Source of the DNA: Trypanosoma brucei
Taxonomy: Eukaryota
Direction: 5' to 3'
DNA length: 64,000 nt
Assembly (NCBI GenBank): GCA_000002445.1
Contig: AE017150.2
Location: 896,001-960,000 of the forward strand
In this document: one piece after another, positions 1-64,000 of the stretch
How positions within the stretch are numbered: the first letter of the stretch is position 1
How the letters are laid out: each line of letters starts with the position of its first letter
Translations under genes and position numbers: made by a program
Notes under the pieces: model-generated
Databases searched by the model: none
What the model saw: the letters and a program-made list of their open reading frames with translations, nothing else
Told to the model about the DNA's origin: nothing

Positions 1-445
1 TGTCCAAGTCCCGGACAGGATCGAGTTCACCCTCCACATGAGTGATGTCTTCCTCCTCGAAAACACGGATCATATGAATAACACCATCACATTCATTGAT
101 GTGAGATAAGAAAGCATTGCCAAGCCCCTCCCCGTGACTGGCCCCGCGTACCAAGCCAGCAATATCACGTATATGAACCTGTGCTGGGACAACAGACGCC
201 GGCTTGTTAAGCTGCACCAGCTTGTCAAATCTGTCATCCGGAATGTTTATGTCCGCCGTATTAGGATCTATCGTGCAAAACGGACGATTTTCCGCTGGAA
301 CTCCCTTTTTGGATAACACGTTAAAAAATGTGGACTTACCAACGTTCGGGAGCCCAACAATGCCGACCTTCAGATTACTGCCTGGCCGCCCGAGGAGAAC
401 CGTAAGGGACTCCTGTGATTTGTCATCCTTCTTCTTAGGTGGCAT
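1..445 (-). CDS. OLA1: Obg-like ATPase 1 (OLA1/YchF family GTPase/ATPase), N-terminal part; C-terminus lies beyond the left window edge
   Basis: Reverse-strand translation starts [62 protein letters not shown]... This carries the G1 P-loop (GLPNVGKST) and the YchF/OLA1-specific N-terminus. The ATG is at 443-445 (complement). Confidence 0.9.
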
Positions 446-658
446 ATATTTCCTTCCAAATTGAAGTTTAGTTAGCACAATTCAGGCGGCTAAGGGTCAA
501 AAGGGTTGAAACAAAATGAAGAAGGTACTTATTTACAACAAGAAGCACCCAGTACACGCAAATACGCATTTTAAAAAAAAAAAGCGCAACAACTCGATAA
601 GCCTTTGGGTTATATGGATGGCTAACATTGGTAAACGAACGTTATGCCGCCATTTATG

Positions 659-1201
659 TCATAGACTGAATCGAGCAATCGACATATCATTAACTGAGCT
701 CTCTTCTTCATCTCCGGTGAAGTGGGTGACACTGGGTTCTTGTACACCGCTTCCACCATCGGTAGAACTATACGAACGACAAGCGCAGGCACAACAATTG
801 TTTTGTAACAATGCCTTCAACTCCTCTAGCTCCCTCGTTTTCGACGATATGAGGGCCGCGTTTTCGGCAAGGGCCTCCAAAAGAACGCGGTCGTCACCAT
901 CGGCATTTAGGGTGCTAATATCGTTGCTCGATAACGTCTGATGTCTTGTCCCTGAATTACGTCCTTCATCATTCAAGAATTCATTGATGTTAGCGTTGCT
1001 CTCCTTTAGTTTTTGAATATACTTTTCAATTTCTTCGATTTTATATGCAATGATCTCCATTTTATCACCATCCGACACAGGACCAATTAGCTTCCGCGGT
1101 AAAGCGGCGCTCCGTCGGAGCATGAACACACCCGGGAGAACCATATCCCCCCAACCATCACTACCGTCACCCGACATATCCTTTATACTAAAACAACACA
1201 C
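659..1201 (-). CDS. hypothetical coiled-coil protein (180-aa ORF; true start may be an internal Met)
   Basis: ORF on the same strand as the flanking minus-strand genes. It includes a heptad-like segment (EIIAYKIEEIEKYIQKLKESNANINEF). No recognisable domain. A plus-strand ORF (516-941) overlaps it and was judged less likely. Confidence 0.4.
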   Translation of the reverse strand: MCCFSIKDMSGDGSDGWGDMVLPGVFMLRRSAALPRKLIGPVSDGDKMEIIAYKIEEIEKYIQKLKESNANINEFLNDEGRNSGTRHQTLSSNDISTLNADGDDRVLLEALAENAALISSKTRELEELKALLQNNCCACACRSYSSTDGGSGVQEPSVTHFTGDEEESSVNDMSIARFSL

Positions 1202-1387
1202 ACAGATGTATATACCTAGAAAAACGAACGTCTCAACAAAGTGAAAGTTTATGTGTGATATAAAGATAAATTTATATCACAGTGACAATCGCAATAACGC
1301 TCCAAGCAATACAAAGCAAAATGAAAGCTTTAACCTGCACTGAGGCATAATTCAAAAAAAAAACTAAAACTAGATTGCCACACATAT

Positions 1388-2935
1388 CTACAATTTTAAC
1401 TTAGAAATGAGCGAAACACAATCTAGGGCTAACTCAACAGCCCTCACAGACCGCCGAAACTCTTCGCAATCCACCATGTGACCACTTGATACATAAGACC
1501 TACCGCTTCTGTACTGCCCAACAACACTATTTGCATATGACATCGAACTCATCAGCTTAGCGTGATCCTCAGCAATTTTCTCTACCTCCTGGACATACGT
1601 TGCCGGAGGCTCCACCAAAGAGGGGTTAAGACAAATAGCATGTGAAACCAGCACGGCGTGTATGGCGCCAGCAAAGTGCCGAAGGTACGCATTCTGACTA
1701 CCGTGACGGGGTAACCGACGGCAAATATACTCAGCTAAAAACAGACAACATATGCCAACGACCCCGCCGTTGGTATACATCGAACCAGAATACACCTCGT
1801 AGGCGTATTGAGCTGCCTTTTCACACACTTCTAGTAGAGCCAACTTGGTGATGGGATCACCAACGGGAATTACTATTGTCGCCACACTGTTTTTTCCATA
1901 TATCCAAAGCCCTCCCTCTCTTGACAGCGTTGCTCTGCGCACCATTCCGACCTTAAAGAAACCCCGCTTCGCTGATCCAGCGTATTCTGCCCACGCACAA
2001 AACTCGTGCTCGGTATGAAATGGTGTTGCTCCCGTTGCATGCTGGATAGCGTCACAGACACACAACGACAACCGCTCAAGAGAGACTATTCCCATGTCAA
2101 AAAGCAGTTCCTTCAGCTCACAACACATCAGGCGCTGGGATCCCAAGAAACTAACCCCTATACTGCCCACCAACGTTAGAAAGTCCTCCAACACAGCACC
2201 TCTCATCTCAAGTGAGCACGAAAACAGCAGTATACCACCTTCTCTACAGTCACCCTCCAACAGCATTCGTGATTCTATGGGCAAGTTAACAGATATAAAT
2301 ACCCCATCTTCCACATAAACCTCACTCAACTGTGTTTCCACAGATGACAATAAACACTGACTAACTTCTAGCATGTGGGCATCACTCGTTAAAAAGTATA
2401 TATTCTTTTTTTGGATCACAACATTAGAAATAAGTTGCGCAAGAAAGGCACAATCACCTTTTGCCAAAACACCGCAGCTGAGCAAAATCGACTCCACTCC
2501 ATGCAAGCAGCAATGACTAAATGTTGACTTACACCTTTCGGACCACAAGAAGCCGAAATAAGCTTCGTTGGCCCACTCCTTCAGCAACTTTACAGCTTGA
2601 TGCAAATACATACGTTTCCGGTAACAACAACTGACGCCGCCTACAACACCATCTACTGCACCGAAAAGCCTACATACTAAAAAACCAACCAGCAAACGCG
2701 ACGATTCTTCATAAAAATAAACTTCATTTAAACCTGAAGCCCGAGAAAGCAGCAAGGCACCAAAAAGCTGATTACAACTGTCCCCGCTTTGCATCATACT
2801 GTATTTGACAACATAGCTAAACCACGCAGCCTTAACACTAATACCAGAAGAATCAACAAACAAAAAACGTCTACGACGCCCATATACTTCAAAAAAACAT
2901 ATATTTAAAAAAGTTAACAACTCTTTCAAATTCAT
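1388..2935 (-). CDS. hypothetical protein (~515 aa)
   Basis: Long minus-strand ORF running 1388-3028. The most upstream 93 nt (2936-3028) lie inside the SIRE-like repeat, so the start is placed at the MNLKELL Met. No domain recognised by eye. Confidence 0.55.
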   Translation of the reverse strand: MNLKELLTFLNICFFEVYGRRRRFLFVDSSGISVKAAWFSYVVKYSMMQSGDSCNQLFGALLLSRASGLNEVYFYEESSRLLVGFLVCRLFGAVDGVVGGVSCCYRKRMYLHQAVKLLKEWANEAYFGFLWSERCKSTFSHCCLHGVESILLSCGVLAKGDCAFLAQLISNVVIQKKNIYFLTSDAHMLEVSQCLLSSVETQLSEVYVEDGVFISVNLPIESRMLLEGDCREGGILLFSCSLEMRGAVLEDFLTLVGSIGVSFLGSQRLMCCELKELLFDMGIVSLERLSLCVCDAIQHATGATPFHTEHEFCAWAEYAGSAKRGFFKVGMVRRATLSREGGLWIYGKNSVATIVIPVGDPITKLALLEVCEKAAQYAYEVYSGSMYTNGGVVGICCLFLAEYICRRLPRHGSQNAYLRHFAGAIHAVLVSHAICLNPSLVEPPATYVQEVEKIAEDHAKLMSSMSYANSVVGQYRSGRSYVSSGHMVDCEEFRRSVRAVELALDCVSLISKLKL

Positions 2936-2957
2936 ACTAATCACGCTAATACAAACC

Positions 2958-3512
2958 TCATAATCAGACGCAAATCCAACATAGAAAAAGAAAAGGGGAT
3001 AAATCCGGTTAATTCCTCCTTCCGCCACACCAGCAGCACAAACACAACAAAAATGACGAAAAATGATACCAAATCACAACTACAAAAGAAAAAAATAAAA
3101 GTTACGAAACCATCCCGACACCTTGAAACATTTGAACAACACAAATAGCTGCGGGGGCTACGACAACCACAACAACGCAGCAACCAGTGGACCCTCTGAG
3201 GGACGGATGCTCGCACCGCAAAGAAAACTTCGGAGAGCACCACACACACACACACACACCCGTCTGAACCGCTCCCGTCGCGAGAAACAGCCTCCGCCTC
3301 TTCTCAGGTCAAGCACCGCTTAATACCACCGAACCAACATTCCCCACTGCATTCCGCACCCACACCACGGAAACACCACCGTCCAGACACGCTACAACAG
3401 TAAATATGAGTAGGGCCCGTCAAAACACACGGCATCCGGTGGGAAATGCCAACACGTTGCCACAAATTGGCGCAATCATGCAAAAGTCACTACCGCAACA
3501 ACCGAGGGCACT
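2958..3512 (-). mobile_element. SIRE-like short interspersed element, apparently intact solo copy (inverted relative to the copy at 4634-5057 plus 9357-9492)
   Basis: Reverse complement of 3089-3512 matches 4634-5057 base-for-base apart from a few substitutions. Reverse complement of 2958-3088 matches 9357-9492. The contiguous copy therefore equals the two pieces that flank the 4.3-kb internal region of the neighbouring element. Confidence 0.55.
3241..3259. repeat. (CA)9 microsatellite inside the SIRE-like repeat (mirrored as (GT)n at 4888-4906)
   Basis: cacacacacacacacacac seen directly; the mirror copy gtgtgtgtgtgtgtgtgtg lies in the right-hand repeat. Confidence 0.9.
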
Positions 3513-3847
3513 CCAGTAGCCTCAGTTGTCATATCTTCGCTTTTCCTCCCGCTCCTGGAGACACCCTTGCTGTCCCACCAACCGCCTGAATCTACGCGCA
3601 CCTGCCCGCAGACGGCCCTTTTGTCACCGGTTTCCGCCCACACCTGTCACCGCAGCAACAGCCCGCCTATACTCCACGAGCCGGTGCCGGCAGAGGGAAG
3701 TGCCTTGCTTTTCGCATAATGCCACTGAACAAAGTCCCAAGCGAAAACAATGAGGGACAGCCGCACAAGACCGCCCAGTAGCGTAGTGACGGCAGCTCAG
3801 ATAGAGCGCTGCGGACCCAATGGATGCCATGACGGCTCTGAGGTTTA

Positions 3848-3861
3848 CCCCCCCCCCCCCC
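3848..3861 (+). repeat. C14 homopolymer (G14 on the minus strand)
   Basis: aggtttaccccccccccccccgtgg seen directly. Confidence 0.95.
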
Positions 3862-4404
3862 GTGGAGGCAAACTCAGCGAGACCGGGGTCAAAGGGCCCA
3901 CTTGCCTTGTTCTGCCGATAAAACATAGAAAGGCGACAGGTGACCCGCGGCATCTGGTTTCCTGTCAGCAAGGTGGTGTCGACCACTGCAGCCCCATCGT
4001 GCAGTGGGTGCCATTCCCCAGCGTAAGAAAAGCATCGGTTGGGTGTGTGCCCTATCTGGTCCCCGGATGAACCTTCCCAACATATCGCTAGTCACATTCT
4101 TTTGCGGCGACCCACCCTCAAGCCCTTGCTAGCGGCCAAAGCTCTTCAGACACGGGTGTACTGGTACTTGTTGAGGATTTCCCTCACCTTATTCGGGTTC
4201 CATCTTTGGTGCTTCAGTGCGTTAGAAGGTCCGCCATATGCTGGCTCGTTGGGTGCATTTTTCGATACGTAGAACACGGTCTCAACGTCTTATTGGCGAA
4301 GCTCCGGCAAATTGCTATGGGGGCCCAGTGACCGGGCAAAGGTCCTACGTTTGAGGAGTCGCGGCTGACGGGCGACTTTTGAGTACCACATTTCAAAGGA
4401 AAAT

Positions 4405-4414
4405 GGGGGGGGGG
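4405..4414 (+). repeat. G10 homopolymer
   Basis: aaaatggggggggggcggcc seen directly. Confidence 0.95.
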
Positions 4415-4633
4415 CGGCCAGTGATTCAATCGGTTCGTCCGGAACATTAAGTGGCCTTGGAGATGAAATCCTTTACTTGCCTCGGAAGCGACGCAAATCT
4501 CTCACTATAGTTGGGGAGAAATAGCCCTCGCCCCTCCGGCGTCCAAGCTTGCACGCGGAAGTACCCTAAGGGTGACGCTACCTAATCATAGAGGGACAAC
4601 GCATCACAAGAACTTCGAACTGCGGAAAGATAA

Positions 4634-5057
4634 GAGTGCCCTCGGTTGTTGCGGTAGTGACTTTTGCATGATTGCGCCAATTTGTGGCAACGTGTTGGCA
4701 TTTCCCACCGGATGCCGTGTGTTTTGACGGGCCCTACTCATATTTACTGTTGTAGCGTGTCTGGACGGTGGTGTTTCCGTGGTGTGGGTGCGGAATGCAG
4801 TGGGGAATGTTGGTTCGGTGGTATTAAGCGGTGCTTGACCTGAGAAGAGGCGGAGGCTGTTTCTCGCGACGGGAGCGGTTCAGACGGGTGTGTGTGTGTG
4901 TGTGTGGTGCTCTCCGAAGTTTTCTTTGCGGTGCGAGCATCCGTCCCTCAGAGGGTCCACTGGTTGCTGCGTTGTTGTGGTTGTCGTAGCCCCCGCAGCT
5001 ATTTGTGTTGTTCAAATGTTTCAAGGTGTCGGGATGGTTTCGTAACTTTTATTTTTG
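4634..5057 (+). repeat. SIRE-like 5' terminal piece of the composite element (right arm of the inverted repeat)
   Basis: Inverted match to 3089-3512. Confidence 0.7.
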
Positions 5058-5867
5058 TGAGGTTGAGAAAGGAATCGTCCATCCTTACCACTTTCCTTGT
5101 TATTCGTTCTTTCCTTTCTTATATATGCATAGAAAAACTATTACTGAGGAAAGTTTTTTAAAAAGGTAAGTAATCGCTGTAAGTTTTGAGAGATGGTAAC
5201 GACAACCCCTCCAACTATATTGGATGCCGAATGGAAAATAAGTTTGAAAGAAATAAGGACTTTTGTGAAGCAGGGCGGTCGGACCACATTTTCATTCGAC
5301 TATTGTCCCCCTTTTGGAAATACAGCGGTACACGTAGACGGTTTGGTGAGGCTTGAAAATGGAGAGCTTCGAGTGATTTTTGACTAGGCAGCTAAATTTC
5401 GTCGATTTACGGAGCTCGTTGGTTTCCTTCAATATGCCCTAAAACATTGAATTCTTGTGTATGTTCAAAGAAAATAGAGATATGTTTCGTAACGAATGTC
5501 TAGCACTAGAAGCAAATAAGTCTAATTTATACCAACAGTACGAAATGACAAGACCACAAATGAATGATGAGCACTGGAGAATGCAAAACCAGTCGATGGA
5601 ACTGAATAGGCAAGTTGAAAGGTTCATGCAAGAAAATTGTGCTTTGAGAGGGGAAATGGAACAGATGCTCTTCCATAACAATAGGTTAGTAGTTGTCATT
5701 GAATCGATAACACCTGAGTTACACCACTGGAAGATATTAGCAAATACGGACGCCACACATAAAACGGATCCAGTTGTCGAACAAGGGAGAGTAAAGAATG
5801 AATCAGATCAAAAGGAAAAAGGTAGAATAGAAATAAAGTTCCCTTTTGACTCATACAAATCACAGTT

Positions 5868-6440
5868 TTGTCAGAAATCAAGCGGTTAACATGTAAGGAA
5901 CCACAAGGTAGGAATCAGAGGCATTCAGCAGGTAAAAATAGCTTTGTGGGCAAGGGTTTTCCCCCTAAAGAAAACATACGGACGTTTAAAGGGGAGATCG
6001 AATACATGACGGAGACATCACCGGAACAGTTTTTTAACTGCGTACAAAGAATTGTTCCCATTACCACAAAAACCGGATTACGGGTCACAATGCGTCTGGG
6101 AGCAATTTGCGGCGTGGATAAGTGCAGTGGGAGTATAAGGATCTCAGAAGGTGGGATAACAGTCGGGAGGTCGATTCACACTTATCTTCGAGTCTTACAA
6201 ACAGCGAAAGCCCATCCGGGGGTGCGAGTGGAAGCGTTGGCAAAGGCAGTACATGACTCAAGGAGGGACGAGGATCCATACCATCAAGCATACCCAAAAG
6301 TTCAAAAACCGACTTCCCAAGTTAGCAGAATACGATGCTTCCGATGTGGGAAGTTGGAGCACTACAGTGCGTCATGCTTCGTTAAGGATGCCAAGGTTCC
6401 GTGGAAGCCAACAAGCGAATACCGGCCCCGGAAACAGTAA
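5868..6440 (+). pseudogene. gag-like ORF fragment with a CCHC zinc knuckle (retroelement ORF1 remnant)
   Basis: 190-aa ORF containing the CX2CX4HX4C knuckle CFRCGKLEHYSASC. Neighbouring frames carry further fragments (5455-5889, 6253-6708). Confidence 0.55.
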
Positions 6441-6870
6441 GCTTCGGGGCCGAGAAAATATTGGAATCCGTATCCATGGTTACGGGGCCAAGGACCCACA
6501 AGTGGGTAATAGCGAATGGAGAAATGCCACGGAAAACTTGCCGGGTAAAGGTCTGATGGTAGAGGAGGACACAGAGGACACAAAGGGAAGAGAGCCAGCA
6601 AGAGAAACGGCATCCCCAGTTTTGCGCCCTACGAAAACACCGGTAAACGAAGTTATCGTTATAAAACTGGCGACCCACGATCCGGTTATGGCGGCGTGGG
6701 CTTCATAATCGAATTGCATAGCAAGGGTCATGAGGACACAGTCAACTTGGGAGCAGCGGCGGTCGATTCTCAGAAGATTCTGCGAGTTTGCGGCAAAACA
6801 CAACGTGGAGCCAAGTGAGGGGAATGTTCCCATCTTCATTGTGAGTTTGTAACTGGACAAAAGCAGCGCC

Positions 6871-7382
6871 GTGAGGTATACAGGAACTCTTTTGTCGATG
6901 CTGGCAGCGGAAAAGGCACTAGCAAGAATGTTTTTGTTGGGTTTGCAGAGAAAAGTGGAGGAAACACCAATAAAGCAGGCCTGCCCCATGGAGATGTGGG
7001 AGCTGGACATGATAAGCGACACAACGGAACTGGAAAGGGAGCGAGTGGCCATGCGTCTGTCTTGGGTCACTGCCAGTCGTTGGGGAGAGATTGCTTCGCT
7101 GCAAAAGGAAAATTTTGTCGCTCATCCTCAGGACGAGGAGGCACTAATCGTCGACTGGGGGGCATCCCAAAGACATTCAAGTTAGATCCACGCAGAGCAG
7201 CGAGATATGTGGTCATCGCGGGCGAGGACGCCAAAAAGTTGAAGAAAGTCGTAAGGTTGATGGTGGATGAAGAAAAACTAACCACCATCAGCACAAGGGA
7301 CGTGGAAAACATTCTGAAACCTTACGCAATGACGGTACATTCTATAAAAAAAAAAGGGGGTCTCTACCTCATGCGACCGTAG
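6871..7382 (+). pseudogene. tyrosine-recombinase (DIRS/VIPER ORF2-like) fragments, frameshifted
   Basis: LSWVTASRWGEIASLQKENF resembles box I (TGLRxGELxxL). ...YAMTVHSIKKKGGLYLM resembles box II (HxLRH..G). The motifs are in two different frames. Confidence 0.45.
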
Positions 7383-8099
7383 CGGTGGTAGAAAACGACC
7401 TCGACTCACACATTCTGGCCCAGATGGGAAAACACGCGGACCCCATGGAATTTCGTCGGAGCACCACTAGGAATTTAGGGTCGTGGGTGGCAGTGCTAAA
7501 CAAGTAAATTTAACAGTGCTCATGCATAAACGGAGGGTGAGTGGGCCACGTTACTGTGGAAGGTTCAGAATCCAACGATAAAAATAATAGGACAGGACCT
7601 TTATTTCAGAGACACAACATTCTCCGACGCACCCATCAAACCAAGGTCGCCTCGGATACTGAGCAACAGGAGTCACCGTAACAACAGATGAATGTGGAGA
7701 CTTTATCGCTAAAATGGATCAAGTAACGACTGAATAGTCAATATTTACAGCTCTTCAATGATGTTTGGGAGACCATGCGCAGACCGGCCAGGAAAGAAGG
7801 TCGGGAATACGAGCCAAAATTGACGATTTCAGACCAGAATACTATCACCGTGGAAAGAGAGGGTACAATTCAGAAAGTGTCCAACAACCCTACCACGGGT
7901 TGGGCGGTGCCCTTCACGGTAGTTGAAGAGAAGCCAACGGGTTGTCGAGGGCGAATCATTACATGGCCAAAGTCTAAGAATGCACAGGACGATTATGAAG
8001 CTATTGTTCCTCTGGGACACGTGCCACGCTACCTGGATGCTGTCCATGATGAGGGTGCAGCGCTTTGTGATTTAAAAGCTTCGTTTTCTTAAAAGCGGG

Positions 8100-8335
8100 C
8101 TTGCTGATGGACACCCGATCAGGTTTCTTATGCCGGACGGCAGGTGGAAAGCTCGTGGAACTTGCCCGACTTCCTATGGGTTACAAGTGTGGCCCGGGAG
8201 TCTTACACACGGCCCCGTGTGTATTGGCCGGGGACTCTGCAGTAGTGAAAGCTGAATATGCAGCGCCTTCGTAGCTAAAAGTACATGTGTGGATTGATAA
8301 TATTCGTATTAGCAGTCCACGGGAAGTTGTAAACT
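8100..8335 (+). pseudogene. reverse-transcriptase fragment (motif B-like LPMGYKCGPG and motif C-like VWIDNI) with an in-frame stop
   Basis: Frame-0 translation ...VELARLPMGYKCGPGVLHTAPCVLAGDSAVV...(stop)...VWIDNIRISSPREV. The motif spacing of ~35 codons is typical of an RT. Confidence 0.5.
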
Positions 8336-9356
8336 GATGGAACAAGGTGATTAGAAGAAACATGTTACAGCGCGGCGCAACTTCATGGAAAAGCAAGTCC
8401 ATCACCGCACTATATGATTTCATTGGAGTCCACTTTGGTCATGGTTCAAAGATGGTGCCATTGAGCAAAAAAACGGTGCGGAAACTCAGGAGGCTATCCC
8501 ACTGAGAGGGTTACTGTTGACAGTTTGGAGAGCATAGTATCCCGAATGATGTATGCGGCAGGGGCACGGGGAGGTTCTCTGTTCCGACATTTTTTTTTCT
8601 TAAAGATGGTAAGACGGCGCTTGTCGGAGCTCAACAGGTGTGTCTTGGCGCAGAACGACATGGCACGGCTTTCCCTCCAGGCAATCCGCATGGGGCAGGA
8701 GTGACTAAGCGGGTTGATCGAAAAAGAACCCGTTAAGCCGTCAAGGTAATTACCGACTTCTGCAACATCGGTTACCGATGCTTCTATACACGGCTGGTGA
8801 GCTTCACTTTTTAAGGACAATGGGAAAGTATGGGCTTCAGGAGGCCAGCGGGCACAACCTCCACATTGTATCTCTCATACCAAGGCGAGAGCAGTGACAT
8901 TGGCATTGAGAGCTTTTCAGGGCAGCCTGCTTAATAATATTTACGTATGTGTGGATAATACTACAGTTATGCATGTCACGAAAAAAGGTAACACACACTC
9001 CGATGCTTCGGTTCAAGAAGTAAGTTTAATAGATCATGTTTATCTGGAGGAAGGCATCGAGGCTCTTTGGGACTATGTTGTTTCATTAGCGAATTTCGCT
9101 GATGGTATCTCACGGAGGAGGGCGGTTTTTCCATCGGACTTAGCGAAAGGGTGGAACTTGTGATAGGGAGCGCGGGAGGCGGGATGAGAACGCTTTCACC
9201 AATTCCTTATCGTAAGTGTTTTGTTTCTTTCATTGTCTTAATATTGGGAGTTTTACCTACATTGAAAAAGCTTACCGTGATACCCCAAAATTGGCCATTT
9301 AAATAATTATATCTTTATCATAATTCTCTTCTATATGTAGGAGTAGGTAAGGTGCA

Positions 9357-9492
9357 AACTATTCTTTTCTTTTGTAGTTGTGATTTGGTATCATTTTTCG
9401 TCACTTTTGTTGTGTTTGTGCCGCTGGTGTGGCGGAAGGAGGAATTAACCGGATTTATCCCCTTTTCTTTTTCTATGTTGGATTTGCGTCTG
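9357..9492 (+). repeat. SIRE-like 3' terminal piece of the composite element
   Basis: Inverted match to 2958-3088 (ttcttttgtagttgtgatttggtatcatttttcgtca...). Confidence 0.7.
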
Positions 9493-9748
9493 ATTATAAG
9501 ATTCATCCGTGCGTGTTGTATAATTATTGATTGTTTTATGTTTGTAATTGGTTATTTGTTGCTTGTTTCTTATATTGCTCTTTTATTTGCTTCGTTGATA
9601 TGCTCAAATATATTCTTTTACATGTTTGTAGTGTAGTGTAGTTGAAGGAAAGGGTCCTAGTTTGTACCTGAGTATTGTGTTACTCTTTTTTATATATGGG
9701 AAGGAATTGCCAATGCTTATATCTGCCTCCTTTGTGTCTTACCAGCGC

Positions 9749-10378
9749 ATGATCGTTGCAGAACATCGTGTTACGGCTACAATGAAAGGTGTTGTTGATG
9801 TTATGCTCGAGCAGCTTCCTCGTTATGACACTAAAGCCGTCTATCAGTATGATGAAAGCGTGTTTCATTTTCTTGTTGAAAATGAACTTGTGTACGGTTG
9901 TGTCACAGGTGTGGATCACACAAAGCGCGTGGTATTTGAATTTTTGTCACGTATCCGTGATTTCTTTAAAAAAGAGTTTGCTGGTAGCGATAGGCGATAT
10001 CCACGACCCTCGGCTATTTCTTTCAGTGCTTGCAGTAAATTCGGCGCAGTGCTTTCAGATAATATGCGGTCATTCAATGAAACTAATAGTACAGATAAAC
10101 TTGGTGAAATTAATAAACTTGTTGATGATACGAAGCATACAATGTTGGGGAACATAGACGTGCTAATTGATCGCGGGGAGCGAATTGAATTATTGTGTCA
10201 TAAGACGGAAGTGCTTAACACCGGATCCCGTGCTTTTCAGTCCAGTGCTAGGTCGTTAAAGTGGAAAGTGTGTATGGGAAAGATGCGGTTTGTTATTGGG
10301 ACGTTTTTACTTTTCCTTTTCTTTGCGACCATATCTTTCATTTTCATTTGCGGCACTAACCTCAAGTGCAAAAAGTAG
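9749..10378 (+). CDS. longin-domain R-SNARE (VAMP7-like vesicle-associated membrane protein)
   Basis: N-terminal longin-like region (MIVAEHRVTATMKGVV...LVYGCVTGVDHTKRVVFEFLSRIRDFF). R-SNARE motif (KLGEINKLVDDTKHTMLGNIDVLIDRGERIELLCHKTEVLNTGSRAFQSSARSLKWK). C-terminal TM segment (FVIGTFLLFLFFATISFIFI). Confidence 0.8.
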   Translation: MIVAEHRVTATMKGVVDVMLEQLPRYDTKAVYQYDESVFHFLVENELVYGCVTGVDHTKRVVFEFLSRIRDFFKKEFAGSDRRYPRPSAISFSACSKFGAVLSDNMRSFNETNSTDKLGEINKLVDDTKHTMLGNIDVLIDRGERIELLCHKTEVLNTGSRAFQSSARSLKWKVCMGKMRFVIGTFLLFLFFATISFIFICGTNLKCKK

Positions 10379-10512
10379 GAAACACGCTATCACGTAGTCG
10401 GACATTTTTTCATAGTGTAGTTTTTTATAGTTATTTCCACTTTGAAAAAAAAACATTGGTCACTTATTGCAGTTGCAGAGTAAGTGGTATTTGACAGATA
10501 CCTGCTGTTTTA

Positions 10513-11778
10513 TTGCATTATCTTTCGGGTCTTATCACTAAAAAGCAAAAAGAAGCTATACAAGGAAAGGGAAACTTGTCAAGGAAGTCCATTCTAAAAG
10601 AACCTATGGTGGTTACTTTGGTGGAACCAACGAAATGGGCTAATTTAATAGAGGAATACCCAGACACTCTTTATTCTTCCGAATCGGCAAAGAATGTTGA
10701 AAATGTACTCTCGAAAACGTCTACGAGGAGGCACCAAAAAGTGCTGTTCAACGCCGCCAAACCCTTTATGCCAAAAATGATACACGATTGCATTGGTACT
10801 TCGATTCTGAACTCTCTTGTTAAGTATGGTACTGTTACTACCGTCGACGGCGTTTGCAAAATAGTTTTCGAGTCTTGTGAAAAAATTCTGAGATGCCGAT
10901 GCAGCCCTGAAAATCAACGAATTGAATCGTTGGGTTCGCTTTTGGAACGCATTGTTTACCGCTACGACTGTTTGGGTAATTACCGGCAAAACATCATCGA
11001 AGTACTGAAGTCTCTAAGGCCCTCACAGCTTATGGGCACCCCTGTGCTCTTGTTGGCTGCCGCGCGACTGTTAATTCAAAATAGGGATTTTGCATCTTTG
11101 GTTCTGACAAATAGTGAGGCTCGAACGGAGTTTTTTTCAGCCTCCTTAGTAAGAACGAATAGGGGCGTCGTATCTGCTTTCTGCAAAATTCTTTTATCAG
11201 AAGATGCTTTAAAGGACGGTGAAATGACTGGTCTTTGTTCGGCGTTTATTTTCGATTCCTTTTCCGGATTGTATGAACCAAAAGCCACGCTGCGACCGAT
11301 GAAAGACATAACACTACTACTGGCTAGCTGCGGTTCCATTGATGGGGTCCGAAATCTCGGGAAAAGTCTGGCGCGTTGGCCGGATATTCACGGTAGGGCA
11401 AAGGGTGATGATTATGCCAAAATTGTGGCTCATATTTTATCCCGCCTACCTGATACCGACAGCGGATTGCCGCTTGTTAAGGCAGTTCTTCACTCTGAAG
11501 AGGATATAAATGATCGACTTCGTTGTCGCAAATCATCTCATTTGCATCTTCTCGCTTCAATTGCTGAAAAGCAGTCGTACGTTCAAGTTCTCTCAGAGGC
11601 ATTGGGTACTTCTGTGGAAAAGAAGCTTGCGAGTGCTGTTGTGCAGTACCGAAGAGTGACGAAACCACGAGTGGTTTCGACAAAAGAGTTGCTTTCCCGA
11701 AAGCTTGCCGATATGCGGAAAGGCTCCGGGGAGAATGACAGCGCGCGTAACGTTTCCAAGAGATTCCGTGAATGGTAA
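10513..11778 (+). CDS. hypothetical protein (421-aa ORF; start may be the internal Met at 10606)
   Basis: Long ORF co-directional with its neighbours. No recognisable motif. Confidence 0.55.
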   Translation: MHYLSGLITKKQKEAIQGKGNLSRKSILKEPMVVTLVEPTKWANLIEEYPDTLYSSESAKNVENVLSKTSTRRHQKVLFNAAKPFMPKMIHDCIGTSILNSLVKYGTVTTVDGVCKIVFESCEKILRCRCSPENQRIESLGSLLERIVYRYDCLGNYRQNIIEVLKSLRPSQLMGTPVLLLAAARLLIQNRDFASLVLTNSEARTEFFSASLVRTNRGVVSAFCKILLSEDALKDGEMTGLCSAFIFDSFSGLYEPKATLRPMKDITLLLASCGSIDGVRNLGKSLARWPDIHGRAKGDDYAKIVAHILSRLPDTDSGLPLVKAVLHSEEDINDRLRCRKSSHLHLLASIAEKQSYVQVLSEALGTSVEKKLASAVVQYRRVTKPRVVSTKELLSRKLADMRKGSGENDSARNVSKRFREW

Positions 11779-11942
11779 TGAATATCCTTACTATATATAT
11801 AGCGTTTAGTTTGTCATGGTGTTGAGGGATCATGTGATATTGTGTTATTGCCATTTTTAAAAAAAGTCCTGTACTTAACGCATTACATTTCTCCCCTCCC
11901 TCCTTTCCCCTACGGGAGTGGCAAAAAGGTTTAAAAGGCAGA

Positions 11943-12392
11943 ATGAAGCGTGTAGCTCAGAGTGCCCTTATCGCACGGTCGTGTGGGACATTTCTGTGCT
12001 CGAGGCGATGCAGCTTACTTGAACACAGGACGAAAGGCTCCATGTTCATGAAGCATTTAGATTTATATGCTAGACGGGATCCCCAGCTGGCTCCTTACTT
12101 GCTTAGGGAAGTTGACATAGAATATAAGAGGAGGTGTCGAAAGGTCTCGTTTTGTGCATGGATATGCGTATTTACCGCTGTAACTGCAGTGCAAATTCGT
12201 ATGCAAAGTGAGCAGTTGCACTACATGCGTTTGTACGCCGATTGTGTAGAAGCTGAGCAACGCGCTAAGGATGAGGATGGGATCCGGCGAAGGAAGGCAC
12301 TTGTTGCATTGATGAACGTTGCGAAAGATGCATTCGGTCGGAATCAGTCATGGGGTAATGAAGATCAAGAAAAGGCTCTCAAAGAATTGTGA
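11943..12392 (+). CDS. small hypothetical protein (149 aa) with one predicted hydrophobic helix
   Basis: The ORF is the only evidence. Hydrophobic stretch VSFCAWICVFTAVTAVQI. It sits alone in a 1.4-kb gap between genes. Confidence 0.3.
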   Translation: MKRVAQSALIARSCGTFLCSRRCSLLEHRTKGSMFMKHLDLYARRDPQLAPYLLREVDIEYKRRCRKVSFCAWICVFTAVTAVQIRMQSEQLHYMRLYADCVEAEQRAKDEDGIRRRKALVALMNVAKDAFGRNQSWGNEDQEKALKEL

Positions 12393-13184
12393 ATTATTGG
12401 TGACAATCGGCGTGATAATCGGCAACGTTTCTGAAGGATAGAGAAGCTGCTTTCCCTGTTGACGGTTAGTGCAGCATGGAACTTGTCCTCTGTTTCTTTT
12501 ATTACGCCTACATTTTGCTAACTTTGTTGTAGCGCTGGTTCTTTGTGTTGCGCCTCCTTTTGGGTCGGTGCTGGATTTTAAACCTTAGTAACAAACGTGT
12601 AAACCTTTTTTTTACTCGGGGTGTCGTACATGTCACTGGGCACCATCGTGCATATTCTTATATTCCACTTAAAAGCTTTTTAAATCTTTTTTGAGTGCTT
12701 TGTCATCTAAAGACCGATATGCAGAACTGTCTCGAGCATATATGATTTGTTGGAGATAAGGGGGTTAAAGCGTTTGTATCCATCGTGGTTAGGTAGTCAG
12801 GTCTATTATCATAGTAGTCGAGCAGATGAGGGGGTAGTAAACATTGATGTTTTGTCCCACCTAACGTCAGAGGATCTCCAGTTAGTGGTATGTAATGGAA
12901 ATATTAAACATACACAGCGTAGTTGTATTTTCTTTGCTTTAGGTGAATTTGAGAATCGTGGTCCCTGGCCATACTCCGTCGACTCTCCAAAGTGGCTACA
13001 ATTTTAGCTCCAGAACGCTGGAGGAGGTGGATCAGTGTCTGTGAAAACTAGGTTTACCTGCTGTGCATAAACTTTTTTCCAGTATGCAATTAAATGCAGT
13101 GCTTCTACTTTGCTTTCCTCATTATTTCTTACCATCCAGTTTCCTCATTAAAGGCAACGTATATACTTAGATCTAACCGCATAA

Positions 13185-14654
13185 ATGGATTACGCCGCCG
13201 CAATAAAGCAGCAGGCAGAAGATCTGCAAGACGAGCTGAAGGACTTGGCTTTATGGCAGGAGGAAGTTGCACGTCAGCATGAAGTGAACAAGATGAAAAA
13301 GTCAGCCACATTTGTCACAAACTCTGTTCCTCCTATAAGAGGAACAGTACCATCCCTGAAGGAAGCCGTTTTGAAGAGCGCTGGTGTTGTTGAGAAGGAG
13401 GACCCTGTGAAGAAACAGAAAGACAAAGGTAACGAACTGTTCCAAAGTGGGAAACTCCAGGAAGCAGTGGAGGCATATGCTGTGGGTATAGACCTTGACC
13501 CAGAAGGGCCGATGGCACACGTGCTCTACGGCAACCGAGCGCTTTGTTACTTGAAGTTGGAGAGATGGTCTGATGCCGAACGGGATGCCTCCTCTTGTGT
13601 TCGTCTTAACCGCACATACGCCAAAGGGTACTTTCGCCGCGCTACAGCCAGGAAACAGCTAGGGAATTTAAAAGGTGCGCGTACAGACCTAGAGGCAGTG
13701 TTGGCGCTTTCACCGAATGATGTAAGTGCCACAAATGAGATGTCGTTAGTAACCAAAATGATCCGAGCAGATCGAGATGGCGCTGAACCGGTTACCAGGA
13801 AAAAGATTGTTATTACCGAGGTTGACGACGATGATGATGAGCAATGTGTGGGCGAGGGTGCTCAAGACAAGACGGCCTCTCCAAGTGTGATTGAAAGCAA
13901 CACCGGTCGACACCCTAACACCGTGGGAGATCAGGTAGTGAAAAATGAGATCGCTGAGTTGGAGAGGTTTCGGGCGGCCCAACGAGACGCACAGGAAGCC
14001 AGGTCAAGAGAAAGGGAAACCAAATTGCAGTACAAAGGACGTACTTCGTCGAGAGTGGAGATTGTGGAAGAAATCAACAATGAGAGTAAGGAAGGAGTAG
14101 TTGTTTCTTCGTCCCCTCTGTCACTAAACAACGGAGTGACGTCAGCGTCGGCACAAGAATGTCCTTCGAGAGAACTAGCCGCGGTTTCAACGAGCGGTGC
14201 AGCGCAACGACCGGCGACCTTTAAAGACAAAAAGATGAATGAGCCTGTTGTCCCTCGCATGCTAAAGCCGACTGTAAAGTGGACTAAGGATACTTTGAAA
14301 GCACCCAAGTCGTTTACAGAATTTGAGCGAGTTTTTTTAGACCTTAAGGACGATGAGGAACTGCTCTGTTTTTATGTTTCGGTTATACCCCCTGGGAGCA
14401 TGCAGGTGCTTTTTGGAAGCAATATGACACCTGATATTCTTCTTGGTATGCTGAAAGCGGCAGGAAGGCTTTCAGGAACATCAACGGTTTCTTTTCTCAA
14501 GGGACTGTGTACCGTGAAACGCGTGAGGGATATCTCACTGTTCTTTGATGACTGCGAGAAGAAGGTGGTCGAGGAGGTGATGGATGTTGTTGTCTCTTGC
14601 GGAGCTTCTGATGAGGATGTGAGCCTGTTTAGGCGGCAACTTGGGGTTATATAG
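13185..14654 (+). CDS. TPR-repeat protein (RPAP3/Tah1-like co-chaperone architecture is possible)
   Basis: Three canonical TPR units (KDKGNELFQSGKLQEAVEAYAVGIDLDP...HVLYGNRALCYLKLERWSDAERDASSCVRLN..YAKGYFRRATARKQLGNLKGARTDLEAVLALSPND). An acidic linker follows, then a conserved-looking C-terminal domain. Confidence 0.75.
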   Translation: MDYAAAIKQQAEDLQDELKDLALWQEEVARQHEVNKMKKSATFVTNSVPPIRGTVPSLKEAVLKSAGVVEKEDPVKKQKDKGNELFQSGKLQEAVEAYAVGIDLDPEGPMAHVLYGNRALCYLKLERWSDAERDASSCVRLNRTYAKGYFRRATARKQLGNLKGARTDLEAVLALSPNDVSATNEMSLVTKMIRADRDGAEPVTRKKIVITEVDDDDDEQCVGEGAQDKTASPSVIESNTGRHPNTVGDQVVKNEIAELERFRAAQRDAQEARSRERETKLQYKGRTSSRVEIVEEINNESKEGVVVSSSPLSLNNGVTSASAQECPSRELAAVSTSGAAQRPATFKDKKMNEPVVPRMLKPTVKWTKDTLKAPKSFTEFERVFLDLKDDEELLCFYVSVIPPGSMQVLFGSNMTPDILLGMLKAAGRLSGTSTVSFLKGLCTVKRVRDISLFFDDCEKKVVEEVMDVVVSCGASDEDVSLFRRQLGVI

Positions 14655-14853
14655 ATGGAAACTTTTAATCTGTGTGACTCAGTCGGGGGGGGGGAAGTGC
14701 TTTTTCGTGCTAATTTTTAGTTGAGCATATGCGGCTTTGTGTTTCGCGTCTCTGCCGGTTTCTGGCGTGTTGCGTTGGTTTTCCGCTCCTTTCCAAACTT
14801 CAGTGTCGTTGCTTTTTTTTTTTTGATCCTTTTGCGTGTGGATGCAAGCAAGG

Positions 14854-16056
14854 ATGGTGAAAGAAACAAAATACTACGACGCTTTGGGGGTCCCTCCCAA
14901 TGCTTCCGAAGATGACATTAAGAGAGCTTACCGCAAACTTGCTTTGAAGTATCACCCAGACAAAAATAAGGAGCCTGGAGCAAACGAAAAGTTCAAGGAG
15001 GTTTCGGTGGCCTACGAATGTCTATCGGATGTGGAGAAAAGGAGACGCTACGACCAGTTTGGCGAGAAGGGCGTTGAGTCAGAGGGCGTCGGCATCGACC
15101 CATCGGATATCTTTTCCAGTTTCTTTGGTGGGAGACGCGCACGTGGAGAGGCCAAACCAAAAGATATTGTTCATCAGCAGCCCGTGCCCCTCGAAACTTT
15201 TTATAATGGTAAGACGATTAAGTTGGCTATTATACGTGATCGGCTTTGCGATTCTTGCAACGGTTCCGGCTCTAAAGATCCCAAGGTTTCCTCGCGGTGC
15301 GTGGAATGTGATGGTCGTGGCGTTAAGATAATTACTCGTTCGATTGGACCCGGCTTTGTTCAACAGATGCAGGTCGCGTGTCCAAGGTGCGGCGGAAAGG
15401 GTACGGATATTAAAGAAGAGCATAAGTGCCAGAGTTGCAGAGGCCAACAGATCGTAAAGGATAAAAAGGTTTTTGATGTTGTTGTGGAGAAGGGCATGCA
15501 GCATGGGGACAGTGTGACTTTCCAGGGTGAGGGCGATCAAATACCGGGTGTTCGCCTTTCTGGTGACATTATCATCATACTGGATGAAAAACCCCATCCT
15601 GTCTTCACGCGCAAAGGTGATCATCTCCTCATTCACCACAAAATATCGTTGGCAGAAGCGCTAACAGGTTTCACAATGAACATTAAGCATCTTGATGAAC
15701 GTGCCATTTCTATACGATCCACTAACGTAATCGATCCCCAAAAATTATGGAGCGTGAGCAGGGAGGGTATGCCCATTCCCGGAACGGGTGGCACGGAGCG
15801 AGGTGACCTGGTAATCAAGTTCGACGTTGTATACCCGTCCGCACAAAGCCTCTCTGGAGATGGCATTGAGCCACTGCGCAGAATCCTCGGGTATCCAAAG
15901 CAAGAAGAGCCTGCGCCTGAGGCCACGGAGCACACGCTGGCTGTAACTTACGTTGATCTGGATAGAGAAGCCAGACGCCGTCGCACTGCCGCGAACGACG
16001 ACGACGATGATGCGGGTCAACATGTACACACCGGTGCAACGTGTACGCAGCAATAG
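14854..16056 (+). CDS. DnaJ/Hsp40 type I (J domain, Gly/Phe region, four CxxCxGxG zinc-finger repeats, C-terminal CaaX box)
   Basis: [33 protein letters not shown] (J domain with HPD). [35 protein letters not shown]. The terminal CTQQ is a farnesylation-type CaaX. Confidence 0.9.
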
Positions 16057-16310
16057 TAATTCCAAGCATGAAAAGGAAGAAAGAGGGGTTAAAAGGGAAG
16101 TTGTGCGAGATTTAAGTATTGGATTCACGAGTCCCTACAATGCGAACCTTTTACTTCTAATCTGAATCATCTGGAGAGATGTTCGTGAGAGCGATGACTG
16201 CCATCCAGAATGAAGTGTGGTCTCCCTCCTCCTTTTGTATGTGGCGTTTCTCATCCTTGGAAGAAAGACATAGAGGAGAGATGGGAGCAAAGAATATGCC
16301 CAACTTCTTA

Positions 16311-16345
16311 TATTATTATTATTATTACTATTATTATTATTACTG
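16311..16345. repeat. (TTA)n microsatellite in the DnaJ downstream region
   Basis: tattattattattattactattattattattactg seen directly. Confidence 0.9.
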
Positions 16346-16629
16346 TTTTCTGTTGAGATTAAATTTCTACTAAATATTATTCTGTTGAAACATGCCCCCC
16401 TTTTCATGTACACGCCTGGAAAGGGGGGGAATGAAGGGGAATTCAGTGCGGGGCGCCGCTGCAATTCAAATGCTCTGCTGATAAAAGCTTCTGTTTCCTA
16501 CTGTTTTTTATTGAAAAATAACACTGGTCGTTTGGCGCGTAGGTATCTGAAAGTCTGCAATAAACTCGCGGACGCGGAGTTGTCTATGCACCGTGGATAA
16601 AGGGAACCTGAACTGAGATACAGACGCAC

Positions 16630-17649
16630 ATGCCTGGGGTTAACGTGATGAGCTACAAGCCGCTTGGTGGACCTGTGCTCGGTGTAACGCGGATGTTACA
16701 GATGAGGAATGGGTACACCATTCCTCAGTGTGGGTTTGGGACATACAGAATGACCCCTACCGAAGCCGGGGCGGCTGTCGAATATGCGGTGCAGGCGGGA
16801 TTCCGTCATTTCGACTGCGCCAAGGCTTACTGCAACCAATTTGCTGTGGGTGATGGATTGCGGCGCGCCATATCGTCGGGGAGGGTGAAGCGAGATGATT
16901 TGTTTGTAACGTCCAAGCTCTGGCCAACCGACCAGCATCCTGAAAATGTGGAAAAGGCCTGTAGGGAGACGTTAGAAGAGCTAAAAGTTTCCTATCTAGA
17001 TCTCTACCTCATACATTGGCCTGTTGCGTGGCGCCACTCACCCGAATTTAAAACCGAAGAAGACAAATATCCCAAGCATGATAGCGGCCTGCCTGCCGTG
17101 GACGAGAGAGTGAAACTTACGGACACATGGAGGGCAATGTGTGCACTAGTTGATAAGGGGCTGGTGCGTTCTATTGGGCTTTCTAACTGTTCTGAGAAAC
17201 ATATTGCGGAGGTAATGGGGGACGGTGACTTGTACGCACCTGTGCTTAATCAGATCGAGCTCCATCCTGCACTTGTGCAGCGGGACCTCCTCAACGTACA
17301 CCGCACCAAAAGGATGCTAACAGCATCGTATAGCCCACTTGGGATGCCTTCAAGGTTCACCTCACCGGACTACAAGGGTCTTCTGACTCATGAAGCGCTG
17401 TTGCCCCTATCTGAGCACTCGGGCTTCAGTGTAGCTCGCCTTCTGCTTAACTGGAACCTCGACATGCACAACGTGGTAATTGTGCGCTCGACAAGGAGGG
17501 ACCACATTCAATCAAATGCAAAGGCGTCGCTCTATACTCTCTCCGATCCTGTTCGGATGATACTTGACCGGTTTCAGGATCGTGAAGGAACCGTGAGGAC
17601 AATTAACCCCACAAACTTCACCCACTCCGGCGAGAGTTTCTTTTCGTAA
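16630..17649 (+). CDS. aldo-keto reductase (prostaglandin-F-synthase-like AKR)
   Basis: NGYTIPQCGFGTY..AV..A...G.RHFDCA.AY.N....G..LRRAI......R.DLFVTSKLW ... YLDLYLIHWP. These are AKR signature blocks (catalytic D/Y/K/H context). The true start may be a downstream Met. Confidence 0.85.
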   Translation: MPGVNVMSYKPLGGPVLGVTRMLQMRNGYTIPQCGFGTYRMTPTEAGAAVEYAVQAGFRHFDCAKAYCNQFAVGDGLRRAISSGRVKRDDLFVTSKLWPTDQHPENVEKACRETLEELKVSYLDLYLIHWPVAWRHSPEFKTEEDKYPKHDSGLPAVDERVKLTDTWRAMCALVDKGLVRSIGLSNCSEKHIAEVMGDGDLYAPVLNQIELHPALVQRDLLNVHRTKRMLTASYSPLGMPSRFTSPDYKGLLTHEALLPLSEHSGFSVARLLLNWNLDMHNVVIVRSTRRDHIQSNAKASLYTLSDPVRMILDRFQDREGTVRTINPTNFTHSGESFFS

Positions 17650-17854
17650 TACCGCAGGTAAGTACCTAACAAGTTTTCACGGCCTTGAGCGGGTCTATGT
17701 GACAATGCAATCCCCATCGCAACGTGGACACAACTGGCACATAGACTTTTCCGTGGTGATTAGTCCCCCCGCTGTTTTCTGTCTCTTTAATTTCTTCTCT
17801 GCATACCATTGCTTCGTGTGTTTATTCACATCTTTGTAGGCCAAGTACGTGTGC

Positions 17855-18541
17855 ATGGCGTCCAAGAAAGGAGGGAAGAAGGCTAACGGAGAGGATTTGG
17901 AGGCGGCCATTCTTCGGTGGTTCGAATGCGAGGGTGAACCAGCAACTGTGCAGTCACTGACCGATGCACTTGGAAGTAAGTTCGGTAAGCAACTGGTTCA
18001 AAATACGTTGGAGCAATGTTTAAAGGAACAGAAGCTGTTAGCCAAGGACATAAAAAAGGCACGGTTCTACTTCCTTGCCAGTCCCGCGCCTGGAAGCAAT
18101 GATGAGGGAAGCGATGTAGGCTCGCACAAAATAGATATCGTAAAACAGCTACGACAGTTACGAAATGGGGTCTCCATGCTTTCTTCTGAGTTGAGCGTTC
18201 TCCTGCAGGCCCAGACTTCCTCGAAGAGAGCCACAACGATCGCCTCTCTTGTCTCCGAGTGTGCAGCACTGAGGTCACGGCTTCAGGCACTACATGTGAT
18301 AGCAGGCAAGGAAAGCAGTTGTGTGTCGGACGATGTCTCGCTCCTCATCCACCGTTACAAAAGGGCCAGAGAATTATGGAGGGATCGGAAGCGTATTACG
18401 GTATGCGTCATCGATGCCGTTCTGGGAGATAGTTGTGGCCCGCAGGAGCTTGAGGATATCTTCGGACTGTCCACGGATGAGCAGATGAATCTGTGCCTAT
18501 CTGGAACTGCACTCACACTTCCAGCGACGGTGAGTAGTTGA
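17855..18541 (+). CDS. Hop2/TBPIP-like (homologous-pairing protein 2) winged-helix plus coiled-coil protein
   Basis: N-terminus ...GEDLEAAILRWFECEGEPATVQSLTDALGSKFGKQLVQNTLEQCLKEQKLLAKDIKKARFYF resembles the Hop2/TBPIP winged-helix DNA-binding region (...NRPYS..D.F.NL....GK..VQKALD.L...GKI..KEYGKQKIYF). A long coiled-coil follows. Confidence 0.55.
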   Translation: MASKKGGKKANGEDLEAAILRWFECEGEPATVQSLTDALGSKFGKQLVQNTLEQCLKEQKLLAKDIKKARFYFLASPAPGSNDEGSDVGSHKIDIVKQLRQLRNGVSMLSSELSVLLQAQTSSKRATTIASLVSECAALRSRLQALHVIAGKESSCVSDDVSLLIHRYKRARELWRDRKRITVCVIDAVLGDSCGPQELEDIFGLSTDEQMNLCLSGTALTLPATVSS

Positions 18542-19056
18542 TAGGGACAAACTTTCCTCAAAGCAACAGACGGGGCAACTAAAGGTGATTACAGATAGGA
18601 GGGAATCGGATTATTTAACATCACTTGTGTGTATGTATTAATCATTTATCGTTTGTTCTTTTAACATGGTGTTAACCACGCATACATTGTTTTTATTTTA
18701 CATTTACAGAAGCCATTACTTCATTATTTATTTATTAACTCCGCTGACAGATTTTTAAAAATAAAGGTCTCCATTTCCCTGCGTCATGGACGAAAAAAAG
18801 TTTGAGTTTGTGCCATAATGAATTACTTAACCTCCTTGGGGCCATCATACAGCGATGCAGCAACTGTTCAGTTCCTTTAAAGGTCTTTTTACTTTACTTT
18901 TCCCCCTGTCCAGCTATTTATTTCGTTTTTCTGTTCGGTGCACCATCTTTCGGAGGTGCGAGGGAAGAGAGGAAAAAGAGATAGAAGGCCAGGTGTTCAC
19001 AACACGTTTTCTAACCCTAACCCTGCAGTGTCACGATTATTTTTTCAGGTCTCTAA

Positions 19057-21198
19057 ATGGATGAGCAAAACAGTGAGAGCTCGGATGTGGGGGGCTTACT
19101 TGAAGTTCTCGAAGAGTGTGCGCTTGGTGACTGGGACGTGAGTGCAGATGAGTTGCTGTTAAAGTCGTTGATGACAATGCAGGCGAAGCTTTCCGCCCGT
19201 TTTGACTCTATTCGCGGTATGGTGGACTCCCTTTATGATGAGGCGCGTACGGCCTCGATCCAACTTCAAAACGCCATGAATTCCTTTGCCGTCTTATCAC
19301 AGAGGCAGTTCGTGCAGAACCGTGTGTCGGCAGAAGACGAAGGTAGCGAAAGAGAAACCGAGCCCTCCAAGTCTGATGAAGGCGAGTCAGAGGATAGAGA
19401 AAGGGGTCTTGGGGACGTGGAGGTGAGGGTTGCCCGTATGTGCCAAGAGTGCGTAGACCTTAGCTATCGTGTTCTCAAGAAACGAACAATGCCGTTGCTC
19501 GACGAGGACTCTTCCCTGAGTGAGTATGGTTCGGGGGATGATGAGAGCGAAGGAAGCTCCGCTGAGGTTCGCCGCCCTTCTTGCTCTGAGAATCTCTTCA
19601 TGTCACCCATTACTTCAAGAAAATTTCTCAGCGACCCGTACGGGGGCTACTTTGATAATACTGTCGGCAAAGCAGATTTTACCTCGGGAGGGAGGCGTCG
19701 TCTTGGTGGTTCTACGGGACGAATGGGAAGAGGCTCGCGGCAAAACCCGTCAACGAGATTAGGGGGACCGACGACCGTGCGTCCTGCTGCGCCACCGCCG
19801 TTGCCACCCACTCCCCCACCGGTTCAGATGGCGAAGGCGAAAGGGACTTTGCCCCCACCACCTCCACCGATGCCCACAGGAAAGCTTAAGGCTCCCCCGC
19901 CTCCACCGCCACCGTTTGCGTCGATTGCTGGAAAGACGAGGGCACCCCTGCCACCGCCACCCCCTGCGCCTACTGGAAAGACTCAGGCCCCAGCAGCTCC
20001 ACCCCCTGCGCCTACTGGAAAGACTCAGGCTCCAGCAGCTCCACCCCCTGCGCCTACTGGAAAGACTCAGGCCCCAGCAGCTCCACCCCCTGCGCCTACT
20101 GGAAAGACTCAGGCTCCAGCAGCTCCACCCCCTGCGCCTACTGGAAAGACTCAGGCCCCAGCAGCTCCACCCCCTGCGCCTACTGGAAAGACTCAGGCTC
20201 CAACAGCTCCACCCCCTGCGCCTACTGGAAAGACTCAGGCTCCAGCAGCTCCACCCCCTGCGCCTACTGGAAAGACTCAGGCTCCAGCAGCTCCACCCCC
20301 TGCGCCTACTGGAAAGACTCAGGCCCCAGCAGCCCCGCGTGTCGCCGCACAGACGCAAAAGCAGCAGGCAAAAAAAGGTGTAGCTGCGTTTCTCGACTCT
20401 TCCGACAGTTCGGACGGGTCAGAAGCGAAACCATGTGCGGGGGCTGTGGTAAGACCGGGTCTGGCAGCTCCTTCGCTTGTACGAGAGAATTCAACGCTCC
20501 CGTCACCCGCACCAGTGCTAAGCATGAAGAGGCCACCTGCTGCTTCATCGGGAAAGGGAAAGGTTGCCCTGTTCGACTCGAGCTCGGATAGTGACGAAGA
20601 AAACTCTGGTGTGCGAGCAGCCACTTTCACTGAGAAGGATGACCAACAGTTCCCTAAGGGAGGGGTGGGTGCTGGTGATTTGGCGCGCAAAGGCTCTCCG
20701 AGGGGGGTTCCGAGTCGAGCAACGAGCGGCAGTAGGGTCGGTCCAACTGACCAACAGAAGCTGATATCACCAGTGGGCAGCCCGCGGAGCAGGCGTCCAA
20801 TCTTTTCTAGTTCAAGCGGCAGCTCTCCGGAAGCGACTCCACCGAGGGCGAGTATCAAACAAACCGGTTGCCGAGGTGCGGCTCTCGGGGTATCCAGTAC
20901 CGCACAGGTAGGCGGCGGTAATAACCAAAGCACAACCGCAAAACCTCTCCCAACCACATTTCAATCTGTCGAGAGGAGTGTTCCAGCGTCTCCACCGCCG
21001 CCAGAAGGAGTGCGTGCTAGGAGTGAGGCCGCACCTGCACAGTCGCCCGATGCCGCAGCCAATGTGATGCCTATTGTGAAGACGGAAACTCAACCACAAG
21101 GTGATGACAAAGAGCAGCATACTGCTGCGCCCCTGAAGGTGATACCCAATGTAGCCTTCAGCAAGCGTAAAATAAGCGATAGCGATTCCGACAATTAG
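19057..21198 (+). CDS. proline-rich repeat protein (FH1-like polyproline blocks, 9 tandem APAAPPPAPTGKTQ units, acidic Ser/Asp clusters)
   Basis: PPPLPPTPPP, PPPPPPMP, APPPPPPPF, then 9x APTGKTQAPAAPPP. Also FLDSSDSSDGSE and FDSSSDSDEENSG casein-kinase-like clusters. No FH2 or other globular domain recognised. Confidence 0.7.
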   Translation: MDEQNSESSDVGGLLEVLEECALGDWDVSADELLLKSLMTMQAKLSARFDSIRGMVDSLYDEARTASIQLQNAMNSFAVLSQRQFVQNRVSAEDEGSERETEPSKSDEGESEDRERGLGDVEVRVARMCQECVDLSYRVLKKRTMPLLDEDSSLSEYGSGDDESEGSSAEVRRPSCSENLFMSPITSRKFLSDPYGGYFDNTVGKADFTSGGRRRLGGSTGRMGRGSRQNPSTRLGGPTTVRPAAPPPLPPTPPPVQMAKAKGTLPPPPPPMPTGKLKAPPPPPPPFASIAGKTRAPLPPPPPAPTGKTQAPAAPPPAPTGKTQAPAAPPPAPTGKTQAPAAPPPAPTGKTQAPAAPPPAPTGKTQAPAAPPPAPTGKTQAPTAPPPAPTGKTQAPAAPPPAPTGKTQAPAAPPPAPTGKTQAPAAPRVAAQTQKQQAKKGVAAFLDSSDSSDGSEAKPCAGAVVRPGLAAPSLVRENSTLPSPAPVLSMKRPPAASSGKGKVALFDSSSDSDEENSGVRAATFTEKDDQQFPKGGVGAGDLARKGSPRGVPSRATSGSRVGPTDQQKLISPVGSPRSRRPIFSSSSGSSPEATPPRASIKQTGCRGAALGVSSTAQVGGGNNQSTTAKPLPTTFQSVERSVPASPPPPEGVRARSEAAPAQSPDAAANVMPIVKTETQPQGDDKEQHTAAPLKVIPNVAFSKRKISDSDSDN
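19963..20340 (+). repeat. 9 near-perfect tandem copies of a 42-bp coding repeat (cctgcgcctactggaaagactcaggcYccagcagctccaccc)
   Basis: Seen directly. The only recurrent difference is a synonymous gcc/gct alternation. Confidence 0.95.
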
Positions 21199-21440
21199 GT
21201 TTATTCAGTTGCAGGAAACACAAATGTGGGTAAAAGACCCATACTGTGAGAAATACTTGATCTTTGCTGTTACCTCGGTACCTCTTTTTGATTTAAAAAA
21301 AAGTTAATGAACTCCTTTCAGATGGGTACAGGTATGCTTTCTTCTTTCCATTTACGGTCTTTCTTTTCTTTGCTTTTTCGTTGATTTTTGTGGCGTGCGT
21401 ATGCCGTCGGTGTGGGATGGGCGGCAAGTGAGGGGCCGGT

Positions 21441-22184
21441 GTGTTGAAAACTGGCCATATGCCATGGAACCTTCAAGGCCGGGTCGCAGTTGTGGTTGGA
21501 GCTTCGTCCACCGTTGGTCGGCAAGTGGCTTCACGGCTTGCTGATGAGCACCGTATGCGATTGGCGTGCGTTTCCAGAAGGGGTTGCGGTAGCTCCCTTC
21601 CGTCGGGGTGCGTCGCATTCAAAGCGGATCTCACAGTCGCACCAGAGTCCGACACTGTAATGAAGCAAGTGAAGGAAACACTTGGTCCTGTTTCTCTCCT
21701 TGTAAACTGCGCGGGAGTCACGCTCAACAAAATTCATGTGCGTTGCACAGACACGGACTACGATGTACTTATGAATGTCAACCTACGGGGAGCGCTCCAC
21801 ATCACGCGTTCAGCACTCCGTCATGGTGGCATGCTTCAGGTAGGGGACGGCTCTGTTGTACACATCGGGTCTCTCGTGGGTTGTATGGGCAATGAGGGTC
21901 AGGTTATTTACTCCGCTTCGAAAGCAGCACTGAGTGGCGCAGTGAAGTCGTGGGCGCGTGAGTATGGCCCAAAGAACATTCGCTTTAATGTCATTGCCCC
22001 TGCGTTAATTGAAGGCGAAGGAATGGCCACAACGTTGACGGAGAATCAAATCGAAGAGTGGCGGCAGCGCTGTCCGCTACGGCGTTTGGCTACGGTAACT
22101 GACGTAGTTGATGCAGTTGTGGGTGTAGCATGCTGCCCCTTTATCAGTGGGCAGACTATACATGTAGATGGGGGAATGTGGTGA
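21441..22184 (+). CDS. short-chain dehydrogenase/reductase (3-oxoacyl-ACP-reductase-like)
   Basis: VAVVVGASSTVGRQVA (Rossmann TGxxxGxG variant), NCAG, catalytic YSASKAAL (YxxxK), IRFNVIAPALIE, a PR-type C-terminal motif, GQTIHVDGG. Confidence 0.85.
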   Translation: MLKTGHMPWNLQGRVAVVVGASSTVGRQVASRLADEHRMRLACVSRRGCGSSLPSGCVAFKADLTVAPESDTVMKQVKETLGPVSLLVNCAGVTLNKIHVRCTDTDYDVLMNVNLRGALHITRSALRHGGMLQVGDGSVVHIGSLVGCMGNEGQVIYSASKAALSGAVKSWAREYGPKNIRFNVIAPALIEGEGMATTLTENQIEEWRQRCPLRRLATVTDVVDAVVGVACCPFISGQTIHVDGGMW

Positions 22185-22360
22185 CGGAGCCCCTTACCGG
22201 TGCCATTGCGGAGACGAACAGCGATTAAATCGTTTTATTCTGCTTTGGTGCGCAATGGTTCTGCGGATGCGTACAATTGTGTACAAGACAGTGCTTGTTT
22301 GGCGGAATGGTGTGCGTTGAAACGTGTGATGGATGCATTCCAATTACCTAAACCCAGATT

Positions 22361-22409
22361 TCTTTTTTGTTATCTGCTTCTATTCTACCTTTGTTTCATT
22401 ACTTTGTAG
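22361..22409 (+). promoter_or_regulatory. polypyrimidine tract plus AG, a candidate trans-splice acceptor for the downstream gene
   Basis: tcttttttgttatctgcttctattctacctttgtttcattactttgtag sits ~30 nt upstream of the ATG at 22441. This is the typical trypanosomatid arrangement. Confidence 0.5.
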
Positions 22410-22440
22410 GCACTGTTGGTGCAAGACTATCCGTAAGCGG

Positions 22441-23496
22441 ATGCGGTTGAGTGTTTCGGGGCGGTCTTCCGCTCGATCGGGAATGAGTAGTGACACACGG
22501 CTCCCCGCTGCAGTCTTAGAGAGAGAGACGAAGGTGATTAACTACAGCCACTCCACTTCACGGGCCATGGCGGCTCAACTGGAGAACTGTGTCCGGTTGA
22601 TCCGCGGCTACCAAGCGTCGTTGCAGTACTGCAACGAAGAAATCGAGGGGGCGTTGCTATCTCTTGGCGTAGCTACGACCCACTCACTGATTTCCTCCAT
22701 TACTTCCGTTATGGAGGGCTTAGACACTCTCTCCGGGGTGTGCAGGGCCATGCACGAGGGGTACAACGAAGAGGTGCGACATCGCGAGGATCTGCATACC
22801 TCGCTGACAGGAGCGTATATATCCTTAAAAGAGCTCCACGAAGCCACTGAGAATGAGTTGAGAGAAGTTGTTGCGGAACGCGACCGAAAAGTGGCGGCAT
22901 TCGGGAAGGCCGTTGCCTACGTTGAGGCTGTGGTTGCGGAAAGGATGCTCTGGCAGGAGGCGAACGGCTACAACTGCGCCGGTCTTCCAGTTGTGGAAAT
23001 GTCTTTTTCTGAGAGCTGCCACGAAGCGCTTAGAAAGTTTGATGATACAGTGTCTGAAGCACAGGGTGAAGGACACAGCAACGCAGAAAGCCTGCTAGCG
23101 TCCACAGATGTCCCCCAAACACTCGCAAAGCGTTGGGACAATGTCGAGAACTTGCGACACACGAATGGACTGCCATCCGCTCGTGTTCTATATGTTCCAC
23201 CGAAGGATGAGGTTGAGTTACTGCGCAATGTGCTGGAGATGGGTACAGGAGACCGCGCATTAATGTGGGACGTCCAGCAGAGAGAAAGGGCGCTCCAGGA
23301 TTCATTAACAAACATACATGTGTTCGGGCACTCATGTCTGAAGGCACTCCACAGTATGCGAGAAGAACTCGCTGAATTTCGGCAGTGGTTCTTAACGATA
23401 GACCGGAAGTGCGAACCAATCGTCGTGGCGATGAGGAAACTCGGGAACGGAGTTTGTGGATTAAGCAGCGCTTCGGATAAGAATCTCCCACATTGA
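22441..23496 (+). CDS. hypothetical protein (~351 aa)
   Basis: The ORF runs 22333-23496, but 22333-22440 reads as a polypyrimidine/AG acceptor region. The start is therefore placed at the MRLSVSG Met. Confidence 0.55.
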   Translation: MRLSVSGRSSARSGMSSDTRLPAAVLERETKVINYSHSTSRAMAAQLENCVRLIRGYQASLQYCNEEIEGALLSLGVATTHSLISSITSVMEGLDTLSGVCRAMHEGYNEEVRHREDLHTSLTGAYISLKELHEATENELREVVAERDRKVAAFGKAVAYVEAVVAERMLWQEANGYNCAGLPVVEMSFSESCHEALRKFDDTVSEAQGEGHSNAESLLASTDVPQTLAKRWDNVENLRHTNGLPSARVLYVPPKDEVELLRNVLEMGTGDRALMWDVQQRERALQDSLTNIHVFGHSCLKALHSMREELAEFRQWFLTIDRKCEPIVVAMRKLGNGVCGLSSASDKNLPH

Positions 23497-23978
23497 AGTG
23501 GCGCGAAATGTCTTTGCTGTAAAGTATTTATGAGGCCAACTCGTCTCCTGCGGTATGTGTGAGTCAATGGGAGCATCCGTTTTCGTTGTTGCGGGGCGGG
23601 TGCAAGGCTGGATGGAGGGAGTAAATATACTTATGTAGAGCCTACACCGACCGAAAGAGGGCGGGCAGTTTGCGTGTCAAAAAAAGCAAAAACTTTGCGT
23701 CGCGAACCTCGCGTTGCCTCCTCTCTTGCTCGTTCTATTAACCCACACTGAGCGTTTCTCATCTTGTTTTTGATGTTTGCCCGCCTTACGCTGTTTTCTT
23801 TTTCTTTTTCGTTGGAACCGTCAAGGCGCTGAGACACTTTGCTTTCTCCTAAACTTGTGCACCCTTCCCCTCCCTAGTGGCGGGCAACTTTTTTCACGCA
23901 TCCTTTTTCTTGCCCATATCCTCCATCATACGGGACGTGTTTGACGTCGGCCTTTACCAGAACGCCAACAGTGGAGAA

Positions 23979-24818
23979 ATGGAGCGGTACAAGCTGCGCC
24001 CATACCCGTCCGCCCGCACTCCGAGCAGTGCTCTGTACCTCTGCGTTGACCAACTGACTGAAAGGGAGCTTGCCGTGAAGGTTATCGGCAAAGGGAACCC
24101 ATCGGCTGATCGCAGGGTCCGGCGGTTGCTTCATGGAGTTCAAATGGTTGCGCGCGCAGGGCCACATCAAAACCTTATCGCCGTCCACGGTGTCTACGAT
24201 TCCGATGGTAATGTATATGTGTTTATGGACTACGCGGAGGGTGGAACGTTATTGAACTACATAAAGCGTCGAGGGCCACTCCCAGAGGGAGTTACTATTC
24301 AGGTTGTAAGACAGCTGTTGGAAGCACTTGCGCACCTCCACGGCCGAGGTGTAATGCATCGCGACATTAAAGCAGAGAACATCCTAATTCGTGAGCCCAC
24401 GGAAGGGAGGAAGCCCCTGGGGCGTGTGTGCATCTGTGATTATGGTTTCGCGACGTGCTCAACCCCAACAAACGAGTGCGTGGGTTCTCCAGGGTACTGT
24501 GCTCCGGAGATAGCTCTAATCGGAATCACGCAAGGACCGAAGGCGGATGAGAATGGCTACTGTTACGATGAGAAGTGTGACATTTGGTCATTGGGAGTCA
24601 CTACGTATGCAATGTTAAGCGGACAGCTCCCCTTTACCGGAGGCACACCAACAGATGTGTTTAAAAGTATCCTTCGGGATAGCGTGCCATTCAGTTCCCC
24701 CACGTGGGGTAATGTAAGCCACGAGGCAAAGAAGTTTGTTCTTTACCTGATGACCTTCAAGGCAAGTAACAGGCCTTCTGCCCGAGCGGCACTGGGGCAC
24801 CCTTGGTTAGTTGTGTAA
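23979..24818 (+). CDS. serine/threonine protein kinase (CAMK-like catalytic domain only)
   Basis: YKL...LGxG-like region, AVKVI (VAIK), HRDIKAENILI (subdomain VIb), DYGFAT (DFG variant), GSPGYCAPE (APE), DIWSLGVTTYAMLSGQLPF (IX). Confidence 0.9.
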   Translation: MERYKLRPYPSARTPSSALYLCVDQLTERELAVKVIGKGNPSADRRVRRLLHGVQMVARAGPHQNLIAVHGVYDSDGNVYVFMDYAEGGTLLNYIKRRGPLPEGVTIQVVRQLLEALAHLHGRGVMHRDIKAENILIREPTEGRKPLGRVCICDYGFATCSTPTNECVGSPGYCAPEIALIGITQGPKADENGYCYDEKCDIWSLGVTTYAMLSGQLPFTGGTPTDVFKSILRDSVPFSSPTWGNVSHEAKKFVLYLMTFKASNRPSARAALGHPWLVV

Positions 24819-25220
24819 GAAAGTTTGCGCACTGGACGTGCGGGAAAGGAATTACATGTGCAAATGTTTAGGAATTTGCTTTCACCGAGGCTCCACCTAA
24901 GGGGAGGAGTGATGACGTGGAGACAGTATCTGAGTAGGGGCATGCACCTCTCTTGTGTATAGTGACTAACGGATTTCTTGCGGGTGTACTTTAGGTCTGC
25001 AGATGGGGGACCTCCAAAAATGGGTCTGCCAACACTAGCTACTACCTTTTCCTCTTTCTTTTTCCACTCACACCGCTGGTTTCTCCAGTCTTTTCCTTGC
25101 ACCAACAATCATCACCGAAAGATACTCCTGTTTTCGCATCACTACCCTGAAGGAGCACTACAAAGGAGGAGAGAAGGCCAAGGAGGGGGTGAAAGAGGAG
25201 GGGGAGGGGCGCAGTAAAGT

Positions 25221-26750
25221 ATGTTTTGTTGCATTTCTAACTGTGTGCCGCACGAACCGGTGGTCTCACGCTCCTCCGGCTGCTTGTACGAGCGGTCGCT
25301 GATTGAGAAGTATATTGCAGAGCACGGATGTTGTCCAATAACTGGTGAGGCTCTTCACAAGGAGGATCTCATTGCAGTGCGCCGGACACCTCTGACGGGT
25401 GCAACTTTTGTGGCGGATGAAACTGTGCCTGCATTGCTTGCGAAGTTGCACTCGCAGTGGGATGCCATTATGCTTGAGCAGTTCGCACTGCGACAGCAAT
25501 TGACACAAACACAACAAGAGCTGGCTCAGGCTCTTCACCAATACGAAGCGGCGTGCCGAGTAATTGCGACATTTCTCAGTGACGGCAAGGCGGAGGAGGA
25601 CACACGCGTGGTAGAACAAACTGAGTCAGGCGCAGGGGATGGTAGCAGCGAAGGAAACCGTGTGGATGAAGAAAGAATTGTCTTACCCGGTGAGGTTGTC
25701 CGGGAACTGGAGGAACACGACTCCGCGCAGCGGCAAAGGCGGAGGACCCGGTCGATGCCAACTACATTGGCGACGCTGCAGTGTGTGCAGGGCTTCACAG
25801 AGCGGAATTCCGTCCATTTGGGGAGAGGAGCATGCGGCGTCAGCCGTCTGGTGTGTGGCAATGTTTTTGTTGGTTTGGACAACGCAGCTATAATACGCTG
25901 CGATGTACGAGGTGGGCAGGTGCAGACCGCGGGTGTCGGTCACGAAGGAGCGGTTCGTCATGTTGTCGCCATGTCGGGGTCTTGCGGTGACGGTAATACC
26001 AGCAACGGCACTCTCCGCGTAATATCTGGATCAGACGATGCATCGTTGCGTTTCTGGGCGTCTGAGGGAGAGGTATTGGTTTGTCAAGGCGTAGTGCGAC
26101 ACCATAAGGGAGGGATCGTTGGTCTCCGCAGTCTCACATCTGGCCGCTTGTTCCTATCCGCAAGTTCTACAGAGGTTGGGCTGGTCGATGCGGTTCGATT
26201 GGATTCTGTTGTGTGCGTCAACGGGGCAACAATGGGATTTTCGCGAATAATCAGTCTGGACGCACATCCGTACGGGGCACTGGCGGCAATAGGAGTGGAA
26301 GGAGCGGGCTTTTGTATATGGTCCACTGCTTACATGTGCGTGGACACCACCGTTTCGCTGAAGGGCAAGGGTGACGTGTGCAGTATTGCTTTTAACGGGG
26401 ACTGCTTCACCCTAGCCACCGGTCTGCGCGATGGAAAGGCTCTGTTATGGGACCTCAGAAATTTGTCCACACCTTTCCGTGAAATATTGCCGGAAGCAAC
26501 CGCGCTAAAGGGATCAGCTCTCAGTGGTGCAGTCTGTACCGTTGCCTTCGATGACTACGGCAAGTATTTAGCCGTAGGCGGGTGCCACACCCGCCTGTAC
26601 GACTGGGCGGCGCCATCTGAAGGTCAACAGGAGTTGTGTACGCTGAACACAGGCCCACAGTCGGTTGCTGGCATCCTTTGGGACGTTGATGCGCAAGGGC
26701 TTGTTAGCTGCAGTGTAGATGGTGTGGTGAAGGAGTACAGATCAACATGA
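25221..26750 (+). CDS. PRP19: PRP19 (U-box E3 ligase / NineTeen-complex splicing factor) with WD40 C-terminus
   Basis: U-box MFCCISNCVPHEPVVSRSSGCLYERSLIEKYIAEHGCCPITGEALHKEDLI. A PRP19 coiled-coil block ...WDAIMLEQFALRQQLTQTQQELAQALHQYEAACRVIATFL. WD-repeat-like C-terminal half. Confidence 0.85.
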   Translation: MFCCISNCVPHEPVVSRSSGCLYERSLIEKYIAEHGCCPITGEALHKEDLIAVRRTPLTGATFVADETVPALLAKLHSQWDAIMLEQFALRQQLTQTQQELAQALHQYEAACRVIATFLSDGKAEEDTRVVEQTESGAGDGSSEGNRVDEERIVLPGEVVRELEEHDSAQRQRRRTRSMPTTLATLQCVQGFTERNSVHLGRGACGVSRLVCGNVFVGLDNAAIIRCDVRGGQVQTAGVGHEGAVRHVVAMSGSCGDGNTSNGTLRVISGSDDASLRFWASEGEVLVCQGVVRHHKGGIVGLRSLTSGRLFLSASSTEVGLVDAVRLDSVVCVNGATMGFSRIISLDAHPYGALAAIGVEGAGFCIWSTAYMCVDTTVSLKGKGDVCSIAFNGDCFTLATGLRDGKALLWDLRNLSTPFREILPEATALKGSALSGAVCTVAFDDYGKYLAVGGCHTRLYDWAAPSEGQQELCTLNTGPQSVAGILWDVDAQGLVSCSVDGVVKEYRST

Positions 26751-27103
26751 TAAATTATTAAGCGGGTGGATGGGTGTAACTGTTAGCGAGGATCACTTGA
26801 GGGATGGCAGTGCGAGCCCACACTGTTGGTGCCCCTATCTCTGTGTACGCACTTTTCCGCTTGTCAGCACCAAGTAATCACTAATGTGAATGGGAAGGTA
26901 CAAAAAAATAGTGTTACCGCTCGTGCCAGACACTCTTGATATGCATCTATGCATAAGTGTTTTATATGCAAGGTTCTTCAATTTGCTCTGACTTTTTTCT
27001 GTTCGGCTATTATTCTTACACATCTCTGCCATTCTCCTAATCTGCTTGCTGACATCTGTGTTTTTTTTTAGGTGGTGTCTGCGCTGTTAGCCACCATCGA
27101 GGG

Positions 27104-28285
27104 ATGAGTGAGTTCCCGTTGGTGTCACCTAACGTGGATTCTGATCGTCCCCCCTTAGGTGCGGCACCCCGTTTCTTCCTTGGAGAGTCGAACTTCAGCG
27201 TGTATGAAGAAATGGCCAGGCAATTGAAGGAAATGGGGTGGTGCGAAGTGCGGTCGAAAGGTTGGCTCCCGACGTGTGATGTCATTTTGGGAGATCGCTT
27301 CACAATTCCATACCCACTGCTTCGCTGCGAGTGCTTACCACCTACTTCACGTTACAGCGGCAGCAGGTGGCTAAATTATTTTCGAGGATCGCACCGGCTG
27401 ACGTTAAAGGCATCCATGGCACGCCTGTTGCAGAAGGCTGACAGCACCTGCGGAGAGTGGATGCCGCGGTCATATGTTCTTGGTGGTGATCAAGAGCGAC
27501 GGAAGGACGATAGAGAAGCTTTCCTGGAGCACGCAGTGAGGGACCCCACTCAAGTGTGGATCATCAAACCGAGCAGTGGCTGCAAGGGAAAGGATATTGT
27601 GTTGACACGCAGCGTGGCGGAGCTTGAAGTTTTCATCTCGGAGTTGGACCCGAAGTGCCGCAGAATATACTTGGTACAGCAGTACGTTCAGCGTCCGCTG
27701 CTCTATCGAGGGAGGAAGTTTGACATGCGCGTTTGGGCGCTGCTGAAATCGCCGTACACAATATATGCCTTTACAAAGGGAAGTTGTCGCACTTCCAGTA
27801 GTCCGTATGACCCAGACGACATCGAAGACTATCTCGTTCACCTCACAAATCACTGCCTACAGGAAGATGCTCCGGAGTTTGGACAGTACGAGGAAGGCAA
27901 CGAGTTATGGTTTGAGGAAGTCGGTGCTTACTTGCATGAAGTTTACCGAAAGCGAGTCCTTGAGGACCGCATCCTGCCACAGATTGCTAGCATCATTATT
28001 CGTACACTGCTAGCCGCGCGGGCAGAGCTTCAAGTGCTGGAAAACGAACCCTATCAATGCTTCCAGTTGTTTGGTTACGATGTCATCGTGGACGAGGGGT
28101 TAAGCGTAATGTTATTGGAGATAAACGGATCGCCGGGGGTCGCGAGCAAGTATTTGCAGCCACTAGTACGCGAGATAATTAAACTCGTCGATGGAGGCGA
28201 GGCGTTGAACGAGTGGGACGTTGATGCGGTTGGATTTGTAAAACTCTGGGCGGAGGGCGATGAATTGCCTATCGGGAGCACGTGA
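27104..28285 (+). CDS. tubulin-tyrosine-ligase-like (TTL/TTLL family) protein
   Basis: WIIKPSSGCKGKDIVL (ATP-grasp), RIYLVQQYVQRPLLYRGRKFDMRVWALL, HLTNHCLQ, FQLFGYDVIVDEGLSVMLLEINGSPG. These are the conserved TTL-domain blocks. Confidence 0.8.
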   Translation: MSEFPLVSPNVDSDRPPLGAAPRFFLGESNFSVYEEMARQLKEMGWCEVRSKGWLPTCDVILGDRFTIPYPLLRCECLPPTSRYSGSRWLNYFRGSHRLTLKASMARLLQKADSTCGEWMPRSYVLGGDQERRKDDREAFLEHAVRDPTQVWIIKPSSGCKGKDIVLTRSVAELEVFISELDPKCRRIYLVQQYVQRPLLYRGRKFDMRVWALLKSPYTIYAFTKGSCRTSSSPYDPDDIEDYLVHLTNHCLQEDAPEFGQYEEGNELWFEEVGAYLHEVYRKRVLEDRILPQIASIIIRTLLAARAELQVLENEPYQCFQLFGYDVIVDEGLSVMLLEINGSPGVASKYLQPLVREIIKLVDGGEALNEWDVDAVGFVKLWAEGDELPIGST

Positions 28286-28576
28286 GGTAGATCCAAGGCC
28301 GTGGTTCGATCACCACAGCTGCACCTTTGGGTTCCAAAACAATCGCTTCCCTCTTGTCGTTTCCATTCTTCTTCCCCTAACATTTTTCCACTTATGCTGT
28401 TGTATGCGTATGTTTGTATTTATAGAGATAGATCGGTGGCGGATATATTAAAAGCAGCGCTTTTGTGTCTCTTGTGCTCACCCTCATTGAGCGCGGGCGT
28501 ACCTTATCCCTTCCCCCCGTCTCCCTTTCTTTTTAATAATAATAATTCCAATTACCTCTTCGTTTAGGTACACGGT

Positions 28577-28951
28577 ATGTCTGGTGGTGTTAATCCCACT
28601 GTTCGCCTCAGCGCCACCGCTGGTGGAGGCACTGGCACCGCAGGCAACAATGAGCAGGCGCCACAGCCGAGTGATGCCTCAGTGTCCAAACCGCAACCGA
28701 TAATGTCACGCGCCGCACGGAGACGTGCAAAGAAACCACCGGTTATTGTAACCCCTCAAATGCGGGAAGACGCACGGGAGAGGTTGAGGGAGCTACGGAA
28801 GTACCACCGGTTGCTGAAATCTAACGGAGCGCGCCGGAAGTTGGCGAAGCTTCGCGCACAGAAGCGCCAAAGGGATGTGAACCCCGTGGATGAGGTCTGC
28901 GCCCGTTTCGACACCGACTGTAGACCGCGAAAGAAGAGTCGGCGTGAGTAA
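28577..28951 (+). CDS. small basic hypothetical protein (124 aa, Arg/Lys-rich)
   Basis: Co-directional ORF with a basic C-terminal half (RAARRRAKKPP...KLAKLRAQKRQRD...RPRKKSRRE). No domain recognised. Confidence 0.45.
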   Translation: MSGGVNPTVRLSATAGGGTGTAGNNEQAPQPSDASVSKPQPIMSRAARRRAKKPPVIVTPQMREDARERLRELRKYHRLLKSNGARRKLAKLRAQKRQRDVNPVDEVCARFDTDCRPRKKSRRE

Positions 28952-29430
28952 AAGCAGAAGATGCGGTAGCAGCAGCGACAGAAGCTCGAGACAAAAGGTG
29001 GAGGCACCGAACTGCTGGCCGTAAGGAAGGCGCCTTGGGGGCAGCGAAAGGCGCAAAAGTAAAAAAAACAAAGAGGAGTGGGCATGAAATTGCTAGTGGT
29101 GGGGTTCTTTCCATACTAGTGGGCGGAGCTGCGGGCTATTTTTCTTCTGCATGGGGTCGTCAGTTCTGCGAAAAAAAATAATATCATCCTGAGGCGCTGC
29201 TGCACGCACCCTCGCGTGAAGAACCCCAATATGTATTCGGTTAAAATCGCTTTAATTGATTTGTTGTTTCTAGTGCAGACTGCTGCACCGCGGCCCATAC
29301 CCTTCCCTCCAAGGTTTCCTTTTCACCTGTTGTTTCTCGTATTGCAAATCTCCTCTCCACTTTGTTACTGGCTTGGGTAGGATCTACATATAGAGAGAAC
29401 ACGTGTGGGTATTGGTGTCTGCAGTGAGAA

Positions 29431-32400
29431 ATGAATGAAGAACCACCTCAGATGGGGAAGTTATTGCTGGAAGCAGAGATCCCAGAGGAACTGTTGAAGG
29501 ACAAAACACCACAGGAACAAAACATAATCATGCGCGGTCACCTAACGCAGCGCCGCTTCGAGCAGAACGAAACGCCTGTTGTTCGGGATGTGGTGCGGCA
29601 AAAGGTGAAGGAAGACGTACGACAGCTGGGGCTGAAAACATATCCTGCGCAACGACGAGCGCAGACGACTAACCAACTGAACGTCATGCGGGAGATGCAC
29701 CAGGCCACGAAATTCAGAAATCCTACGGCAGCCCCATTGCCAATGCGGTTACCGCCACTTCTAGGAAAAATGCTGCGGCGGCAAAACAGTACGGGTGCGA
29801 AATCTACGCTGCTCGCACAGGATGGCGGTGCAAGTGCGGTGAACCCCGACGCTGAGGTTGAGAAGGATGGAAAGAGGTTGGCCTCGGCACAAGGGCAAGG
29901 TGACAGAGTTAATCCCTCTGCGAGTGGACGAAAATACTTTTTGTTGGAAGATTTTGATAGCACCGATTTTGAGCTTCATACGCCGGAAGAGTGGGTTGCG
30001 CTCGGCGAAGCATGTGGGGGTACGCCGGCGCGGTCGCGCTACTTCATCAAAACAACGAATGGGACGGAGTGGCGTCCATGTCGTGTCGTGGCGTACAATG
30101 AGTCCAGCTGTTGCTACCGCATCGTGTGGGAGTGCGATGGTTGTAGCAAGTGGACCACCAGGCTGAACATTATATTTGATGATGAAAGCGAGTTGAAGTG
30201 GCTTGAGCGTGTACGGCAAGCTGAGGCATATCGAGATGAAACAGAAGCAGCGCTTCGGAGTCGCCTGTACATAGAACAGCTCGACAAGAGCATTCTGGCT
30301 CCAATGGATCAGGTGCAAATGGAGCGGATTCTCTCCCTCGTTGCCCGTCGGTTTCCAATCACAACGCTATCGCTTGTTGATTGTTGTACGCGCGAGGTGG
30401 AAGAACTCTACTATTACAGTCTCAAGCGAGCGCAACACTGGCGGGAGATGGTGAGTGACCCAGAGGAACGGAAGAGAGCACACTTACTGGGACTTCCACC
30501 TCCACCGCCAGGGATGGTGACCGAGACATATACTGAGTCGACGAAGGAGTTACGCGGCACAATTGACACACCATCACCCAATTTTGAGGCCGCACGACAG
30601 TTCGTGGCGGAAAATCTCTTCCAGACACATTTGCTACTGAATACGACCATTCATTCCATTCACTCACAGTGGGGCGAGTACAAGTCTCAGTTGTTCTGCT
30701 TAACACAGTACGGCAAGGGTGACACACCGCTGCAGCTCCGATTGTTCAGTGACATGCAGTCGCACCGCGGTATTGCCACTGCCGAGAAGTTGCGGAATGA
30801 GTGGAGTATGAACGTACGGTACACAATCCTGAACAAGCTGGACCTCCATTTCAAGTTTTATGAAGATGATATAAATCGATACAACGGCAGTCGCATGAAC
30901 CGCTTTGTGAACCTTGTCAACATCATGATGACATCTCAGCTACGTGAGTTACTGGTCGCCTCGCTACAGGAATATGCCGACTTTATCTATCAGTACCGTA
31001 CAGTACCGCTTGACGGCGATGAGGAGATGGAAGAGCTTCAGGAAGACATTGAAGAGGCTCAACACTGGGTGAGACGTCAAAACGAGTGGAAAGCGAAACT
31101 GCGCGCTGACGCTGAAGGAGAACAAGAGCGGTTGCGCAGTGGTGGCGCATCGGCTGGCCCCACAGGCAGTTCCCGCCGTGTCCCGCCTAAGGCCGAAGAG
31201 GAAGATGCGGATGGGGAGGTACCCTTTGTTTGGCGGCTGGGCCAATTCCGGAACAGTATACCGTACACAAGGAGAGTAGTCGAAATGACGATGAACACAC
31301 GCGGCTTACAGCCACTGTTTATACTGAACCTCGTGGAGGAGGACGGCCGCGTTGTATTCTTCCCCACACTTGAGGAAGTCAAACTTCGTGTGCGCGGTGT
31401 CTTTGAGAGCTGTTTCGAACATGCGGATAGAATACAAGGTATGGGTGATCAGCTTTTCCCCTTGTTGCAGCTCCCGCAGGTGATACTCCAACCTCTCGGC
31501 CCGCAGGAACCAGTTGTGTGTGAGGCACGTCGCTTGATTGACAAGGCTCTTGAGGACAACGTCGAGGCCCCTATGCAGCTTCTGCAAATGTACCAAACTT
31601 TTGAGTACATACTACGACTTGATCCTAACGACCTTGTTGAGGAGGCAAACGAGCGTCAGTTGTCCTTGCACGACTTCGACTGGACGTTCGAGCGACTCAC
31701 TCGTGACAAGGAGCGCATTGTGCACCGTACGCATAATCATGTCAAGTACGAAATGTTTTTTATTGACTGTACAGGGATTAAAACAACACTAATCACAAAA
31801 GCAACCAATGTTCAGGACGCGTTGATGGAAGCACTAGCGCAGCGTCTAAGGGGAAATTGTACTTCTATTATAAATGAATATAATATGATGAGTAATCGCA
31901 TGGCGGTGGAGCCTCGAACACCGGAAGAGTTGCAGGAGCTACGTGACTTCCTTGATGCTATTCCGGGCCGTCAGGAACAAATAAACGTGGTGTTCGACAC
32001 CGTCACCTCTGGCTTTGACCTTCTGTTCAAATACAGATATGACTTCTCCCCTGAGGCTTGCTACGACTACCACACAGCATATGAATGGCCGCGGCTCTTA
32101 CAACAGGGGTTGGAGGATGGGAATTTCCGCAGCAGAGAGTACCGCACACTCCTTATGCAGGTTCTCCGCGACAACTGCGAGGTGCTCACAGAAAACATTG
32201 TCCGTTTGGCCAACACTGTGGAGGACTTCACCCATTTTGGCGACGATGCACGCGCCGATCAGTACTACGAGCATGCTAAAGCATTGGAGCAGCGCATCAG
32301 GGAACACCAGGCCCAAATGCAACTGTACAACAGCCATGAGACGCTATTTGCCCTTCCGCAATCGAAGTGGCCGCAACTGAAGGCTATTAAAGCGCAACTG

Positions 32401-35400
32401 GAACCGTATTACGTGCTGTGGGAGGTTGTAAGTCACTTTCAAAACGAGAGTGAGCGCTGGCTGAATACGCGCCTCCACGCGCTACAACCGTTCGAAGCTG
32501 ATCGACAACTAACGGACTGGGCGAAAAAGGTAGCAGTTGTGTCTAAAAAGATTAAGGAGGCGGAACCACTAGCTGTGGCAAAGCGAATCCGTGAAAATAT
32601 AGCCATCTTCAAGCCGAACATTTCTCTGCTGTATGCGCTTCGGAGTAACTTACAGGCGACGCACTGGAAAGCCATTTTCCAAGTGTGCGGTGTGCCGAGG
32701 GAAAAGCAAAATTTAGGTGCCGGAGGCTCGGAGTCAAACGATTCTCGGCCATTCAGTGACTTCATCAAACTAGGCATGCTGGACTTCATGCCTCAGATAG
32801 AAAGCATCGCAGCCGTAGCGCAGAAGTCGTTCGAGTTGGAAAGTGAGCTCATGGCGATGGAGACGGAATGGAAGAAGCTCCTCTTTGAGATTGAGCCGTA
32901 CCAAGATACATACAAGCTCAAGGCAAATGATATCATGCAGTTGACTTTGGATGAGCACATACTAAAGACGCAATCTATGCTGGGGAAGCCGATTGTGCGC
33001 CAAGCTCCCGCGCTTCAGGCGCGCGTACTACAGTGGGAGAAACTGCTAGACAAGGTTCAATGTACAATGGATGAATGGTTCAAGTGCCAGGGCACGTGGG
33101 CTTACCTTGAGCCTATTTTTTCGTCTGCGGATATTTCCCGCAGCTTGCCAAAGGAGAAACAGCTTTTTGTTGTCATCGATGAGTCGTGGCACAAAATTAT
33201 GGAACAGGCGCGCACCACACCGCAGATACTAACTAGATGCCAAGATGAATTGCTGCTGCGGACGCTAGTTGAAAATAACAACAACCTTGACATCATTCTT
33301 AAGAAGCTGCAACAATTTCTCGAAACGAAGCGAATGGCCTTTCCGAGGTTCTACTTCATTTCTAATGAGGAGTTGCTTCAAATATTGTCGGACAGCAAGG
33401 ATCCATACCTCGTGCAACCGTATCTCAGCAAGTGTTTTGAAGGCATTAAGCGTATTCATTTCGCGGATGCGCATGATATCCTTGCAATGGAATCATCTGA
33501 AGGGGAAGTCGTGCGTCTAGTAAAGACAATTAACCCGAATGATTTCCAAAATAGAGTAGAGTTATGGTTGCAGGGTCTGGAGACTACTATGAAGGAAACC
33601 ATTTTAGACCAACTGAAGCAGGCGACGGCTGATTATGTACAACGCAAAAAGCGGGCAGAATTTATTCGTGCATGGCCAGGCCAGGTGGTTATTGCCATCT
33701 GTTCGCTTTATTGGACTATGGAGGCAACAGAGGCGATGAGTAAGGAGGGAACTGTGGGTCTGACAAGTTACCACGAGAAGTGTGTTGGACAGCTCGACGA
33801 ACTTATTGTACTCGTGCGAGATCGCAACCTCGCAGTGGTGGAACGGTGCACGTTGGAAGCGCTGGTCGTAGTGGAAGTGCACGCGAAGGATATCATAGGG
33901 CAGCTTTCAGAGAAAGGTGTGGATTCACCGAAAAGCTTTGACTGGCTGGCTCAGCTACGGTACTACTGGGAGGAGGGCCACCTTCAAGTGCATCAAATTA
34001 ATGCCTCGCTACGCTACGGCTACGAGTACTTGGGTAACACCGGCAGGCTTGTCATCACACCGTTGACGGACCGTTGCTATCGGACTCTCATTGGTGCACT
34101 GCACTTAAACTACGGTGGCGCACCGGAAGGCCCTGCTGGTACCGGAAAGACAGAAACAACAAAGGATCTTGCGAAAGCTCTGGGTAAGTACTGTGTGGTG
34201 TATAACTGCTCAGATCAGATCACAGCGAAGGATATGGCAAAGCTCTTCAAAGGCCTATCGCAGTCAGGATCGTGGGGGTGCTTTGATGAATTCAACCGTA
34301 TTGAAATTCAGGTCCTTTCTGTGATCGCGCAGCAGGTAGCGGTAATTCAGGAAGCTATTATCCAGAAGCGCTCGGAATTTATATTCGACGGCGCGCAGAT
34401 TCGCTTGGATCCTGGCTGTGCTATCTTTATCACCATGAATCCTGGGTACGCTGGACGTGCTGAGCTTCCAGATAACCTCAAGGCGCTTTTTCGACCGGTG
34501 GCAATGATGGTGCCCAACTATGCTATGATTGGTGAGATTCAGCTGTATTCATACGGTTTCCTCTATGGTAAGGAGTTGGCGGAAAAGATCGTCGCCACTT
34601 ACCGTCTGTGCTCGGAACAGCTATCATCTCAGGACCACTATGACTACGGTATGCGTGCCGTGAAGGCTGTGTTGACTGCGGCTGGTCGCTTGAAGAGGGC
34701 GTACCCTGACGAAGACGAAATGGTACTGATGCTGCGTTCCATCCAAGATGTTAACCTTCCCAAGTTCCTGACGCAGGATGTGGAACTTTTTAAGGGAATC
34801 ATTTCCGATTTGTTCCCCGGTGTGAACTTACCAGAACCCGACTATGTGGACATGCACAATGCCCTTGTGAAGGTGTGTACAACACGTAATTTGCAGCTCA
34901 CGCCCTACTTTGAGCTGAAGGTGAGGCAGACGTATGAAATGATTGTTGTGCGTCACGGAATGATGTTGGTTGGGTATTCTTTTGGTGGAAAAACGAAGGT
35001 ATTGCACTGTCTGTCAGAGTCTCTTGGCCTCATGGAAGCTGTTGGGAAGGAACGACGCACACGTCTCTTCACAATGAATCCAAAATCAGTAACGATGCCA
35101 CAGTTGTACGGCAAGGTGGAGCAGTCGGGTGAATGGACGGACGGTATTCTACCCTACAGATTCAGGCTCGCTGCGCAGGACACTTCCACCGACCGTAAGT
35201 GGCTTGTCCTTGACGGGCCTGTAGATGCAGTGTGGATTGAGAACATGAATACTGTCCTCGACGATAATAAAAAACTCTGCCTTCAGAATGGTGATATCAT
35301 CGCAATGTCCAAAGAGATGAATCTTATATTTGAGGTACAAGATCTCGCGCACGCTTCACCCGCCACCGTCTCCCGTTGTGGTATGGTATATGTGGAGCCG

Positions 35401-38400
35401 GACTCCCTTGGTTGGCGTTGCCTAATCGACTCCTACTTCAACACCATTCCGGAGCAGCTGCGAAAGGAAGAAGCTGCCGTAGCAGCTCTGCGCAAACTTG
35501 TGGACGTTTTTCTGCAACCTATGCTGGATGTGGCGCGGAGGGAGGTAAAACCGGTGATTCCCCAGGGTGCCCTTGTGGCTGTGTCGGGCTTTATCAAGCT
35601 CTTCTCGACGCTCTTGTCCAGCCTCCCCTCTGCTGAAGAGACCGCGGCGGCGGCGGCCGTAGACCCCTCCACGCTAGAGCGCAACCTTCTAATGAAGATT
35701 GAGGGCTGGTTTCTTTTCTCGCTTGTTTGGTCCGTCGGGGGATGCCTCTTTACAAAGGATCGCGCTATATTCAGCAATGCACTGCACACTCTAATTTCCT
35801 CCGCAGCTTCAGAGGGCTTGTACAAATTTGTCCTTCCCCTTATGGAAAACAAGCGCTCCTTCTTCGACTTCCGTCTAGAAACGGAGGACGGCGTTCGTTT
35901 CGCCCAATGGATCGACTACGTGCCGAGTTTGGTTATTGAAGAGGAGACCGAATACCAAGACGTCATTGTACCAACAAGCGCACAGTTGAGGTTCTCGTAC
36001 CTGACGCAACTTATGATCAATTCCATGCATCCAGTTCTCCTAGTTGGTGACACAGGAACTGGTAAGACAATTATGATGAAGGCTTTGCTAAAGTCGCTTC
36101 CTGAGGACACATACGCGCTCAATATGATCCAGTTTTCCGCGCAAACATCCGCTGGTAACCTCCAGCGGCGCATCGATGGTAGTTTAGAAAAGCGCCGCAA
36201 GGGGGTATATGGCCCGCCCATCAACAAAAGAATGATTATCTTTGTTGACGATACCAACCTGCCCCAAGTGGAGGAATATGGCGCCCAACCACCAATTGAA
36301 CTGCTCCGTCAGTTTCTTGACCATGGTGCCTGGTACAACCACTCGAAGGATGGCATTGAGTACCGTCGGTTGGTGGATGTTTTGTTAGTCTGTGCGATGG
36401 GTCCTTCAGGTGGAGGACGGAGTGAAGTTACCCAGCGGTTTGCCAGGCATTTCAACAGTATCGCCGTTCCAGCCTTTGACGAGCCAACCCTACAGAAGAT
36501 ATTCACAACCCTGATAGACTGGATTTTGGGGAAGGGTTTCCCTCCGGCGCTTCGAGGGATGGGTTCGGCACTTGTCAGTGCGACAGTGGAGCTTTACGAA
36601 ACGTTAGTGGACAAGTTGAAGCCCTCACCGGAGAAATCACACTACACTTTCAACTTACGTGACGTGAGCAAGGTGTTTCAAGGTATCGACATGGCTAATC
36701 CGGCTAAAATCACAGATGAGTTGAAACTTGGGCAGTTGTGGTTGCACGAAGTCTCCCGCGCCTTTGCCGATCGCTTCACGGAAGATAAGGACACGGCATG
36801 GTTCTTCGGCGAGGTATGCAAGTTATCGATGAGTCACCTGAAGTTATCGTTAGATAGTGTCAAAACTGCGGAGATTCCAACTCTGTTCTCCACGTTTATG
36901 AACGAAGAGGGTGTTTATGAGGAGATCACTGATGCGGCGGAGGCCCGAAGGGTGCTGGAGGGTAAAGTAGAGTCGTACAATGCTTTGTCGGGCTCTGGAG
37001 AGCTGGATCTCGTTATATTCAATTATGTGCTGATACACGTAGCGCGCATCTGCCGGGTTCTTCACCAGCCTGGTGGCCATCTTCTTCTGATCGGTGTCGG
37101 TGGAAGCGGGCGGCGGAGCTGCGCTAGGTTCGCCGCTTTTCTGCAAGAATGTGACTACATGACCATTACACCCACGAAGGACTACGATCATTCCAACTTC
37201 TTAGATGACATCCGTACCCTGTTGTTGCGCACGGGTAGAGATGGTTACACCACTGTCTTTGTTATGGCGGACACACAGATCTCATCAGAAAATTTCTTGG
37301 AAGATATTTGTAGTCTTCTGAACACCAGCGAGGTTCCTGGTATATGGGACGCGAAGCAGGATAAGGAAGCATATGAGGATGCCGTGGCTGCGCTCCGTGA
37401 GGTTGGAAAGGAGCTCGGTCGTCCTGATAGTGCCGAGGCTTTACAAGCCCTATTCACGGAGCGCTGTAGAAAGTACATGCACATTGCCCTCTGTTTCTCG
37501 CCCATTGGCAGTGCGCTACGTGATAGACTTCGTAAGTTTCCCTCCTTAGTGAACTGCACAACCATTGATTGGTTCAGTGATTGGCCAGAAGACGGTCTGC
37601 GCTCCGTCGCGGCAAGGTTCCTTTCAAAGGTGGAACTCACGGAACGGGAGCGCGCGGCGGCGGAGGAGATGTTCGTGCAGTTTCAGCAGCAAGTGCGTGA
37701 CCTTGGAAGAGTGTACTTTGATGAAATGAGGCAGTATACCTATGTGACGCCAACTTCCTACTTGGATCTGCTCTCAACTTTTGCCCGCATGCTGTGCGAA
37801 AAGCGGACAGAGCTCACGGCCATGATGCACCGTTACGCCAATGGTTTGACGCAGTTGAAGAAGACGGAGGACCAGGTTGAGGTCATGCAGCAGGAGCTGG
37901 CTCTAATGCGACCGGAGCTTGCGAAGAAGCAGCTGGAGACGGATAATCTAATCAAAGAAGTGGAACTGGAGAGTAAACTCGCGGAGGAGCAGCGCGCCAT
38001 CGTTGCCGTGGATGAAGCGGCAGCGAATGAACAGGCAGCAGCTGCAAAGGAGATCAAAGATGCTTCGCAGCAGAAGGTGGATGAGGCGCAGCCGCTCGTG
38101 GAGCAGGCGCAGCGTGCGGTTCTCGACCTAGATCCAAAGGCTCTGCAGGAGATCAAGGCACTTAAAACGCCACCTCAGGGTGTGAAGTATGTAATTGAAG
38201 TTCTGTGTACGTTGCTGGGTGGGCAGTATAAACCGAAGGCAGTGCGTGACGCCCTCACGGGAAGCGTAACAGTTCCATACTGGGAACATGCCAAAGTTAC
38301 ACTGCTTACGGCAGAGTTCAAGAGCACGCTGCTGAATGCGTATCCTGTGATTGTCGATACCGCACCTAATGAGCAAATAGAGGAAGTGAAGAAGAAGATG

Positions 38401-41400
38401 ACAAACGACATGTTCAAAAACGAGAACATTAAAAAGACTTCTGTGGCGCTTCTTGGTGTGGCGACGTACATCCGAGCGGTGGTGGAGTACTACAAGCAGA
38501 ACAAGATTATTAAACCGCTACTGGCGCAAGCCGCGGCGGCGCAGCAAGAATACGATGCTGCCATGGAAAGTTTAAACAGGAAGAAGGAAGAACTGCGTAT
38601 TGTAAATGAAAAGTTAGAGGCGCTCACGAATCACCTTGAGGCCGTGAAGAAAGATAAACAGGATCTGGAAGAGAAGGTAAACGACACAGATGTCAAACTT
38701 ACTCGTGCGAAAAAACTTATCGAGGGCCTCGGCGGTGAAAAGGTGCGGTTTGCCGGGGAAAGCAAGCGATTTGAAGAAGAGCTCAAGTACGTGGTGGGCA
38801 ATGTCGTTGTTAGCGCCGGTGTCGTCGCCTACATGGGACCATTCTTGCACAAATACCGTGAGAGGGCCACTCGAACATGGCTTGACATGTGCAAGAAACA
38901 TAACATGTTGGTGTCAGAAGACTTTGCGCTGGCGAAGTTCGTTGGGTCGCCCATCGATATCCAAGCATGGAAGCTCCAACAGCTCCCCTCCGATAGCTTC
39001 TCAATTGACAATGCAATCATCGTGAAGACATCTGGTAGGTGGCCATTGTTCGTAGATCCGCAACAACAAGCGAATAACTGGATTCGAAACATGGAGCGCG
39101 CCAACGATTTGATTATCACGCGACCTTCAGAGGCCGACTGCATGAAAGTAATCCGGAATGCCGTCTCGCAAGGGCAACCCGTGTTGTTTGAGTGCGTAGA
39201 GGAGACGTTGGACCCGACTCTTGAAAATCTGCTTCTTAAGCGCCTGACACGGGAGGGAAATCTCATGGTAGTCCATCTCGGAGAGCCTGTCGTTTATAAT
39301 GAAGGTTTCCGCTTCTACATGACAACCAAGCTTCCACGGCCACACTACCTCCCGGAGGTGAGCACAAAAGTGACGTTGATTAATTTCATGATAACTCAAC
39401 ATGGCCTGCAAGACCAGTTGTTACAGCGTGTCATGATGAGTGAACGGCGCGAAGTTGAGGAGAAGAAGCAGGCCCTGACGCTGGAAGCGGCAGAGAACCA
39501 GGCGAACTTGAAGACGACGGAGGATAAAATTCTCGCGATTCTATCGTCCGAGGGGAATATACTAGAAAGTGAGACGGCTATCGAGGAGCTCGACAGCTCC
39601 AAGGTGCAAAGTGACCAGATCGCGAAGCGCCAGGGAGAAATTGAGGCGATGGAGCGCATTAGTGACCGCACGCGAAGCCTTTTTGTTCCTGTTGCTAACC
39701 TAGGCGCGACTCTTTTCTTCTGTGTAACAGAGTTGGCTAACATTGACCCCATGTATCAGAATTCGCTGAGCTCCTATGTGACAATCTTTCAGGAGGCTCT
39801 GCAGACCAGCGAGGCGTCTGAAGACGTGGAGGCACGCAACCTCAACATAAAGTTGACATTTCAAAAATCACTGTATCAACGGATCTGCCGTTCTCTGTTT
39901 GCTCGGGATCAGCTCCTCTTCTCTTTCATTATGTGCCTAAAGGTGCACGAGGTGGATCCGAGGCAATTACGTTGGCTGCTTACAGGTGGTTTTGAGGCGG
40001 ATGAGGGAATGACACCTAACCCCTTCGCATCATGGCTCCCTAGTCAATGCTGGAAACTTGTTTGGCGCGCCAGCACACAGCTCCCAGAACTGAAGTCACT
40101 GCAGGATATGGTACGTGAATATGAGTCGTTCTTCCGTAGTTACTACGAGGAGCCTGATCCTTTCGCTGTTGAGAAACCAGAAGCTATTGCTCAACTGTCT
40201 GACATATTGCAACTCATTATCGTTCGCTGTTTTCGCACAGACAAGATCGTCCCCGCGGTGACGGCGTACGTACATCATAAACTGGGCAGTTTTTTTGTTG
40301 AGCCGTCACTGTACACTCTGGACGAGGTGGTTACTGAGCTTGAAGCTGATCCTTCAGTACCACTAGTTTTGGTACTGTCGCCTGGTGCCGACCCAAATGT
40401 GGAGCTGGACCGTCTTGCGGAGCAGCGAGGGATGAGTGCTCGTCTTTCTAAGCTTTCTTTAGGCCAGGGTCAAGGTGTGTTCGCGCGTGAACTCATAGAG
40501 GAGGGCGTGCAAGCTGGAAACTGGGTGCTGTTGCAGAACTGTCATCTATACCAAGACTTTATGCCGGAACTTTCGCGTATTATTGAGAACTACAGCGATA
40601 GCACGGCCAAAATGAACCTGCATGCACAATATCGCCTCTGGCTCACATCACTTCCGAGCGAAACGTTCCCCATCTCCATCCTGCAGAACGGTGTGAAGCT
40701 TGTGCAGGAACCACCAAAAGGACTAAAGAGCAACCTCCTTCAGTCGTATCTTTCTGATCCTGTTTCCGATCAGACCTTCTTCAACTCCTCAAATAAGCCT
40801 GAGGCGTGGCGCAGAATGCTTTTCGGGTTGTGCTTCTTCCATGCCGTAGTGCAGGAACGTCGCCAGTTTGGACCGCTAGGATGGAACCGTATGTATGAGT
40901 TTAATGATACCGACAGGCGCATCAGCGTGCGGCAGTTGCACATGTTTCTTGAAGAGAGTGACGAAATACCGTACGAAGCCCTTCTGTACCTTACCGGGCA
41001 ATGCAATTACGGGGGGCGTGTAACAGACGACTGGGACCGCCGCTGCCTCATGGCAATTCTCTCGCTGTACATAACCCCCATGGTCCTCGACGATGATTAT
41101 GCATTCTCCGCTGAGGCACCTGAATACTTCGTCCCTCCATTTGGAGAGTACAACTCCTACGTGGAGCATATTCAAGAGTTGCCGCTTCAGCAACCACCCG
41201 CTGTATTTGGCCTACATGAGAACGCGAATATCACAAAAGATGAGAGAGACGCAAGGAATCTGCTTGAGGCTACGCTCTTGACTCAACCAAGGGACTCCTC
41301 TGACACTACATCAAAGTTAGATCCAAAGGCAACGGTTAAGGAAATGGCACACCACGTCTTCTCTCGTCTCCCGGTACTATTCGACATTGAGCAAATACAG

Positions 41401-42171
41401 CAAAGACATCCCATTGATTACTCCCAATCAATGAATACTGTATTGTTGCAGGAGTCGATCCGTTACAACCGGCTCCTGTTTATTGTGCGGCGAACGCTTG
41501 TTGATGTGCAAGACGCCATAAATGGTACTGTAGTAATGAGTGCCGACCTTGAAGAGGTGTTTAATGCAATGTACGATGGTAAGGTGCCCGAAGTATGGAA
41601 AAAGCGATCCTATCCATCGCTTAAACCATTTGGTTCATATGTAAACGATTTGGTAGAGCGGTTGGGGTTTCTGCAGACATGGTGTGATGAGGGACCGCCT
41701 TGTACCTTCTGGTTGAGTGGATTTTACTTCACTCAGTCATTCTTAACTGGTGTTATGCAGAACTACGCTCGTAAGTGGAAGATACCTATTGATAAGTTAA
41801 TATGGCAGTTTACTGTGATGAAGGAGGAAACATGTGAAGAAGCTCCCGAGGATGGTTGTTACATTTATGGGTTGTTCTTGGAGGGAGCCGGCTGGGATCC
41901 GGTTGAAAACGCGTTGTGTGAGAGCAAGCCGAAGGAACTCTTCGTCAAGTTCCCGCTGTTGAAGTTGGTGCCTTGCCGTCCCCAAGACCTTCCGGATTCA
42001 CCGGTGTATAAGTGCCCTTGCTACAAGACAACTGACCGACGCGGTGTGCTCTCAACAACTGGGCACTCAACCAATTTCATTCTTGTGATTGATTTGCCAC
42101 GTTTGAAGACGACAGAAGAGAGCCACTGGGTACTCCGGGGGGCAGCCCTCTTCACGCAGTTGCCGTTTTAG
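29431..42171 (+). CDS. dynein heavy chain, axonemal (4246 aa; the size and position of AAA1 suggest an inner-arm-type single-headed DHC)
   Basis: AAA1 P-loop GPAGTGKTETTKDLAKALG at ~aa 1566. Downstream AAA2-AAA4 Walker motifs (GDTGTGKT, GVGGSGRRS). A coiled-coil stalk, then a C-terminal domain. One uninterrupted 12.7-kb ORF. Confidence 0.95.
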   Translation: MNEEPPQMGKLLLEAEIPEELLKDKTPQEQNIIMRGHLTQRRFEQNETPVVRDVVRQKVKEDVRQLGLKTYPAQRRAQTTNQLNVMREMHQATKFRNPTAAPLPMRLPPLLGKMLRRQNSTGAKSTLLAQDGGASAVNPDAEVEKDGKRLASAQGQGDRVNPSASGRKYFLLEDFDSTDFELHTPEEWVALGEACGGTPARSRYFIKTTNGTEWRPCRVVAYNESSCCYRIVWECDGCSKWTTRLNIIFDDESELKWLERVRQAEAYRDETEAALRSRLYIEQLDKSILAPMDQVQMERILSLVARRFPITTLSLVDCCTREVEELYYYSLKRAQHWREMVSDPEERKRAHLLGLPPPPPGMVTETYTESTKELRGTIDTPSPNFEAARQFVAENLFQTHLLLNTTIHSIHSQWGEYKSQLFCLTQYGKGDTPLQLRLFSDMQSHRGIATAEKLRNEWSMNVRYTILNKLDLHFKFYEDDINRYNGSRMNRFVNLVNIMMTSQLRELLVASLQEYADFIYQYRTVPLDGDEEMEELQEDIEEAQHWVRRQNEWKAKLRADAEGEQERLRSGGASAGPTGSSRRVPPKAEEEDADGEVPFVWRLGQFRNSIPYTRRVVEMTMNTRGLQPLFILNLVEEDGRVVFFPTLEEVKLRVRGVFESCFEHADRIQGMGDQLFPLLQLPQVILQPLGPQEPVVCEARRLIDKALEDNVEAPMQLLQMYQTFEYILRLDPNDLVEEANERQLSLHDFDWTFERLTRDKERIVHRTHNHVKYEMFFIDCTGIKTTLITKATNVQDALMEALAQRLRGNCTSIINEYNMMSNRMAVEPRTPEELQELRDFLDAIPGRQEQINVVFDTVTSGFDLLFKYRYDFSPEACYDYHTAYEWPRLLQQGLEDGNFRSREYRTLLMQVLRDNCEVLTENIVRLANTVEDFTHFGDDARADQYYEHAKALEQRIREHQAQMQLYNSHETLFALPQSKWPQLKAIKAQLEPYYVLWEVVSHFQNESERWLNTRLHALQPFEADRQLTDWAKKVAVVSKKIKEAEPLAVAKRIRENIAIFKPNISLLYALRSNLQATHWKAIFQVCGVPREKQNLGAGGSESNDSRPFSDFIKLGMLDFMPQIESIAAVAQKSFELESELMAMETEWKKLLFEIEPYQDTYKLKANDIMQLTLDEHILKTQSMLGKPIVRQAPALQARVLQWEKLLDKVQCTMDEWFKCQGTWAYLEPIFSSADISRSLPKEKQLFVVIDESWHKIMEQARTTPQILTRCQDELLLRTLVENNNNLDIILKKLQQFLETKRMAFPRFYFISNEELLQILSDSKDPYLVQPYLSKCFEGIKRIHFADAHDILAMESSEGEVVRLVKTINPNDFQNRVELWLQGLETTMKETILDQLKQATADYVQRKKRAEFIRAWPGQVVIAICSLYWTMEATEAMSKEGTVGLTSYHEKCVGQLDELIVLVRDRNLAVVERCTLEALVVVEVHAKDIIGQLSEKGVDSPKSFDWLAQLRYYWEEGHLQVHQINASLRYGYEYLGNTGRLVITPLTDRCYRTLIGALHLNYGGAPEGPAGTGKTETTKDLAKALGKYCVVYNCSDQITAKDMAKLFKGLSQSGSWGCFDEFNRIEIQVLSVIAQQVAVIQEAIIQKRSEFIFDGAQIRLDPGCAIFITMNPGYAGRAELPDNLKALFRPVAMMVPNYAMIGEIQLYSYGFLYGKELAEKIVATYRLCSEQLSSQDHYDYGMRAVKAVLTAAGRLKRAYPDEDEMVLMLRSIQDVNLPKFLTQDVELFKGIISDLFPGVNLPEPDYVDMHNALVKVCTTRNLQLTPYFELKVRQTYEMIVVRHGMMLVGYSFGGKTKVLHCLSESLGLMEAVGKERRTRLFTMNPKSVTMPQLYGKVEQSGEWTDGILPYRFRLAAQDTSTDRKWLVLDGPVDAVWIENMNTVLDDNKKLCLQNGDIIAMSKEMNLIFEVQDLAHASPATVSRCGMVYVEPDSLGWRCLIDSYFNTIPEQLRKEEAAVAALRKLVDVFLQPMLDVARREVKPVIPQGALVAVSGFIKLFSTLLSSLPSAEETAAAAAVDPSTLERNLLMKIEGWFLFSLVWSVGGCLFTKDRAIFSNALHTLISSAASEGLYKFVLPLMENKRSFFDFRLETEDGVRFAQWIDYVPSLVIEEETEYQDVIVPTSAQLRFSYLTQLMINSMHPVLLVGDTGTGKTIMMKALLKSLPEDTYALNMIQFSAQTSAGNLQRRIDGSLEKRRKGVYGPPINKRMIIFVDDTNLPQVEEYGAQPPIELLRQFLDHGAWYNHSKDGIEYRRLVDVLLVCAMGPSGGGRSEVTQRFARHFNSIAVPAFDEPTLQKIFTTLIDWILGKGFPPALRGMGSALVSATVELYETLVDKLKPSPEKSHYTFNLRDVSKVFQGIDMANPAKITDELKLGQLWLHEVSRAFADRFTEDKDTAWFFGEVCKLSMSHLKLSLDSVKTAEIPTLFSTFMNEEGVYEEITDAAEARRVLEGKVESYNALSGSGELDLVIFNYVLIHVARICRVLHQPGGHLLLIGVGGSGRRSCARFAAFLQECDYMTITPTKDYDHSNFLDDIRTLLLRTGRDGYTTVFVMADTQISSENFLEDICSLLNTSEVPGIWDAKQDKEAYEDAVAALREVGKELGRPDSAEALQALFTERCRKYMHIALCFSPIGSALRDRLRKFPSLVNCTTIDWFSDWPEDGLRSVAARFLSKVELTERERAAAEEMFVQFQQQVRDLGRVYFDEMRQYTYVTPTSYLDLLSTFARMLCEKRTELTAMMHRYANGLTQLKKTEDQVEVMQQELALMRPELAKKQLETDNLIKEVELESKLAEEQRAIVAVDEAAANEQAAAAKEIKDASQQKVDEAQPLVEQAQRAVLDLDPKALQEIKALKTPPQGVKYVIEVLCTLLGGQYKPKAVRDALTGSVTVPYWEHAKVTLLTAEFKSTLLNAYPVIVDTAPNEQIEEVKKKMTNDMFKNENIKKTSVALLGVATYIRAVVEYYKQNKIIKPLLAQAAAAQQEYDAAMESLNRKKEELRIVNEKLEALTNHLEAVKKDKQDLEEKVNDTDVKLTRAKKLIEGLGGEKVRFAGESKRFEEELKYVVGNVVVSAGVVAYMGPFLHKYRERATRTWLDMCKKHNMLVSEDFALAKFVGSPIDIQAWKLQQLPSDSFSIDNAIIVKTSGRWPLFVDPQQQANNWIRNMERANDLIITRPSEADCMKVIRNAVSQGQPVLFECVEETLDPTLENLLLKRLTREGNLMVVHLGEPVVYNEGFRFYMTTKLPRPHYLPEVSTKVTLINFMITQHGLQDQLLQRVMMSERREVEEKKQALTLEAAENQANLKTTEDKILAILSSEGNILESETAIEELDSSKVQSDQIAKRQGEIEAMERISDRTRSLFVPVANLGATLFFCVTELANIDPMYQNSLSSYVTIFQEALQTSEASEDVEARNLNIKLTFQKSLYQRICRSLFARDQLLFSFIMCLKVHEVDPRQLRWLLTGGFEADEGMTPNPFASWLPSQCWKLVWRASTQLPELKSLQDMVREYESFFRSYYEEPDPFAVEKPEAIAQLSDILQLIIVRCFRTDKIVPAVTAYVHHKLGSFFVEPSLYTLDEVVTELEADPSVPLVLVLSPGADPNVELDRLAEQRGMSARLSKLSLGQGQGVFARELIEEGVQAGNWVLLQNCHLYQDFMPELSRIIENYSDSTAKMNLHAQYRLWLTSLPSETFPISILQNGVKLVQEPPKGLKSNLLQSYLSDPVSDQTFFNSSNKPEAWRRMLFGLCFFHAVVQERRQFGPLGWNRMYEFNDTDRRISVRQLHMFLEESDEIPYEALLYLTGQCNYGGRVTDDWDRRCLMAILSLYITPMVLDDDYAFSAEAPEYFVPPFGEYNSYVEHIQELPLQQPPAVFGLHENANITKDERDARNLLEATLLTQPRDSSDTTSKLDPKATVKEMAHHVFSRLPVLFDIEQIQQRHPIDYSQSMNTVLLQESIRYNRLLFIVRRTLVDVQDAINGTVVMSADLEEVFNAMYDGKVPEVWKKRSYPSLKPFGSYVNDLVERLGFLQTWCDEGPPCTFWLSGFYFTQSFLTGVMQNYARKWKIPIDKLIWQFTVMKEETCEEAPEDGCYIYGLFLEGAGWDPVENALCESKPKELFVKFPLLKLVPCRPQDLPDSPVYKCPCYKTTDRRGVLSTTGHSTNFILVIDLPRLKTTEESHWVLRGAALFTQLPF

Positions 42172-43190
42172 ATGTAGACTTACGCGATGTACCAAATGCA
42201 AAACTTCTTAGGAAAGGAGAAGAGCTGTGTAGAAATATATATATTTAGTTGTGATAGAAAAAGATGAAGAGTAGATCAGACTGCTAGTTTATTGTGTACC
42301 TCCGTGTTGTTGGTGTTTGTCTGATGTGGTTTCGTACTCCCCCCCCCCGTTTCCATCACTTTGAATGTTTATATTTGCATTTGAAACCCCTATAGTCGAT
42401 ACCCCGCCTCGCACGCACTGCAGTTTGCAATGTGAAGATGGAATGGACGATTGTATCAAACCCCTTTTTCTATTACTAATGGGTTTTGACATGTACACTA
42501 CCACAGCACGTGTGTTCTTGAACGATAGCATGTCACCCCACCTTCCTCCCTCCGCCTCTTCCCTGCTTGATGCTTCTTGTTTCACTTCATAGTAGTAGTA
42601 GTTTCTTACCTCTATGCTAGGTTGTGTTGTGCGCCTACACGCCTCTTGCCGCTGTGAAGCTCACCATACCACCAGCGGGTGTGAGACGGCAGTCGCCGCT
42701 AACCGGCCATTTGTCGCAATGTGGAGGGAAAGAAGTGGTTGTGGCAGCAGACTAGCGGGGGAGCGCATGCGGAATCAGTGGGAATGAACACTTTCCAATG
42801 CCGTTGCAACTATTTTACTGCTTCTTCCTGTATGCATATATATATATATAATTTTCTTCCTTCACTGTAGACGGATGTCTTTCATTGTCACGGTACTTTA
42901 AGTGACCAAACCAGACTATCTTACTGTTCCATGTTTCTCTGCTTCTGACATAGTACGGTAAATACTATAGTAAACGCTTTTTAGAGATACATAAAGGAGG
43001 GGGATAATAAAAGTGGCAAACGCAGCATAGATAGTATTTGGTTTATCGTTGGCAGCCGTTGAAGGGTGGGTGAGTTTTGAAGTGCCGTTACGTACACCGA
43101 CCGCGTAGCCTAGTACCTGGTTCATTTAAAGGAGGAAAAGGAGAACGGAAGTATTATTCATCCCATCTCCCCTCTCGTCAGCTCATTTCG

Positions 43191-45299
43191 ATGCGCGTTG
43201 TATACCAGCGTTTCTTCCCGGTGCTTCTTCTTTTACTCAGCCTTGAGCACCTCTGCAGCCGACATGCGTGCGCGGACGAAGGAGAGGAAGGAGGCGTGAA
43301 TCACACAGTGGGAGGCAACCTTACGGGCACGCATTCGTACCGTTCGCCATCTCTGCTTTCCATAGGCGATTCACTTGTCACCGTGTCCGAAACATGGGAT
43401 CCGTCGGACACGGAGCAGTACGTTGACGTGATTACCGAGTATAGCGCCCATTACGGGGCCCCGGCAGTAACACAGGTGGCGGTGCGTAACGATACGTTGG
43501 ATTTTCATGCTGTGTATAAGCATAAGGAGGACCGTGAAAGTACGATGCACCCCACCGCTGTTGCGATAGACGGAATGATATTTGTCCTTATATTTTGCAA
43601 AAATATAGGTGCCAGTGGCAACCAAACGGGAGACGCAGTGATCATGCCGCATGTAGCCAAGGGTGTGGTGTTACCAGGCGGCGCGACGGGCAACGTGTGG
43701 GTAAACTGGACGCAGCTGATGCCCATCAGATCACTGCTTCCCAAAGTTATCGAGGGGAAGAGAGTTAGTATGTTTTTTGGTGGCGGTGGGAATACTATTG
43801 TGATGACGAAGGGGACGCTTGTCATGCCTGTGCAAATGGTAAGAACGGACGATCAACGGTTCGCCACGATTATATACTCCTCAAACAACGGCACCAGCTG
43901 GACCGTTGCAAAAGGTTTCACGGATTCAGGGTGTAGGGAGTCCTCAGTTCTTATCTGGAAGCGTAAAATGCTTCTTGTTGCGCGGTCCGACGATGGTTAT
44001 ACTAAAGTGTTTGAATCGGACTACATGGGCGACGTATGGACGGAGTCCCTCGGGACAATATCTCGAGTATTAGGAAATTCACCCGATCGGAGAGGGCCTG
44101 GAAATCAGGGTAGTGCCATCACCATCCCTCTCGGAAACGAGACGGTTATGTTTTTCACTCAAACAACCGTATCCAATAGCTCTGACAGCAATGAGGGAGA
44201 CATTAATCGAATCGACCAGCGCATCTGGTTTAGCGATGGCAGCCGCATGGTTAAGGTCGGACACATTTACTGGAACGACCACTTATCAAGCAGCCGTAGT
44301 TATCTTTTGTACTCCAACAATAGGCTCTTGTGTGCCTACGAGATGGGTGCAGAGAAGGCGTATGCTATCACCGTCAGGAGCCTGGTTGGTGAATTGGAAA
44401 ATGCAAGATTTGCGCGAGAGACGTGGGCGAGACAGGATGCATATATCTCAGGTATATGCTCTTCAGCGAAGGAAAGCGCACCCTGTGCGAGCGGTGTTCC
44501 CGTAGATGGCCTTGTTGGGCTCCTTTCCAGCATGGTAAACGGGACTGCGTGGGTGGATGCTTATTTTTCTGTGAACGCTAACTTCGTTGGAGGTTTGGCC
44601 GGCCCTGCGGGTCTGACATTTGAAGGAACAGCACGCGGGGGTCGGTGGCCTGTTGGTGTGCAGGGGCAGAATCAACGATTTCACTTCGCCAACACTCATT
44701 TCACGCTGGTGCTGACACTGACAATTCATGAGCAAACTGCACCTAGAGCTCCAGTGCTTGTTACACGTCTTTACGAGAATGGGAGCTACATAGACTTGGA
44801 ATTCTCATACACAGATGACAAGAGATGGCATATAAAGTATGGTGCGGAATACGGCTCGACATCTGGGCAATGGGCGTTAAACCAAGAACACCAGTTAGCA
44901 TTTGTGCTCCGTGGTGGTACTATCGCTGTGTATCTCGACGGGAAACGTATGCCAACGATGGCAAGGATGTTAGCAGGAAACGGTAATCTGCTCAACATCA
45001 CCCATTTTTATATTGGTGGCTATGGCACGGTAAAGCAAAGCCCCAGAGACAGGTTAACCATACGAAACGCTATGCTGTACAACCGCCCATTGAAAAAGGC
45101 AGAGATCGACAAGTTGTTCGCAGCGAAAAGCGGGATAACCGCTGCAACAAAAGGCATAGAACCACTCACACCCAAGTGGAATCATAAAACCAAAGACCTT
45201 GAACCGCAGAGTGGTGATGGGCGCGCAGACCACGCGTTCCGTACCCCTTCATGGGCATTACCTTTGTTTGTTCTGCACTTATATTCCCTATTTATGTAA
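43191..45299 (+). CDS. trans-sialidase-like surface protein (predicted catalytically inactive family member) with N-terminal signal peptide and C-terminal hydrophobic GPI-type signal
   Basis: Signal peptide MRVVYQRFFPVLLLLLSLEHLCS. Degenerate Asp box SSNNGTSW. The family-defining VTVxNVxLYNR motif is present as LTIRNAMLYNRPL. A hydrophobic C-terminus (WALPLFVLHLYSLFM). No FRIP motif seen. Confidence 0.8.
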   Translation: MRVVYQRFFPVLLLLLSLEHLCSRHACADEGEEGGVNHTVGGNLTGTHSYRSPSLLSIGDSLVTVSETWDPSDTEQYVDVITEYSAHYGAPAVTQVAVRNDTLDFHAVYKHKEDRESTMHPTAVAIDGMIFVLIFCKNIGASGNQTGDAVIMPHVAKGVVLPGGATGNVWVNWTQLMPIRSLLPKVIEGKRVSMFFGGGGNTIVMTKGTLVMPVQMVRTDDQRFATIIYSSNNGTSWTVAKGFTDSGCRESSVLIWKRKMLLVARSDDGYTKVFESDYMGDVWTESLGTISRVLGNSPDRRGPGNQGSAITIPLGNETVMFFTQTTVSNSSDSNEGDINRIDQRIWFSDGSRMVKVGHIYWNDHLSSSRSYLLYSNNRLLCAYEMGAEKAYAITVRSLVGELENARFARETWARQDAYISGICSSAKESAPCASGVPVDGLVGLLSSMVNGTAWVDAYFSVNANFVGGLAGPAGLTFEGTARGGRWPVGVQGQNQRFHFANTHFTLVLTLTIHEQTAPRAPVLVTRLYENGSYIDLEFSYTDDKRWHIKYGAEYGSTSGQWALNQEHQLAFVLRGGTIAVYLDGKRMPTMARMLAGNGNLLNITHFYIGGYGTVKQSPRDRLTIRNAMLYNRPLKKAEIDKLFAAKSGITAATKGIEPLTPKWNHKTKDLEPQSGDGRADHAFRTPSWALPLFVLHLYSLFM

Positions 45300-46560
45300 A
45301 ACACGGAGCTGTCCCGGTGCAGTGTGACGAATTGGAGGGGCCGTGCACCACCTGGGGTAGCTTTTCTCAGTGCCCCTCCCCCTAACTCCCATTAATACAC
45401 AGGCATATATTTTTTCCAAACATGAGCGAACGGTGCTTTCCACCACTGATTTTATGCAATAAACAAAAGCACATATATGCGTATACATATATAAACTCTT
45501 TTTAAATAACTGTCACGATTCATCTCTCCCCCCACTCCCTTGTTTTCCCCCTTCTGTTACCTATATCACATTCGATCCGCAACATGTTAAGGGCGAATGT
45601 AATCAAATAGCGATGGTACACTCGTCCCAGAGGAAAGCACAAAATGCCAGTCTTGTCGCTTTTATCCCTCTTCCCCCGCACCAGTTTTTTGCGTTGAATA
45701 AATAAATTATGGGGTGAACATCAACGGCCACTATGAGCGACTGTGGAGGTGGGAAGAATGGTGGAGGCACCTCTTGGCGGTGCAACATTAGCCACGACCG
45801 TTGGCGAATACATTGAAAACCATTTGAACAGGAAACAGAGGAGCAATCCCTGGAGTAAAAACCGCTTTGTTTCGTATTCTTTTTTAAAAGGAGTGAGTAA
45901 ACGTGTACGGCTGGAGGTGTGCCCCCACAGCAACGCACATTCTCGTAGGCAACGTACCGCTACAACTGCTCTAATGTTGGCCTGACGCCTACCGTGGAGC
46001 TGACGGAATCGGCCCAACGATACAAATATTGCTCTACACAACGTTGATAACAAATTGGTTGACACATACAATGAACGTGAAATAGCGTATCTTATCCCTG
46101 CACCCAAAATAAAAGGGAGTTAAGCACGAAAGAACGCTTTGCATTACCTCAACTTTTCACCGTATACACAAATAAGTATCACCAGAGGAAATATTACGAA
46201 TACCAACTACTACAACAGACAATCAAACAAAAAATTCAAAACACCACTAATGAAAAACACACAACCACCGCACCACATCAAAGAAAAAATAACAAAGGCT
46301 CAAACAGCTAATATAAAGAAACATCATAATTCATAAGACCTCCATCAAAGAAACCAGTAATAGCACAATAAACTACATCCCTTCTTACCTTCTCCATTAT
46401 GATAATAAATGTTTTGAGTACCTGTGTCTCACTAACCAATTTGTTGGGATATGTGATATGGCTGCTCTCTTCCATTATTATTTGTGTTATCCTTTTCATA
46501 TTTCTTGTTTATTATCCTCGAGTGTATGTGTGATTATTTGATATCTTGTGTAACTCCTTT

Positions 46561-46616
46561 TTCTATTGTCACTGTTGCATTTCCCCTTTACTGACACGCT
46601 CTTCCCTCTTTCCCGC
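46561..46616 (+). promoter_or_regulatory. polypyrimidine tract upstream of each array ORF, a candidate trans-splicing signal repeated in every unit
   Basis: ttccccttta(c)tgacacgctcttccctctttcccgc lies 45-60 nt upstream of each ATG (46660, 48594, 50522, 52441, 54366, 56306, 58246, 60186). Confidence 0.45.
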
Positions 46617-46659
46617 ATATGTGTGTATTTGATAAACTCATAAGGAAGCAACACTGACA

Positions 46660-47763
46660 ATGAGCATGGACACCCGTATGGTGAATTTTGGTTTTACGCG
46701 TGCTGCTCTCCTGTGCGGTCTTTTATTATTGCTAACTGCCGTGTGTCCGCTGCATGTGACTGCTGCTGATAATGGACGTGTGATCGTTAATGTTAAATCC
46801 TATTTTTCAATGGACAATTTTGCTTTTGCTCATCGAGGCAATTACTTCGTAAGCTACAAAAATGCTGCGGCATATTGTGGCGACAATGGTGCTGTGCTTC
46901 CTGCCGATCAAACGGAGGCGGCGCACCAAAGTTTGCAGAGCGCAATAAAGCGTGTAATTACGGGTTCGGATGCTTTCAGCTACCTTGGTGGAGATGCTGT
47001 GTACAGTAGTGGCGAAGCAATTGAAGCTGATAAGCGTTGTAAGCCTGGAGACGCGGCATCTTCCCGCTATTGTGTGTATCGTTGGAATAAGGGATTGTTT
47101 GCAAAGGCTTTGCCTGATGGTCAGGGGGTGGCGTTCTGGCGTGGTTCATATGTCAAATACGGTGGTGCGGCCTCAATGAATGGTTACCCATCCTTTTGGG
47201 GTAGTGAATATCCCAAGCGTGGTCAGTTGTATACCCTTTCATGGTATCATACAGGAGATGATGTGACTACCTGGTATGATGGAAAAGATATGTCAGGACG
47301 CATAAAGTGGGCGAGTGATAATCCCGATACAAAAACTGAAAACTACGTTATCTTATGTGAAGTCCACGATTCTATCAGCACGACGACAACCACAACAACT
47401 ACAACTACGACAACAACTACCACTACAACTACAGCTGCACCTGCCTCAGGCGAAGTACCGGAACCAACTGTGACAAAGGATGAAGAAGTTACTGTGACAA
47501 CTGTGTCATTGGAAGAGAGAAGTAATTGGCACATTATTCTCATAGCTCTAATTTCTGTTGTTTCCCTCATTGTGTTGCTACTTTTCCTTTTACGTTGGTT
47601 TTGTGATTATGATGTTAAAAAGGAGATCATTCCCATGACGCTGCGTGAAGTTGTTGGAGAGCCGTTGTTTGTCCTGGAGCCAACACCTTTTGTTCCCCCA
47701 GAGGGTTTTGCTGCTCCTCCCTTAGCCCTGCAATATTATAACCAAATGAGAACCAGTGAATAA
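46660..47763 (+). CDS. array copy 1: type I membrane protein with signal peptide, C-type-lectin-like domain, ~18-Thr stalk, TM helix and a 54-aa cytoplasmic tail
   Basis: MSMDTRMVNFGFTRAALLCGLLLLLTAVCPLHVTAAD (signal). CTLD-like blocks (A.YC..NGAVLPADQTEAAHQSL; AFSYLGGD; YCVYRWNKG; YPSFWGSEYP; YVILCEV; 4 Cys). Poly-Thr. TM segment WHIILIALISVVSLIVLLLFLL. Tail RWFCDYDVKKEIIPMTLREVVGEPLFVLEPTPFVPPEGFAAPPLALQYYNQMRTSE. Confidence 0.8.
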   Translation: MSMDTRMVNFGFTRAALLCGLLLLLTAVCPLHVTAADNGRVIVNVKSYFSMDNFAFAHRGNYFVSYKNAAAYCGDNGAVLPADQTEAAHQSLQSAIKRVITGSDAFSYLGGDAVYSSGEAIEADKRCKPGDAASSRYCVYRWNKGLFAKALPDGQGVAFWRGSYVKYGGAASMNGYPSFWGSEYPKRGQLYTLSWYHTGDDVTTWYDGKDMSGRIKWASDNPDTKTENYVILCEVHDSISTTTTTTTTTTTTTTTTTTAAPASGEVPEPTVTKDEEVTVTTVSLEERSNWHIILIALISVVSLIVLLLFLLRWFCDYDVKKEIIPMTLREVVGEPLFVLEPTPFVPPEGFAAPPLALQYYNQMRTSE

Positions 47764-48593
47764 TATTAGCGTCACATCGTGTATCACATGGGTGGTGGTT
47801 GAGTGATGTTTAGGATCAAGTGGGGTAATGAATACTGTACCGCTTTCATCCTACGTTACGGACCGTCACAATTTCTAGCTTCGTGTATTGTTTCACTTCC
47901 TATTATTACTTTCAGTAGTGCTCAATACTTCATTGTTTCATATAATTATTACTTTTATGTTCCTAATATTAACGGTCTCCTTGTACCATGTTGGCTCTGC
48001 GAGGGACTTCCGATGTGTGGCATCACTTCCCTCCGACCACATCATTGTTCTTTTAGTGTGTGACCCATTGAACCATCTTTACTGTTTGATGTCCCATTGT
48101 TTCGTTGTTGTTAGTGTTGATTATTTATTTCGTGTGTGGGTGTCATGTTTAGTTCGCGTTATTTCATGTTTTACTTCCATGTATATGTGGGAGGCTTGTA
48201 GGTCCTCCCTGTTACGTGTGATGTATTGCTATACGTGTAACTTGCAGCACTTAATTATTTTAAAAACCTGTACGACGCTGTGTTAAACGAGAGTTCCATA
48301 GTGTTCAATCCCTGCGTTATAGTTGGTCCATTATGATAATAAATGTTTTGAGTACCTGTGTCTCACTAACCAATTTGTTGGGATATGTGATATGGCTGCT
48401 CTCTTCCATTATTATTTGTGTTATCCTTTTCATATTTCTTGTTTATTATCCTCGAGTGTATGTGTGATTATTTGATATCTTGTGTAACTCCTTTTTCTAT
48501 TGTCACTGTTGCATTTCCCCTTTACTCACACGCTCTTCCCTCTTTCCCGCATATGTGTGTATTTGATAGACTCATAAGGAAGCAACACTGACA

Positions 48594-49691
48594 ATGAGCA
48601 TGGACACCCGTATGGTGAATTTTGGTTTTACGCGTGCTGCTCTCCTGTGCGGTCTTTTATTATTGCTAACTGCCGTGTGTCCGCTGCATGTGACTGCTGC
48701 TGATGGTGATAATGGACGTGTGATTGTTAATGTGAAGGAGTATTTCTCCATGCCTAATTATGCATTTATTCGAAGAAGAAAGTATATGGTTGATCACGAA
48801 AGCACCAATCGTTACTGCGTGTATTTTGGTGCCGAAGTTGCTGCCGATCAAACGGAGGCGGCACACCAAAGTTTGCAGGATGCTATGAAGCGTGTAATTA
48901 CGGGTTCGGATGCTTTCAGCTACCTTGGTGGAGATGCTGTGTACAGTAGTGGCGAAGCAATTGAAGCTGATAAGCGTTGTAAGCCTGGAGACGCGGCATC
49001 TTCCCGCTATTGTGTGTATCGTTGGAATAAGGGATTGTTTGCAAAGGCTTTGCCTGATGGTCACGGGGTGGCGTTCTGGCATGGTTCATATGTCAAATAC
49101 GACGGTGCGGCCTCAATGAATGGTTACCCATCCTTTTGGGGTAGTGAATATCCCAAGCGTGGTCAGTTGTATACCCTTTCATGGTATCATACAGGAGATA
49201 ATTCGACTACCTGGTATGATGCTGATGGGGTGTCAGGCACTATTCGTTGGACAAGTCGAAACTTTGACACGAAGTCTCAGGATTACGTTATTGTTTGTGA
49301 AGTTCAAAGATATGTTACTGTGGCAGCTGATAACTACACAACAACTACCACTACAACTACAGCTGCACCTGCCTCAGGCGAAGTACCGGAACCAACTGTA
49401 ACAAAGGATGAAGAAGTTACTGTGACAACTGTGTCATTGGAAGAGAGAAGTAATTGGCACATTATTCTCATAGCTCTAATTTCTGTTGTTTCCCTCATTG
49501 TGTTGCTGCTTTTCCTTTTACGTTGGTTCTGTGATTATGATGTTAAAAAGGAGATCATTCCCATGACGCTGCGTGAAGTTGTTGGAGAGCCGTTGTTTGT
49601 CCTGGAGCCAACACCTTTTGTTCCCCCAGAGGGTTTTGCTGCTCCTCCCTTAGCCCTGCAATATTATAACCAAATGAGAACCAGTGAATAA
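48594..49691 (+). CDS. array copy 2 (divergent patches 1 and 3; only 8 Thr in the stalk)
   Basis: Same conserved N- and C-termini. Its private patch 1 is KEYFSMPNYAFIRRRKYMVDHESTNRYCVYFGAEV. Patch 3 (GDNSTTWYDADGVSGTIRWTSRNFDTKSQDYV) is shared with copy 3. Confidence 0.8.
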   Translation: MSMDTRMVNFGFTRAALLCGLLLLLTAVCPLHVTAADGDNGRVIVNVKEYFSMPNYAFIRRRKYMVDHESTNRYCVYFGAEVAADQTEAAHQSLQDAMKRVITGSDAFSYLGGDAVYSSGEAIEADKRCKPGDAASSRYCVYRWNKGLFAKALPDGHGVAFWHGSYVKYDGAASMNGYPSFWGSEYPKRGQLYTLSWYHTGDNSTTWYDADGVSGTIRWTSRNFDTKSQDYVIVCEVQRYVTVAADNYTTTTTTTTAAPASGEVPEPTVTKDEEVTVTTVSLEERSNWHIILIALISVVSLIVLLLFLLRWFCDYDVKKEIIPMTLREVVGEPLFVLEPTPFVPPEGFAAPPLALQYYNQMRTSE

Positions 49692-50521
49692 TATTAGCGT
49701 CACATCGTGTATCACATGGGTGGTGGTTGAGTGATGTTTAGGATCAAGTGGAGTAATGAATACTGTACCGCTTTCATCCTACGTTACGGACCGTCACAAT
49801 TTCTAGCTTCGTGTATTGTTTCACTTCCTATTATTACTTTCAGTAGTGCTCAATACTTCATTGTTTCATATAATTATTACTTTTATGTTCCTAATATTAA
49901 CGGTCTCCTTGTACCATGTTGGCTCTGCGAGGGACTTCCGATGTGTGGCATCACTTCCCTCCGACCACATCATTGTTCTTTTAGTGTGTGACCCATTGAA
50001 CCATCTTTACTGTTTGATGTCCCATTGTTTCGTTGTTGTTAGTGTTGATTATTTATTTCGTGTGTGGGTGTCATGTTTAGTTCGCGTTATTTCATGTTTT
50101 ACTTCCATGTATATGTGGGAGGCTTGTAGGTCCTCCCTGTTACGTGTGATGTATTGCTATACGTGTAACTTGCAGCACTTAATTATTTTAATAGCTTATA
50201 TGAGGTTACATTAAACGAGAGTTCCATAGTGTTCGGTATCTGCGTTATAGTTCATCCATTATGATAATAAATGTTTTGAGTACCTGTGTCTCACTAACCA
50301 ATTTGTTGGGATATGTGATATGGCTGCTCTCTTCCATTATTATTTGTGTTATCCTTTTCATATTTCTTGTTTATTATCCTCGAGTGTATGTGTGATTATT
50401 TGATATCTTGTGTAACTCCTTTTTCTATTGTCACTGTTGCATTTCCCCTTTACTCACACGCTCTTCCCTCTTTCCCGCATATGTCTGTATTTGATAGACT
50501 CATAAGGAAGCAACACTGACA

Positions 50522-51610
50522 ATGAGCATGGACACCCGTATGGTGAATTTTGGTTTTACGCGTGCTGCTCTCCTGTGTGGTATTTTATTATTGCTAACTG
50601 CCGTGTGTCCGCTGCATGTGACTGCTGCTGATGGTGATGGACGCGTGATTGTTAATGTGAAGACGTATTTCTCTGTTCCCACATATGCGTTCATTAGGAA
50701 AGGTAGATATGCTGTTAATTACGAAAATGCTAATTATTATTGCGTCTTCTTTGGTGCTGTGCTTCCTGCCGATCAAACGGAGGCGGCGCACCAAAGTTTG
50801 CAGGATGCTATGAAGCGTGTAATTACGGGTTCGGATGCTTTCAGCTACCTTGGTGGAGATGCTGTGTACAGTAGTGGCGAAGCAATTGAAGCTGATAAGC
50901 GTTGTAAGCCTGGAGACATTGCATCTTCCCGCTATTGTGTGTATCGTTGGAATAAGGGATTGTTTGCAAAGGCTTTGCCTGATGGCTGGGGGGTGGCGTT
51001 CTGGCATGGTTCATATGTCAAATACGACGGTGCGGCCTCAATGAATGGTTACCCATCCTTTTGGGGTAGTGAATATCCCAAGCGTGGTCAGTTGTATACC
51101 CTTTCATGGTATCATACAGGAGATAATTCGACTACCTGGTATGATGCTGATGGGGTGTCAGGCACTATTCGTTGGACAAGTCGAAACTTTGACACGAAGT
51201 CTCAGGATTACGTAGTCACCTGTGAGGTTCAAACTGATATTATCACGACGACAACCACAACAACTACAACTACAACTACAGCTGCACCTGCCTCAGGCGA
51301 AGTACCGGAACCAACTGTGACAAAGGATGAAGAAGTTACCGTGACAACTGTGTCATTGGAAGAGAGAAGTAATTGGCACATTATTCTCATAGCTCTAATT
51401 TCTGTTGTTTCCCTTATTGTGTTGCTACTTTTCCTTTTACGTTGGTTCTGTGATTATGATGTTAAAAAGGAGATCATTCCCATGACGCTGCGTGAAGTTG
51501 TTGGAGAGCCGTTGTTTGTCCTGGAGCCAACACCTTTTGCTCCCCCAGAGGGTTTTGCTGCTCCTCCCTTAGCCCTGCAATATTATAACCAAATGAGAAC
51601 CAGTGAATAA
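50522..51610 (+). CDS. array copy 3
   Basis: Private patch 1 is KTYFSVPTYAFIRKGRYAVNYENANYYCVFFGAV. Patch 3 is shared with copy 2. The tail has a single V->A change (TPFAPPEG). Confidence 0.8.
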   Translation: MSMDTRMVNFGFTRAALLCGILLLLTAVCPLHVTAADGDGRVIVNVKTYFSVPTYAFIRKGRYAVNYENANYYCVFFGAVLPADQTEAAHQSLQDAMKRVITGSDAFSYLGGDAVYSSGEAIEADKRCKPGDIASSRYCVYRWNKGLFAKALPDGWGVAFWHGSYVKYDGAASMNGYPSFWGSEYPKRGQLYTLSWYHTGDNSTTWYDADGVSGTIRWTSRNFDTKSQDYVVTCEVQTDIITTTTTTTTTTTTAAPASGEVPEPTVTKDEEVTVTTVSLEERSNWHIILIALISVVSLIVLLLFLLRWFCDYDVKKEIIPMTLREVVGEPLFVLEPTPFAPPEGFAAPPLALQYYNQMRTSE

Positions 51611-52440
51611 TATTAGCGTCACATCGTGTATCACATGGGTGGTGGTTGAGTGATGTTTAGGATCAAGTGGAGTAATGAATACTGTACCGCTTTCATCCTA
51701 CGTTACGGACCGTCACAATTTCTAGCTTCGTGTATTGTTTCACTTCCTACTATTACTTTCAGTAGTGCTCAATACTTCATTGTTTCATATAATTATTACT
51801 TTTATGTTCCTAATATTAACGGTCTCCTTGTACCATGTTGGCTCTGCGAGGGACTTCCGATGTGTGGCATCACTTCCCTCCGACCACATCATTGTTCTTT
51901 TAGTGTGTGACCCATTGAACCATCTTTACTGTTTGATGTCCCATTGTTTCGTTGTTGTTAGTGTTGATTATTTATTTCGTGTGTGGGTGTCACGTTTAGT
52001 TCGCGTTACTTCATGTTTTACTTCCATGTATATGTGGGAGGCTTGTAGGTCCTCCCTGTTACGTGTGATGTATTGCTATACGTGTAACTTGCAGCACTTA
52101 ATTATTTTAAAAACCTGTACGACGCTGTGTTAAACGAGAGTTCCATAGTGTTCAATCCCTGCGTTATAGTTGGTCCATTATGATAATAAATGTTTTCAGT
52201 ACCTGTGTCTCACTAACCAATTTGTTGGGATATGTGATATGGCTGCTCTCTTCCATTATTATTTGTGTTATCCTTTTCATATTTCTTGTTTATTATCCTC
52301 GAGTGTATGTGTGATTATTTGATATCTTGTGTAACTCCTTTTTCTATTGTCACTGTTGCATTTCCCCTTTACTCACACGCTCTTCCCTCTTTCCCGCATA
52401 TGTGTGTATTTGATAGACTCATAAGGAAACAACACTGACA

Positions 52441-53535
52441 ATGAGCATGGACACCCGTATGGTGAATTTTGGTTTTACGCGTGCTGCTCTCCTGTGCGGT
52501 ATTTTATTATTGCTAACTGCCGTGTGTTCGCTGCATGTGACTGCTGCTGCTGATGGTGATGATGGACGCGTGATTGTTAATGTTAAATCCTATTTTTCGA
52601 TGGTGTACCGTGCTTTTTTCCGCAATAAAACTTACTTCGTTAGTTATGAAAACGCTGAAGCATATTGTGTTGAAAACGGTGCTGTGCTTCCTGCCGATCA
52701 AACGGAGGCGGCGCACCAAAGTTTGCAGGATGCAATGAAGCGTGTATACTCCATTTTTGTTGCTTTCAGCTACCTTGGTGGAGATGCTGTGTACAGTAGT
52801 AGCGGAGTAATTGAGTTTAATAAACGATGTAATGCTGGAGACATTGCATCTTCCCGCTATTGTGTGTATCGTTGGAATAAGGGATTGTTTGCAAAGGTTT
52901 TGCCTGATGGTCACGGGGTGGCGTTCTGGCATGGTTCATATGTCAAATACGACGGTGCGGCCTCAATGAATGGTTACCCATCTTTTTGGGGTAGTGAATA
53001 TCCCAAGCGTGGTCAGTTGTATACCCTTTCATGGTACCATGAACACGAAGATGTGACTACCTGGTATGATGCTGAAAGTGTAGCTGGACAGCTGGTGGCA
53101 GCAAGCAACAATCCCGAGACCACAAACAAGAACTACGTTATCTTATGTGAAGTCCATGATTCTATCAGCACGACGACAACCACAACAACTACCACTACAA
53201 CTACAGCTGCACCTGCCTCAGGCGAAGTGCCGGAACCAACTGTGACAAAGGATGAAGAAGTTACTGTGACAACTGTGTCATTGGAAGAGAGAAGTAATTG
53301 GCACATTATTCTCATAGCTCTAATTTCTGTTGTTTCCCTCATTGTGTTGCTACTTTTCCTTTTACGTTGGTTTTGTGATTATGATGTTAAAAAGGAGATC
53401 ATTCCCATGACGCTGCGTGAAGTTGTTGGAGAGCCGTTGTTTGTCCTGGAGCCAACACCTTTTGTTCCCCCAGAGGGTTTTGATGCTCCTCCCTTAGCCC
53501 TGCAATATTATAACCAAATGAGAACCAGTGAATAA
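52441..53535 (+). CDS. array copy 4 (the most divergent ectodomain)
   Basis: Its patch 1 is unique (KSYFSMVYRAFFRNKTYFVSYENAEAYCVENGAV). Its patch 2 is unique (KRVYSIFVAFSY...SSGVIEFNKRCNAGD). Its patch 3 is unique (EHEDVTTWYDAESVAGQLVAASNNPETTNKNYV). Confidence 0.8.
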   Translation: MSMDTRMVNFGFTRAALLCGILLLLTAVCSLHVTAAADGDDGRVIVNVKSYFSMVYRAFFRNKTYFVSYENAEAYCVENGAVLPADQTEAAHQSLQDAMKRVYSIFVAFSYLGGDAVYSSSGVIEFNKRCNAGDIASSRYCVYRWNKGLFAKVLPDGHGVAFWHGSYVKYDGAASMNGYPSFWGSEYPKRGQLYTLSWYHEHEDVTTWYDAESVAGQLVAASNNPETTNKNYVILCEVHDSISTTTTTTTTTTTTAAPASGEVPEPTVTKDEEVTVTTVSLEERSNWHIILIALISVVSLIVLLLFLLRWFCDYDVKKEIIPMTLREVVGEPLFVLEPTPFVPPEGFDAPPLALQYYNQMRTSE

Positions 53536-54365
53536 TATTAGCGTCACATCGTGTATCACATGGGTGGTGGTTGAGTGATGTTTAGGATCAAGTGGAGTAA
53601 TGAATACTGTACCGCTTTCATCCTACGTTACGGACCGTCACAATTTCTAGCTTCGTGTATTGTTTCACTTCCTACTATTACTTTCAGTAGTGCTCAATAC
53701 TTCATTGTTTCATATAATTATTACTTTTATGTTCCTAATATTAACGGTCTCCTTGTACCATGTTGGCTCTGCGAGGGACTTCCGATGTGTGGCATCACTT
53801 CCCTCCGACCACATCATTGTTCTTTTAGTGTGTGACCCATTGAACCATCTTTACTGTTTGATGTCCCATTGTTTCGTTGTTGTTAGTGTTGATTATTTAT
53901 TTCGTGTGTGGGTGTCATGTTTAGTTCGCGTTATTTCATGTTTTACTTCCATGTATATGTGGGAGGCTTGTAGGTCCTCCCTGTTACGTGTGATGTATTG
54001 CTATACGTGTAACTTGCAGCACTTAATTATTTTAATAGCTTATATGAGGTTACATTAAACGAGAGTTCCATAGTGTTCAATCCCTGCGTTATAGTTCATC
54101 CATTATGATAATAAATGTTTTGAGTACCTGTGTCTCACTAACCAATTTGTTGGGATATGTGATATGGCTGCTCTCTTCCATTATTATTTGTGTTATCCTT
54201 TTCATATTTCTTGTTTATTATCCTCGAGTGTATGTGTGATTATTTGATATCTTGTGTAACTCCTTTTTCTATTGTCACTGTTGCATTTCCCCTTTACTCA
54301 CACGCTCTTCCCTCTTTCCCGCATATGTGTGTATTTGATAGACTCATAAGGAAACAACACTGACA

Positions 54366-55475
54366 ATGAGCATGGACACCCGTATGGTGAATTTTGGTTT
54401 TACGCGTGCTGCTCTCCTGTGCGGTATTTTATTATTGCTAACTGCCGTGTGTTCGCTGCATGTGACTGCTGCTGATGGTGATGATGGACGCGTGATTGTT
54501 AATGTGAAGGAGTATTTCTCCATGCCTAATCGTGCATTTATTCGTGATGGGGAGTACCATGTAAGTTACTACAATGCTAACGCATATTGTGTCGACAATG
54601 GTGCTGTGCTTCCTGCCGATCAAACGGAGGCGGCACACCAAAGTTTGCAGGATGCAATGAAGCGTGTAACTAATTCTTTTGTTGCTTTCAGCTACCTTGG
54701 TGGAGATGCTGTGTACAGTAGTGGCGGAGTAATTGAAGCTGATAAGCGTTGTAAGCCTGGAGACATTGCATCTTCACGCTATTGTGTGTACCGTTGGAAT
54801 AAGGGATTGTTTGCAAAGGCTTTGCCTGATGGCTGGGGGGTGGCGTTCTGGCATGGTTCATATGTCAAATACGGTGGTGCGGCCTCAATGAATGGTTACC
54901 CATCCTTTTGGGGTAGTGAATATCCCAAGCGTGGTCAGTTGTATACCCTTTCATGGTATCATAAAGATTATGATGTGACTACCTGGTATGATGGAAAAGA
55001 TATGTCAGGACGCATAAAGTGGACGAGTAAAAACACTGCTACAAGAACCGAAAACTACGTTATCTTATGTGAAGTCCACGATTCTATCAGCACGACGACA
55101 ACCACAACAACTACAACTACGACAACAACTACCACTACAACTACAGCTGCACCTGCCTCAGGCGAAGTGCCGGAACCAACTGTGACAAAGGATGAAGAAG
55201 TTACTGTGACAACTGTGTCATTGGAAGAGAGAAGTAATTGGCACATTATTCTCATAGCTCTAATTTCTGTTGTTTCCCTCATTGTGTTGCTGCTTTTCCT
55301 TTTACGTTGGTTTTGTGATTATGATGTTAAAAAGGAGATCATTCCCATGACGCTGCGTGAAGTTGTTGGAGAGCCGTTGTTTGTCCTGGAGCCAACACCT
55401 TTTGTTCCCCCAGAGGGTTTTGCTGCTCCTCCCTTAGCCCTGCAATATTATAACCAAATGAGAACCAGTGAATAA
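54366..55475 (+). CDS. array copy 5
   Basis: Patch 1 is KEYFSMPNRAFIRDGEYHVSYYNANAYCVDNGAV, shared with copies 6 and 8. Patch 2 is private (KRVTNSFVAFSY). Patch 3 is KDYDVTTWYDGKDMSGRIKWTSKNTATRTENYV. Confidence 0.8.
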   Translation: MSMDTRMVNFGFTRAALLCGILLLLTAVCSLHVTAADGDDGRVIVNVKEYFSMPNRAFIRDGEYHVSYYNANAYCVDNGAVLPADQTEAAHQSLQDAMKRVTNSFVAFSYLGGDAVYSSGGVIEADKRCKPGDIASSRYCVYRWNKGLFAKALPDGWGVAFWHGSYVKYGGAASMNGYPSFWGSEYPKRGQLYTLSWYHKDYDVTTWYDGKDMSGRIKWTSKNTATRTENYVILCEVHDSISTTTTTTTTTTTTTTTTTTAAPASGEVPEPTVTKDEEVTVTTVSLEERSNWHIILIALISVVSLIVLLLFLLRWFCDYDVKKEIIPMTLREVVGEPLFVLEPTPFVPPEGFAAPPLALQYYNQMRTSE

Positions 55476-56305
55476 TATTAGCGTCACATCGTGTATCACA
55501 TGGGTGGTGGTTGAGTGATGTTTAGGATCAAGTGGAGTAATGAATACTGTACCGCTTTCATCCTACGTTACGGACCGTCACAATTTCTAGCTTCGTGTAT
55601 TGTTTCACTTCCTATTATTACTTTCAGTAGTGCTCAATACTTCATTGTTTCATATAATTATTACTTTTATGTTCCTAATATTAACGGTCTCCTTGTACCA
55701 TGTTGGCTCTGCGAGGGACTTCCGATGTGTGGCATCACTTCCCTCCGACCACATCATTGTTCTTTTAGTGTGTGACCCATTGAACCATCTTTACTGTTTG
55801 ATGTCCCATTGTTTCGTTGTTGTTAGTGTTGATTATTTATTTCGTGTGTGGGTGTCATGTTTAGTTCGCGTTATTTCATGTTTTACTTCCATGTATATGT
55901 GGGAGGCTTGTAGGTCCTCCCTGTTACGTGTGATGTATTGCTATACGTGTAACTTGCAGCACTTAATTATTTTAATAGCTTATATGAGGTTACATTAAAC
56001 GAGAGTTCCATAGTGTTCAATCCCTGCGTTATAGTTCATCCATTATGATAATAAATGTTTTGAGTACCTGTGTCTCACTAACCAATTTGTTGGGATATGT
56101 GATATGGCTGCTCTCTTCCATTATTATTTGTGTTATCCTTTTCATATTTCTTGTTTATTATCCTCGAGTGTATGTGTGATTATTTGATATCTTGTGTAAC
56201 TCCTTTTTCTATTGTCACTGTTGCATTTCCCCTTTACTCACACGCTCTTCCCTCTTTCCCGCATATGTGTGTATTTGATAGACTCATAAGGAAACAACAC
56301 TGACA

Positions 56306-57415
56306 ATGAGCATGGACACCCGTATGGTGAATTTTGGTTTTACGCGTGCTGCTCTCCTGTGCGGTATTTTATTATTGCTAACTGCCGTGTGTTCGCTGCA
56401 TGTGACTGCTGCTGATGGTGATGATGGACGCGTGATTGTTAATGTGAAGGAGTATTTCTCCATGCCTAATCGTGCATTTATTCGTGATGGGGAGTACCAT
56501 GTAAGTTACTACAATGCTAACGCATATTGTGTCGACAATGGTGCTGTGCTTCCTGCCGATCAAACGGAGGCGGCGCACCAAATTTTGCAGGATGCTATGA
56601 AGCGTGTAATTGCGGCTTCGGATGCTTTCAGCTACCTTGGTGGAGATGCTGTGTACAGTAGTGGCGGGGCCATTGTGGCTAATAAGCGTTGTAAGCCTGG
56701 AGACATTGCATCTTCACGCTATTGTGTGTATCGTTGGAATAAGGGATTGTTTGCAAAGGCTTTGCCTGATGGCTGGGGGGTGGCGTTCTGGCATGGTTCA
56801 TATGTCAAATACGGTGGTGCGGCCTCAATGAATGGTTACCCATCCTTTTGGGGTAGTGAATATCCCAAGCATGGTCAGTTGTATACCCTTTCATGGTATC
56901 ATAAAGATTATGATGTGACTACCTGGTATGATGGAAAAGATATGTCAGGACGCATAAAGGGGACGAGTAAAAACCCTGCCACAAAGACTGAAAACTACGT
57001 TATCTTATGTGAAGTCCACGATTCTATCAGCACGACGACAACCACAACAACTACAACTACGACAACAACTACCACTACAACTACAGCTGCACCTGCCTCA
57101 GGCGAAGTACCGGAACCAACTGTGACAAAGGATGAAGAAGTTACCGTGACAACTGTGTCATTGGAAGAGAGAAGTAATTGGCACATTATTCTCATAGCTC
57201 TAATTTCTGTTGTTTCCCTTATTGCGTTGCTACTTTTCCTTTTACGTTGGTTTTGTGATTATGATGTTAAAAAGGAGATCATTCCCATGACGCTGCGTGA
57301 AGTTGTTGGAGAGCCGTTGTTTGTCCTGGAGCCAACACCTTTTGTTCCCCCAGAGGGTTTTGCTGCTCCTCCCTTAGCCCTGCAATATTATAACCAAATG
57401 AGAACCAGTGAATAA
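56306..57415 (+). CDS. array copy 6
   Basis: Patch 1 is shared with copies 5 and 8. Patch 2 (ILQDAMKRVIAASDA...GGAIVANKRC) is shared with copy 7. Patch 3 (KGTSKNPATKTENYV) is shared with copy 7. Confidence 0.8.
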   Translation: MSMDTRMVNFGFTRAALLCGILLLLTAVCSLHVTAADGDDGRVIVNVKEYFSMPNRAFIRDGEYHVSYYNANAYCVDNGAVLPADQTEAAHQILQDAMKRVIAASDAFSYLGGDAVYSSGGAIVANKRCKPGDIASSRYCVYRWNKGLFAKALPDGWGVAFWHGSYVKYGGAASMNGYPSFWGSEYPKHGQLYTLSWYHKDYDVTTWYDGKDMSGRIKGTSKNPATKTENYVILCEVHDSISTTTTTTTTTTTTTTTTTTAAPASGEVPEPTVTKDEEVTVTTVSLEERSNWHIILIALISVVSLIALLLFLLRWFCDYDVKKEIIPMTLREVVGEPLFVLEPTPFVPPEGFAAPPLALQYYNQMRTSE

Positions 57416-58245
57416 TATTAGCGTCACATCGTGTATCACATGGGTGGTGGTTGAGTGATGTTTAGGATCAAGTGGAGTAATGAATACTGTACCGCTTTCA
57501 TCCTACGTTACGGACCGTCACAATTTCTAGCTTCGTGTATTGTTTCACTTCCTACTATTACTTTCAGTAGTGCTCAATACTTCATTGTTTCATATAATTA
57601 TTACTTTTATGTTCCTAATATTAACGGTCTCCTTGTACCATGTTGGCTCTGCGAGGGACTTCCGATGTGTGGCATCACTTCCCTCCGACCACATCATTGT
57701 TCTTTTAGTGTGTGACCCATTGAACCATCTTTACTGTTTGATGTCCCATTGTTTCGTTGTTGTTAGTGTTGATTATTTATTTCGTGTGTGGGTGTCATGT
57801 TTAGTTCGCGTTATTTCATGTTTTACTTCCATGTATATGTGGGAGGCTTGTAGGTCCTCCCTGTTACGTGTGATGTATTGCTATACGTGTAACTTGCAGC
57901 ACTTAATTATTTTAATAGCTTATATGAGGTTACATTAAACGAGAGTTCCATAGTGTTCAATCCCTGCGTTATAGTTCATCCATTATGATAATAAATGTTT
58001 TGAGTACCTGTGTCTCACTAACCAATTTGTTGGGATATGTGATATGGCTGCTCTCTTCCATTATTATTTGTGTTATCCTTTTCATATTTCTTGTTTATTA
58101 TCCTCGAGTGTATGTGTGATTATTTGATATCTTGTGTAACTCCTTTTTCTATTGTCACTGTTGCATTTCCCCTTTACTCACACGCTCTTCCCTCTTTCCC
58201 GCATATGTGTGTATTTGATAGACTCATAAGGAAACAACACTGACA

Positions 58246-59355
58246 ATGAGCATGGACACCCGTATGGTGAATTTTGGTTTTACGCGTGCTGCTCTCCTGT
58301 GCGGTCTTTTATTATTGCTAACTGCCGTGTGTCCGCTGCATGTGACTGCTGCTGATGGTGATGATGGACGCGTGATTGTAAATATCAATACTATAATTTC
58401 TATGGTCAATCGTGCATTTATTCGTGATGGGGAGTACCATGTAAGTTACTACAATGCTAACGCATATTGTGTCGACAATGGTGCTGTGCTTCCTGCCGAT
58501 CAAACGGAGGCGGCGCACCAAATTTTGCAGGATGCAATGAAGCGTGTAACTGCGGCTTCGGATGCTTTCAGCTACCTTGGTGGAGATGCTGTGTACAGTA
58601 GTGGCGGGGCCATTGTGGCTAATAAGCGTTGTAAGCCTGGAGACATTGCATCTTCACGCTATTGTGTGTACCGTTGGAATAAGGGATTGTTTGCAAAGGC
58701 TTTGCCTGATGGTCACGGGGTGGCGTTCTGGCATGGTTCATATGTCAAATACATTTTTGCAGGCCCAATGAATGGTTACCCATCCTTTTGGGGTGGCGAA
58801 CATCCCAAGCGTGGTCAGTTGTATACCCTTTCATGGTATCATAAAGATTATGATGTGACTACCTGGTATGATGGAAAAGATATGTCAGGACGCATAAAGG
58901 GGACGAGTAAAAACCCTGCCACAAAGACTGAAAACTACGTTATCTTATGTGAAGTCCACGATTCTATCAGCACGACGACAACCACAACAACTACAACTAC
59001 GACAACAACTACCACTACAACTACAGCTGCACCTGCCTCAGGCGAAGTACCGGAACCAACTGTGACAAAGGATGAAGAAGTTACTGTGACAACTGTGTCA
59101 TTGGAAGAGAGAAGTAATTGGCACATTATTCTCATAGCTCTAATTTCTGTTGTTTCCCTTATTGTGTTGCTACTTTTCCTTTTACGTTGGTTCTGTGATT
59201 ATGATGTTAAAAAGGAGATCATTCCCATGACGCTGCGTGAAGTTGTTGGAGAGCCGTTGTTTGTCCTGGAGCCAACACCTTTTGTTCCCCCAGAGGGTTT
59301 TGCTGCTCCTCCCTTAGCCCTGCAATATTATAACCAAATGAGAACCAGTGAATAA
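58246..59355 (+). CDS. array copy 7 (carries private substitution clusters)
   Basis: Private NINTIISMVN at the start of the ectodomain. Private KYIFAGPMNG and WGGEHP in the otherwise invariant core. Patches 2 and 3 are shared with copy 6. Confidence 0.8.
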   Translation: MSMDTRMVNFGFTRAALLCGLLLLLTAVCPLHVTAADGDDGRVIVNINTIISMVNRAFIRDGEYHVSYYNANAYCVDNGAVLPADQTEAAHQILQDAMKRVTAASDAFSYLGGDAVYSSGGAIVANKRCKPGDIASSRYCVYRWNKGLFAKALPDGHGVAFWHGSYVKYIFAGPMNGYPSFWGGEHPKRGQLYTLSWYHKDYDVTTWYDGKDMSGRIKGTSKNPATKTENYVILCEVHDSISTTTTTTTTTTTTTTTTTTAAPASGEVPEPTVTKDEEVTVTTVSLEERSNWHIILIALISVVSLIVLLLFLLRWFCDYDVKKEIIPMTLREVVGEPLFVLEPTPFVPPEGFAAPPLALQYYNQMRTSE

Positions 59356-60185
59356 TATTAGCGTCACATCGTGTATCACATGGGTGGTGGTTGAGTGATG
59401 TTTAGGATCAAGTGGAGTAATGAATACTGTACCGCTTTCATCCTACGTTACGGACCGTCACAATTTCTAGCTTCGTGTATTGTTTCACTTCCTATTATTA
59501 CTTTCAGTAGTGCTCAATACTTCATTGTTTCATATAATTATTACTTTTATGTTCCTAATATTAACGGTCTCCTTGTACCATGTTGGCTCTGCGAGGGACT
59601 TCCGATGTGTGGCATCACTTCCCTCCGACCACATCATTGTTCTTTTAGTGTGTGACCCATTGAACCATCTTTACTGTTTGATGTCCCATTGTTTCGTTGT
59701 TGTTAGTGTTGATTATTTATTTCGTGTGTGGGTGTCATGTTTAGTTCGCGTTATTTCATGTTTTACTTCCATGTATATGTGGGAGGCTTGTAGGTCCTCC
59801 CTGTTACGTGTGATGTATTGCTATACGTGTAACTTGCAGCACTTAATTATTTTAATAGCTTATATGAGGTTACATTAAACGAGAGTTCCATAGTGTTCAA
59901 TCCCTGCGTTATAGTTCATCCATTATGATAATAAATGTTTTGAGTACCTGTGTCTCACTAACCAATTTGTTGGGATATGTGATATGGCTGCTCTCTTCCA
60001 TTATTATTTGTGTTATCCTTTTCATATTTCTTGTTTATTATCCTCGAGTGTATGTGTGATTATTTGATATCTTGTGTAACTCCTTTTTCTATTGTCACTG
60101 TTGCATTTCCCCTTTACTCACACGCTCTTCCCTCTTTCCCGCATATGTGTGTATTTGATAGACTCATAAGGAAACAACACTGACA

Positions 60186-61295
60186 ATGAGCATGGACACC
60201 CGTATGGTGAATTTTGGTTTTACGCGTGCTGCTCTCCTGTGCGGTATTTTATTATTGCTAACTGCCGTGTGTCCGCTGCATGTGACTGCTGCTGATGGTG
60301 ATGATGGACGCGTGATTGTTAATGTGAAGGAGTATTTCTCCATGCCTAATCGTGCATTTATTCGTGATGGGGAGTACCATGTAAGTTACTACAATGCTAA
60401 CGCATATTGTGTCGACAATGGTGCTGTGCTTCCTGCCGATCAAACGGAGGCGGCGCACCAAAGTTTGCAGAGCGCAATAAAGCGTGTAATTACGGGTTCG
60501 GATGCTTTCAGCTACCTTGGTGGAGATGCTGTGTACAGTAGTGGCGGAGTAATTGAAGCTGATAAGCGTTGTAAGCCTGGAGACGCGGCATCTTCCCGCT
60601 ATTGTGTGTATCGTTGGAATAAGGGATTGTTTGCAAAGGCTTTGCCTGATGGCTGGGGGGTGGCGTTCTGGCGTGGTTCATATGTCAAATACGGTGGTGC
60701 GGCCTCAATGAATGGTTACCCATCCTTTTGGGGTAGTGAATATCCCAAGCGTGGTCAGTTGTATACCCTTTCATGGTATCATAAAGATTATGATGTGACT
60801 ACCTGGTATGATGGAAAAGATATGTCGGGACGCATAAAGTGGGCGAGTGATAATCCCGATACAAAAACTGAAAACTACGTTATCTTATGTGAAGTCCACG
60901 ATTCTATCAGCACGACGACAACCACAACAACTACAACTACGACAACAACTACAACTACAACTACAGCTGCACCTGCCTCAGGCGAAGTACCGGAACCAAC
61001 TGTGACAAAGGATGAAGAAGTTACTGTGACAACTGTGTCATTGGAAGAGAGAAGTAATTGGCACATTATTCTCATAGCTCTAATTTCTGTTGTTTCCCTT
61101 ATTGTGTTGCTACTTTTCCTTTTACGTTGGTTCTGTGATTATGATGTTAAAAAGGAGATCATTCCCATGACGCTGCGTGAAGTTGTTGGAGAGCCGTTGT
61201 TTGTCCTGGAGCCAACACCTTTTGTTCCCCCAGAGGGTTTTGCTGCTCCTCCCTTAGCCCTGCAATATTATAACCAAATGAGAACCAGTGAATAA
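60186..61295 (+). CDS. array copy 8 (a mosaic of copy 5/6-type patch 1 with copy 1-type patches 2 and 3)
   Basis: Patch 1 equals copies 5/6. SLQSAIKRVITGSDA, AFWRGSYVKYGG and KWASDNPDTKTENYV equal copy 1. Confidence 0.8.
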   Translation: MSMDTRMVNFGFTRAALLCGILLLLTAVCPLHVTAADGDDGRVIVNVKEYFSMPNRAFIRDGEYHVSYYNANAYCVDNGAVLPADQTEAAHQSLQSAIKRVITGSDAFSYLGGDAVYSSGGVIEADKRCKPGDAASSRYCVYRWNKGLFAKALPDGWGVAFWRGSYVKYGGAASMNGYPSFWGSEYPKRGQLYTLSWYHKDYDVTTWYDGKDMSGRIKWASDNPDTKTENYVILCEVHDSISTTTTTTTTTTTTTTTTTTAAPASGEVPEPTVTKDEEVTVTTVSLEERSNWHIILIALISVVSLIVLLLFLLRWFCDYDVKKEIIPMTLREVVGEPLFVLEPTPFVPPEGFAAPPLALQYYNQMRTSE

Positions 61296-64000
61296 TATTA
61301 GCGTCACATCGTATATCACATGGGTGGTGGTTGAGTGATGTTTAGGATCAAGTGGAGTAATGAATACTGTACCGCTTTCATCCTACGTTACGGACCGTCA
61401 CAATTTCTAGCTTCGTGTATTGTTTCACTTCCTATTATTACTTTCAGTAGTGCTCAATACTTCATTGTTTCATATAATTATTACTTTTATGTTCCTAATA
61501 TTAACGGTCTCCTTGTACCATGTTGGCTCTGCGAGGGACTTCCGATGTGTGGCATCACTTCCCTCCGACCACATCATTGTTCTTTTAGTGTGTGACCCAT
61601 TGAACCATCTTTACTGTTTGATGTCCCATTGTTTCGTTGTTGTTAGTGTTGATTATTTATTTCGTGTGTGGGTGTCATGTTTAGTTCGCGTTATTTCATG
61701 TTTTACTTCCATGTATATGTGGGAGGCTTGTAGGTCCTCCCTGTTACGTGTGATGTATTGCTTACGTGTAACTTGCAGCACTTAATTATTTTAATAGCTT
61801 ATATGAGGCTGTATTAAATAAGAGTTCCATAGTGTTCGGTGTTTGCGGTTTAGTTTGTTCACTATGATAATAAATGTTGTGTGTGCCTTTGTCTCACTAA
61901 CCAATTTGTTGGGATATGTGATATGGCTGCTCTCTTCCATCCTTGTTTGTTGTGCTGTGCTCCCTGTTTTTTTTGATCTCTGTTTTTTTTTTTCATATTT
62001 TAAAATATTGGTTTATATATATTCTATCTAAGTATATTTGTTGAGCTTTCTCTGGTTTTCTCTTTTTTTTTTTAGTGAAGGTTACTGATTAATTTGTCTT
62101 TTATCATGTCCATAGAGGATGCCGTTGTCGGTGTGCATGCACTGTCCTTGGTGTGATGCATGTTTTTGTAACTGCTAACACTTTTAGGTTGTCGTTTTGT
62201 TTTGCGTGTGTTGTCTTTATGGGATAATACATTGCTTCATCTACAGTTGTTTGTGGCTATATTCAAGAGCGTAGAGCAATGATAATGTTACAAATTCCGC
62301 GCGGAGACACGGGTCTAAAAAGCATCTGTAAAATGTCACAACAAGGAATCGGCTGCAATGCGCGGTGGCCCATAAAACCATGTGAAGACGTGTGTGTGAA
62401 TGTGTGCAGGAAAGAGAGTGCACATGCCTCGGGATCATGCATGCTGGCACCTTTTAATTCCGTGAAAACAGCAAGAAGATAAAGCAAAACGAAAGATCTG
62501 AGGCCGCCGGATTTAACACTTCGGTCATGTGAGGAAGCAGAGAGGCACAAAAAGGGCATCGGGGGATTCACAAAAGGGACCACCAAAGTTGCAGGTCATC
62601 TCATCCATTTGTCCCAAAATGTCCCCGCCACGGGGAGCGATGCGAGACAAAGATCTGCTTTACCTGCATATTTCGCCTACGTTTTGCAATTGTGTTGTCG
62701 CTCAGCGGCTGACCTAACGATAAAAGCGCATCAATGGGAAAGGAAAGGAGCATGGAAAGCGCTCCTAAAAGAAAGCAAGGCACAGATAGCGTACAGAGGG
62801 AACAACAGCTGCCACATATATATGGTAAATTGTTTGAACAAAGGCAATCACTATGGGAACGCATGCCACAACATGTCTTGGGTAACCTCTCAGGCGATCC
62901 TTTAGAAGCAAAAGGGAGACCTGTCTGAAGAAACGTTGGAGAGCAAAGAAAGGAAAAAGATTAAATTGACCCTTTCGTCCACTGAGTGTGCCGACTGGGT
63001 GAACGGTTGAGGAAACGCAACGAGACACGGGTCGCTCAAACCGGGGCAGGCAGAAAATTTCCCCGAAAACCCAAGGGACAAATCACCAGGAAAATAAGGC
63101 AGGGAGGTGGAATGTCATATGTGCCCGAGGAAGTTGCAGAGAAAGGGGGAATTGGCAGGCTACAAGTGCAACAAACCGAATCACCCTGTCAAAAACCGAT
63201 GACATGGTCATGCGAACAAGTTGAAACCAAAGTTCCCCATTCACCGCAACACCAGTGCCCAATAATCACTGCGTGGAGAGAAAATGAAGTGAAAATTTGA
63301 TTCCTATTTTGTAAGTGGCTGGCACGTTTCTCATGCATGCTCTTCAAGACGGAAGGCTCTGAACTGAACACAGAAGTGCAGCATCCTTATTTTACTAAAA
63401 GCACGAACCCAAGCAGGAGTGGGCGGGGATCTGCGTCAGCTGAAACTGTTATACCAAGAATCGCAATCAAATCAGACGTTGCTGCACTGCTATTGATAGT
63501 GGGAACGGGTCAAATAGCGTAGTGGGTGCAGCGGCAACGCACAAGAAACATGAAGCGAAAAGGGGGATTAGGGAAATGTTGGACGAGGCCCAACTGGGGA
63601 ACGTGCAGGTTAAAAGCACAGTGAAGCTAGGAAAGGGGGGAAAATAGACTGCCTACCGGAACCGGGATAAACAAACAAAGGGGAGGAGTGCATGTTATAG
63701 TTAACTCCTTTACCACGAGTGAAATGAAAGCCCCTTTCGCATTGAAGAGAAGCGTATGGTTTCCAGACATTGCAGATAAACAGTTGGAAGAAGCTTAGCA
63801 CAAATTCGAGGAGCGAGTGGAGGAGGTTGGAGCTTTCCCTCGTTACGTATTCGAAGAAGGTCCTTACTTTAAACGTAAGGCGGAGGTTACTTTTGCGCTG
63901 GAAAATATCGAAACCCGTGAACAGCGCCGTTTGTATGTCAAGGTTTTTACGAGACGGCAAATGAAATGAAAGTTTCGCATTACACTGCTTCGTAAAGAAT

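What the first reader, a model, noticed from the sequence alone, without database searches (positions are those of the whole stretch)
2958..5057. Divergent strand-switch region bracketed by ~0.5-kb inverted SIRE-like repeats (foldback-like architecture)
The minus-strand copy (2958-3512) and the plus-strand copy (4634-5057) are in inverted orientation around a unique 1121-bp core. Each carries the same CA/GT microsatellite. The whole 2.1-kb structure sits exactly where transcription polarity flips: minus genes to the left, plus genes to the right. Such a long perfect inverted repeat could form a cruciform or hairpin, could mediate inversion of the core, or could act as a symmetric boundary element. 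SIRE-like elements in T. cruzi are known to contribute RNA-processing signals, so two copies facing outward from a transcription start region is notable.
Basis: seen in the sequence. Interest (0 to 1): 0.6.

Follow-up and report, generated by a model that had tools for sequence, protein, structure and literature searches.

The report
Retroelement-end inverted repeat at a trypanosome promoter
The perfect 423-base inverted repeat is real, but it lies in Trypanosoma brucei, not T. cruzi: it is the already catalogued repeat "IR1" on chromosome 2, made from the end-repeats of a dead VIPER retroelement and its short SIRE-like relative, and the promoter-bearing DNA between the arms is flipped in one other strain's assembly.

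Summary
The arms are 3091-3513 and 4634-5056, 423 nt, 100% complementary, 1120 nt apart.

The window is T. brucei TREU927 chromosome 2, 896001-960000, not T. cruzi. The repeat is the published Tb927_02_IR1, a weak source of Dicer-2-dependent siRNA (Tschudi 2012). It sits in the published divergent Pol II start region between Tb927.2.5080 and Tb927.2.5120 (Kolev 2010).

New here:
- **Right arm.** It is the 5' terminal repeat (A) of a degenerate VIPER retroelement: A, then gag/recombinase/RT-RNaseH remnants, then a 144-nt B segment (4634-9503).
- **Left copy.** It is A joined directly to B (2954-3513, minus strand). This is the arrangement that defines SIRE in T. cruzi.
- **Arm evolution.** The arms evolve in concert. 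Two substitutions that separate TREU927 from two other strains are present in both arms.
- **Core orientation.** The 1.12-kb core is precisely inverted in the T. b. equiperdum IVM-t1 hybrid PacBio/MiSeq assembly.
- **Splice site.** B' holds a mapped trans-splice acceptor of Tb927.2.5080.

Most likely this is a neutral retroelement relic, homogenised and occasionally flipped by recombination between the arms. A cruciform is unlikely. A selected promoter or boundary role is untested. Interest is moderate, because the parts are known and only the links between them and the inversion are new.

The parts
3091..3513 (-). Left arm (A'): inverted copy of the VIPER 5' terminal repeat. It is the 5' part of the solo SIRE-like unit.
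   Evidence: 423 nt, 100% complementary to 4634-5056. Present in DAL972 and IVM-t1.
4634..5056 (+). Right arm (A): 5' terminal repeat of the degenerate TbVIPER copy.
   Evidence: It is followed directly by the gag-like, recombinase-like and RT/RNaseH remnants.
3514..4633 (.). Unique GC-rich core (57-60% GC) between the arms. It holds C14 at 3848-3861 and G10 at 4405-4414, so there is a G-run on the sense strand of each diverging gene cluster. It is the probable remnant of the original bidirectional start region. It is inverted in IVM-t1.
   Evidence: No other copy in the window. Composition, homopolymer runs. No Pfam, tRNA or Rfam hit. Inversion with exact junctions.
2954..3097 (-). B': inverted copy of the VIPER 3' segment, joined directly to A' with a TATT overlap. 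It carries a polypyrimidine tract and the AG used as a splice acceptor of Tb927.2.5080 (first mRNA base at 2956).
   Evidence: 97% match to 9360-9503. Kolev 2010 Table S1 gives the transcript 5' end as 898956, which is window 2956 and is preceded by AG.
9360..9503 (+). B: 3' terminal segment of the TbVIPER copy.
   Evidence: It lies about 150 nt after the last RNase H similarity, which ends at 9208.
5057..9359 (+). Degenerate VIPER interior, broken by frameshifts and stops. Gag-like remnants run 5443-6437 with CFRCGKLEHYSASC at about 6333-6377. Recombinase-like remnants run about 6709-7379. RT/RNase H runs about 7595-9208.
   Evidence: Frame map. zf-CCHC at E = 0.0014, below Pfam's cut-off. 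The stitched RT/RH matches T. grayi TcC31.12 at E = 5e-126 and 47% identity, plus T. theileri RT/RNaseH proteins. Listed as the 'degenerated' VIPER copy Tb927_02_v5.1_894682_911167 in Ribeiro 2019.
3241..3258 (-). (CA)9 microsatellite in the left arm. Its partner (GT)9 lies at 4888-4905.
   Evidence: Repeat number, left/right, is 9/9 in TREU927, 28/20 in DAL972 and 14/15 in IVM-t1.
1388..2935 (-). Tb927.2.5080, first gene of the minus-strand cluster.
9713..10378 (+). Tb927.2.5120 (longin/synaptobrevin SNARE), first gene of the plus-strand cluster. Its major splice acceptor is at 9632, downstream of B.
   Evidence: Pfam. Kolev 2010 Tables S12 and S14. AG confirmed before 9632.

Best explanation
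The structure is a retroelement relic in a divergent RNA polymerase II start region of T. brucei chromosome 2.

Layout:
- On the right, in the sense orientation of the plus-strand cluster, lies a dead VIPER-type tyrosine-recombinase retroelement (4634-9503): repeat A, then gag/recombinase/RT-RNaseH remnants, then segment B.
- On the left, in the sense orientation of the minus-strand cluster, lies a 560-nt solo unit (2954-3513). It is A joined directly to B, the same relation SIRE has to VIPER in T. cruzi.
- The two A repeats face each other across 1.12 kb of unique GC-rich DNA. This core is probably the remains of the original short bidirectional start region.

Shown:
- The anatomy.
- The identity of the locus.
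- The VIPER homology.
- The concerted evolution of the arms.

Inferred:
- Recombination between the arms keeps them identical through gene conversion and occasionally flips the core through crossover. One assembly shows the flipped state.

From the literature:
- Rare transcripts that run through both arms would fold into a 423-bp hairpin. This would explain the few DCL2-dependent AGO1-bound siRNAs reported for this repeat.
- B' supplies a splice acceptor to the first minus-strand gene.

The repeat itself is most likely neutral. The flip preserves the 'C-run on the left, G-run on the right' polarity of the core, so it should be tolerated (inference).
For: Locus identity:
- T. brucei.
- Published ORF and splice-site coordinates fit with an offset of 896000, and the mapped sites fall right after AG.
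- Tschudi 2012 lists Tb927_02_IR1 at 898600-902200, 422 bp, 100% identical. It gave 403 small-RNA reads, falling to 9% in the dcl2 knockout.
- Kolev 2010 Table S14 classes the flanking units as divergent.

Retroelement:
- Frame map in gag, recombinase, RT/RH order.
- RT/RH hits at E = 5e-126.
- Ribeiro 2019 lists this copy and describes VIPER as A1-ORFs-B1-A2-B2 with SIRE = A2+B2.
- Left unit = A+B with the interior exactly missing.

Concerted evolution:
- At arm positions 58 and 290, TREU927 has C/C and G/G. DAL972 and IVM-t1 have G/G and T/T. Both arms agree in every genome.
- The core differs by 1.16% between TREU927 and DAL972.

Inversion:
- In IVM-t1 the flanks align plus/plus, but the core aligns only in reverse (98.5%) with exact junctions.
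- That assembly used PacBio reads averaging 8.5 kb. It was scaffolded on TREU927, so guidance from the reference would not produce the opposite orientation.

Hairpin:
- All 423 arm pairs form in a folded read-through RNA.
Against: - No second TbVIPER copy could be fetched, so A and B are not shown to bound other copies.
- The canonical A2-B2 after B1 is absent.
- The inversion rests on one hybrid assembly with few PacBio reads. Pilon polishing with multi-mapping reads could also have homogenised the IVM-t1 arms.
- TREU927 and DAL972 share one orientation, and DAL972 may have been guided by TREU927.
- Start sites, chromatin marks and small RNAs were not mapped here at base resolution. 'The core is the promoter' is therefore inference from composition, supported by the strand-specific enrichment of long G and T stretches on the coding strand of start regions reported by Wedel 2017.
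- The siRNA yield is very low (403 reads).
Confidence: 0.7

Rival explanations
1. The arms are selected, symmetric promoter modules. Each outward-facing A repeat would be a GT-rich directional Pol II promoter or H2A.Z-positioning element co-opted from the retroelement's own 5' repeat. Perfect identity would then reflect selection as well as conversion.
For: - On the sense strand the arms are 0.68-0.71 (left) and 0.61-0.68 (right) G+T, against 0.517 +/- 0.049 (maximum 0.675) in the gene cluster.
- GT-rich sequence on the coding strand drives directional transcription and H2A.Z deposition in T. brucei (Wedel 2017).
- The locus is a mapped divergent start region.
- The 5' repeat of a retroelement is where its own promoter would be expected (inference).
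Against: - Identity is fully explained by conversion between close inverted repeats.
- The (GT)n length varies freely: 9/9, 28/20 and 14/15.
- T. theileri has only a 1.2-kb divergent region upstream of the orthologous gene, with no VIPER RT/RH there, so the start region probably predates the element.
- There are no expression data.
Confidence: 0.15
2. The A-B unit is not part of VIPER. An ordinary 560-nt intergenic segment was duplicated in inverted orientation, and a VIPER lacking terminal repeats later inserted into the right copy at TATT, which would be a 4-nt target duplication.
For: - The A and B homologies overlap by TATT at the junction.
- No A2-B2 follows B.
- No other copies could be examined.
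Against: - VIPER and TATE are reported not to make target-site duplications (PMC12278014).
- The same '5' end + 3' end' relation defines SIRE and VIPER in T. cruzi.
- A 4-nt overlap in T-rich sequence is weak evidence.
Confidence: 0.12
3. The repeat is a dedicated hairpin-RNA gene. It would be kept to make siRNAs that silence VIPER-family transcripts, like the endo-siRNA hairpin loci of flies.
For: - AGO1-bound, DCL2-dependent small RNAs come from IR1.
- siRNAs rise at inverted repeats when H3.V is lost.
- The read-through RNA folds into a perfect 423-bp stem.
- The arms are retroelement sequence.
Against: - IR1 gave the fewest reads of the seven repeats: 403, against up to 372,045.
- If transcription starts in the core, as the divergent layout suggests, it runs outward, so most transcripts would contain one arm only (inference).
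- All T. brucei VIPER copies examined are degenerate, so there is little left to silence.
Confidence: 0.1
4. The inverted duplication is an assembly artefact.
For: Perfect identity and a palindromic layout can come from chimeric reads.
Against: - It is present in three assemblies made with different technologies. These show strain-specific SNPs and different microsatellite lengths in the two arms.
- There is a 1.1-kb unique spacer.
- It was reported independently by Tschudi 2012.
Confidence: 0.01

Closest known systems
VIPER and SIRE of Trypanosoma cruzi (VIPER-like superfamily of tyrosine-recombinase retrotransposons, order DIRS)
   Same: - The interior has gag (CCHC), recombinase and RT/RNaseH in the VIPER order, with strong RT/RH homology.
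- A short unit is made of the element's 5' end joined to its 3' end.
- The short unit sits next to a gene and donates a splice acceptor.
- The copy lies in a strand-switch region, where T. cruzi VIPER/SIRE relics also accumulate (PMC1868937).
   Different: - The host is T. brucei.
- The unit is 560 nt (A about 420, B 144). In T. cruzi, SIRE comprises A2 (173 nt), an exclusive region of about 30 bp and B2 (219 nt).
- No A2-B2 follows B1.
- The solo unit is inverted and head-to-head with the full copy.
- Sequence similarity to SIRE was not tested.
- In the papers read here, SIRE is described only for T. cruzi.
Long inverted repeats of T. brucei that yield siRNAs (Tschudi et al. 2012, IR1-IR7)
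   Same: It is one of them (IR1): same chromosome, coordinates, length and 100% identity. Those authors also noted the near-identity of all seven pairs.
   Different: That paper's text never mentions VIPER or strand-switch regions, and concerted evolution and core orientation were not found in the passages read. IR1 was not among the repeats they verified by PCR.
Flip-flop inversion between inverted repeats (plastid IR isomers, yeast 2-micron plasmid, human Y palindromes). This comparison is from my own knowledge.
   Same: Close, near-identical inverted repeats are homogenised by conversion, and the unique segment between them is found in both orientations.
   Different: Only one assembly shows the alternative orientation here. 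No dedicated recombinase is implied, because the VIPER recombinase is degenerate. The frequency is unknown.
Divergent Pol II start regions of T. brucei with GT-rich or G-run coding strands (Siegel 2009 from my own knowledge; Kolev 2010; Wedel 2017)
   Same: Divergent first genes, a mapped start region, G-runs and GT-rich sequence on each sense strand.
   Different: Here the GT-rich flanks are two copies of one retroelement repeat, so the symmetry is exact rather than only compositional.

Membership tests
VIPER-like retrotransposon | RT/RNase H homologous to VIPER RT/RH | tested here: met
   The stitched 429 aa from 7727-9160 matches T. grayi TcC31.12 at E = 5e-126 and 47% identity over the full length, and several T. 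theileri RT/RNaseH proteins. Hits lie only at 6996-9208 on the plus strand. The copy is listed by Ribeiro 2019.
VIPER-like retrotransposon | Gag-like ORF with a CX2CX4HX4C box, upstream of the recombinase and RT/RH | tested here: met
   CFRCGKLEHYSASC lies in 5868-6440. Pfam zf-CCHC gives E = 0.0014 and 19.1 bits, below the 20.8 cut-off. The order of the remnants is shown.
VIPER-like retrotransposon | Tyrosine recombinase ORF | tested here: inconclusive
   No Pfam hit reaches threshold for the stitched 6709-7379 sequence. The only support is a 28-aa match to a T. theileri locus and motifs seen by eye.
VIPER-like retrotransposon | Split direct repeats A1-ORFs-B1-A2-B2 | tested here: not met
   A1 and B1 are present, but no A2-B2 follows 9503. 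The only other A-B lies upstream and is inverted.
SIRE | Unit made of the VIPER 5' end plus the VIPER 3' end (A2+B2) | tested here: met
   2954-3513 equals A (4634-5056) joined to B (9360-9503) with a TATT overlap.
SIRE | Sequence similarity to the T. cruzi SIRE consensus | not testable with these tools
   No SIRE consensus is held. The one T. cruzi VIPER locus fetched (L003) has no terminal repeats and was not readable by scripts.
SIRE | Element of T. cruzi with high copy number, about 428 nt long | tested here: not met
   The host is T. brucei. The unit is 560 nt, and there is one unit in 64 kb. The genome-wide count could not be tested.
SIRE | Provides a trans-splice acceptor to the adjacent gene | tested here: met
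   The published transcript 5' end 898956 equals window 2956. It is preceded by AG and a polypyrimidine tract inside B'.
T. brucei siRNA-producing long inverted repeats | Near-identical inverted repeat of 400 nt or more at the published coordinates | tested here: met
   The arms correspond to chromosome 2 positions 899091-899513 and 900634-901056, inside 898600-902200. Length is 423 against the published 422 nt, at 100% identity.
T. brucei siRNA-producing long inverted repeats | AGO1-bound, Dicer-dependent small RNAs | not testable with these tools
   Literature only: 403 reads, 52% remaining in dcl1-/- and 9% in dcl2-/-.
Divergent Pol II start region | First genes diverge, 5'-triphosphate RNA is enriched, and the sense strands are G- and T-rich | tested here: met
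   Gene orientation. Kolev 2010 Table S14. G-runs and GT content. Chromatin marks were not tested.
DIRS1-type element (inverted terminal repeats plus internal complementary region) | Inverted terminal repeats enclosing the ORFs | tested here: not met
   The 423-nt arms enclose non-coding DNA and the ORFs lie outside them. Only the short B'/B pair encloses the whole 6.55 kb.
Foldback element | Long terminal inverted repeats built of tandem sub-repeats and forming the element's ends | tested here: not met
   The arms have no sub-repeats other than (GT)9. The arms continue into B' on one side and into the VIPER interior on the other.

The most novel reading that the evidence does not exclude
The promoter-bearing core of a trypanosome divergent transcription start region is a naturally invertible segment. 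Recombination between the retroelement-derived arms would flip it repeatedly, so that both orientations segregate within T. brucei. A larger 6.4-kb flip through the B'/B pair may also occur. This would be a natural experiment on whether Pol II promoter direction in trypanosomes is encoded in sequence.
Probability: 0.4. Interest if true: 0.6.

Novelty: new member of a known kind. Interest (0 to 1): 0.42.

Why it matters
It joins three separate published records of one locus: an siRNA-producing inverted repeat, a degenerate VIPER copy, and a divergent Pol II start region.

- It gives that unexplained 'curiosity' repeat an origin, namely retroelement terminal repeats.
- It suggests that T. brucei has a counterpart of SIRE, which the papers read here describe only for T. 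cruzi.
- It offers conversion between the arms as an alternative to the selective pressure Tschudi et al. suggested for the perfect identity.

If the flipped core in IVM-t1 is real, strains differ in the orientation of a promoter region. That would allow a direct test of promoter directionality in an organism where Pol II promoters are still poorly defined.

Tried and rejected
- **RNA genes.** The tRNA scan and Rfam found nothing in the window, so no RNA gene explains the core.
- **Pfam.** Single ORFs of the element and the core gave only a weak CCHC hit.
- **T. cruzi reading.** Rejected.
- **Chromosome 1 and centromere ideas.** Both were dropped. The locus is on chromosome 2, whose centromeric repeats lie at Tb927.2.1470-1560.
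- **Exact look-ups of TREU927 proteins.** These failed, so the window's identity rests on coordinate matches.
- **T. cruzi VIPER locus L003.** It has no terminal repeats and was unreadable by scripts, so no SIRE comparison was made.
- **T. theileri and T. grayi orthologous loci.** They show only that the Tb927.2.5080 orthologue is again a first gene, behind a 1.2-kb divergent region in T. theileri. The T. grayi contig ends 281 nt upstream of its orthologue.
- **T. equiperdum OVI contigs.** One begins about at the inner end of the left arm, estimated from gene positions. The other starts inside the VIPER RT/RH region and has deletions relative to TREU927, one of them within B. Neither shows the orientation of the core.
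- **Logan short-read contigs.** They join the VIPER interior to Tb927.2.5080 through B in 5 of 5 cases. The TREU927 arrangement and its 6.4-kb mirror image have the same 31-mer content, so these contigs cannot decide between them.
- **Other T. brucei VIPER copies.** None could be fetched.
- **Literature on an inversion here.** None found.
Full report
**1. The observation**

The region holds a perfect inverted repeat. Arms 3091-3513 and 4634-5056 are 423 nt, 100% complementary, and 1120 nt apart. Both arms contain the same dinucleotide microsatellite: (CA)9 at 3241-3258 and (GT)9 at 4888-4905.

Its outer 144 nt (2954-3097) do not pair with anything next to the right arm. They pair, inverted and at 97%, with 9360-9503.

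So the left side is one contiguous 560-nt unit, which I call A'+B'. On the right, A (4634-5056) and B (9360-9503) are separated by 4303 nt.

**2. Where this is**

The 515-aa protein at 1388-2935 (minus strand) is 99% identical to a T. brucei gambiense protein. Its 90% cluster contains the TREU927 protein of the same length.

Kolev et al. 2010 give Tb927.2.5080 as 898935-897388. That is the window ORF with an offset of exactly 896000. Three published splice-site coordinates fall, after that shift, immediately after an AG in the window.

The window is therefore Tb927 chromosome 2, 896001-960000. The arms are at 899091-899513 and 900634-901056.

Three published records cover this locus:
- Tschudi et al. 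2012 list 'Tb927_02_IR1' at 898600-902200. It is 422 bp and 100% identical. It gave 403 AGO1-bound small-RNA reads, falling to 52% in dcl1-/- and to 9% in dcl2-/-.
- Kolev's Table S14 classes Tb927.2.5080 to 3340 (minus) and Tb927.2.5120 to 5360 (plus) as divergent Pol II units.
- Ribeiro et al. 2019 list Tb927_02_v5.1_894682_911167 as a degenerate VIPER copy.

The text of the Tschudi paper never mentions VIPER or strand-switch regions.

**3. What the repeats are**

The 4.3 kb between A and B carries broken reading frames in this order:
- a gag-like region with CFRCGKLEHYSASC;
- a recombinase-like region;
- RT/RNase H.

A stitched RT/RH translation matches T. grayi TcC31.12 at E = 5e-126 and 47% identity over its whole length. 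It also matches several T. theileri reverse transcriptase/RNase H proteins, and proteins mislabelled 'TOR kinase'. These hits map only to 6996-9208 on the plus strand.

VIPER elements have split direct repeats arranged A1-ORFs-B1-A2-B2, and T. cruzi SIRE is the A2+B2 part. Here the right element is A-interior-B. The left unit is A joined to B with only a TATT overlap, and the interior is exactly missing.

This is the SIRE-to-VIPER relation, in another species and with other lengths (A about 420 nt, B 144 nt). The expected A2-B2 after B is absent.

The simplest history is inference:
- Two insertions of the family went head-to-head into an older short divergent region, each in the sense direction of its gene cluster.
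- The left insertion is, or was reduced to, the solo form.
- The right one lost A2-B2, for example by B1 x B2 recombination.

I could not obtain a second T. brucei VIPER copy to confirm that A and B bound the family. That is the main gap.

**4. Independent assemblies: real, co-evolving, and flipped once**

| Assembly | Technology | Relation to window | (GT)n left/right | Core orientation |
|---|---|---|---|---|
| TREU927 (window) | not established here | reference | 9/9 | reference |
| DAL972 | not established here | colinear, 97.9% identity | 28/20 | same as TREU927 |
| IVM-t1 | MiSeq + PacBio hybrid | flanks colinear | 14/15 | inverted |

- **DAL972.** Its arms differ from each other only in (GT)n length, 28 against 20. 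The apparent extra mismatch near the outer end is the ancestral base just beyond the A/B junction.
- **Concerted evolution.** At arm positions 58 and 290, TREU927 has C/C and G/G. DAL972 and IVM-t1 have G/G and T/T. Both arms carry the same state in every genome. Two parallel identical changes are not credible, so the arms exchange sequence.
- **Divergence between TREU927 and DAL972.** The core differs by 1.16% and the arms by 0.5-0.7%.
- **B copies.** They behave more independently. Two old differences are shared by both subspecies, and three are private to TREU927.
- **IVM-t1.** The flanks align plus/plus, but the core aligns only in reverse (window 3514-4633 to L006rc 13258-12134, 98.5%). 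The junctions are exact: the inner end of the left arm is followed by the reverse complement of the right junction.
- **Reliability of IVM-t1.** The assembly combined MiSeq 2x300 reads with PacBio reads averaging 8.5 kb, and was then ordered on TREU927. Guidance from the reference cannot create the opposite orientation. However, few PacBio reads are reported, so I put the chance that the flip is real at about 60-70%.

**5. What it probably does**

- **Hairpin RNA.** A transcript crossing both arms folds into a perfect 423-bp stem, which fits the DCL2-dependent siRNAs of IR1. If transcription starts in the core, as the divergent layout suggests, it runs outward and few transcripts would contain both arms (inference). 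This fits IR1 having the lowest read count of the seven repeats.
- **Core composition.** The core has C14 at 3848-3861 and G10 at 4405-4414, so there is a G-run on each sense strand. On their sense strands the arms are 0.68-0.71 (left) and 0.61-0.68 (right) G+T, against 0.517 +/- 0.049 in the cluster. GT-rich coding-strand sequence is known to drive directional initiation and H2A.Z deposition (Wedel 2017).
- **Effect of a flip.** Reverse-complementing the core keeps the 'C-run left, G-run right' polarity. A flip should therefore be tolerated (inference).
- **Splice signals.** B' contains a polypyrimidine tract and the AG before a mapped 5' end of Tb927.2.5080 (window 2956). On the other side, the SNARE gene uses an acceptor at 9632, downstream of B.
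- **Cruciform.** A cruciform in duplex DNA is unlikely with a 1.1-kb spacer (established knowledge, not tested here).
- **Overall reading.** I read the repeat as a neutral relic maintained by recombination, with by-products: siRNAs, a donated splice site and GT-rich flanks. A selected promoter-module or hairpin-gene role is possible but unsupported.

**6. A lead that stays open**

All five Logan short-read contigs carrying the Tb927.2.5080 ORF run from the VIPER interior through B into that gene. This is the adjacency expected if the whole 6.4 kb between B' and B were inverted.

B is identical over 138 nt in gambiense-type strains, which is longer than the assembler's 31-mer. The two arrangements therefore have the same k-mer graph. 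These contigs may simply be graph paths left after tip clipping. They cannot decide the question.

**7. Verdict**

The locus is already in the literature as IR1, as a VIPER relic and as a divergent start region. The following were not found in the papers searched:
- the identification of the IR1 arms as VIPER end-repeats;
- a SIRE-type solo unit in T. brucei;
- the concerted evolution of the arms;
- the flipped core in IVM-t1.

Interest is moderate.

Noticed in passing
window 46393-61300: Tandem array of eight units of about 1.92-1.94 kb, 96-100% alike. Each encodes a 362-369-aa protein with the IGP-family C-type lectin domain (DUF5075, E = 1e-81). It ends the plus-strand cluster, whose last annotated gene is Tb927.2.5360.
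   Followed up: partly
window 5201-9000: Divergence inside the VIPER interior is patchy and lineage-private. TREU927-only substitutions reach 22 per 400 nt at 8001-8800, and an IVM-t1-only cluster has 15 per 400 nt at 7601-8000. The flanks differ by only about 0.5%. This suggests ectopic gene conversion from other VIPER copies, or mixing of copies during assembly.
   Followed up: partly
L008, L010, L011 (Logan contigs from ERR7929156, ERR7929163, ERR7929164), compared with window 6961-9503 and 3097-1340: All five short-read contigs that carry the Tb927.2.5080 ORF join the VIPER 3' interior to that gene through B. This is either a de Bruijn graph path through the 138-nt exact repeat or a 6.4-kb inversion isomer.
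   Followed up: partly
L002 (T. equiperdum OVI contig CZPT02000724.1), compared with window 8715-9466: Relative to TREU927 this contig lacks window 9365-9465, which is most of the right B segment, and about 8945-9168. It starts inside the VIPER RT/RH region. This is either a real deletion or a short-read assembly fault.
   Followed up: no
window 3241-3258 and 4888-4905: The arm microsatellite is polymorphic between strains and between arms. (GT)n left/right is 9/9 in TREU927, 28/20 in DAL972 and 14/15 in IVM-t1.
   Followed up: yes
window 2696-2956: Kolev 2010 lists Tb927.2.5080 among genes with a mis-annotated start codon. A splice acceptor at 898837 (window 2837, after AG) lies inside the annotated ORF, and site dispersion is high at 154. 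In DAL972 a SNP at window 2944 creates an ATG three codons upstream, giving 518 aa.
   Followed up: partly
window 2297 (L006): IVM-t1 has a 1-nt deletion in the Tb927.2.5080 coding sequence, so the gene is annotated as a 292-aa fragment. This could be a residual long-read error or a real frameshift.
   Followed up: no
L004 3160-3243 (T. theileri NBCO01000023.1): A 28-aa match (46%, E = 6e-6) to the recombinase-like region lies about 7 kb upstream of the T. theileri orthologue of Tb927.2.5080. In T. theileri that gene is also the first of its cluster, behind a 1.2-kb divergent region, and no SNARE gene lies on the other side.
   Followed up: no
window 29431-42171 and 43077-45299: A 4246-aa ORF that was not characterised, and a 740-aa trans-sialidase-like protein (BNR_3 and TS_C domains) just upstream of the IGP array.
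   Followed up: no

What the first reader, a model, noticed from the sequence alone, without database searches (positions are those of the whole stretch)
3848..4414. Outward-facing G-runs (G14 on the minus strand, G10 on the plus strand) in the strand-switch core are candidate bidirectional transcription-start landmarks
The unique core holds C14 at 3848-3861 (G14 as read by leftward transcription) and G10 at 4405-4414 (read by rightward transcription). They lie ~545 bp apart, each on the coding strand of the transcription unit it faces. In Leishmania and trypanosomes, divergent transcription start regions lack canonical promoters but have been associated with G-tracts and specific chromatin. 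A symmetric pair of homopolymer G-tracts oriented with the two diverging polycistrons is a striking fit.
Basis: inference. Interest (0 to 1): 0.55.

Follow-up and report, generated by a model that had tools for sequence, protein, structure and literature searches.

The report
Known G-run signature at trypanosome promoter
The two outward-facing runs of G are real and sit at a documented two-way transcription start region of Trypanosoma brucei chromosome 2, but they are a local example of a published signature (G-runs on the coding strand at the upstream edge of start regions), so the finding is correct and ordinary; the surrounding palindrome whose centre is flipped in a sister strain is the less expected part.

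Summary
In detail: C14 at 3848-3861 and G10 at 4405-4414, 543 nt apart, each a G-run on the coding strand of the unit it faces. The window is T. brucei TREU927 chromosome 2, 896001-960000. The region is the divergent strand-switch between Tb927.2.5080 and Tb927.2.5120, which Kolev et al. 2010 list as the start of two divergent RNA polymerase II units.

The interpretation matches published genome-wide data. In Wedel et al. 2017, GGGGGGGGGG is the most strand-biased 10-mer in the 5' fifth of 199 start regions (132 coding versus 17 non-coding). Scanning the window with their 157 10-mers gives 0 plus/19 minus hits left of the centre and 13 plus/0 minus right of it, with the switch between the two G-runs.

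So the runs are the innermost elements of two outward-facing GT-rich promoter-like halves. The larger part of each half is a 423-nt perfect inverted repeat. Function at this locus is untested. Such tracts are neither necessary nor sufficient, vary in length between strains, and are absent from the 2.1 kb available upstream in T. congolense.

Novelty: already known. Side observation: the 1.1-kb core is inverted in T. equiperdum IVM-t1, and the repeat arms evolve in concert.

The parts
3848..3861 (-). G14 run, read on the minus strand. It is on the coding (non-template) strand of the leftward unit that starts with Tb927.2.5080. It is the innermost left-facing start-region-type element.
   Evidence: It gives 6 hits to Wedel EV1 10-mers (GGGGGGGGGG x5, CGGGGGGGGG), all on the minus strand. 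Its length is 14/16/15 in TREU927 / DAL972 / IVM-t1.
4405..4414 (+). G10 run on the coding strand of the rightward unit (Tb927.2.5120 to Tb927.2.5360). It is the innermost right-facing start-region-type element.
   Evidence: It matches the EV1 10-mers GGGGGGGGGG and GGGGGGGGGC on the plus strand. Its length is 10/9/11 in the three strains.
3514..4633 (.). 1120-nt non-coding core of the strand-switch region. It has almost no strand skew (G+T 0.48). The minimum of cumulative GC skew lies at about 4100-4300, between the tracts. The core is found in the opposite orientation in T. equiperdum IVM-t1.
   Evidence: No Rfam family, tRNA or Pfam match. Inversion.
3091..3513 (-). Left inner arm of the inverted repeat. 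On the minus (coding) strand it is GT-rich and holds a (GT)9 microsatellite and several start-region-type 10-mers.
   Evidence: 423 nt, 100% complementary to 4634-5056. The whole left arm 2954-3513 has G+T 0.69 on the minus strand. EV1 hits on the minus strand only.
4634..5056 (+). Right inner arm of the inverted repeat. It is GT-rich on the plus (coding) strand.
   Evidence: G+T 0.68. EV1 10-mers CGGTGGTGTT, GTGGGTGCGG, GGTGTGTGTG, GTGTGTGTGG, GTGTGTGGTG and GTTGTTGTGGTT occur on the plus strand only.
2954..3097 (-). Left outer arm of the inverted repeat. It abuts the Tb927.2.5080 start codon (2935) and contains a mapped spliced-leader acceptor site at 2956.
   Evidence: 144 nt, 97% to 9360-9503. 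Kolev Tables S1 and S12 mapped with offset 896000.
9360..9503 (+). Right outer arm of the inverted repeat, separated from its inner arm by a retroelement. It is overlain by the short non-coding transcript Tb2.NT.50 (window 9341-9521), the first trans-spliced RNA of the + unit.
5057..9359 (+). 4303-bp degenerate retroelement inserted into the right arm. It is not part of the promoter signature, but it now lies between the G10 run and the first splice site of the + unit.
   Evidence: CCHC zinc knuckle in ORF 5868-6440 (E = 0.0014, below Pfam's cut-off). A 7-bp duplicated target TATTTTT / TATTCTT. Present in all three strains.

Best explanation
The two G-runs are the innermost elements of the two halves of a bidirectional, 'dispersed' RNA polymerase II start region. 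This region lies between Tb927.2.5080 and Tb927.2.5120 on T. brucei chromosome 2.

Each half consists of a G-run followed, further out, by a roughly 560-nt GT-rich block, which is one arm of the inverted repeat. All of this lies on the non-template (coding) strand of the unit it serves.

Inferred mechanism: long dG:dC and GT-rich stretches are stiff and disfavour nucleosomes. Placed in one orientation, they favour outward initiation and deposition of H2A.Z-containing, unstable nucleosomes. The G-runs would therefore mark the upstream (5') edge of each start region rather than a single start nucleotide.

What is shown: position, strand, local excess, the perfect strand partition of start-region 10-mers, and the published status of the locus as a divergent start. 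What is inferred: that these particular tracts contribute to initiation or directionality.
For: Locus identity:
- Window proteins are identical to TREU927 XP_951683, XP_951685 and XP_951687.
- Window coordinate = chromosome 2 coordinate minus 896000. This follows from the Tb927.2.5080 ORF (898935..897388 = window 2935..1388) and from the Tb927.2.5120 splice site 905632 plus its 81-nt 5' UTR, which gives the ATG at window 9713.
- Kolev 2010 Table S14 lists 5080->3340 (-) and 5120->5360 (+) as 'Divergent' pol II units.

Published signature:
- Wedel 2017 locates primary transcripts and pol II at the 5' end of H2A.Z regions with a 4:1 sense bias. They find the strand-biased 10-mers there to be long G or T stretches.
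- In Dataset EV1, GGGGGGGGGG scores 132 coding versus 17 non-coding in region 1, and 7, 27, 19 and 18 in regions 2-5.
- Synthetic GT-rich elements drive orientation-dependent transcription and H2A.Z deposition and are nucleosome-depleted.

This window:
- EV1 10-mers give 0 plus/19 minus hits in 2936-4100 and 13 plus/0 minus in 4101-5056.
- The same 10-mers give 17/22 and 23/27 in the bodies of the + unit.
- The cumulative GC-skew minimum lies between the tracts.
- The arms are 0.68-0.69 G+T on the coding strand.

Other species and strains:
- In L. major, G-tracts of 10 nt or more were the only motif at TBP/SNAP50 peaks of divergent strand-switch regions.
- Both tracts are kept in three T. brucei-group genomes, in both core orientations.
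- In T. theileri the 5 kb upstream of the 5080 orthologue is GT-rich on the coding strand, with EV1 hits 29:10.
Against: - No start-site, pol II or H2A.Z coordinates for this locus were available, so nothing places initiation at the tracts.
- The EV1 10-mers were derived from all start regions of strain 427, which include the orthologue of this locus. The scan is therefore partly circular. Hits in the two arms are also not independent, because the arms are copies of each other.
- The window has a G10 and a C10 inside the + unit, the latter with G on the non-coding strand.
- G5+ and C5+ runs are balanced in the unit body (37:35).
- The 2.1 kb upstream of the T. congolense orthologue has no G/C run of 7 or more and no GT bias.
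- Conservation among T. brucei-group strains is uninformative, because the whole core is about 99% identical.
- Sequence-specific core promoters have since been reported in T. brucei (Cordon-Obras 2022, as summarised) and could be the true determinants.
Confidence: 0.6

Rival explanations
1. The tracts are neutral, slippage-prone homopolymers that accumulate in unconstrained, nucleosome-poor non-coding DNA. Their outward orientation is either coincidence (1 in 4) or a by-product of transcription-associated strand-asymmetric mutation. On this view they are a consequence of divergent transcription, not a signal for it.
For: - Tract lengths differ in every strain compared (14/16/15 and 10/9/11), while the rest of the core shows only point changes and one 3-nt indel.
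- Comparable runs occur inside the unit, one in the opposite sense.
- No tract is present in the available T. congolense upstream sequence.
- GC skew follows the direction of transcription over the whole window.
- Thomas 2009 judged G-tracts unlikely to be sufficient.
Against: [quoted passage not shown] It is concentrated in the 5' fifth of start regions rather than along units, which a general mutational skew does not predict.
- Within the + unit of this window, G5+ and C5+ runs are balanced (37:35).
- Synthetic elements built from such 10-mers have orientation-dependent promoter activity.
Confidence: 0.25
2. Initiation is set by short sequence-specific core promoters located elsewhere in the strand-switch region, for example in the arms. 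The G-runs act only as passive boundary or spacer elements between two oppositely oriented promoters.
For: - Divergent strand-switch regions are reported to contain two oppositely oriented, orientation-dependent core promoters (Cordon-Obras 2022, as summarised).
- The perfectly duplicated arms would supply two identical copies in opposite orientation.
- The core can be flipped without changing the arms.
Against: The published promoter motif could not be retrieved, so it could not be searched for. G10 remains the single most enriched directional 10-mer at start-region 5' ends.
Confidence: 0.1
3. The tracts matter for DNA structure rather than for transcription. They would act as G-quadruplex or R-loop-prone sites that mark a replication origin or a recombination hot spot at the strand-switch region.
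For: - ORC1/CDC6 binds all strand-switch regions, and about 45 of them act as origins (introduction of Briggs 2018).
- R-loops are enriched at divergent start regions.
- The locus is recombinationally active: arm homogenisation and core inversion.
Against: - There is no canonical quadruplex motif on either strand anywhere in the window. G14 is one base short of G3N1G3N1G3N1G3, and G9-11 cannot form one alone.
- Briggs 2018 found no R-loop difference between origin and non-origin strand-switch regions and no clear dependence on GC skew.
- The inversion is explained by the 423-nt arms without any role for the tracts.
Confidence: 0.05

Closest known systems
Coding-strand G-runs / GT-rich dispersed promoters of T. 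brucei pol II transcription start regions (Wedel et al. 2017, EMBO J; earlier noted by Siegel et al. 2009, Genes Dev, the latter from my own memory because the paper was not held)
   Same: Same organism and same kind of site. G10 or longer lies on the coding strand at the inner (5') edge of each of two divergent start regions. GT-rich 10-mers of the published list accompany it, with complete strand partition.
   Different: Nothing essential differs. The local peculiarities are that most of the GT-rich sequence is a perfect inverted duplication, that the core carrying the runs is flipped in one strain, and that a retroelement separates the right half from its first gene.
G/C-tracts in Leishmania major divergent strand-switch regions (the 73-bp chr1 region with two tracts; Thomas et al. 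2009, BMC Genomics)
   Same: Tracts of 10 nt or more lie between divergent polycistronic units. They are the only motif recovered near TBP/SNAP50 peaks and are conserved among close species.
   Different: A different genus. In L. major the two tracts lie within 73 bp, whereas here they are 543 nt apart. Protein binding was not examined here. The authors themselves doubted sufficiency.
Poly(dA:dT) / poly(dG:dC) nucleosome-excluding tracts of yeast and metazoan dispersed (CpG-island-like) promoters
   Same: Stiff homopolymer tracts that disfavour nucleosomes and help open a broad initiation zone (the reasoning is quoted).
   Different: No nucleosome map was examined for this locus. Trypanosome start regions serve polycistronic units and lack known activators.
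Inverted-repeat-flanked invertible segments (flip-flop isomers of plastid genomes and the yeast 2-micron plasmid; spacer inversion with arm homogenisation by template switching, PMC8604942 abstract)
   Same: Perfect arms, concerted evolution of the arms, and the spacer seen in both orientations in related genomes.
   Different: Each orientation is seen in only one or two assemblies. No within-population heterogeneity, dedicated recombinase or phenotypic consequence is shown.

Membership tests
T. brucei start-region coding-strand G-run / GT-rich promoter signature (Wedel 2017) | Lies in a region where RNA pol II initiation of a polycistronic unit has been mapped | tested here: met
   Kolev 2010 Table S14 lists Tb927.2.5080->3340 (-) and Tb927.2.5120->5360 (+) as divergent units. 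The window maps to chr2 896001-960000.
T. brucei start-region coding-strand G-run / GT-rich promoter signature (Wedel 2017) | G-run of at least 10 on the coding (non-template) strand of the downstream unit | tested here: met
   G14 on the minus strand faces the minus-strand unit, and G10 on the plus strand faces the plus-strand unit.
T. brucei start-region coding-strand G-run / GT-rich promoter signature (Wedel 2017) | Accompanied by other coding-strand-biased GT-rich 10-mers, with the bias confined to the start region | tested here: met
   0/19 and 13/0 (plus/minus) hits in the two halves, against 17/22 and 23/27 in unit bodies. This is partly circular, because the list was derived from all start regions of strain 427.
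T. brucei start-region coding-strand G-run / GT-rich promoter signature (Wedel 2017) | Position in the 5' fifth of the H2A.Z-enriched region, where primary transcripts peak | not testable with these tools
   No ChIP-seq or 5'-triphosphate RNA coordinates were available. Only indirect support exists: the tracts are the innermost directional elements.
T. brucei start-region coding-strand G-run / GT-rich promoter signature (Wedel 2017) | Orientation-dependent promoter activity and H2A.Z recruitment in a reporter | not testable with these tools
   This is an experimental test. It has been shown only for synthetic elements and two other start regions.
Leishmania-type strand-switch G/C-tracts (Thomas 2009) | Conserved across related species at the orthologous strand-switch region | tested here: inconclusive
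   Kept in three T. brucei-group genomes, but these are about 99% identical overall. Not found in the 2.1 kb available for T. congolense. In T. theileri the upstream region is GT-rich, with only a G12 4.5 kb upstream. The T. grayi contig ends 281 nt upstream.
Canonical intramolecular G-quadruplex motif (G3+N1-7)x3G3+ | Four G3+ tracts with loops of 1-7 nt | tested here: not met
   A regex scan of both strands of the whole window found none. G14 is one base short. The DAL972 (16) and IVM-t1 (15) alleles would just qualify.
Inverted-repeat-mediated invertible segment | Long, near-identical inverted repeats flanking the segment | tested here: met
   423 nt, 100% complementary in TREU927. The arms are about 100% complementary, apart from (GT)n length, in DAL972 and IVM-t1.
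Inverted-repeat-mediated invertible segment | Both orientations exist | tested here: inconclusive
   The core is collinear in TREU927 and DAL972 and reverse-complemented in IVM-t1, with breakpoints inside the arms. There is one assembly per state or lineage and no read-level check. The short-read OVI contig stops at the arm/core junction.
Inverted-repeat-mediated invertible segment | Ongoing exchange between the arms | tested here: met
   Two substitutions differ between strains but are the same in both arms of each strain. The outer arms, 6.3 kb apart, keep fixed left/right differences.

The most novel reading that the evidence does not exclude
The strand-switch region is a recombinationally active palindrome. 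Its 1.1-kb promoter core would flip recurrently between the two orientations through exchange between the 423-nt arms.

Because the start-region signal is 'C-run left, G-run right', it reads the same after inversion, so flipping is tolerated. Each flip does swap the long (14-16) and short (9-11) G-runs, and their different spacings, between the two polycistronic units. That could shift the relative strength or start zone of the two units. If so, this would be an invertible bidirectional pol II promoter in a eukaryote thought to lack transcriptional control.
Probability: 0.08. Interest if true: 0.65.

Novelty: already known. Interest (0 to 1): 0.27.

Why it matters
How RNA polymerase II chooses where and in which direction to start polycistronic units in trypanosomes is still only partly understood. 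This locus adds no new principle, because it is a clean instance of the published coding-strand G-run / GT-rich signature.

Its practical value is as a test bed:
- The two halves are exact mirror copies.
- The G-runs are the only strongly directional elements in the unskewed core.
- Nature may already have provided the inverted-core allele. A comparison of nascent transcription between the two orientations could separate the contribution of the G-runs from that of the arms.

Tried and rejected
- **Known RNAs and coding potential.** Rfam (E up to 1) and ARAGORN found nothing in 1-12000 or in the window. Pfam found nothing in the core ORFs. A hidden RNA or protein gene in the core is therefore rejected.
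- **Quadruplex reading.** There is no canonical motif in the window.
- **Orthologous strand-switch regions in distant species.**
  - In the environmental kinetoplastid contigs (L003-L007) another same-strand gene lies upstream of VAMP, so there is no strand switch at that position.
  - The T. grayi contig stops 281 nt upstream.
  - The T. congolense contig gives only 2.1 kb.
  - The T. theileri locus lacks the VAMP side.
- **More haplotypes for the inversion.** Exact look-ups of three TREU927 proteins found no contig on record. The T. equiperdum OVI contigs break in the retroelement (L002) and at the arm/core junction (L015). The Logan contigs were 2 kb.
- **Are the arms a dispersed repeat family?** Several non-trivial EV1 10-mers that occur in the arms have counts of 6-7. 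A protein search with the arm ORF found nothing, and BLAST within the window found only the known copies. This remains unresolved.
- **Retroelement identity.** There is only a sub-threshold CCHC hit, and no reverse transcriptase or recombinase domain was detected.
- **Literature.** Siegel 2009, Maree & Patterton 2014 and Cordon-Obras 2022 are not held. No paper on palindromic or invertible strand-switch regions in T. brucei was found.

Full report
**Observation.** The + strand carries C14 at 3848-3861 and G10 at 4405-4414, as reported, with 543 nt between them. Exact G10 on either strand occurs at four loci in the 64 kb, whereas 100 dinucleotide-preserving shuffles gave a mean of 0.05 matches. 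Two of the four loci lie in one 1120-nt segment. The other two, G10 at 14685-14694 and C10 at 42339-42348, are intergenic inside the long plus-strand gene cluster. Long G/C homopolymers are therefore far above random expectation everywhere, and are locally concentrated in the finding's region.

**What the locus is.**
- ORFs run on the minus strand up to about 3028 and on the plus strand from 9662 to the end of the window.
- The gene content points to an African trypanosome: VAMP/longin, RPAP3-like TPR, DnaJ, a 4246-aa ORF that I take to be a dynein heavy chain (my own reading, not tested), a trans-sialidase, and an eight-copy array with the IGP C-type-lectin domain.
- Three window proteins are identical to T. 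brucei brucei TREU927 XP_951683, XP_951685 and XP_951687 on the 1,193,948-bp chromosome.
- Kolev et al. 2010 (PMC2936537) give the Tb927.2.5080 ORF as 898935..897388. They place the main spliced-leader site of Tb927.2.5120 at 905632, with an 81-nt 5' UTR. These correspond to window 2935..1388 and to the VAMP ATG at 9713. The window is therefore chr2 (v4) 896001-960000.
- Their Table S14 lists Tb927.2.5080->3340 (-) and Tb927.2.5120->5360 (+) as 'Divergent' pol II units. This strand-switch is thus a documented bidirectional start region.
- The first mapped splice-acceptor sites are at window 2956 and 2837 on the left. On the right the first is at 9341 (non-coding transcript Tb2.NT.50, 9341-9521), followed by 9632.

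**Anatomy.**
- The core 3514-4633 is bounded by a 423-nt, 100% complementary inverted repeat, 3091-3513 / 4634-5056. A further 144 nt of the same palindrome, 2954-3097 / 9360-9503, is 97% complementary.
- The right arm is split by a 4303-bp insertion at 5057-9359. It is full of broken ORFs, one with a weak CCHC zinc-knuckle hit, and is flanked by a 7-bp duplication (TATTTTT / TATTCTT).
- The core has no Rfam, tRNA or Pfam match and almost no strand skew (G+T 0.48).
- The arms are 0.68-0.69 G+T on the strand that is coding for the unit they face.
- Cumulative GC skew reaches its minimum at about 4100-4300, between the two tracts.

**Comparison with published signatures.**
- Wedel et al. 2017 (PMC5579346) showed that primary 5'-triphosphate transcripts and pol II peak at the 5' end of H2A.Z-marked start regions, with a 4:1 sense bias.
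- They also showed that the 10-mers over-represented on the coding strand there are mostly long G or T stretches.
- Synthetic elements built from these 10-mers drive orientation-dependent transcription, recruit H2A.Z and are nucleosome-depleted.
- In their Dataset EV1, GGGGGGGGGG heads the list. It occurs 132 times on the coding strand and 17 times on the non-coding strand in the 5' fifth of 199 start regions, against 7, 27, 19 and 18 in the other fifths.
- I scanned the window with all 157 listed 10-mers:

| Region (window) | plus-strand hits | minus-strand hits |
|---|---|---|
| 2936-4100 (left half of the strand-switch region) | 0 | 19 |
| 4101-5056 (right half) | 13 | 0 |
| 9713-46000 (+ unit body) | 17 | 22 |
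| 46001-64000 (IGP array) | 23 | 27 |

- The last minus-strand hit is at the C14 tract and the first plus-strand hit is at the G10 tract, so the strand of the signature flips between them.
- Two cautions apply. The list was derived from all start regions of strain 427, which includes the orthologue of this locus. The two arms are also copies of one another, so their hits are not independent.
- In L. major, Thomas et al. 2009 (PMC2679053) found G-tracts of 10 nt or more to be the only motif near TBP/SNAP50 peaks in divergent strand-switch regions. They also noted that such tracts are spread through the genome and that almost half of start sites lack them.
- From memory, Siegel et al. 2009 first noted strand-specific G-runs at T. 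brucei start sites. That paper was not held, although Wedel et al. cite it for the G-to-C skew.

**Related genomes.**

| Genome | Core orientation | Left tract | Right tract |
|---|---|---|---|
| TREU927 (window) | reference | C14 | G10 |
| T. b. gambiense DAL972 (L008) | collinear | C16 | G9 |
| T. equiperdum IVM-t1 (L001) | inverted | C11 | G15 |

- In IVM-t1, window 3091-5056 matches L001 5343-3355 at 98.1%, while the flanks stay collinear up to the arm ends.
- The inverted IVM-t1 core is the TREU927 core reverse-complemented, with one extra base in each tract. A 'C-run left, G-run right' layout reads the same after inversion, so the tracts face outward in both states.
- Core identity among the three genomes is 98.8-99.7%. 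Retention of the tracts therefore says little about constraint, and their lengths differ in every genome.
- Further out, the evidence is thin:
  - The 2.1 kb upstream of the T. congolense orthologue of 5080 has no G/C run of 7 or more and no GT bias.
  - The T. theileri orthologue has a GT-rich coding strand upstream (G+T 0.6-0.7; EV1 hits 29:10 over 5 kb), but only a G12 4.5 kb away.
  - The T. grayi contig ends 281 nt upstream.
  - In an environmental kinetoplastid, another same-strand gene lies upstream of VAMP.

**Mechanism.** The best-supported reading is that the two runs mark the upstream edges of two outward-facing dispersed promoters. The bulk of each promoter is a GT-rich arm. The proposed action is nucleosome exclusion and orientation-dependent promotion of initiation and H2A.Z deposition. 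This is taken from experiments on synthetic GT-rich elements and on two other T. brucei start regions and from general DNA mechanics. It is an inference for this locus. R-loops are enriched at divergent start regions (Briggs 2018), which fits a G-rich non-template strand, but that study saw no clear dependence on GC skew.

A quadruplex reading is weak. The window has no canonical motif, and G14 is one base short of the minimal single-tract form.

The main rival is that the runs are neutral slippage products. Their orientation would then be chance or a consequence of transcription. Their length polymorphism, the two runs inside the unit (one in the 'wrong' sense) and the T. congolense result all fit this rival. 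The genome-wide 132:17 bias concentrated at start-region 5' ends argues against it. A further possibility is that sequence-specific core promoters, reported in 2022, lie in the arms and do the real work. I could not retrieve the motif to test this.

**Side finding.** Within each genome the inner arms are identical apart from (GT)n length. Two substitutions distinguish TREU927 from the other two strains in both arms at once. The outer arms, now 6.3 kb apart because of the retroelement, keep fixed left/right differences in all three genomes. That pattern indicates continuing exchange between the inner arms. It makes the inversion seen in IVM-t1 plausible as biology rather than misassembly. It still rests on one assembly, and short-read contigs break at the arm/core junction. 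I found no report of palindromic or invertible strand-switch regions in T. brucei in the library searched.

**Verdict.** The feature is already known as a class, and this locus belongs to the published data sets. Interest is low to moderate. The palindrome with a possibly invertible core is the only part that might repay further work.

Noticed in passing
window 2954-3513 and 4634-5056 + 9360-9503: The strand-switch region is a large palindrome. The inner arms are 423 nt and 100% complementary; the outer 144 nt are 97% complementary. Both divergent units therefore begin with the same GT-rich sequence and the same first splice-site region. The inner arms show concerted evolution across three strains, and the outer arms do not.
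   Followed up: yes
window 3514-4633 versus L001 3786-4910 (T. equiperdum IVM-t1, CM010673.1): The 1.1-kb core between the arms is reverse-complemented in IVM-t1 relative to TREU927 and T. b. gambiense DAL972, with breakpoints inside the arms. It could be a real inversion polymorphism or flip-flop, or an assembly choice. No read-level check was possible.
   Followed up: partly
window 5057-9359: A 4303-bp degenerate retroelement splits the right arm. It has many broken ORFs, a sub-threshold CCHC zinc knuckle in ORF 5868-6440, no terminal repeats of 30 nt or more, and a probable 7-bp target duplication (TATTTTT / TATTCTT). It is present in all three T. brucei-group genomes. Its family was not identified. 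Some peptide stretches look like tyrosine-recombinase/RNase H elements of the VIPER/DIRS type, but this is only an impression.
   Followed up: partly
window 9341-9521: The published 180-nt non-coding, trans-spliced and polyadenylated transcript Tb2.NT.50 (chr2 905341-905521) coincides with the outer right arm. Its splice acceptor lies in the last 19 nt of the retroelement. It is probably a by-product of the duplicated 5' region of Tb927.2.5080.
   Followed up: partly
window 2837-2956: The major spliced-leader site of Tb927.2.5080 (chr2 898837) lies inside the annotated ORF, whose ATG is at window 2935. Kolev et al. list the gene among those with a misannotated start codon.
   Followed up: no
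window 14685-14694 and 42339-42348: Two further runs of 10 lie inside the plus-strand unit. G10 lies between the RPAP3-like and DnaJ genes (G on the coding strand). [quoted passage not shown] Neither is listed as an internal start site in Kolev Table S14.
   Followed up: partly
window 3241-3259 and 4888-4906; L008 3471-3523 and 5154-5194: The (CA)n/(GT)n microsatellite inside the arms has 9 units in TREU927. It is much longer in DAL972, and unequal between the two arms there. It is the only place where the arms of one genome differ.
   Followed up: partly
window 46660-61295: Eight tandem copies, with a period of about 1.93 kb, of a 362-369-aa gene with the IGP-family C-type lectin domain (DUF5075), preceded by a trans-sialidase gene (43077-45299). 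By position and count these correspond to Tb927.2.5290-5360 and Tb927.2.5280; this assignment rests on gene counting, not on a look-up.
   Followed up: no
window 4766-4793, 4971-4982 (and mirror positions 3354-3381, 3165-3176): Several non-repetitive 10-mers of the Wedel list that occur 6-7 times genome-wide in start-region 5' ends (CGGTGGTGTT, GTGGGTGCGG, GTTGTTGTGGTT) are found in the arms. This hints that arm-like sequence may be present at a few other start regions. A protein-level search with the arm ORF found nothing, and the genome itself could not be searched.
   Followed up: partly

What the first reader, a model, noticed from the sequence alone, without database searches (positions are those of the whole stretch)
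4634..9492. Degenerate VIPER-like tyrosine-recombinase retroelement lodged in the strand-switch region, directly upstream of the first plus-strand gene
A short element present intact at 2958-3512 is split here into a 424-bp 5' piece and a 136-bp 3' piece by 4.3 kb. The insert carries, in order, a gag-like CCHC knuckle, tyrosine-recombinase box I/II-like motifs and RT motifs. This is exactly the published VIPER organisation (SIRE 5' piece, three ORFs, SIRE 3' piece). All ORFs are broken by stops and frameshifts, so this is a fossil copy. Its position inside the strand-switch region fits the idea that strand-switch regions tolerate or accumulate retroelements. It also lets the relationship between the solo SIRE-like copy and its parental element be read directly within one window.
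Basis: partly seen in the sequence, partly recalled or inferred. Interest (0 to 1): 0.5.

Follow-up and report, generated by a model that had tools for sequence, protein, structure and literature searches.

The report
Dead VIPER retroelement in strand-switch region
This is an already catalogued, dead copy of the trypanosome VIPER retrotransposon sitting head-to-head with a 560-bp relic of the same family between two diverging gene clusters on Trypanosoma brucei chromosome 2; the one fresh point is that their identical inverted ends match a published small-RNA locus and have flipped the DNA between them in one subspecies.

Summary
The matches are A = 423 nt at 100% and B = 144 nt at 96.5%, separated by 4303 bp. 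The insert is a VIPER fossil with gag-like CCHC, then tyrosine recombinase, then RT/RNase H. It carries at least 7 premature stops and at least 6 frameshifts, and the catalytic Tyr is now Asn. The window is T. b. brucei TREU927 chromosome 2. This copy is already listed as "degenerated" in Ribeiro 2019. It has A...B only, not the canonical A1...B1-A2-B2 repeats.

Three things go beyond the finding:
- The two head-to-head A arms match Tb927_02_IR1 (422 bp, 100%), a published DCL2-dependent siRNA locus never linked to VIPER in the papers I could search.
- The arms evolve in concert across three subspecies.
- The 1.12-kb spacer between them is inverted in T. b. equiperdum relative to TREU927 and T. 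b. gambiense, which indicates recombination between the arms.

The element is a known kind and a known instance, so interest is low to moderate.

The parts
1391..2935 (-). First gene of the minus-strand transcription unit (hypothetical protein, 515 aa). Its annotated ATG lies 19 nt from the end of the solo element.
   Evidence: Exact match to XP_951684/AAQ15966 of T. b. brucei TREU927.
2954..3097 (-). B (3') part of the solo short element.
   Evidence: 144 nt, 96.5% reverse-complement match to 9360-9503. Copy-specific differences are fixed in three subspecies.
3091..3513 (-). A (5') part of the solo short element, forming the left arm of the long inverted repeat. It contains a (GT)n microsatellite.
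   Evidence: 423 nt, 100% reverse-complement match to 4634-5056. The same layout is present in T. b. gambiense and T. b. equiperdum.
3514..4633 (.). Unique 1120-nt GC-rich (56%) spacer at the core of the divergent strand-switch region. It is inverted in T. b. equiperdum.
   Evidence: No Pfam, Rfam or tRNA hit and no internal symmetry. It matches on the plus strand in L006 and on the minus strand in L007, with junctions swapped exactly at the arm ends.
3848..3861 (-). G14 run, read on the minus strand, facing the minus-strand unit.
   Evidence: Two of the four G/C runs of 8 nt or more in the 64 kb lie in the spacer.
4405..4414 (+). G10 run facing the plus-strand unit.
4634..5056 (+). A (5' terminal) repeat of the VIPER fossil, forming the right arm of the inverted repeat. 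It is 68% G+T on the sense strand.
   Evidence: The G+T fraction is in the top 0.1% of 423-nt windows of the plus-strand unit.
5193..6440 (+). Gag-like pseudogene in three frame segments (5193-5387, 5455-5889, 5850-6440).
   Evidence: Translations. Weak tblastn matches to the N-terminal part of a T. melophagium VIPER-like protein.
6336..6377 (+). CX2CX4HX4C zinc knuckle (CFRCGKLEHYSASC).
   Evidence: Pfam zf-CCHC E=1.4e-3. The same motif is seen at the same relative place in the T. cruzi copy and is described for VIPER Gag in PMC6681497.
6709..7507 (+). Tyrosine-recombinase pseudogene with 1 internal stop (6850) and 2 frameshifts (about 7167 and about 7340, the latter at an A-run).
   Evidence: 60% identity to intact T. 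theileri P0048. Alignment. The family profile hits Cre.
7472..7474 (+). Codon AAT (Asn) at the position of the catalytic tyrosine (RYLG in intact relatives, RNLG here).
   Evidence: The same codon is present in all three subspecies.
7688..9163 (+). RT/RNase H pseudogene with 6 internal stops and 2 frameshifts (about 8086 and about 8498). The RT motif is VWIDNI at 8287-8304.
   Evidence: Eight of nine checked stop codons are shared by the three subspecies.
9360..9503 (+). B (3' terminal) repeat of the VIPER fossil, 71% G+T. No A2-B2 follows it.
9713..10378 (+). First gene of the plus-strand transcription unit (VAMP/longin SNARE, 221 aa), 210 nt downstream of B.
   Evidence: Exact match to XP_951685. 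Longin and Synaptobrevin Pfam domains in the orthologues.

Best explanation
Window 4634-9503 is a dead copy of the T. brucei VIPER element, a tyrosine-recombinase retrotransposon of the DIRS order. Its layout is 5' repeat A, gag-like gene with a CCHC knuckle, tyrosine recombinase, RT/RNase H, 3' repeat B. It lies in sense orientation at the start of the plus-strand transcription unit on chromosome 2 of T. b. brucei TREU927.

A 560-bp A+B relic of the same family (2954-3513) lies in the opposite orientation at the start of the minus-strand unit.

Inferred from what is published about the family:
- Both arrived by reverse transcription and recombinase-mediated insertion, which leaves no target-site duplication.
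- The long copy is the product expected from B1xB2 recombination of a canonical A1-ORFs-B1-A2-B2 element.
- The relic is either the product of A1xA2 recombination or a non-autonomous SIRE-type insertion.

Shown here:
- The insertions and most disabling mutations predate the split of the T. brucei subspecies.
- The two head-to-head A arms form a perfect 423-nt inverted repeat. They stay identical within each genome while differing between genomes.
- The 1.12-kb spacer they enclose has opposite orientation in T. b. equiperdum.
The arms therefore recombine with each other, giving gene conversion plus inversion.

From the literature, with identity inferred from chromosome, length, identity and coordinates: this repeat is Tb927_02_IR1, a source of DCL2-dependent siRNAs. 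Those most plausibly come from rare transcripts that read through both arms and fold back.
For: VIPER identity:
- RT/RH hits at E=8e-159 and tblastn coverage of 7595-9208.
- YR, RT and RH collinear with a T. cruzi Dm28c copy.
- YR 60% identical to an intact T. theileri ORF.
- The family profile hits Cre at E=1.7e-8, with near-invariant R, K, H, K, H, Y.
- CCHC knuckle.
- L006 coordinates FN554965.1:628710-649375 overlap the published 'Tbg972_02_628348_644500 degenerated' entry. 'Tb927_02_v5.1_894682_911167 degenerated' is also listed.

Decay: at least 7 stops, at least 6 frameshifts and Tyr to Asn. Most are shared across subspecies.

Organism and locus: exact TREU927 proteins on a 1,193,948-bp record.

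Layout is real: the same inverted arrangement appears in two other assemblies.

Concerted evolution:
- Both substitution sites in arm A that vary between genomes carry the same state in both arms of a genome.
- Arm B keeps fixed copy-specific differences.
- At the B-arm rate, zero differences in 423 nt has P of about 4e-7 (my calculation).

Inversion: the spacer matches the plus strand in L006 and the minus strand in L007 at 98.3-98.5%, with junctions swapped exactly at the arm ends.

IR1: Table 3 of PMC3447711 gives chromosome 2, 898600/902200, 422 bp, 100%, 403 reads, 9% of wild type in the dcl2 mutant. The window offset deduced puts the arms at about 898.7-900.7 kb.
Against: - The canonical split direct repeats (B1-A2-B2) are absent in all three genomes. 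The recombination-deletion history is therefore inferred, not seen.
- I could not retrieve any other T. brucei copy of A, B or VIPER. The termini are defined only by these two copies, and it is unproven that the solo element belongs to a dispersed family.
- There is no DNA similarity between these termini and a T. cruzi VIPER locus.
- The inversion rests on one assembly. DAL972 may have been ordered with TREU927 as a guide (from memory).
- Concerted evolution rests on only two variable sites, one of which is next to a microsatellite.
- TREU927 coordinates could not be read directly, so identity with IR1 is inferred.
Confidence: 0.85

Rival explanations
1. The whole of 2954-9503 is one composite DIRS1-type element. 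It would have 144-nt terminal inverted repeats (B' ... B) and an internal inverted pair (A' ... A), rather than being two separate insertions.
For: The outermost 144 nt are inverted copies of each other at 96.5%. DIRS-type elements can carry inverted terminal repeats (PMC6681497 Background).
Against: - Published VIPER copies in T. cruzi and C. fasciculata have split direct repeats, not inverted termini.
- No internal complementary region was found.
- The spacer has no retroelement coding signal.
- The solo copy has both termini fused exactly as in SIRE (A2+B2).
- The spacer flips independently of the rest.
Confidence: 0.05
2. The solo 560-bp unit is a local inverted duplication of the neighbouring VIPER's ends. 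On this reading it is neither an independent insertion nor the relic of a second element.
For: Arm A is 100% identical to its neighbour. No other copy exists in the 64-kb window. No family members could be retrieved.
Against: - It would need a duplication plus a precise 4.3-kb deletion joining A to B.
- Homology stops sharply at both termini, with unrelated flanks.
- Arm B carries old, fixed differences while arm A does not. That fits an old pair with conversion of A better than a recent duplication.
- The literature lists SIRE and VIPER among T. brucei elements.
Confidence: 0.08
3. The perfect inverted repeat and the spacer inversion are assembly artefacts.
For: The T. equiperdum OVI scaffolds are gapped and chimeric at exactly this locus. 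The VIPER interior shows patchy high divergence that could reflect mis-assembled repeat reads.
Against: - Three assemblies of different origin give the same arms and the same spacer length of 1120-1125 nt.
- The repeat was found independently by Tschudi et al..
- The inverted spacer in L007 is a clean full-length match with exact junctions.
Confidence: 0.04
4. The two outward-facing, GT-rich A/B units have been co-opted. They would act as directional Pol II promoter elements and/or as donors of splice-acceptor and 5'UTR sequence for the first gene of each transcription unit.
For: - Sense-strand G+T is 68-71%, in the top 0.1% of windows in the transcription unit.
- GT-rich sequences on the coding strand drive directional transcription and H2A.Z deposition in T. 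brucei (PMC5579346).
- Both units point away from the spacer toward their genes. The annotated ATG of the left gene is 19 nt from B.
- G runs in the spacer face outward.
Against: - There are no transcription-start, chromatin or splice-site data for this locus here.
- GT skew is a general property of trypanosome coding strands.
- Most T. brucei divergent regions work without VIPER.
- This reading is compatible with, not exclusive of, the best explanation.
Confidence: 0.15

Closest known systems
VIPER of Trypanosoma cruzi (Vazquez 2000; Lorenzi 2006; revised by Ribeiro 2019, PMC6681497)
   Same: The gene order is the same: gag-like with CX2CX4HX4C, then tyrosine recombinase, then RT/RNase H. Protein similarity is collinear at 34-46% identity. 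The RT motif WIDNI and the recombinase motifs TASRW, HSIK and RYLG are shared. No target-site duplication is visible.
   Different: The terminal repeats are 423 and 144 nt, against 173 and 219 nt in T. cruzi. There is no detectable DNA similarity in the termini. The 3' B1-A2-B2 arrangement is missing. All three ORFs are dead.
SIRE of T. cruzi (A2+B2 of VIPER)
   Same: The solo unit is the VIPER 5' repeat fused directly to the VIPER 3' repeat. It sits in an intergenic position just upstream of a gene.
   Different: It is 560 bp rather than about 430 bp. There is no sequence similarity to the T. cruzi locus examined. Copy number in T. brucei was not determined here, whereas T. cruzi has about 2000 copies (PMC12618653).
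Tb927_02_IR1, a long inverted repeat siRNA locus (Tschudi 2012, PMC3447711)
   Same: Chromosome 2, 422-423-bp arms, 100% identity, and coordinates consistent with the window.
   Different: That paper does not mention VIPER or SIRE. It does not report that the spacer orientation differs between subspecies.
Solo LTRs and recombination derivatives of split-direct-repeat elements (Ngaro/PAT-like)
   Same: A-ORFs-B and A-B are the products expected from recombination between the direct repeats of A1-ORFs-B1-A2-B2.
   Different: The parental full structure is not observed in T. brucei here.
GC-rich strand-switch domains with degenerate VIPER/SIRE at T. cruzi centromeres (Obado 2007, PMC1868937)
   Same: A degenerate VIPER/SIRE composite in a GC-rich region (55-56%) between divergent gene clusters.
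   Different: No AT-rich repeat array, the T. brucei centromere hallmark, is present in the 64-kb window. The chromosome 2 array is placed between Tb927.2.1470 and Tb927.2.1560 in that paper.

Membership tests
VIPER (tyrosine-recombinase retrotransposon, DIRS order) | RT/RNase H ORF homologous to VIPER ORF3. | tested here: met
   E=8e-159 and 54% identity to a T. grayi protein. T. theileri and T. cruzi relatives are also hit. tblastn covers 7595-9208. The region is collinear with a T. cruzi Dm28c copy.
VIPER (tyrosine-recombinase retrotransposon, DIRS order) | Tyrosine-recombinase ORF upstream of RT/RH. | tested here: met
   The pseudogene at 6709-7507 is 60% identical to an intact 319-aa T. 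theileri ORF. A profile of 55 family members hits Cre recombinase at E=1.7e-8. In this copy the catalytic Tyr is mutated to Asn.
VIPER (tyrosine-recombinase retrotransposon, DIRS order) | Gag-like ORF1 with a CX2CX4HX4C box. | tested here: met
   CFRCGKLEHYSASC at 6336-6377. The same box is present in the T. cruzi copy.
VIPER (tyrosine-recombinase retrotransposon, DIRS order) | Split direct repeats: A1 at the 5' end and B1-A2-B2 at the 3' end. | tested here: not met
   Only A (4634-5056) and one B (9360-9503) are present. No A2-B2 lies downstream in TREU927, DAL972 or T. b. equiperdum. This is compatible with a B1xB2 deletion derivative.
VIPER (tyrosine-recombinase retrotransposon, DIRS order) | No target-site duplication. 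| tested here: met
   The flanks of both copies are unrelated at both ends (sequence read).
VIPER (tyrosine-recombinase retrotransposon, DIRS order) | Listed as VIPER by the family's curators. | tested here: met
   Tb927_02_v5.1_894682_911167 and Tbg972_02_628348_644500 are both entered as 'degenerated' in all three ORFs. The second entry overlaps the record range of L006.
SIRE (short interspersed repetitive element) | Made of the VIPER 5' repeat joined to the VIPER 3' repeat. | tested here: met
   2954-3513 equals A+B with a 7-nt overlap at the junction.
SIRE (short interspersed repetitive element) | Sequence similarity to T. cruzi SIRE/VIPER termini. | tested here: not met
   Sensitive blastn against a T. 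cruzi VIPER locus gave only (GT)n matches. The SIRE consensus itself was not available.
SIRE (short interspersed repetitive element) | Dispersed, multi-copy family in the host genome. | not testable with these tools
   No DNA search of trypanosome genomes is offered. An ORF-based search found nothing. The supplementary sequences are truncated in the held copy.
Long inverted repeat siRNA loci of T. brucei (IR1-IR7) | Near-identical inverted arms of at least 400 bp at the published position. | tested here: met
   423 nt at 100%, against 422 bp at 100% on chromosome 2 at 898600/902200. The window offset deduced places the arms at about 898.7-900.7 kb.
Long inverted repeat siRNA loci of T. brucei (IR1-IR7) | Produces Argonaute-bound, Dicer-dependent small RNAs. 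| not testable with these tools
   Taken from PMC3447711 Table 3: 403 reads, 52% of wild type in the dcl1 mutant and 9% in the dcl2 mutant.
DIRS1-type element (inverted terminal repeats plus internal complementary region) | An internal complementary region matching the joined outer ends. | tested here: not met
   No further repeat was found inside 2954-9503.

The most novel reading that the evidence does not exclude
Two fossil VIPER termini, inserted head-to-head, have turned the core of an RNA polymerase II divergent transcription start region into an invertible segment. The 423-nt arms recombine, keep each other identical, flip the 1.1-kb G-run-bearing spacer between T. brucei lineages (possibly within populations), and feed nuclear-Dicer-dependent siRNA production (IR1). 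Because the region has two-fold polarity, either orientation keeps G runs and GT-rich arms on the outward coding strands, so the flip is tolerated. If the arms also act as GT-rich promoter elements, this would be a retroelement-built bidirectional promoter.
Probability: 0.3. Interest if true: 0.5.

Novelty: already known. Interest (0 to 1): 0.3.

Why it matters
As a VIPER fossil this adds nothing. The family has been known in T. brucei since 2006 and this very copy is in a published list.

The small gain is a connection between three separate records: the VIPER catalogue, the list of long inverted repeats that make siRNAs, and comparative assemblies. It explains what IR1 is, namely VIPER 5' termini head-to-head. 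It also explains why its arms are perfectly identical, a point the original authors called a curiosity: the arms recombine, as shown by concerted substitutions and a flipped spacer. Finally, it offers a compact, PCR-testable case of inverted-repeat recombination at a trypanosome transcription start region.

Tried and rejected
- Single-sequence Pfam scans of the fragments gave only sub-threshold hits for RVT_1, RVT_3 and zf-CCHC and nothing for the recombinase. A family profile was needed.
- Retrieving other T. brucei copies of A/B failed. A protein search with the ORF spanning the A-B junction found nothing. The supplementary FASTA of Ribeiro 2019 is truncated before T. brucei. None of 199 collected proteins is a close T. 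brucei paralogue.
- TREU927 coordinates could not be read because that genome is not in the gene-position index.
- The T. equiperdum OVI scaffolds are gapped and chimeric at this locus and give no information on orientation.
- DNA comparison of the termini with a T. cruzi VIPER locus gave microsatellite matches only.
- The spacer has no Pfam family, Rfam family, tRNA, VIPER protein similarity or internal palindrome.
- A centromere reading was rejected because there is no AT-rich repeat array in the window.
- A DIRS1-like reading with inverted terminal repeats and an internal complementary region was rejected (see rivals).

Full report
**Observation.** A repeat search on the first 14 kb finds two inverted pairs. 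Window 3091-3513 pairs with 4634-5056 (423 nt, 100%), and 2954-3097 pairs with 9360-9503 (144 nt, 97%). A sensitive self-BLAST of 2800-9700 against the whole window finds only these two pairs. However, the intact copy is in the opposite orientation, so the two elements lie head-to-head across a 1120-nt spacer.

Three-frame translation of the insert shows, in order:
- a gag-like region (5193-6440) ending in CFRCGKLEHYSASC (6336-6377; Pfam zf-CCHC E=1.4e-3);
- a recombinase-like region (6709-7507);
- an RT/RNase H region (7688-9163).
Every region is interrupted by stops and frameshifts.

**Organism and locus.** Four window proteins are exact matches to T. b. brucei TREU927 entries on a 1,193,948-bp record: XP_951684, XP_951685 (VAMP), XP_951686 and the dynein heavy chain XP_951699. 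The left gene and VAMP have consecutive accession numbers, so nothing is annotated between them.
- The first minus-strand gene starts at 2935, 19 nt from the solo element.
- The first plus-strand gene starts at 9713, 210 nt after the long copy.
- All larger ORFs to the right are on the plus strand.
- The syntenic loci show minus-strand genes to the left.
- GC and AT skew change sign near 4000.
This is a divergent strand-switch region. It has no AT-rich satellite, so it lacks the T. brucei centromere hallmark described in PMC1868937.

**What the insert is.**
- RT/RH: a stitched RT/RH translation hits T. grayi (E=8e-159, 54% identity), T. theileri, T. melophagium and many T. cruzi proteins. The source names given to several of these ('TOR kinase 1', 'rab1') do not fit an RT/RNase H sequence.
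- No second copy: tblastn with those proteins covers 7595-9208 and nothing else in the window.
- Collinearity: tblastx against a T. cruzi Dm28c locus is collinear from the recombinase through RNase H.
- Recombinase: the stitched sequence is 60% identical over its full length to an intact 319-aa T. theileri ORF.
- Fold class: an exhaustive search with that ORF finds 636 relatives. An alignment of 55 of them has near-invariant R171, K202, H258, K261, H288 and Y301. Its profile hits Cre recombinase at E=1.7e-8, pairing TASRW with the Cre catalytic-arginine region and HSIKRGA with Cre HSARVGA.
- Published listing: Ribeiro et al. 2019 list 'Tb927_02_v5.1_894682_911167' and 'Tbg972_02_628348_644500' as VIPER copies with all three ORFs 'degenerated'. 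The second interval overlaps the record range of my T. b. gambiense locus L006 (FN554965.1:628710-649375).
The element is therefore VIPER, and this copy is already catalogued.

**Degree of decay.**
- Recombinase: one internal stop, two frameshifts, and Asn (AAT, 7472-7474) in place of the catalytic tyrosine.
- RT/RH: six internal stops and two frameshifts.
- Gag-like region: at least two frameshifts.
- Eight of nine checked stop codons, and the Tyr-to-Asn change, are shared with T. b. gambiense and T. b. equiperdum. The copy was therefore dead before these lineages split.

**Structure compared with the published one.** The current canonical VIPER has split direct repeats, A1 at the 5' end and B1-A2-B2 at the 3' end, and SIRE corresponds to A2+B2 (PMC6681497 and PMC12278014). 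Here there is A...B only, in all three genomes.
- A-ORFs-B is what B1xB2 recombination would leave.
- The solo A+B is what A1xA2 recombination would leave, or it is a SIRE-type non-autonomous insertion.
These histories are inferred, and I could not fetch any other T. brucei copy to test them. The termini show no DNA similarity to the T. cruzi locus. No target-site duplication is visible.

**The inverted repeat.** Tschudi et al. 2012 surveyed T. brucei for long inverted repeats and found seven. The first is Tb927_02_IR1: chromosome 2, 898600/902200, 422 bp, 100% identity, 403 Argonaute-associated small-RNA reads, falling to 9% of wild type without the nuclear Dicer DCL2. That paper never mentions VIPER or SIRE. 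The published VIPER coordinates include 8-kb flanks. Using them, the window start falls near 895.6 kb and the arms at about 898.7-900.7 kb, inside the IR1 interval. I conclude that IR1 is the pair of head-to-head VIPER A termini. Both arms are sense-oriented with respect to their own transcription unit, so double-stranded RNA needs a transcript that crosses the spacer and both arms. This is an inference, and it fits IR1 being the weakest of the seven loci.

**Recombination between the arms.** The same layout is present in T. b. gambiense DAL972 and T. b. equiperdum, with spacers of 1124 and 1125 nt.
- Within each genome the arms are identical apart from the length of a (GT)n tract.
- At the two substitution sites that differ between genomes, both arms of a genome carry the same base: C/C against G/G and G/G, and G/G against T/T and T/T.
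- The B pieces, 6.3 kb apart, keep copy-specific differences that are fixed in all three genomes.
- At the B divergence rate, about 15 differences would be expected in 423 nt, and none is seen.
- The spacer matches the plus strand in DAL972 (98.3%) but the minus strand in T. b. equiperdum (98.5%). The junction sequences are exchanged exactly at the arm ends.
Crossing-over between inverted arms explains both the inversion and the homogenisation. The main caveat is that the inversion rests on one assembly. I recall that assembly being long-read, but did not verify this.

**The spacer and possible co-option.**
- The spacer has no protein family, RNA family, tRNA, VIPER similarity or internal symmetry.
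- It holds two of the four G/C runs of 8 nt or more in the window: G14 on the minus strand at 3848-3861 and G10 on the plus strand at 4405-4414. Each faces its nearer transcription unit. Inversion preserves this polarity.
- The A arms are 68% G+T on the outward coding strand, in the top 0.1% of windows in the plus-strand unit.
- GT-rich coding-strand sequence can drive directional Pol II initiation in T. brucei (PMC5579346).
A promoter or splice-acceptor role for the A/B units is therefore conceivable but untested. I give it about 0.15.

**Verdict.** The element and this instance are already known. The added value is linking it to IR1 and showing arm-to-arm recombination with a lineage-specific flip of the strand-switch core.

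Noticed in passing
window 5057-9359, compared with L006 and L007: The VIPER interior is 2.9-3.3% diverged between TREU927 and the other two subspecies, against 0.5-0.7% in the flanking genes. The differences are patchy, for example 32 mismatches in 8251-8500 while the other two genomes differ by only 5 there. This suggests ectopic gene conversion from paralogous VIPER copies, or mosaic assembly of repeat reads.
   Followed up: partly
window 3238-3262 and 4885-4909; L006 3471-3523 and 5154-5194: The (GT)n microsatellite inside the A arm varies in length between subspecies. In T. b. gambiense it also differs between the two arms of one genome, with the solo arm 16 nt longer. Slippage therefore outpaces arm homogenisation.
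   Followed up: partly
window 46393-62000: There is a tandem array of eight units of about 1.93-1.94 kb (95-100% identical). Each encodes a 362-369-aa protein with the IGP-family C-type lectin domain (PF16825, E=5e-85).
   Followed up: partly
window 19957-20333: Nine perfect-register copies of a 42-bp (14-aa) repeat lie inside a 713-aa ORF (19057-21198) that has no Pfam match.
   Followed up: no
window 43077-45299: A trans-sialidase-like ORF (BNR_3 plus TS_C domains, E about 1e-58) lies just upstream of the IGP array. A 4246-aa dynein heavy chain lies at 29431-42171.
   Followed up: no
L008 (T. cruzi Dm28c PRFA01000034.1) 8935-9188 and 12476-12729: The 3' end of the T. cruzi VIPER copy has a 254-nt, 97% inverted partner 3.3 kb downstream. 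This is another VIPER/SIRE-derived inverted repeat, in a different species.
   Followed up: no
L005 1-600 and L010 1-560 (T. equiperdum OVI scaffolds): The short-read OVI assembly breaks inside this locus. N gaps replace most of B, and a scaffold joins the VIPER A/gag start directly to the left-hand gene. That assembly is unreliable here.
   Followed up: yes
alignment A2 (VIPER-type recombinases), position 261 of P0048: Across 55 family members the second catalytic arginine of the usual H-x-x-R box is a near-invariant lysine (HSIK), followed by a consensus arginine. In the profile alignment this lysine pairs with Cre R292.
   Followed up: no
(names given by public sources): Intact VIPER ORFs in public databases carry names that do not fit their sequence. 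RT/RH proteins are named 'target of rapamycin (TOR) kinase 1' or 'rab1 small GTP-binding protein', and recombinases are named 'trans-sialidase'.
   Followed up: no

What the first reader, a model, noticed from the sequence alone, without database searches (positions are those of the whole stretch)
42172..46394. Transition from a conserved 'core' polycistron to a surface-gene compartment: TS-like gene immediately upstream of the lectin-like array
Up to 42.2 kb the plus-strand genes are housekeeping (SNARE, DnaJ, PRP19, dynein...). After ~1 kb of AT-rich spacer there is a trans-sialidase-like gene whose motifs are decayed: LTIRNAMLYNR instead of VTVxNVxLYNR, SSNNGTSW instead of SxDxGxTW, and no FRIP. 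The novel array follows. Juxtaposition of a sialic-acid-family surface protein and a candidate glycan-binding receptor array on one transcription unit is suggestive of functional coupling in host-glycan interaction. It also marks this as an accessory-type region.
Basis: partly seen in the sequence, partly recalled or inferred. Interest (0 to 1): 0.5.

Follow-up and report, generated by a model that had tools for sequence, protein, structure and literature searches.

The report
Known T. brucei TS-like gene beside IGP40
The region is an already annotated and experimentally studied stretch of Trypanosoma brucei chromosome 2: a catalytically dead trans-sialidase-like flagellar-pocket protein lies next to the known IGP40 array of ER glycoproteins, and the adjacency looks historical rather than functional.

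Summary
The ORF and its decayed motifs are real: 43191-45299 (+), 702 aa, Pfam BNR_3 + TS_C, each about E=1e-58. The organism is Trypanosoma brucei brucei TREU927 chromosome 2, not T. cruzi. The protein is identical to Tb927.2.5280 (TbTS-like D1 / ESP1). That protein is published as a predicted GPI-anchored protein of the bloodstream-form flagellar pocket.

The "novel lectin-like array" is the published IGP40 subfamily (Pfam DUF5075). The published IGP40 qRT-PCR primers match all 8 copies exactly, and IGP40 localises to the ER, not the surface.

D1 keeps the sialic-acid arginine triad, Glu230 and Glu357. It lacks the Tyr342 nucleophile, Asp96, Tyr119/Trp120 and Trp312, so it is most likely an inactive, possibly lectin-like, pseudo-enzyme.

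Synteny does break right after the dynein gene:
- T. cruzi has TS genes and no IGP.
- T. theileri has neither.
- L. mexicana has one gene and then the chromosome end.

In T. brucei the next annotated protein after the array is an ABC transporter, so this is a roughly 20-kb island and not a compartment boundary. Functional coupling is not supported. Verdict: already known, low interest.

The parts
29431..42171 (+). Axonemal-type dynein heavy chain (4246 aa). It is the last gene of the synteny block shared by all trypanosomatids examined.
   Evidence: ORF. Orthologues are 81% identical in T. vivax, 78% in T. theileri, 77% in T. cruzi and 63-65% in Leishmania/Leptomonas. The upstream neighbours (adh_short, kinase, Prp19, TTL) are the same in T. 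cruzi, T. vivax and T. theileri; in L. mexicana two kinases, Prp19 and TTL lie in the flank shown.
42172..43190 (+). Ordinary intergenic spacer (dynein 3' UTR and TS-like 5' UTR) with polypyrimidine tracts followed by AG, for example 42852-42863 then AG at 42869.
   Evidence: 1019 nt at 44.6% GC, within the range of the other intergenic regions in the window. It is unique in the window. No tRNA or Rfam hit.
43191..45299 (+). TbTS-like D1 / ESP1 (Tb927.2.5280), 702 aa: signal peptide, sialidase-like beta-propeller, lectin-like domain, C-terminal GPI signal.
   Evidence: Identical to P0125 = XP_951700.1 of TREU927. Pfam BNR_3 + TS_C. Named TbTS-like D1 in PMC3795030 and ESP1 in PMC4587319 supplement file 6.
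43191..43274 (+). Predicted signal peptide (aa 1-28, MRVVYQRFFPVLLLLLSLEHLCSRHACA).
   Evidence: Hydrophobic N-terminus. A SignalP probability of 0.999 is listed for Tb927.2.5280 in PMC4587319 supplement file 5.
43347..44342 (+). Sialidase-like catalytic-fold domain (BNR_3, aa 53-384).
- FRIP is degraded to YRSP (43338-43349).
- All three Asp boxes are degenerate: SAHYGAPA at 43443-43466, SSNNGTSW at 43878-43901, SDYMGDVW at 44016-44039.
- Kept: the Arg triad (R51, R265, R340), E250 and E384.
- Lost: nucleophile Tyr342 (becomes R369), Asp96 (becomes H120), Trp312 (becomes I338); Tyr119 and Trp120 are deleted.
   Evidence: Pfam. HMMER alignment to PDB 3pjq/1s0i with residue mapping. An independent MAFFT alignment, A1. 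Coordinates.
44499..45098 (+). Lectin-like C-terminal domain (TS_C / ConA-like, aa 437-636) ending in the degenerate family signature LTIRNAMLYNR (45054-45086).
   Evidence: Pfam TS_C 1.1e-58 and Laminin_G_3 2.7e-06. Motif coordinates. 58% identical to the T. congolense orthologue over this domain.
45210..45296 (+). Probable GPI-anchor addition signal: small residues SGDG, a polar spacer, then the hydrophobic tail WALPLFVLHLYSLFM.
   Evidence: Sequence. A GPI prediction score of 0.996 and 0 TM helices for Tb927.2.5280 in PMC4587319 supplement file 5.
45300..46389 (+). Unique spacer between the TS-like gene and the first IGP40 repeat unit. No credible gene.
   Evidence: Unique in the window. 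The DAL972 annotation calls a 146-aa minus-strand ORF here, but in the window that stretch splits into two ORFs whose overlapping coordinates put them in different reading frames, 45603-45938 and 45721-46107, so it is probably spurious.
46390..61950 (+). Tandem array of 8 IGP40 genes. It is context for this finding, not part of the TS-like gene.
- CDS coordinates: 46660-47763, 48594-49691, 50522-51610, 52441-53535, 54366-55475, 56306-57415, 58246-59355, 60186-61295.
- Spacers between copies are 830 nt.
   Evidence: Pfam DUF5075 'IGP family C-type lectin domain' at 5e-85. Copy 2 is identical to the TREU927 protein P0122. Both published IGP40 qRT-PCR primers match all 8 copies with 0 mismatches. 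Array limits come from blastn.

Best explanation
The interval is the annotated gene Tb927.2.5280 of Trypanosoma brucei brucei TREU927 chromosome 2, with its flanking intergenic regions. It encodes TbTS-like D1 (also named ESP1), a secreted-pathway member of the trypanosome trans-sialidase family.

Shown:
- The two-domain TS architecture is intact, with a signal peptide and a GPI-type C-terminus.
- The protein is made in bloodstream forms and, when tagged at its own locus, localises only to the flagellar pocket (published).

Inferred from the alignments:
- It cannot carry out the retaining sialidase/trans-sialidase reaction. The Tyr342 nucleophile is Arg (His in the T. congolense orthologue), Asp96 is His, the acid/base Asp59 position is Thr, and the acceptor-site residues Tyr119/Trp120/Trp312 are deleted or replaced.
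- It still keeps the three arginines that clamp the sialic-acid carboxylate, plus Glu230 and Glu357.
- The dead catalytic-fold domain is as conserved between T. brucei and T. congolense (63%) as the lectin domain (58%).
- The most likely mode of action is therefore a non-enzymatic, carbohydrate-binding (lectin-like) pseudo-enzyme displayed in the flagellar pocket, analogous to the T. cruzi inactive TS (Y342H).

The downstream array is the ER-resident IGP40 family. The adjacency of the two is a by-product of genome history. Both sit in the lineage-variable slot just beyond the dynein heavy chain gene that ends a pan-trypanosomatid synteny block. They are co-transcribed only in the trivial sense that kinetoplastid polycistrons string together unrelated genes.
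For: Identity:
- 702/702 residues match XP_951700.1.
- The window is collinear with T. b. gambiense chromosome 2 and T. equiperdum at about 97.8% and 97.4% nucleotide identity.
- The literature names are TbTS-like D1 and ESP1.

Fold: Pfam 1e-58 for each domain; TcTS crystal chains at about E=1e-92.

Residue states: HMMER mapping and an independent MAFFT alignment agree on the retained R51, E250, R265, R340 and E384, and on the loss of the Tyr nucleophile, Asp96, Tyr119/Trp120 and Trp312.

Expression and location:
- Peptides were found in bloodstream forms of T. b. brucei and T. b. gambiense.
- 381-fold surface enrichment.
- SignalP 0.999 and GPI 0.996.
- Flagellar pocket only.

Constraint: an intact orthologue exists in T. 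congolense (57% identity overall; 63% and 58% in the two domains).

IGP40 identity and ER location.

Adjacency is not coupling:
- T. vivax has dynein followed directly by the IGP array, with no TS gene or remnant.
- T. cruzi has dynein followed by TS genes and no IGP.
- T. theileri and L. mexicana have neither.

Island, not compartment: the ABC transporter XP_951709.1 follows the 8 IGP accessions, and the locus is internal to the chromosome.
Against: - No enzymatic or binding assay of D1 was found in the papers read, so both inactivity and lectin function are inferred from sequence.
- An Asp (D73) lies one residue before the Asp59-aligned position, and the T. congolense orthologue has Glu at that position. 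An acid/base group cannot be fully excluded.
- The pocket residues for the N-acetyl group and for the acceptor are gone, so sialic-acid binding may be lost as well.
- A published table (PMC3855035) scores the Arg245/Arg314/Glu230 equivalents of the T. congolense orthologue as not conserved. My alignments put conserved residues one position away for Glu230 and Arg245, and six positions away for Arg314 (published D346, mine R352). The disagreement is about alignment register.
- The TS-like/IGP adjacency is conserved in T. brucei subspecies and, judging from consecutive accession numbers, in T. congolense. A lineage-restricted functional link is therefore not formally excluded.
Confidence: 0.85

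Rival explanations
1. One reading: the TS-like protein and the lectin-like array form a functionally coupled module for host-glycan interaction, co-expressed from one transcription unit.
For: - The two are adjacent on the same strand with no strand switch, tRNA or other break between them.
- The adjacency is retained in T. b. gambiense and T. equiperdum and probably in T. congolense, where the protein accessions CCC89562.1 and CCC89563.1 are consecutive.
- Both are secretory-pathway glycoproteins with carbohydrate-binding-type folds.
Against: - T. vivax keeps the IGP array at the same position with no TS gene or remnant.
- T. cruzi has TS genes there but no IGP.
- IGP40 is ER-resident, and Tb927.2.5290 and Tb927.2.5330, the two IGP40 IDs searched for, do not occur in the surface-proteome supplementary files. 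D1 is found in the flagellar pocket.
- The other T. brucei TS genes named in the literature are on chromosomes 5 and 7, and the other IGP subfamilies carry chromosome 6 or Tb09 identifiers, so the pair does not recur.
- Kinetoplastid polycistrons are not operons (established knowledge).
Confidence: 0.05
2. The TS-like gene is a decaying relic (functional pseudogene) that happens to keep an open frame.
For: - The catalytic nucleophile is lost, all three Asp boxes are degenerate, and FRIP and VTVxNVxLYNR are degraded.
- The literature calls the TS-like genes 'degenerated and probably not functional'.
- The lineage has been lost altogether in T. vivax.
Against: - The 702-codon frame is intact in three T. 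brucei subspecies with at most 3 amino-acid differences.
- A full-length orthologue exists in T. congolense at 57% identity, with the highest conservation in the 'dead' domain.
- Peptides were detected in two independent proteomic studies, and the endogenously tagged protein has a specific flagellar-pocket location.
Confidence: 0.07
3. The site marks a true boundary between a core and an accessory/surface-gene compartment of the T. cruzi type.
For: - Synteny ends exactly after the dynein gene in all five lineages compared.
- What follows is lineage-specific: TS genes and TS pseudogene fragments in T. cruzi 37-70 kb from a contig end, RHS in T. theileri, and a chromosome end in L. mexicana.
- GC drops from about 51% to about 42% on entering the array.
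Against: - In T. brucei the insert is only about 20 kb.
- The next annotated protein is an ABC transporter.
- Later chromosome 2 gene IDs include SBPase and a small nuclear protein.
- The locus is more than 200 kb from either end of the chromosome in DAL972 and T. equiperdum.
- IGP genes are described as expressed from housekeeping regions.
Confidence: 0.1

Closest known systems
TbTS-like D1 = ESP1 (Tb927.2.5280, XP_951700.1), T. brucei brucei TREU927
   Same: Identical in sequence, 702/702 residues. It has the same neighbours: dynein upstream and IGP40 downstream.
   Different: Nothing. This is the gene itself.
TconTS-Like3 of T. congolense (CCC89562.1 / G0UJK9). The name is assigned here because the residue numbers R62, K86, S262, S277 and H382 of the published table fit this protein.
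   Same: - It is the orthologue, at 57% identity.
- FRIP is YRSP in both.
- Asp96 is His in both, with the same Tyr119/Trp120 deletion.
- The Arg triad and Glu230 are retained.
- It is probably followed by an IGP gene, TCIL3000_2_1410.
   Different: The nucleophile position is His rather than Arg, and the Asp59 position is Glu rather than Thr. No DNA was available to me, so adjacency is inferred only from consecutive accession numbers.
T. cruzi enzymatically inactive trans-sialidase (Tyr342His; PDB 3PJQ)
   Same: It has the same two-domain fold. The catalytic Tyr is replaced while the arginine triad is retained. It is the top PDB hit, at E=5.7e-93. It works as a lectin-like protein (from my own knowledge of that literature).
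   Different: It is only about 30% identical in the catalytic domain. The T. cruzi protein keeps Asp59, Asp96, Tyr119 and Trp312, whereas D1 has lost them. Sialoside or lactose binding therefore cannot simply be assumed for D1.
IGP40 subfamily of invariant glycoproteins (Tb927.2.5330 and paralogues; Allison et al. 2014, PMC4497807)
   Same: The downstream array is this family. Evidence: the DUF5075 domain, the type I membrane topology, an exact match to the TREU927 protein, and exact matches to the published primers.
   Different: None for the array itself.
Species-specific gene families at synteny-block ends in trypanosomatid genomes (El-Sayed et al. 2005, cited from my own knowledge; T. cruzi review PMC7559697)
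   Same: The dynein gene ends a conserved block, and each lineage carries different, mostly secretory or surface-family, content just beyond it.
   Different: In T. brucei the inserted content is small and is followed by ordinary genes. No retroelement or structural RNA was detected at the junction.

Membership tests
Trypanosome trans-sialidase/sialidase-like protein family (Pfam BNR_3 + TS_C; cell-surface phylome Fam47) | N-terminal sialidase-type beta-propeller domain | tested here: met
   BNR_3 at E=1.2e-58, covering profile positions 2-308 of 308. Aligned to TcTS and T. rangeli sialidase crystal chains.
Trypanosome trans-sialidase/sialidase-like protein family (Pfam BNR_3 + TS_C; cell-surface phylome Fam47) | C-terminal lectin-like (ConA-fold) domain joined to the propeller | tested here: met
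   TS_C at E=1.1e-58, covering profile positions 1-201 of 202, and Laminin_G_3 at 2.7e-06. Listed as Fam47 in PMC4587319 supplement file 5.
Trypanosome trans-sialidase/sialidase-like protein family (Pfam BNR_3 + TS_C; cell-surface phylome Fam47) | Secretory signal peptide and C-terminal GPI-type hydrophobic signal | tested here: met
   Hydrophobic N- and C-termini are visible in the sequence. Published predictions are SignalP 0.999 and GPI 0.996.
Catalytically active trans-sialidase / sialidase (GH33 retaining mechanism, TcTS numbering) | Tyr342 nucleophile | tested here: not met
   It aligns to R369 with HMMER and to Ser or a gap with MAFFT. The T. congolense orthologue has His382.
Catalytically active trans-sialidase / sialidase (GH33 retaining mechanism, TcTS numbering) | Asp59 acid/base catalyst | tested here: inconclusive
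   It aligns to T74, but D73 is adjacent, and the T. congolense orthologue has Glu85 at the aligned position.
Catalytically active trans-sialidase / sialidase (GH33 retaining mechanism, TcTS numbering) | Arginine triad (Arg35, Arg245, Arg314) with Glu230 and Glu357 | tested here: met
   R51, R265, R340, E250 and E384 lie in ungapped, well-anchored alignment blocks with two methods.
Catalytically active trans-sialidase / sialidase (GH33 retaining mechanism, TcTS numbering) | Acceptor/transfer site Tyr119 and Trp312, and the N-acetyl pocket residues Asp96 and Trp120 | tested here: not met
   Tyr119 falls in a deletion, Trp120 is Gly, Trp312 is Ile338 and Asp96 is His120.
Catalytically active trans-sialidase / sialidase (GH33 retaining mechanism, TcTS numbering) | FRIP motif and canonical Asp boxes (SxDxGxTW) | tested here: not met
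   FRIP is YRSP. The Asp boxes read SAHYGAPA, SSNNGTSW and SDYMGDVW.
Catalytically active trans-sialidase / sialidase (GH33 retaining mechanism, TcTS numbering) | Measured sialidase or trans-sialidase activity | not testable with these tools
   No assay of D1 was found in the papers read. The literature only states 'probably not functional'.
T. cruzi TcS (trans-sialidase) superfamily in the 'disruptive' genome compartment | The organism is T. cruzi | tested here: not met
   The sequence is identical to T. b. brucei TREU927 proteins.
T. cruzi TcS (trans-sialidase) superfamily in the 'disruptive' genome compartment | Strict VTVxNVxLYNR signature | tested here: not met
   The motif reads LTIRNAMLYNR: T, N, L, Y, N and R are kept, and the three Val positions are L, I and A. 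The TS gene at the syntenic T. cruzi position has the canonical VTVKNVFLYNR.
IGP (invariant glycoprotein) family, IGP40 subfamily (the downstream array) | IGP-type C-type-lectin-like ectodomain (Pfam DUF5075), type I membrane topology, and identity to the published genes | tested here: met
   DUF5075 at 5e-85 and 8e-83. A TM segment follows a Thr-rich linker. Copy 2 is identical to the TREU927 protein. The published primers match 8 of 8 copies.

The most novel reading that the evidence does not exclude
D1 and its T. congolense orthologue may be sialoglycan-binding pseudo-enzymes. They keep the arginine triad, Glu230 and Glu357 behind a remodelled pocket, and would act as a flagellar-pocket receptor for host sialoglycoconjugates. 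The adjacency to IGP40, kept in T. brucei and T. congolense, would then reflect a lineage-specific dependence of this receptor on the neighbouring ER lectin-like proteins for folding or export.
Probability: 0.05. Interest if true: 0.45.

Novelty: already known. Interest (0 to 1): 0.1.

Why it matters
It matters little as a discovery. Both genes are annotated in the T. brucei reference genome and have been localised experimentally.

Three things are of modest use:
1. It corrects a species misassignment, which would otherwise mislead any follow-up built on T. cruzi compartment biology.
2. It gives a clean negative test of functional coupling through T. vivax synteny.
3. It notes that D1 and TconTS-Like3 retain the sialic-acid arginine triad even though a published table scores those positions as lost. 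This keeps a lectin-type function for a flagellar-pocket protein of a human pathogen on the table.

Tried and rejected
As a result, I could not read directly what lies downstream of the array, the T. congolense gene order, or the neighbours of other TS and IGP loci. I inferred these from accession order and gene IDs in papers.
- dN/dS among T. brucei subspecies is uninformative, with 3 non-synonymous and 0-1 synonymous differences.
- I tested whether the T. cruzi TS gene at the syntenic position is the orthologue of D1. It is 26% identical to D1, has many closer relatives at 40-65% identity among the family representatives returned for D1 (a library without species names), and D1 is not among its top 30 hits. 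A published phylogeny places the D1 lineage apart from the South American TS genes. Positional orthology is therefore unproven.
- Rfam and tRNA scans of the whole window found nothing.
- Pfam found nothing in the ORF fragments of window 62-64 kb or in T. cruzi L003 25.9-31.6 kb.
- Tandem Repeats Finder does not report the 1.9-kb array because its maximum period is 500.
- I did not run a structure prediction. Only three sequences could be submitted for the alignment, and the fold is already fixed by E~1e-92 matches to crystal structures.

Full report
**What is in the interval.**
- The only long ORF between the dynein stop (42171) and the start of the array repeat (about 46390) is on the + strand. 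Its first ATG is at 43191 and its stop is at 45297-45299, giving 702 aa.
- Pfam finds a full-length sialidase-type propeller (BNR_3, 1.2e-58) and the trans-sialidase C-terminal lectin-like domain (TS_C, 1.1e-58).
- The best solved structures are T. cruzi trans-sialidase and T. rangeli sialidase, at about E=1e-92 over 600 residues.
- The sequence-level observation is therefore real.
- The "AT-rich spacer" is not special. It is 1019 nt at 44.6% GC, against 33.6-51.3% GC and lengths up to 1406 nt for the other intergenic regions of the same gene cluster.
- The upstream genes are housekeeping, as stated.

**Which organism and which gene.**
- The protein search returned "trans-sialidase, putative" of T. 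brucei.
- The window's protein is residue-for-residue identical to the TREU927 entry XP_951700.1. It differs by 3 residues from T. b. gambiense DAL972 and by 1 from a T. equiperdum entry.
- IGP copy 2 is identical to a TREU927 protein.
- The window is collinear with T. b. gambiense chromosome 2 and T. equiperdum at about 97.8% and 97.4%.
- The window is therefore T. b. brucei TREU927 chromosome 2, not T. cruzi.
- The gene is Tb927.2.5280. Ammar et al. call it TbTS-like D1. They found its peptides in bloodstream forms of T. b. brucei and T. b. gambiense and regard the TS-like genes as "degenerated and probably not functional" as enzymes (PMC3795030).
- Gadelha et al. call it ESP1. It shows 381-fold enrichment in the surface-labelled proteome, SignalP 0.999, GPI score 0.996 and no TM helix. 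When tagged at the endogenous locus it localises only to the flagellar pocket (PMC4587319 and its supplements).
- Jackson et al. describe it as a basal TS lineage that is widespread but missing from T. vivax (PMC3605285).

**The array.**
- The eight downstream genes hit Pfam DUF5075, "IGP family C-type lectin domain", at 5e-85.
- Allison et al. (PMC4497807) defined the IGP34, IGP40 and IGP48 subfamilies and chose Tb927.2.5330 as the IGP40 representative. They showed that IGP40 and IGP48 co-localise with BiP in the ER and are retained there through the lumenal domain.
- Their IGP40 qRT-PCR primers match all eight copies in the window with no mismatch.
- The array is therefore neither novel nor, on present evidence, a surface receptor.

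**State of the catalytic machinery.**
- I mapped TcTS residues through the HMMER alignment. The PDB chain numbering was checked against the D59A and Y342H mutant entries. I repeated the mapping with an independent MAFFT alignment that includes TbTS, the T. congolense orthologue and TcTS.
- Retained: Arg35 (R51, within YRSP), Glu230 (E250), Arg245 (R265), Arg314 (R340) and Glu357 (E384). All lie in ungapped blocks with several flanking identities.
- Lost: the Tyr342 nucleophile (R369; His382 in T. congolense), Asp96 (H120), Tyr119 and Trp120 (a 5-residue deletion shared with T. congolense) and Trp312 (I338).
- Ambiguous: Asp59, which aligns to T74 with D73 next to it.
- All three Asp boxes are degenerate.
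- A retaining sialidase or transferase mechanism is therefore very unlikely, although the carboxylate clamp persists.
- The propeller domain is 63% identical between T. brucei and T. congolense, and the lectin domain is 58% identical. The tails are only 27-45% identical. This argues for constraint on the "dead" domain.
- The closest functional analogy is the T. cruzi Tyr342His inactive TS, which is also the top PDB hit (3PJQ). D1 has lost more of the pocket, so binding specificity cannot be read across.
- Gbem et al. list the T. congolense TS-Like3 equivalents of Glu230, Arg245 and Arg314 as S262, S277 and D346. In that protein E261 and R276 sit one residue before the listed positions, and R352 is in register in my alignments. 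The published table therefore probably overstates the decay because of alignment register.

**Synteny test.** I used the dynein heavy chain as an anchor and retrieved the orthologous loci.

| Lineage (locus) | Upstream genes in the flank shown | Immediately downstream of dynein |
|---|---|---|
| T. cruzi (L003) | adh_short, kinase, Prp19, TTL | A TS-family gene with canonical VTVKNVFLYNR, then TS pseudogene fragments; no IGP within 10 kb; locus 37-70 kb from a contig end |
| T. vivax (L004) | adh_short, kinase, Prp19, TTL | After a 1.2-kb spacer, at least five tandem DUF5075 genes; no TS gene or remnant by tblastn or profile HMM |
| T. theileri (L006) | adh_short, kinase, Prp19, TTL | A multipass membrane protein and an RHS gene |
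| L. mexicana (L007) | two kinases, Prp19, TTL | One gene (POLR3C-like), then the chromosome end |
| T. congolense | not read | TS-like orthologue and an IGP gene carry consecutive accessions (CCC89562.1/CCC89563.1, G0UJK9/G0UJL0), implying adjacency |

- Two conclusions follow.
- Second, the IGP array occurs there without a TS neighbour in T. vivax, and TS genes occur there without IGP in T. cruzi.

**Island or compartment.**
- The window has exactly one TS-like gene and eight IGP40 genes, and the spacers are unique.
- TREU927 RefSeq accessions run XP_951700.1 (TS-like) to XP_951709.1 (Tb927.2.5410, a 1281-aa ABC protein). That leaves exactly eight accessions for the IGP40 copies.
- Later chromosome 2 IDs include SBPase and a small nuclear protein.
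- The locus lies at about 673 of 895 kb in DAL972 and about 551 of 815 kb in T. equiperdum.
- Allison et al. describe IGP genes as expressed from housekeeping regions.
- The TS-like gene plus array is therefore a roughly 20-kb island inside the chromosome core.
- All genes from about 5.9 kb to 61.3 kb are on the + strand, with no tRNA or known RNA gene between them. This fits one polycistron running from the divergent strand-switch region at 3-5 kb.
- In kinetoplastids that carries no functional meaning (established knowledge).

**Verdict.**
It is wrong about the species, the novelty of the array, the "surface compartment" and the suggested coupling.
- Everything here is already annotated and partly characterised.
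- The remaining open point is whether D1 binds glycans in the flagellar pocket. That needs biochemistry.

Noticed in passing
window 3091-3513 and 4634-5056: A perfect 423-nt inverted repeat (100% complementary, arms 1120 nt apart) sits in the divergent strand-switch region between the minus-strand ORFs (659-3028) and the plus-strand gene cluster. The centre carries a C14 tract and a G9 tract, and the arms carry (CA)9/(GT)9. GC skew changes sign here. It may be the bidirectional transcription start region of the polycistron that includes the dynein, TS-like and IGP40 genes.
   Followed up: partly
window 46660-61295: The eight IGP40 copies are not homogenised evenly. Copies 5-8 are 92-96% identical to each other, and copy 1 is 88-94% identical to them. 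Copies 2-4 are only 80-91% identical to anything else. Lengths run 362-369 aa because of the Thr-rich linker. Array coding GC is about 45% and the spacers about 38%, against about 51% for the upstream genes.
   Followed up: partly
window ~45627-46067 (= L001 12437-12877): The T. b. gambiense annotation calls a 146-aa minus-strand gene in the spacer between the TS-like gene and the IGP array. In TREU927 the same stretch splits into two ORFs, 45603-45938 and 45721-46107, whose overlapping coordinates put them in different reading frames. It is probably a spurious gene call.
   Followed up: partly
T. congolense protein P0002 (CCC89562.1), residues 85/86, 131/132, 261/262, 276/277, 352: The published active-site table for TconTS-Like3 (PMC3855035, Table 2) lists K86, P132, S262, S277 and D346. 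HMMER and MAFFT alignments place E85, H131, E261, R276 and R352 at the catalytic columns instead. The published alignment seems shifted by one residue at four of these positions (by six at D346/R352), and it hides a conserved Glu230 and Arg triad.
   Followed up: partly
window 61951-64000: After the last IGP40 unit there are about 2 kb with no ORF longer than 140 codons stop-to-stop. There is no Pfam hit, no repeat elsewhere in the window and no RNA-family hit, and the + strand is purine-rich towards the end. By accession order, the next annotated protein is the ABC transporter Tb927.2.5410.
   Followed up: partly
L003 (T. cruzi GCA_015033625.1) 23810-25873 and 28309-30295: The gene directly after the T. 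cruzi dynein orthologue is an ordinary TcS-type trans-sialidase family member (VTVKNVFLYNR; FRIP reads FVSP). It is followed by a TS pseudogene broken across several frames. The locus is 37-70 kb from a contig end, so in T. cruzi itself this position may well be a core/TS-rich boundary.
   Followed up: partly
L004 (T. vivax) 31517-32757: The fifth IGP copy of the T. vivax array is split between two reading frames (31517-31870 and 31534-32757). This suggests a frameshifted copy or an assembly error near the contig end.
   Followed up: no
L007 (L. mexicana FR799580.1) 23014-29014: In L. mexicana the orthologous dynein gene lies 6 kb from the end of the chromosome record, with a single POLR3C-like gene after it. 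The T. brucei junction after the dynein gene may therefore correspond to an ancestral chromosome end or fusion point.
   Followed up: no
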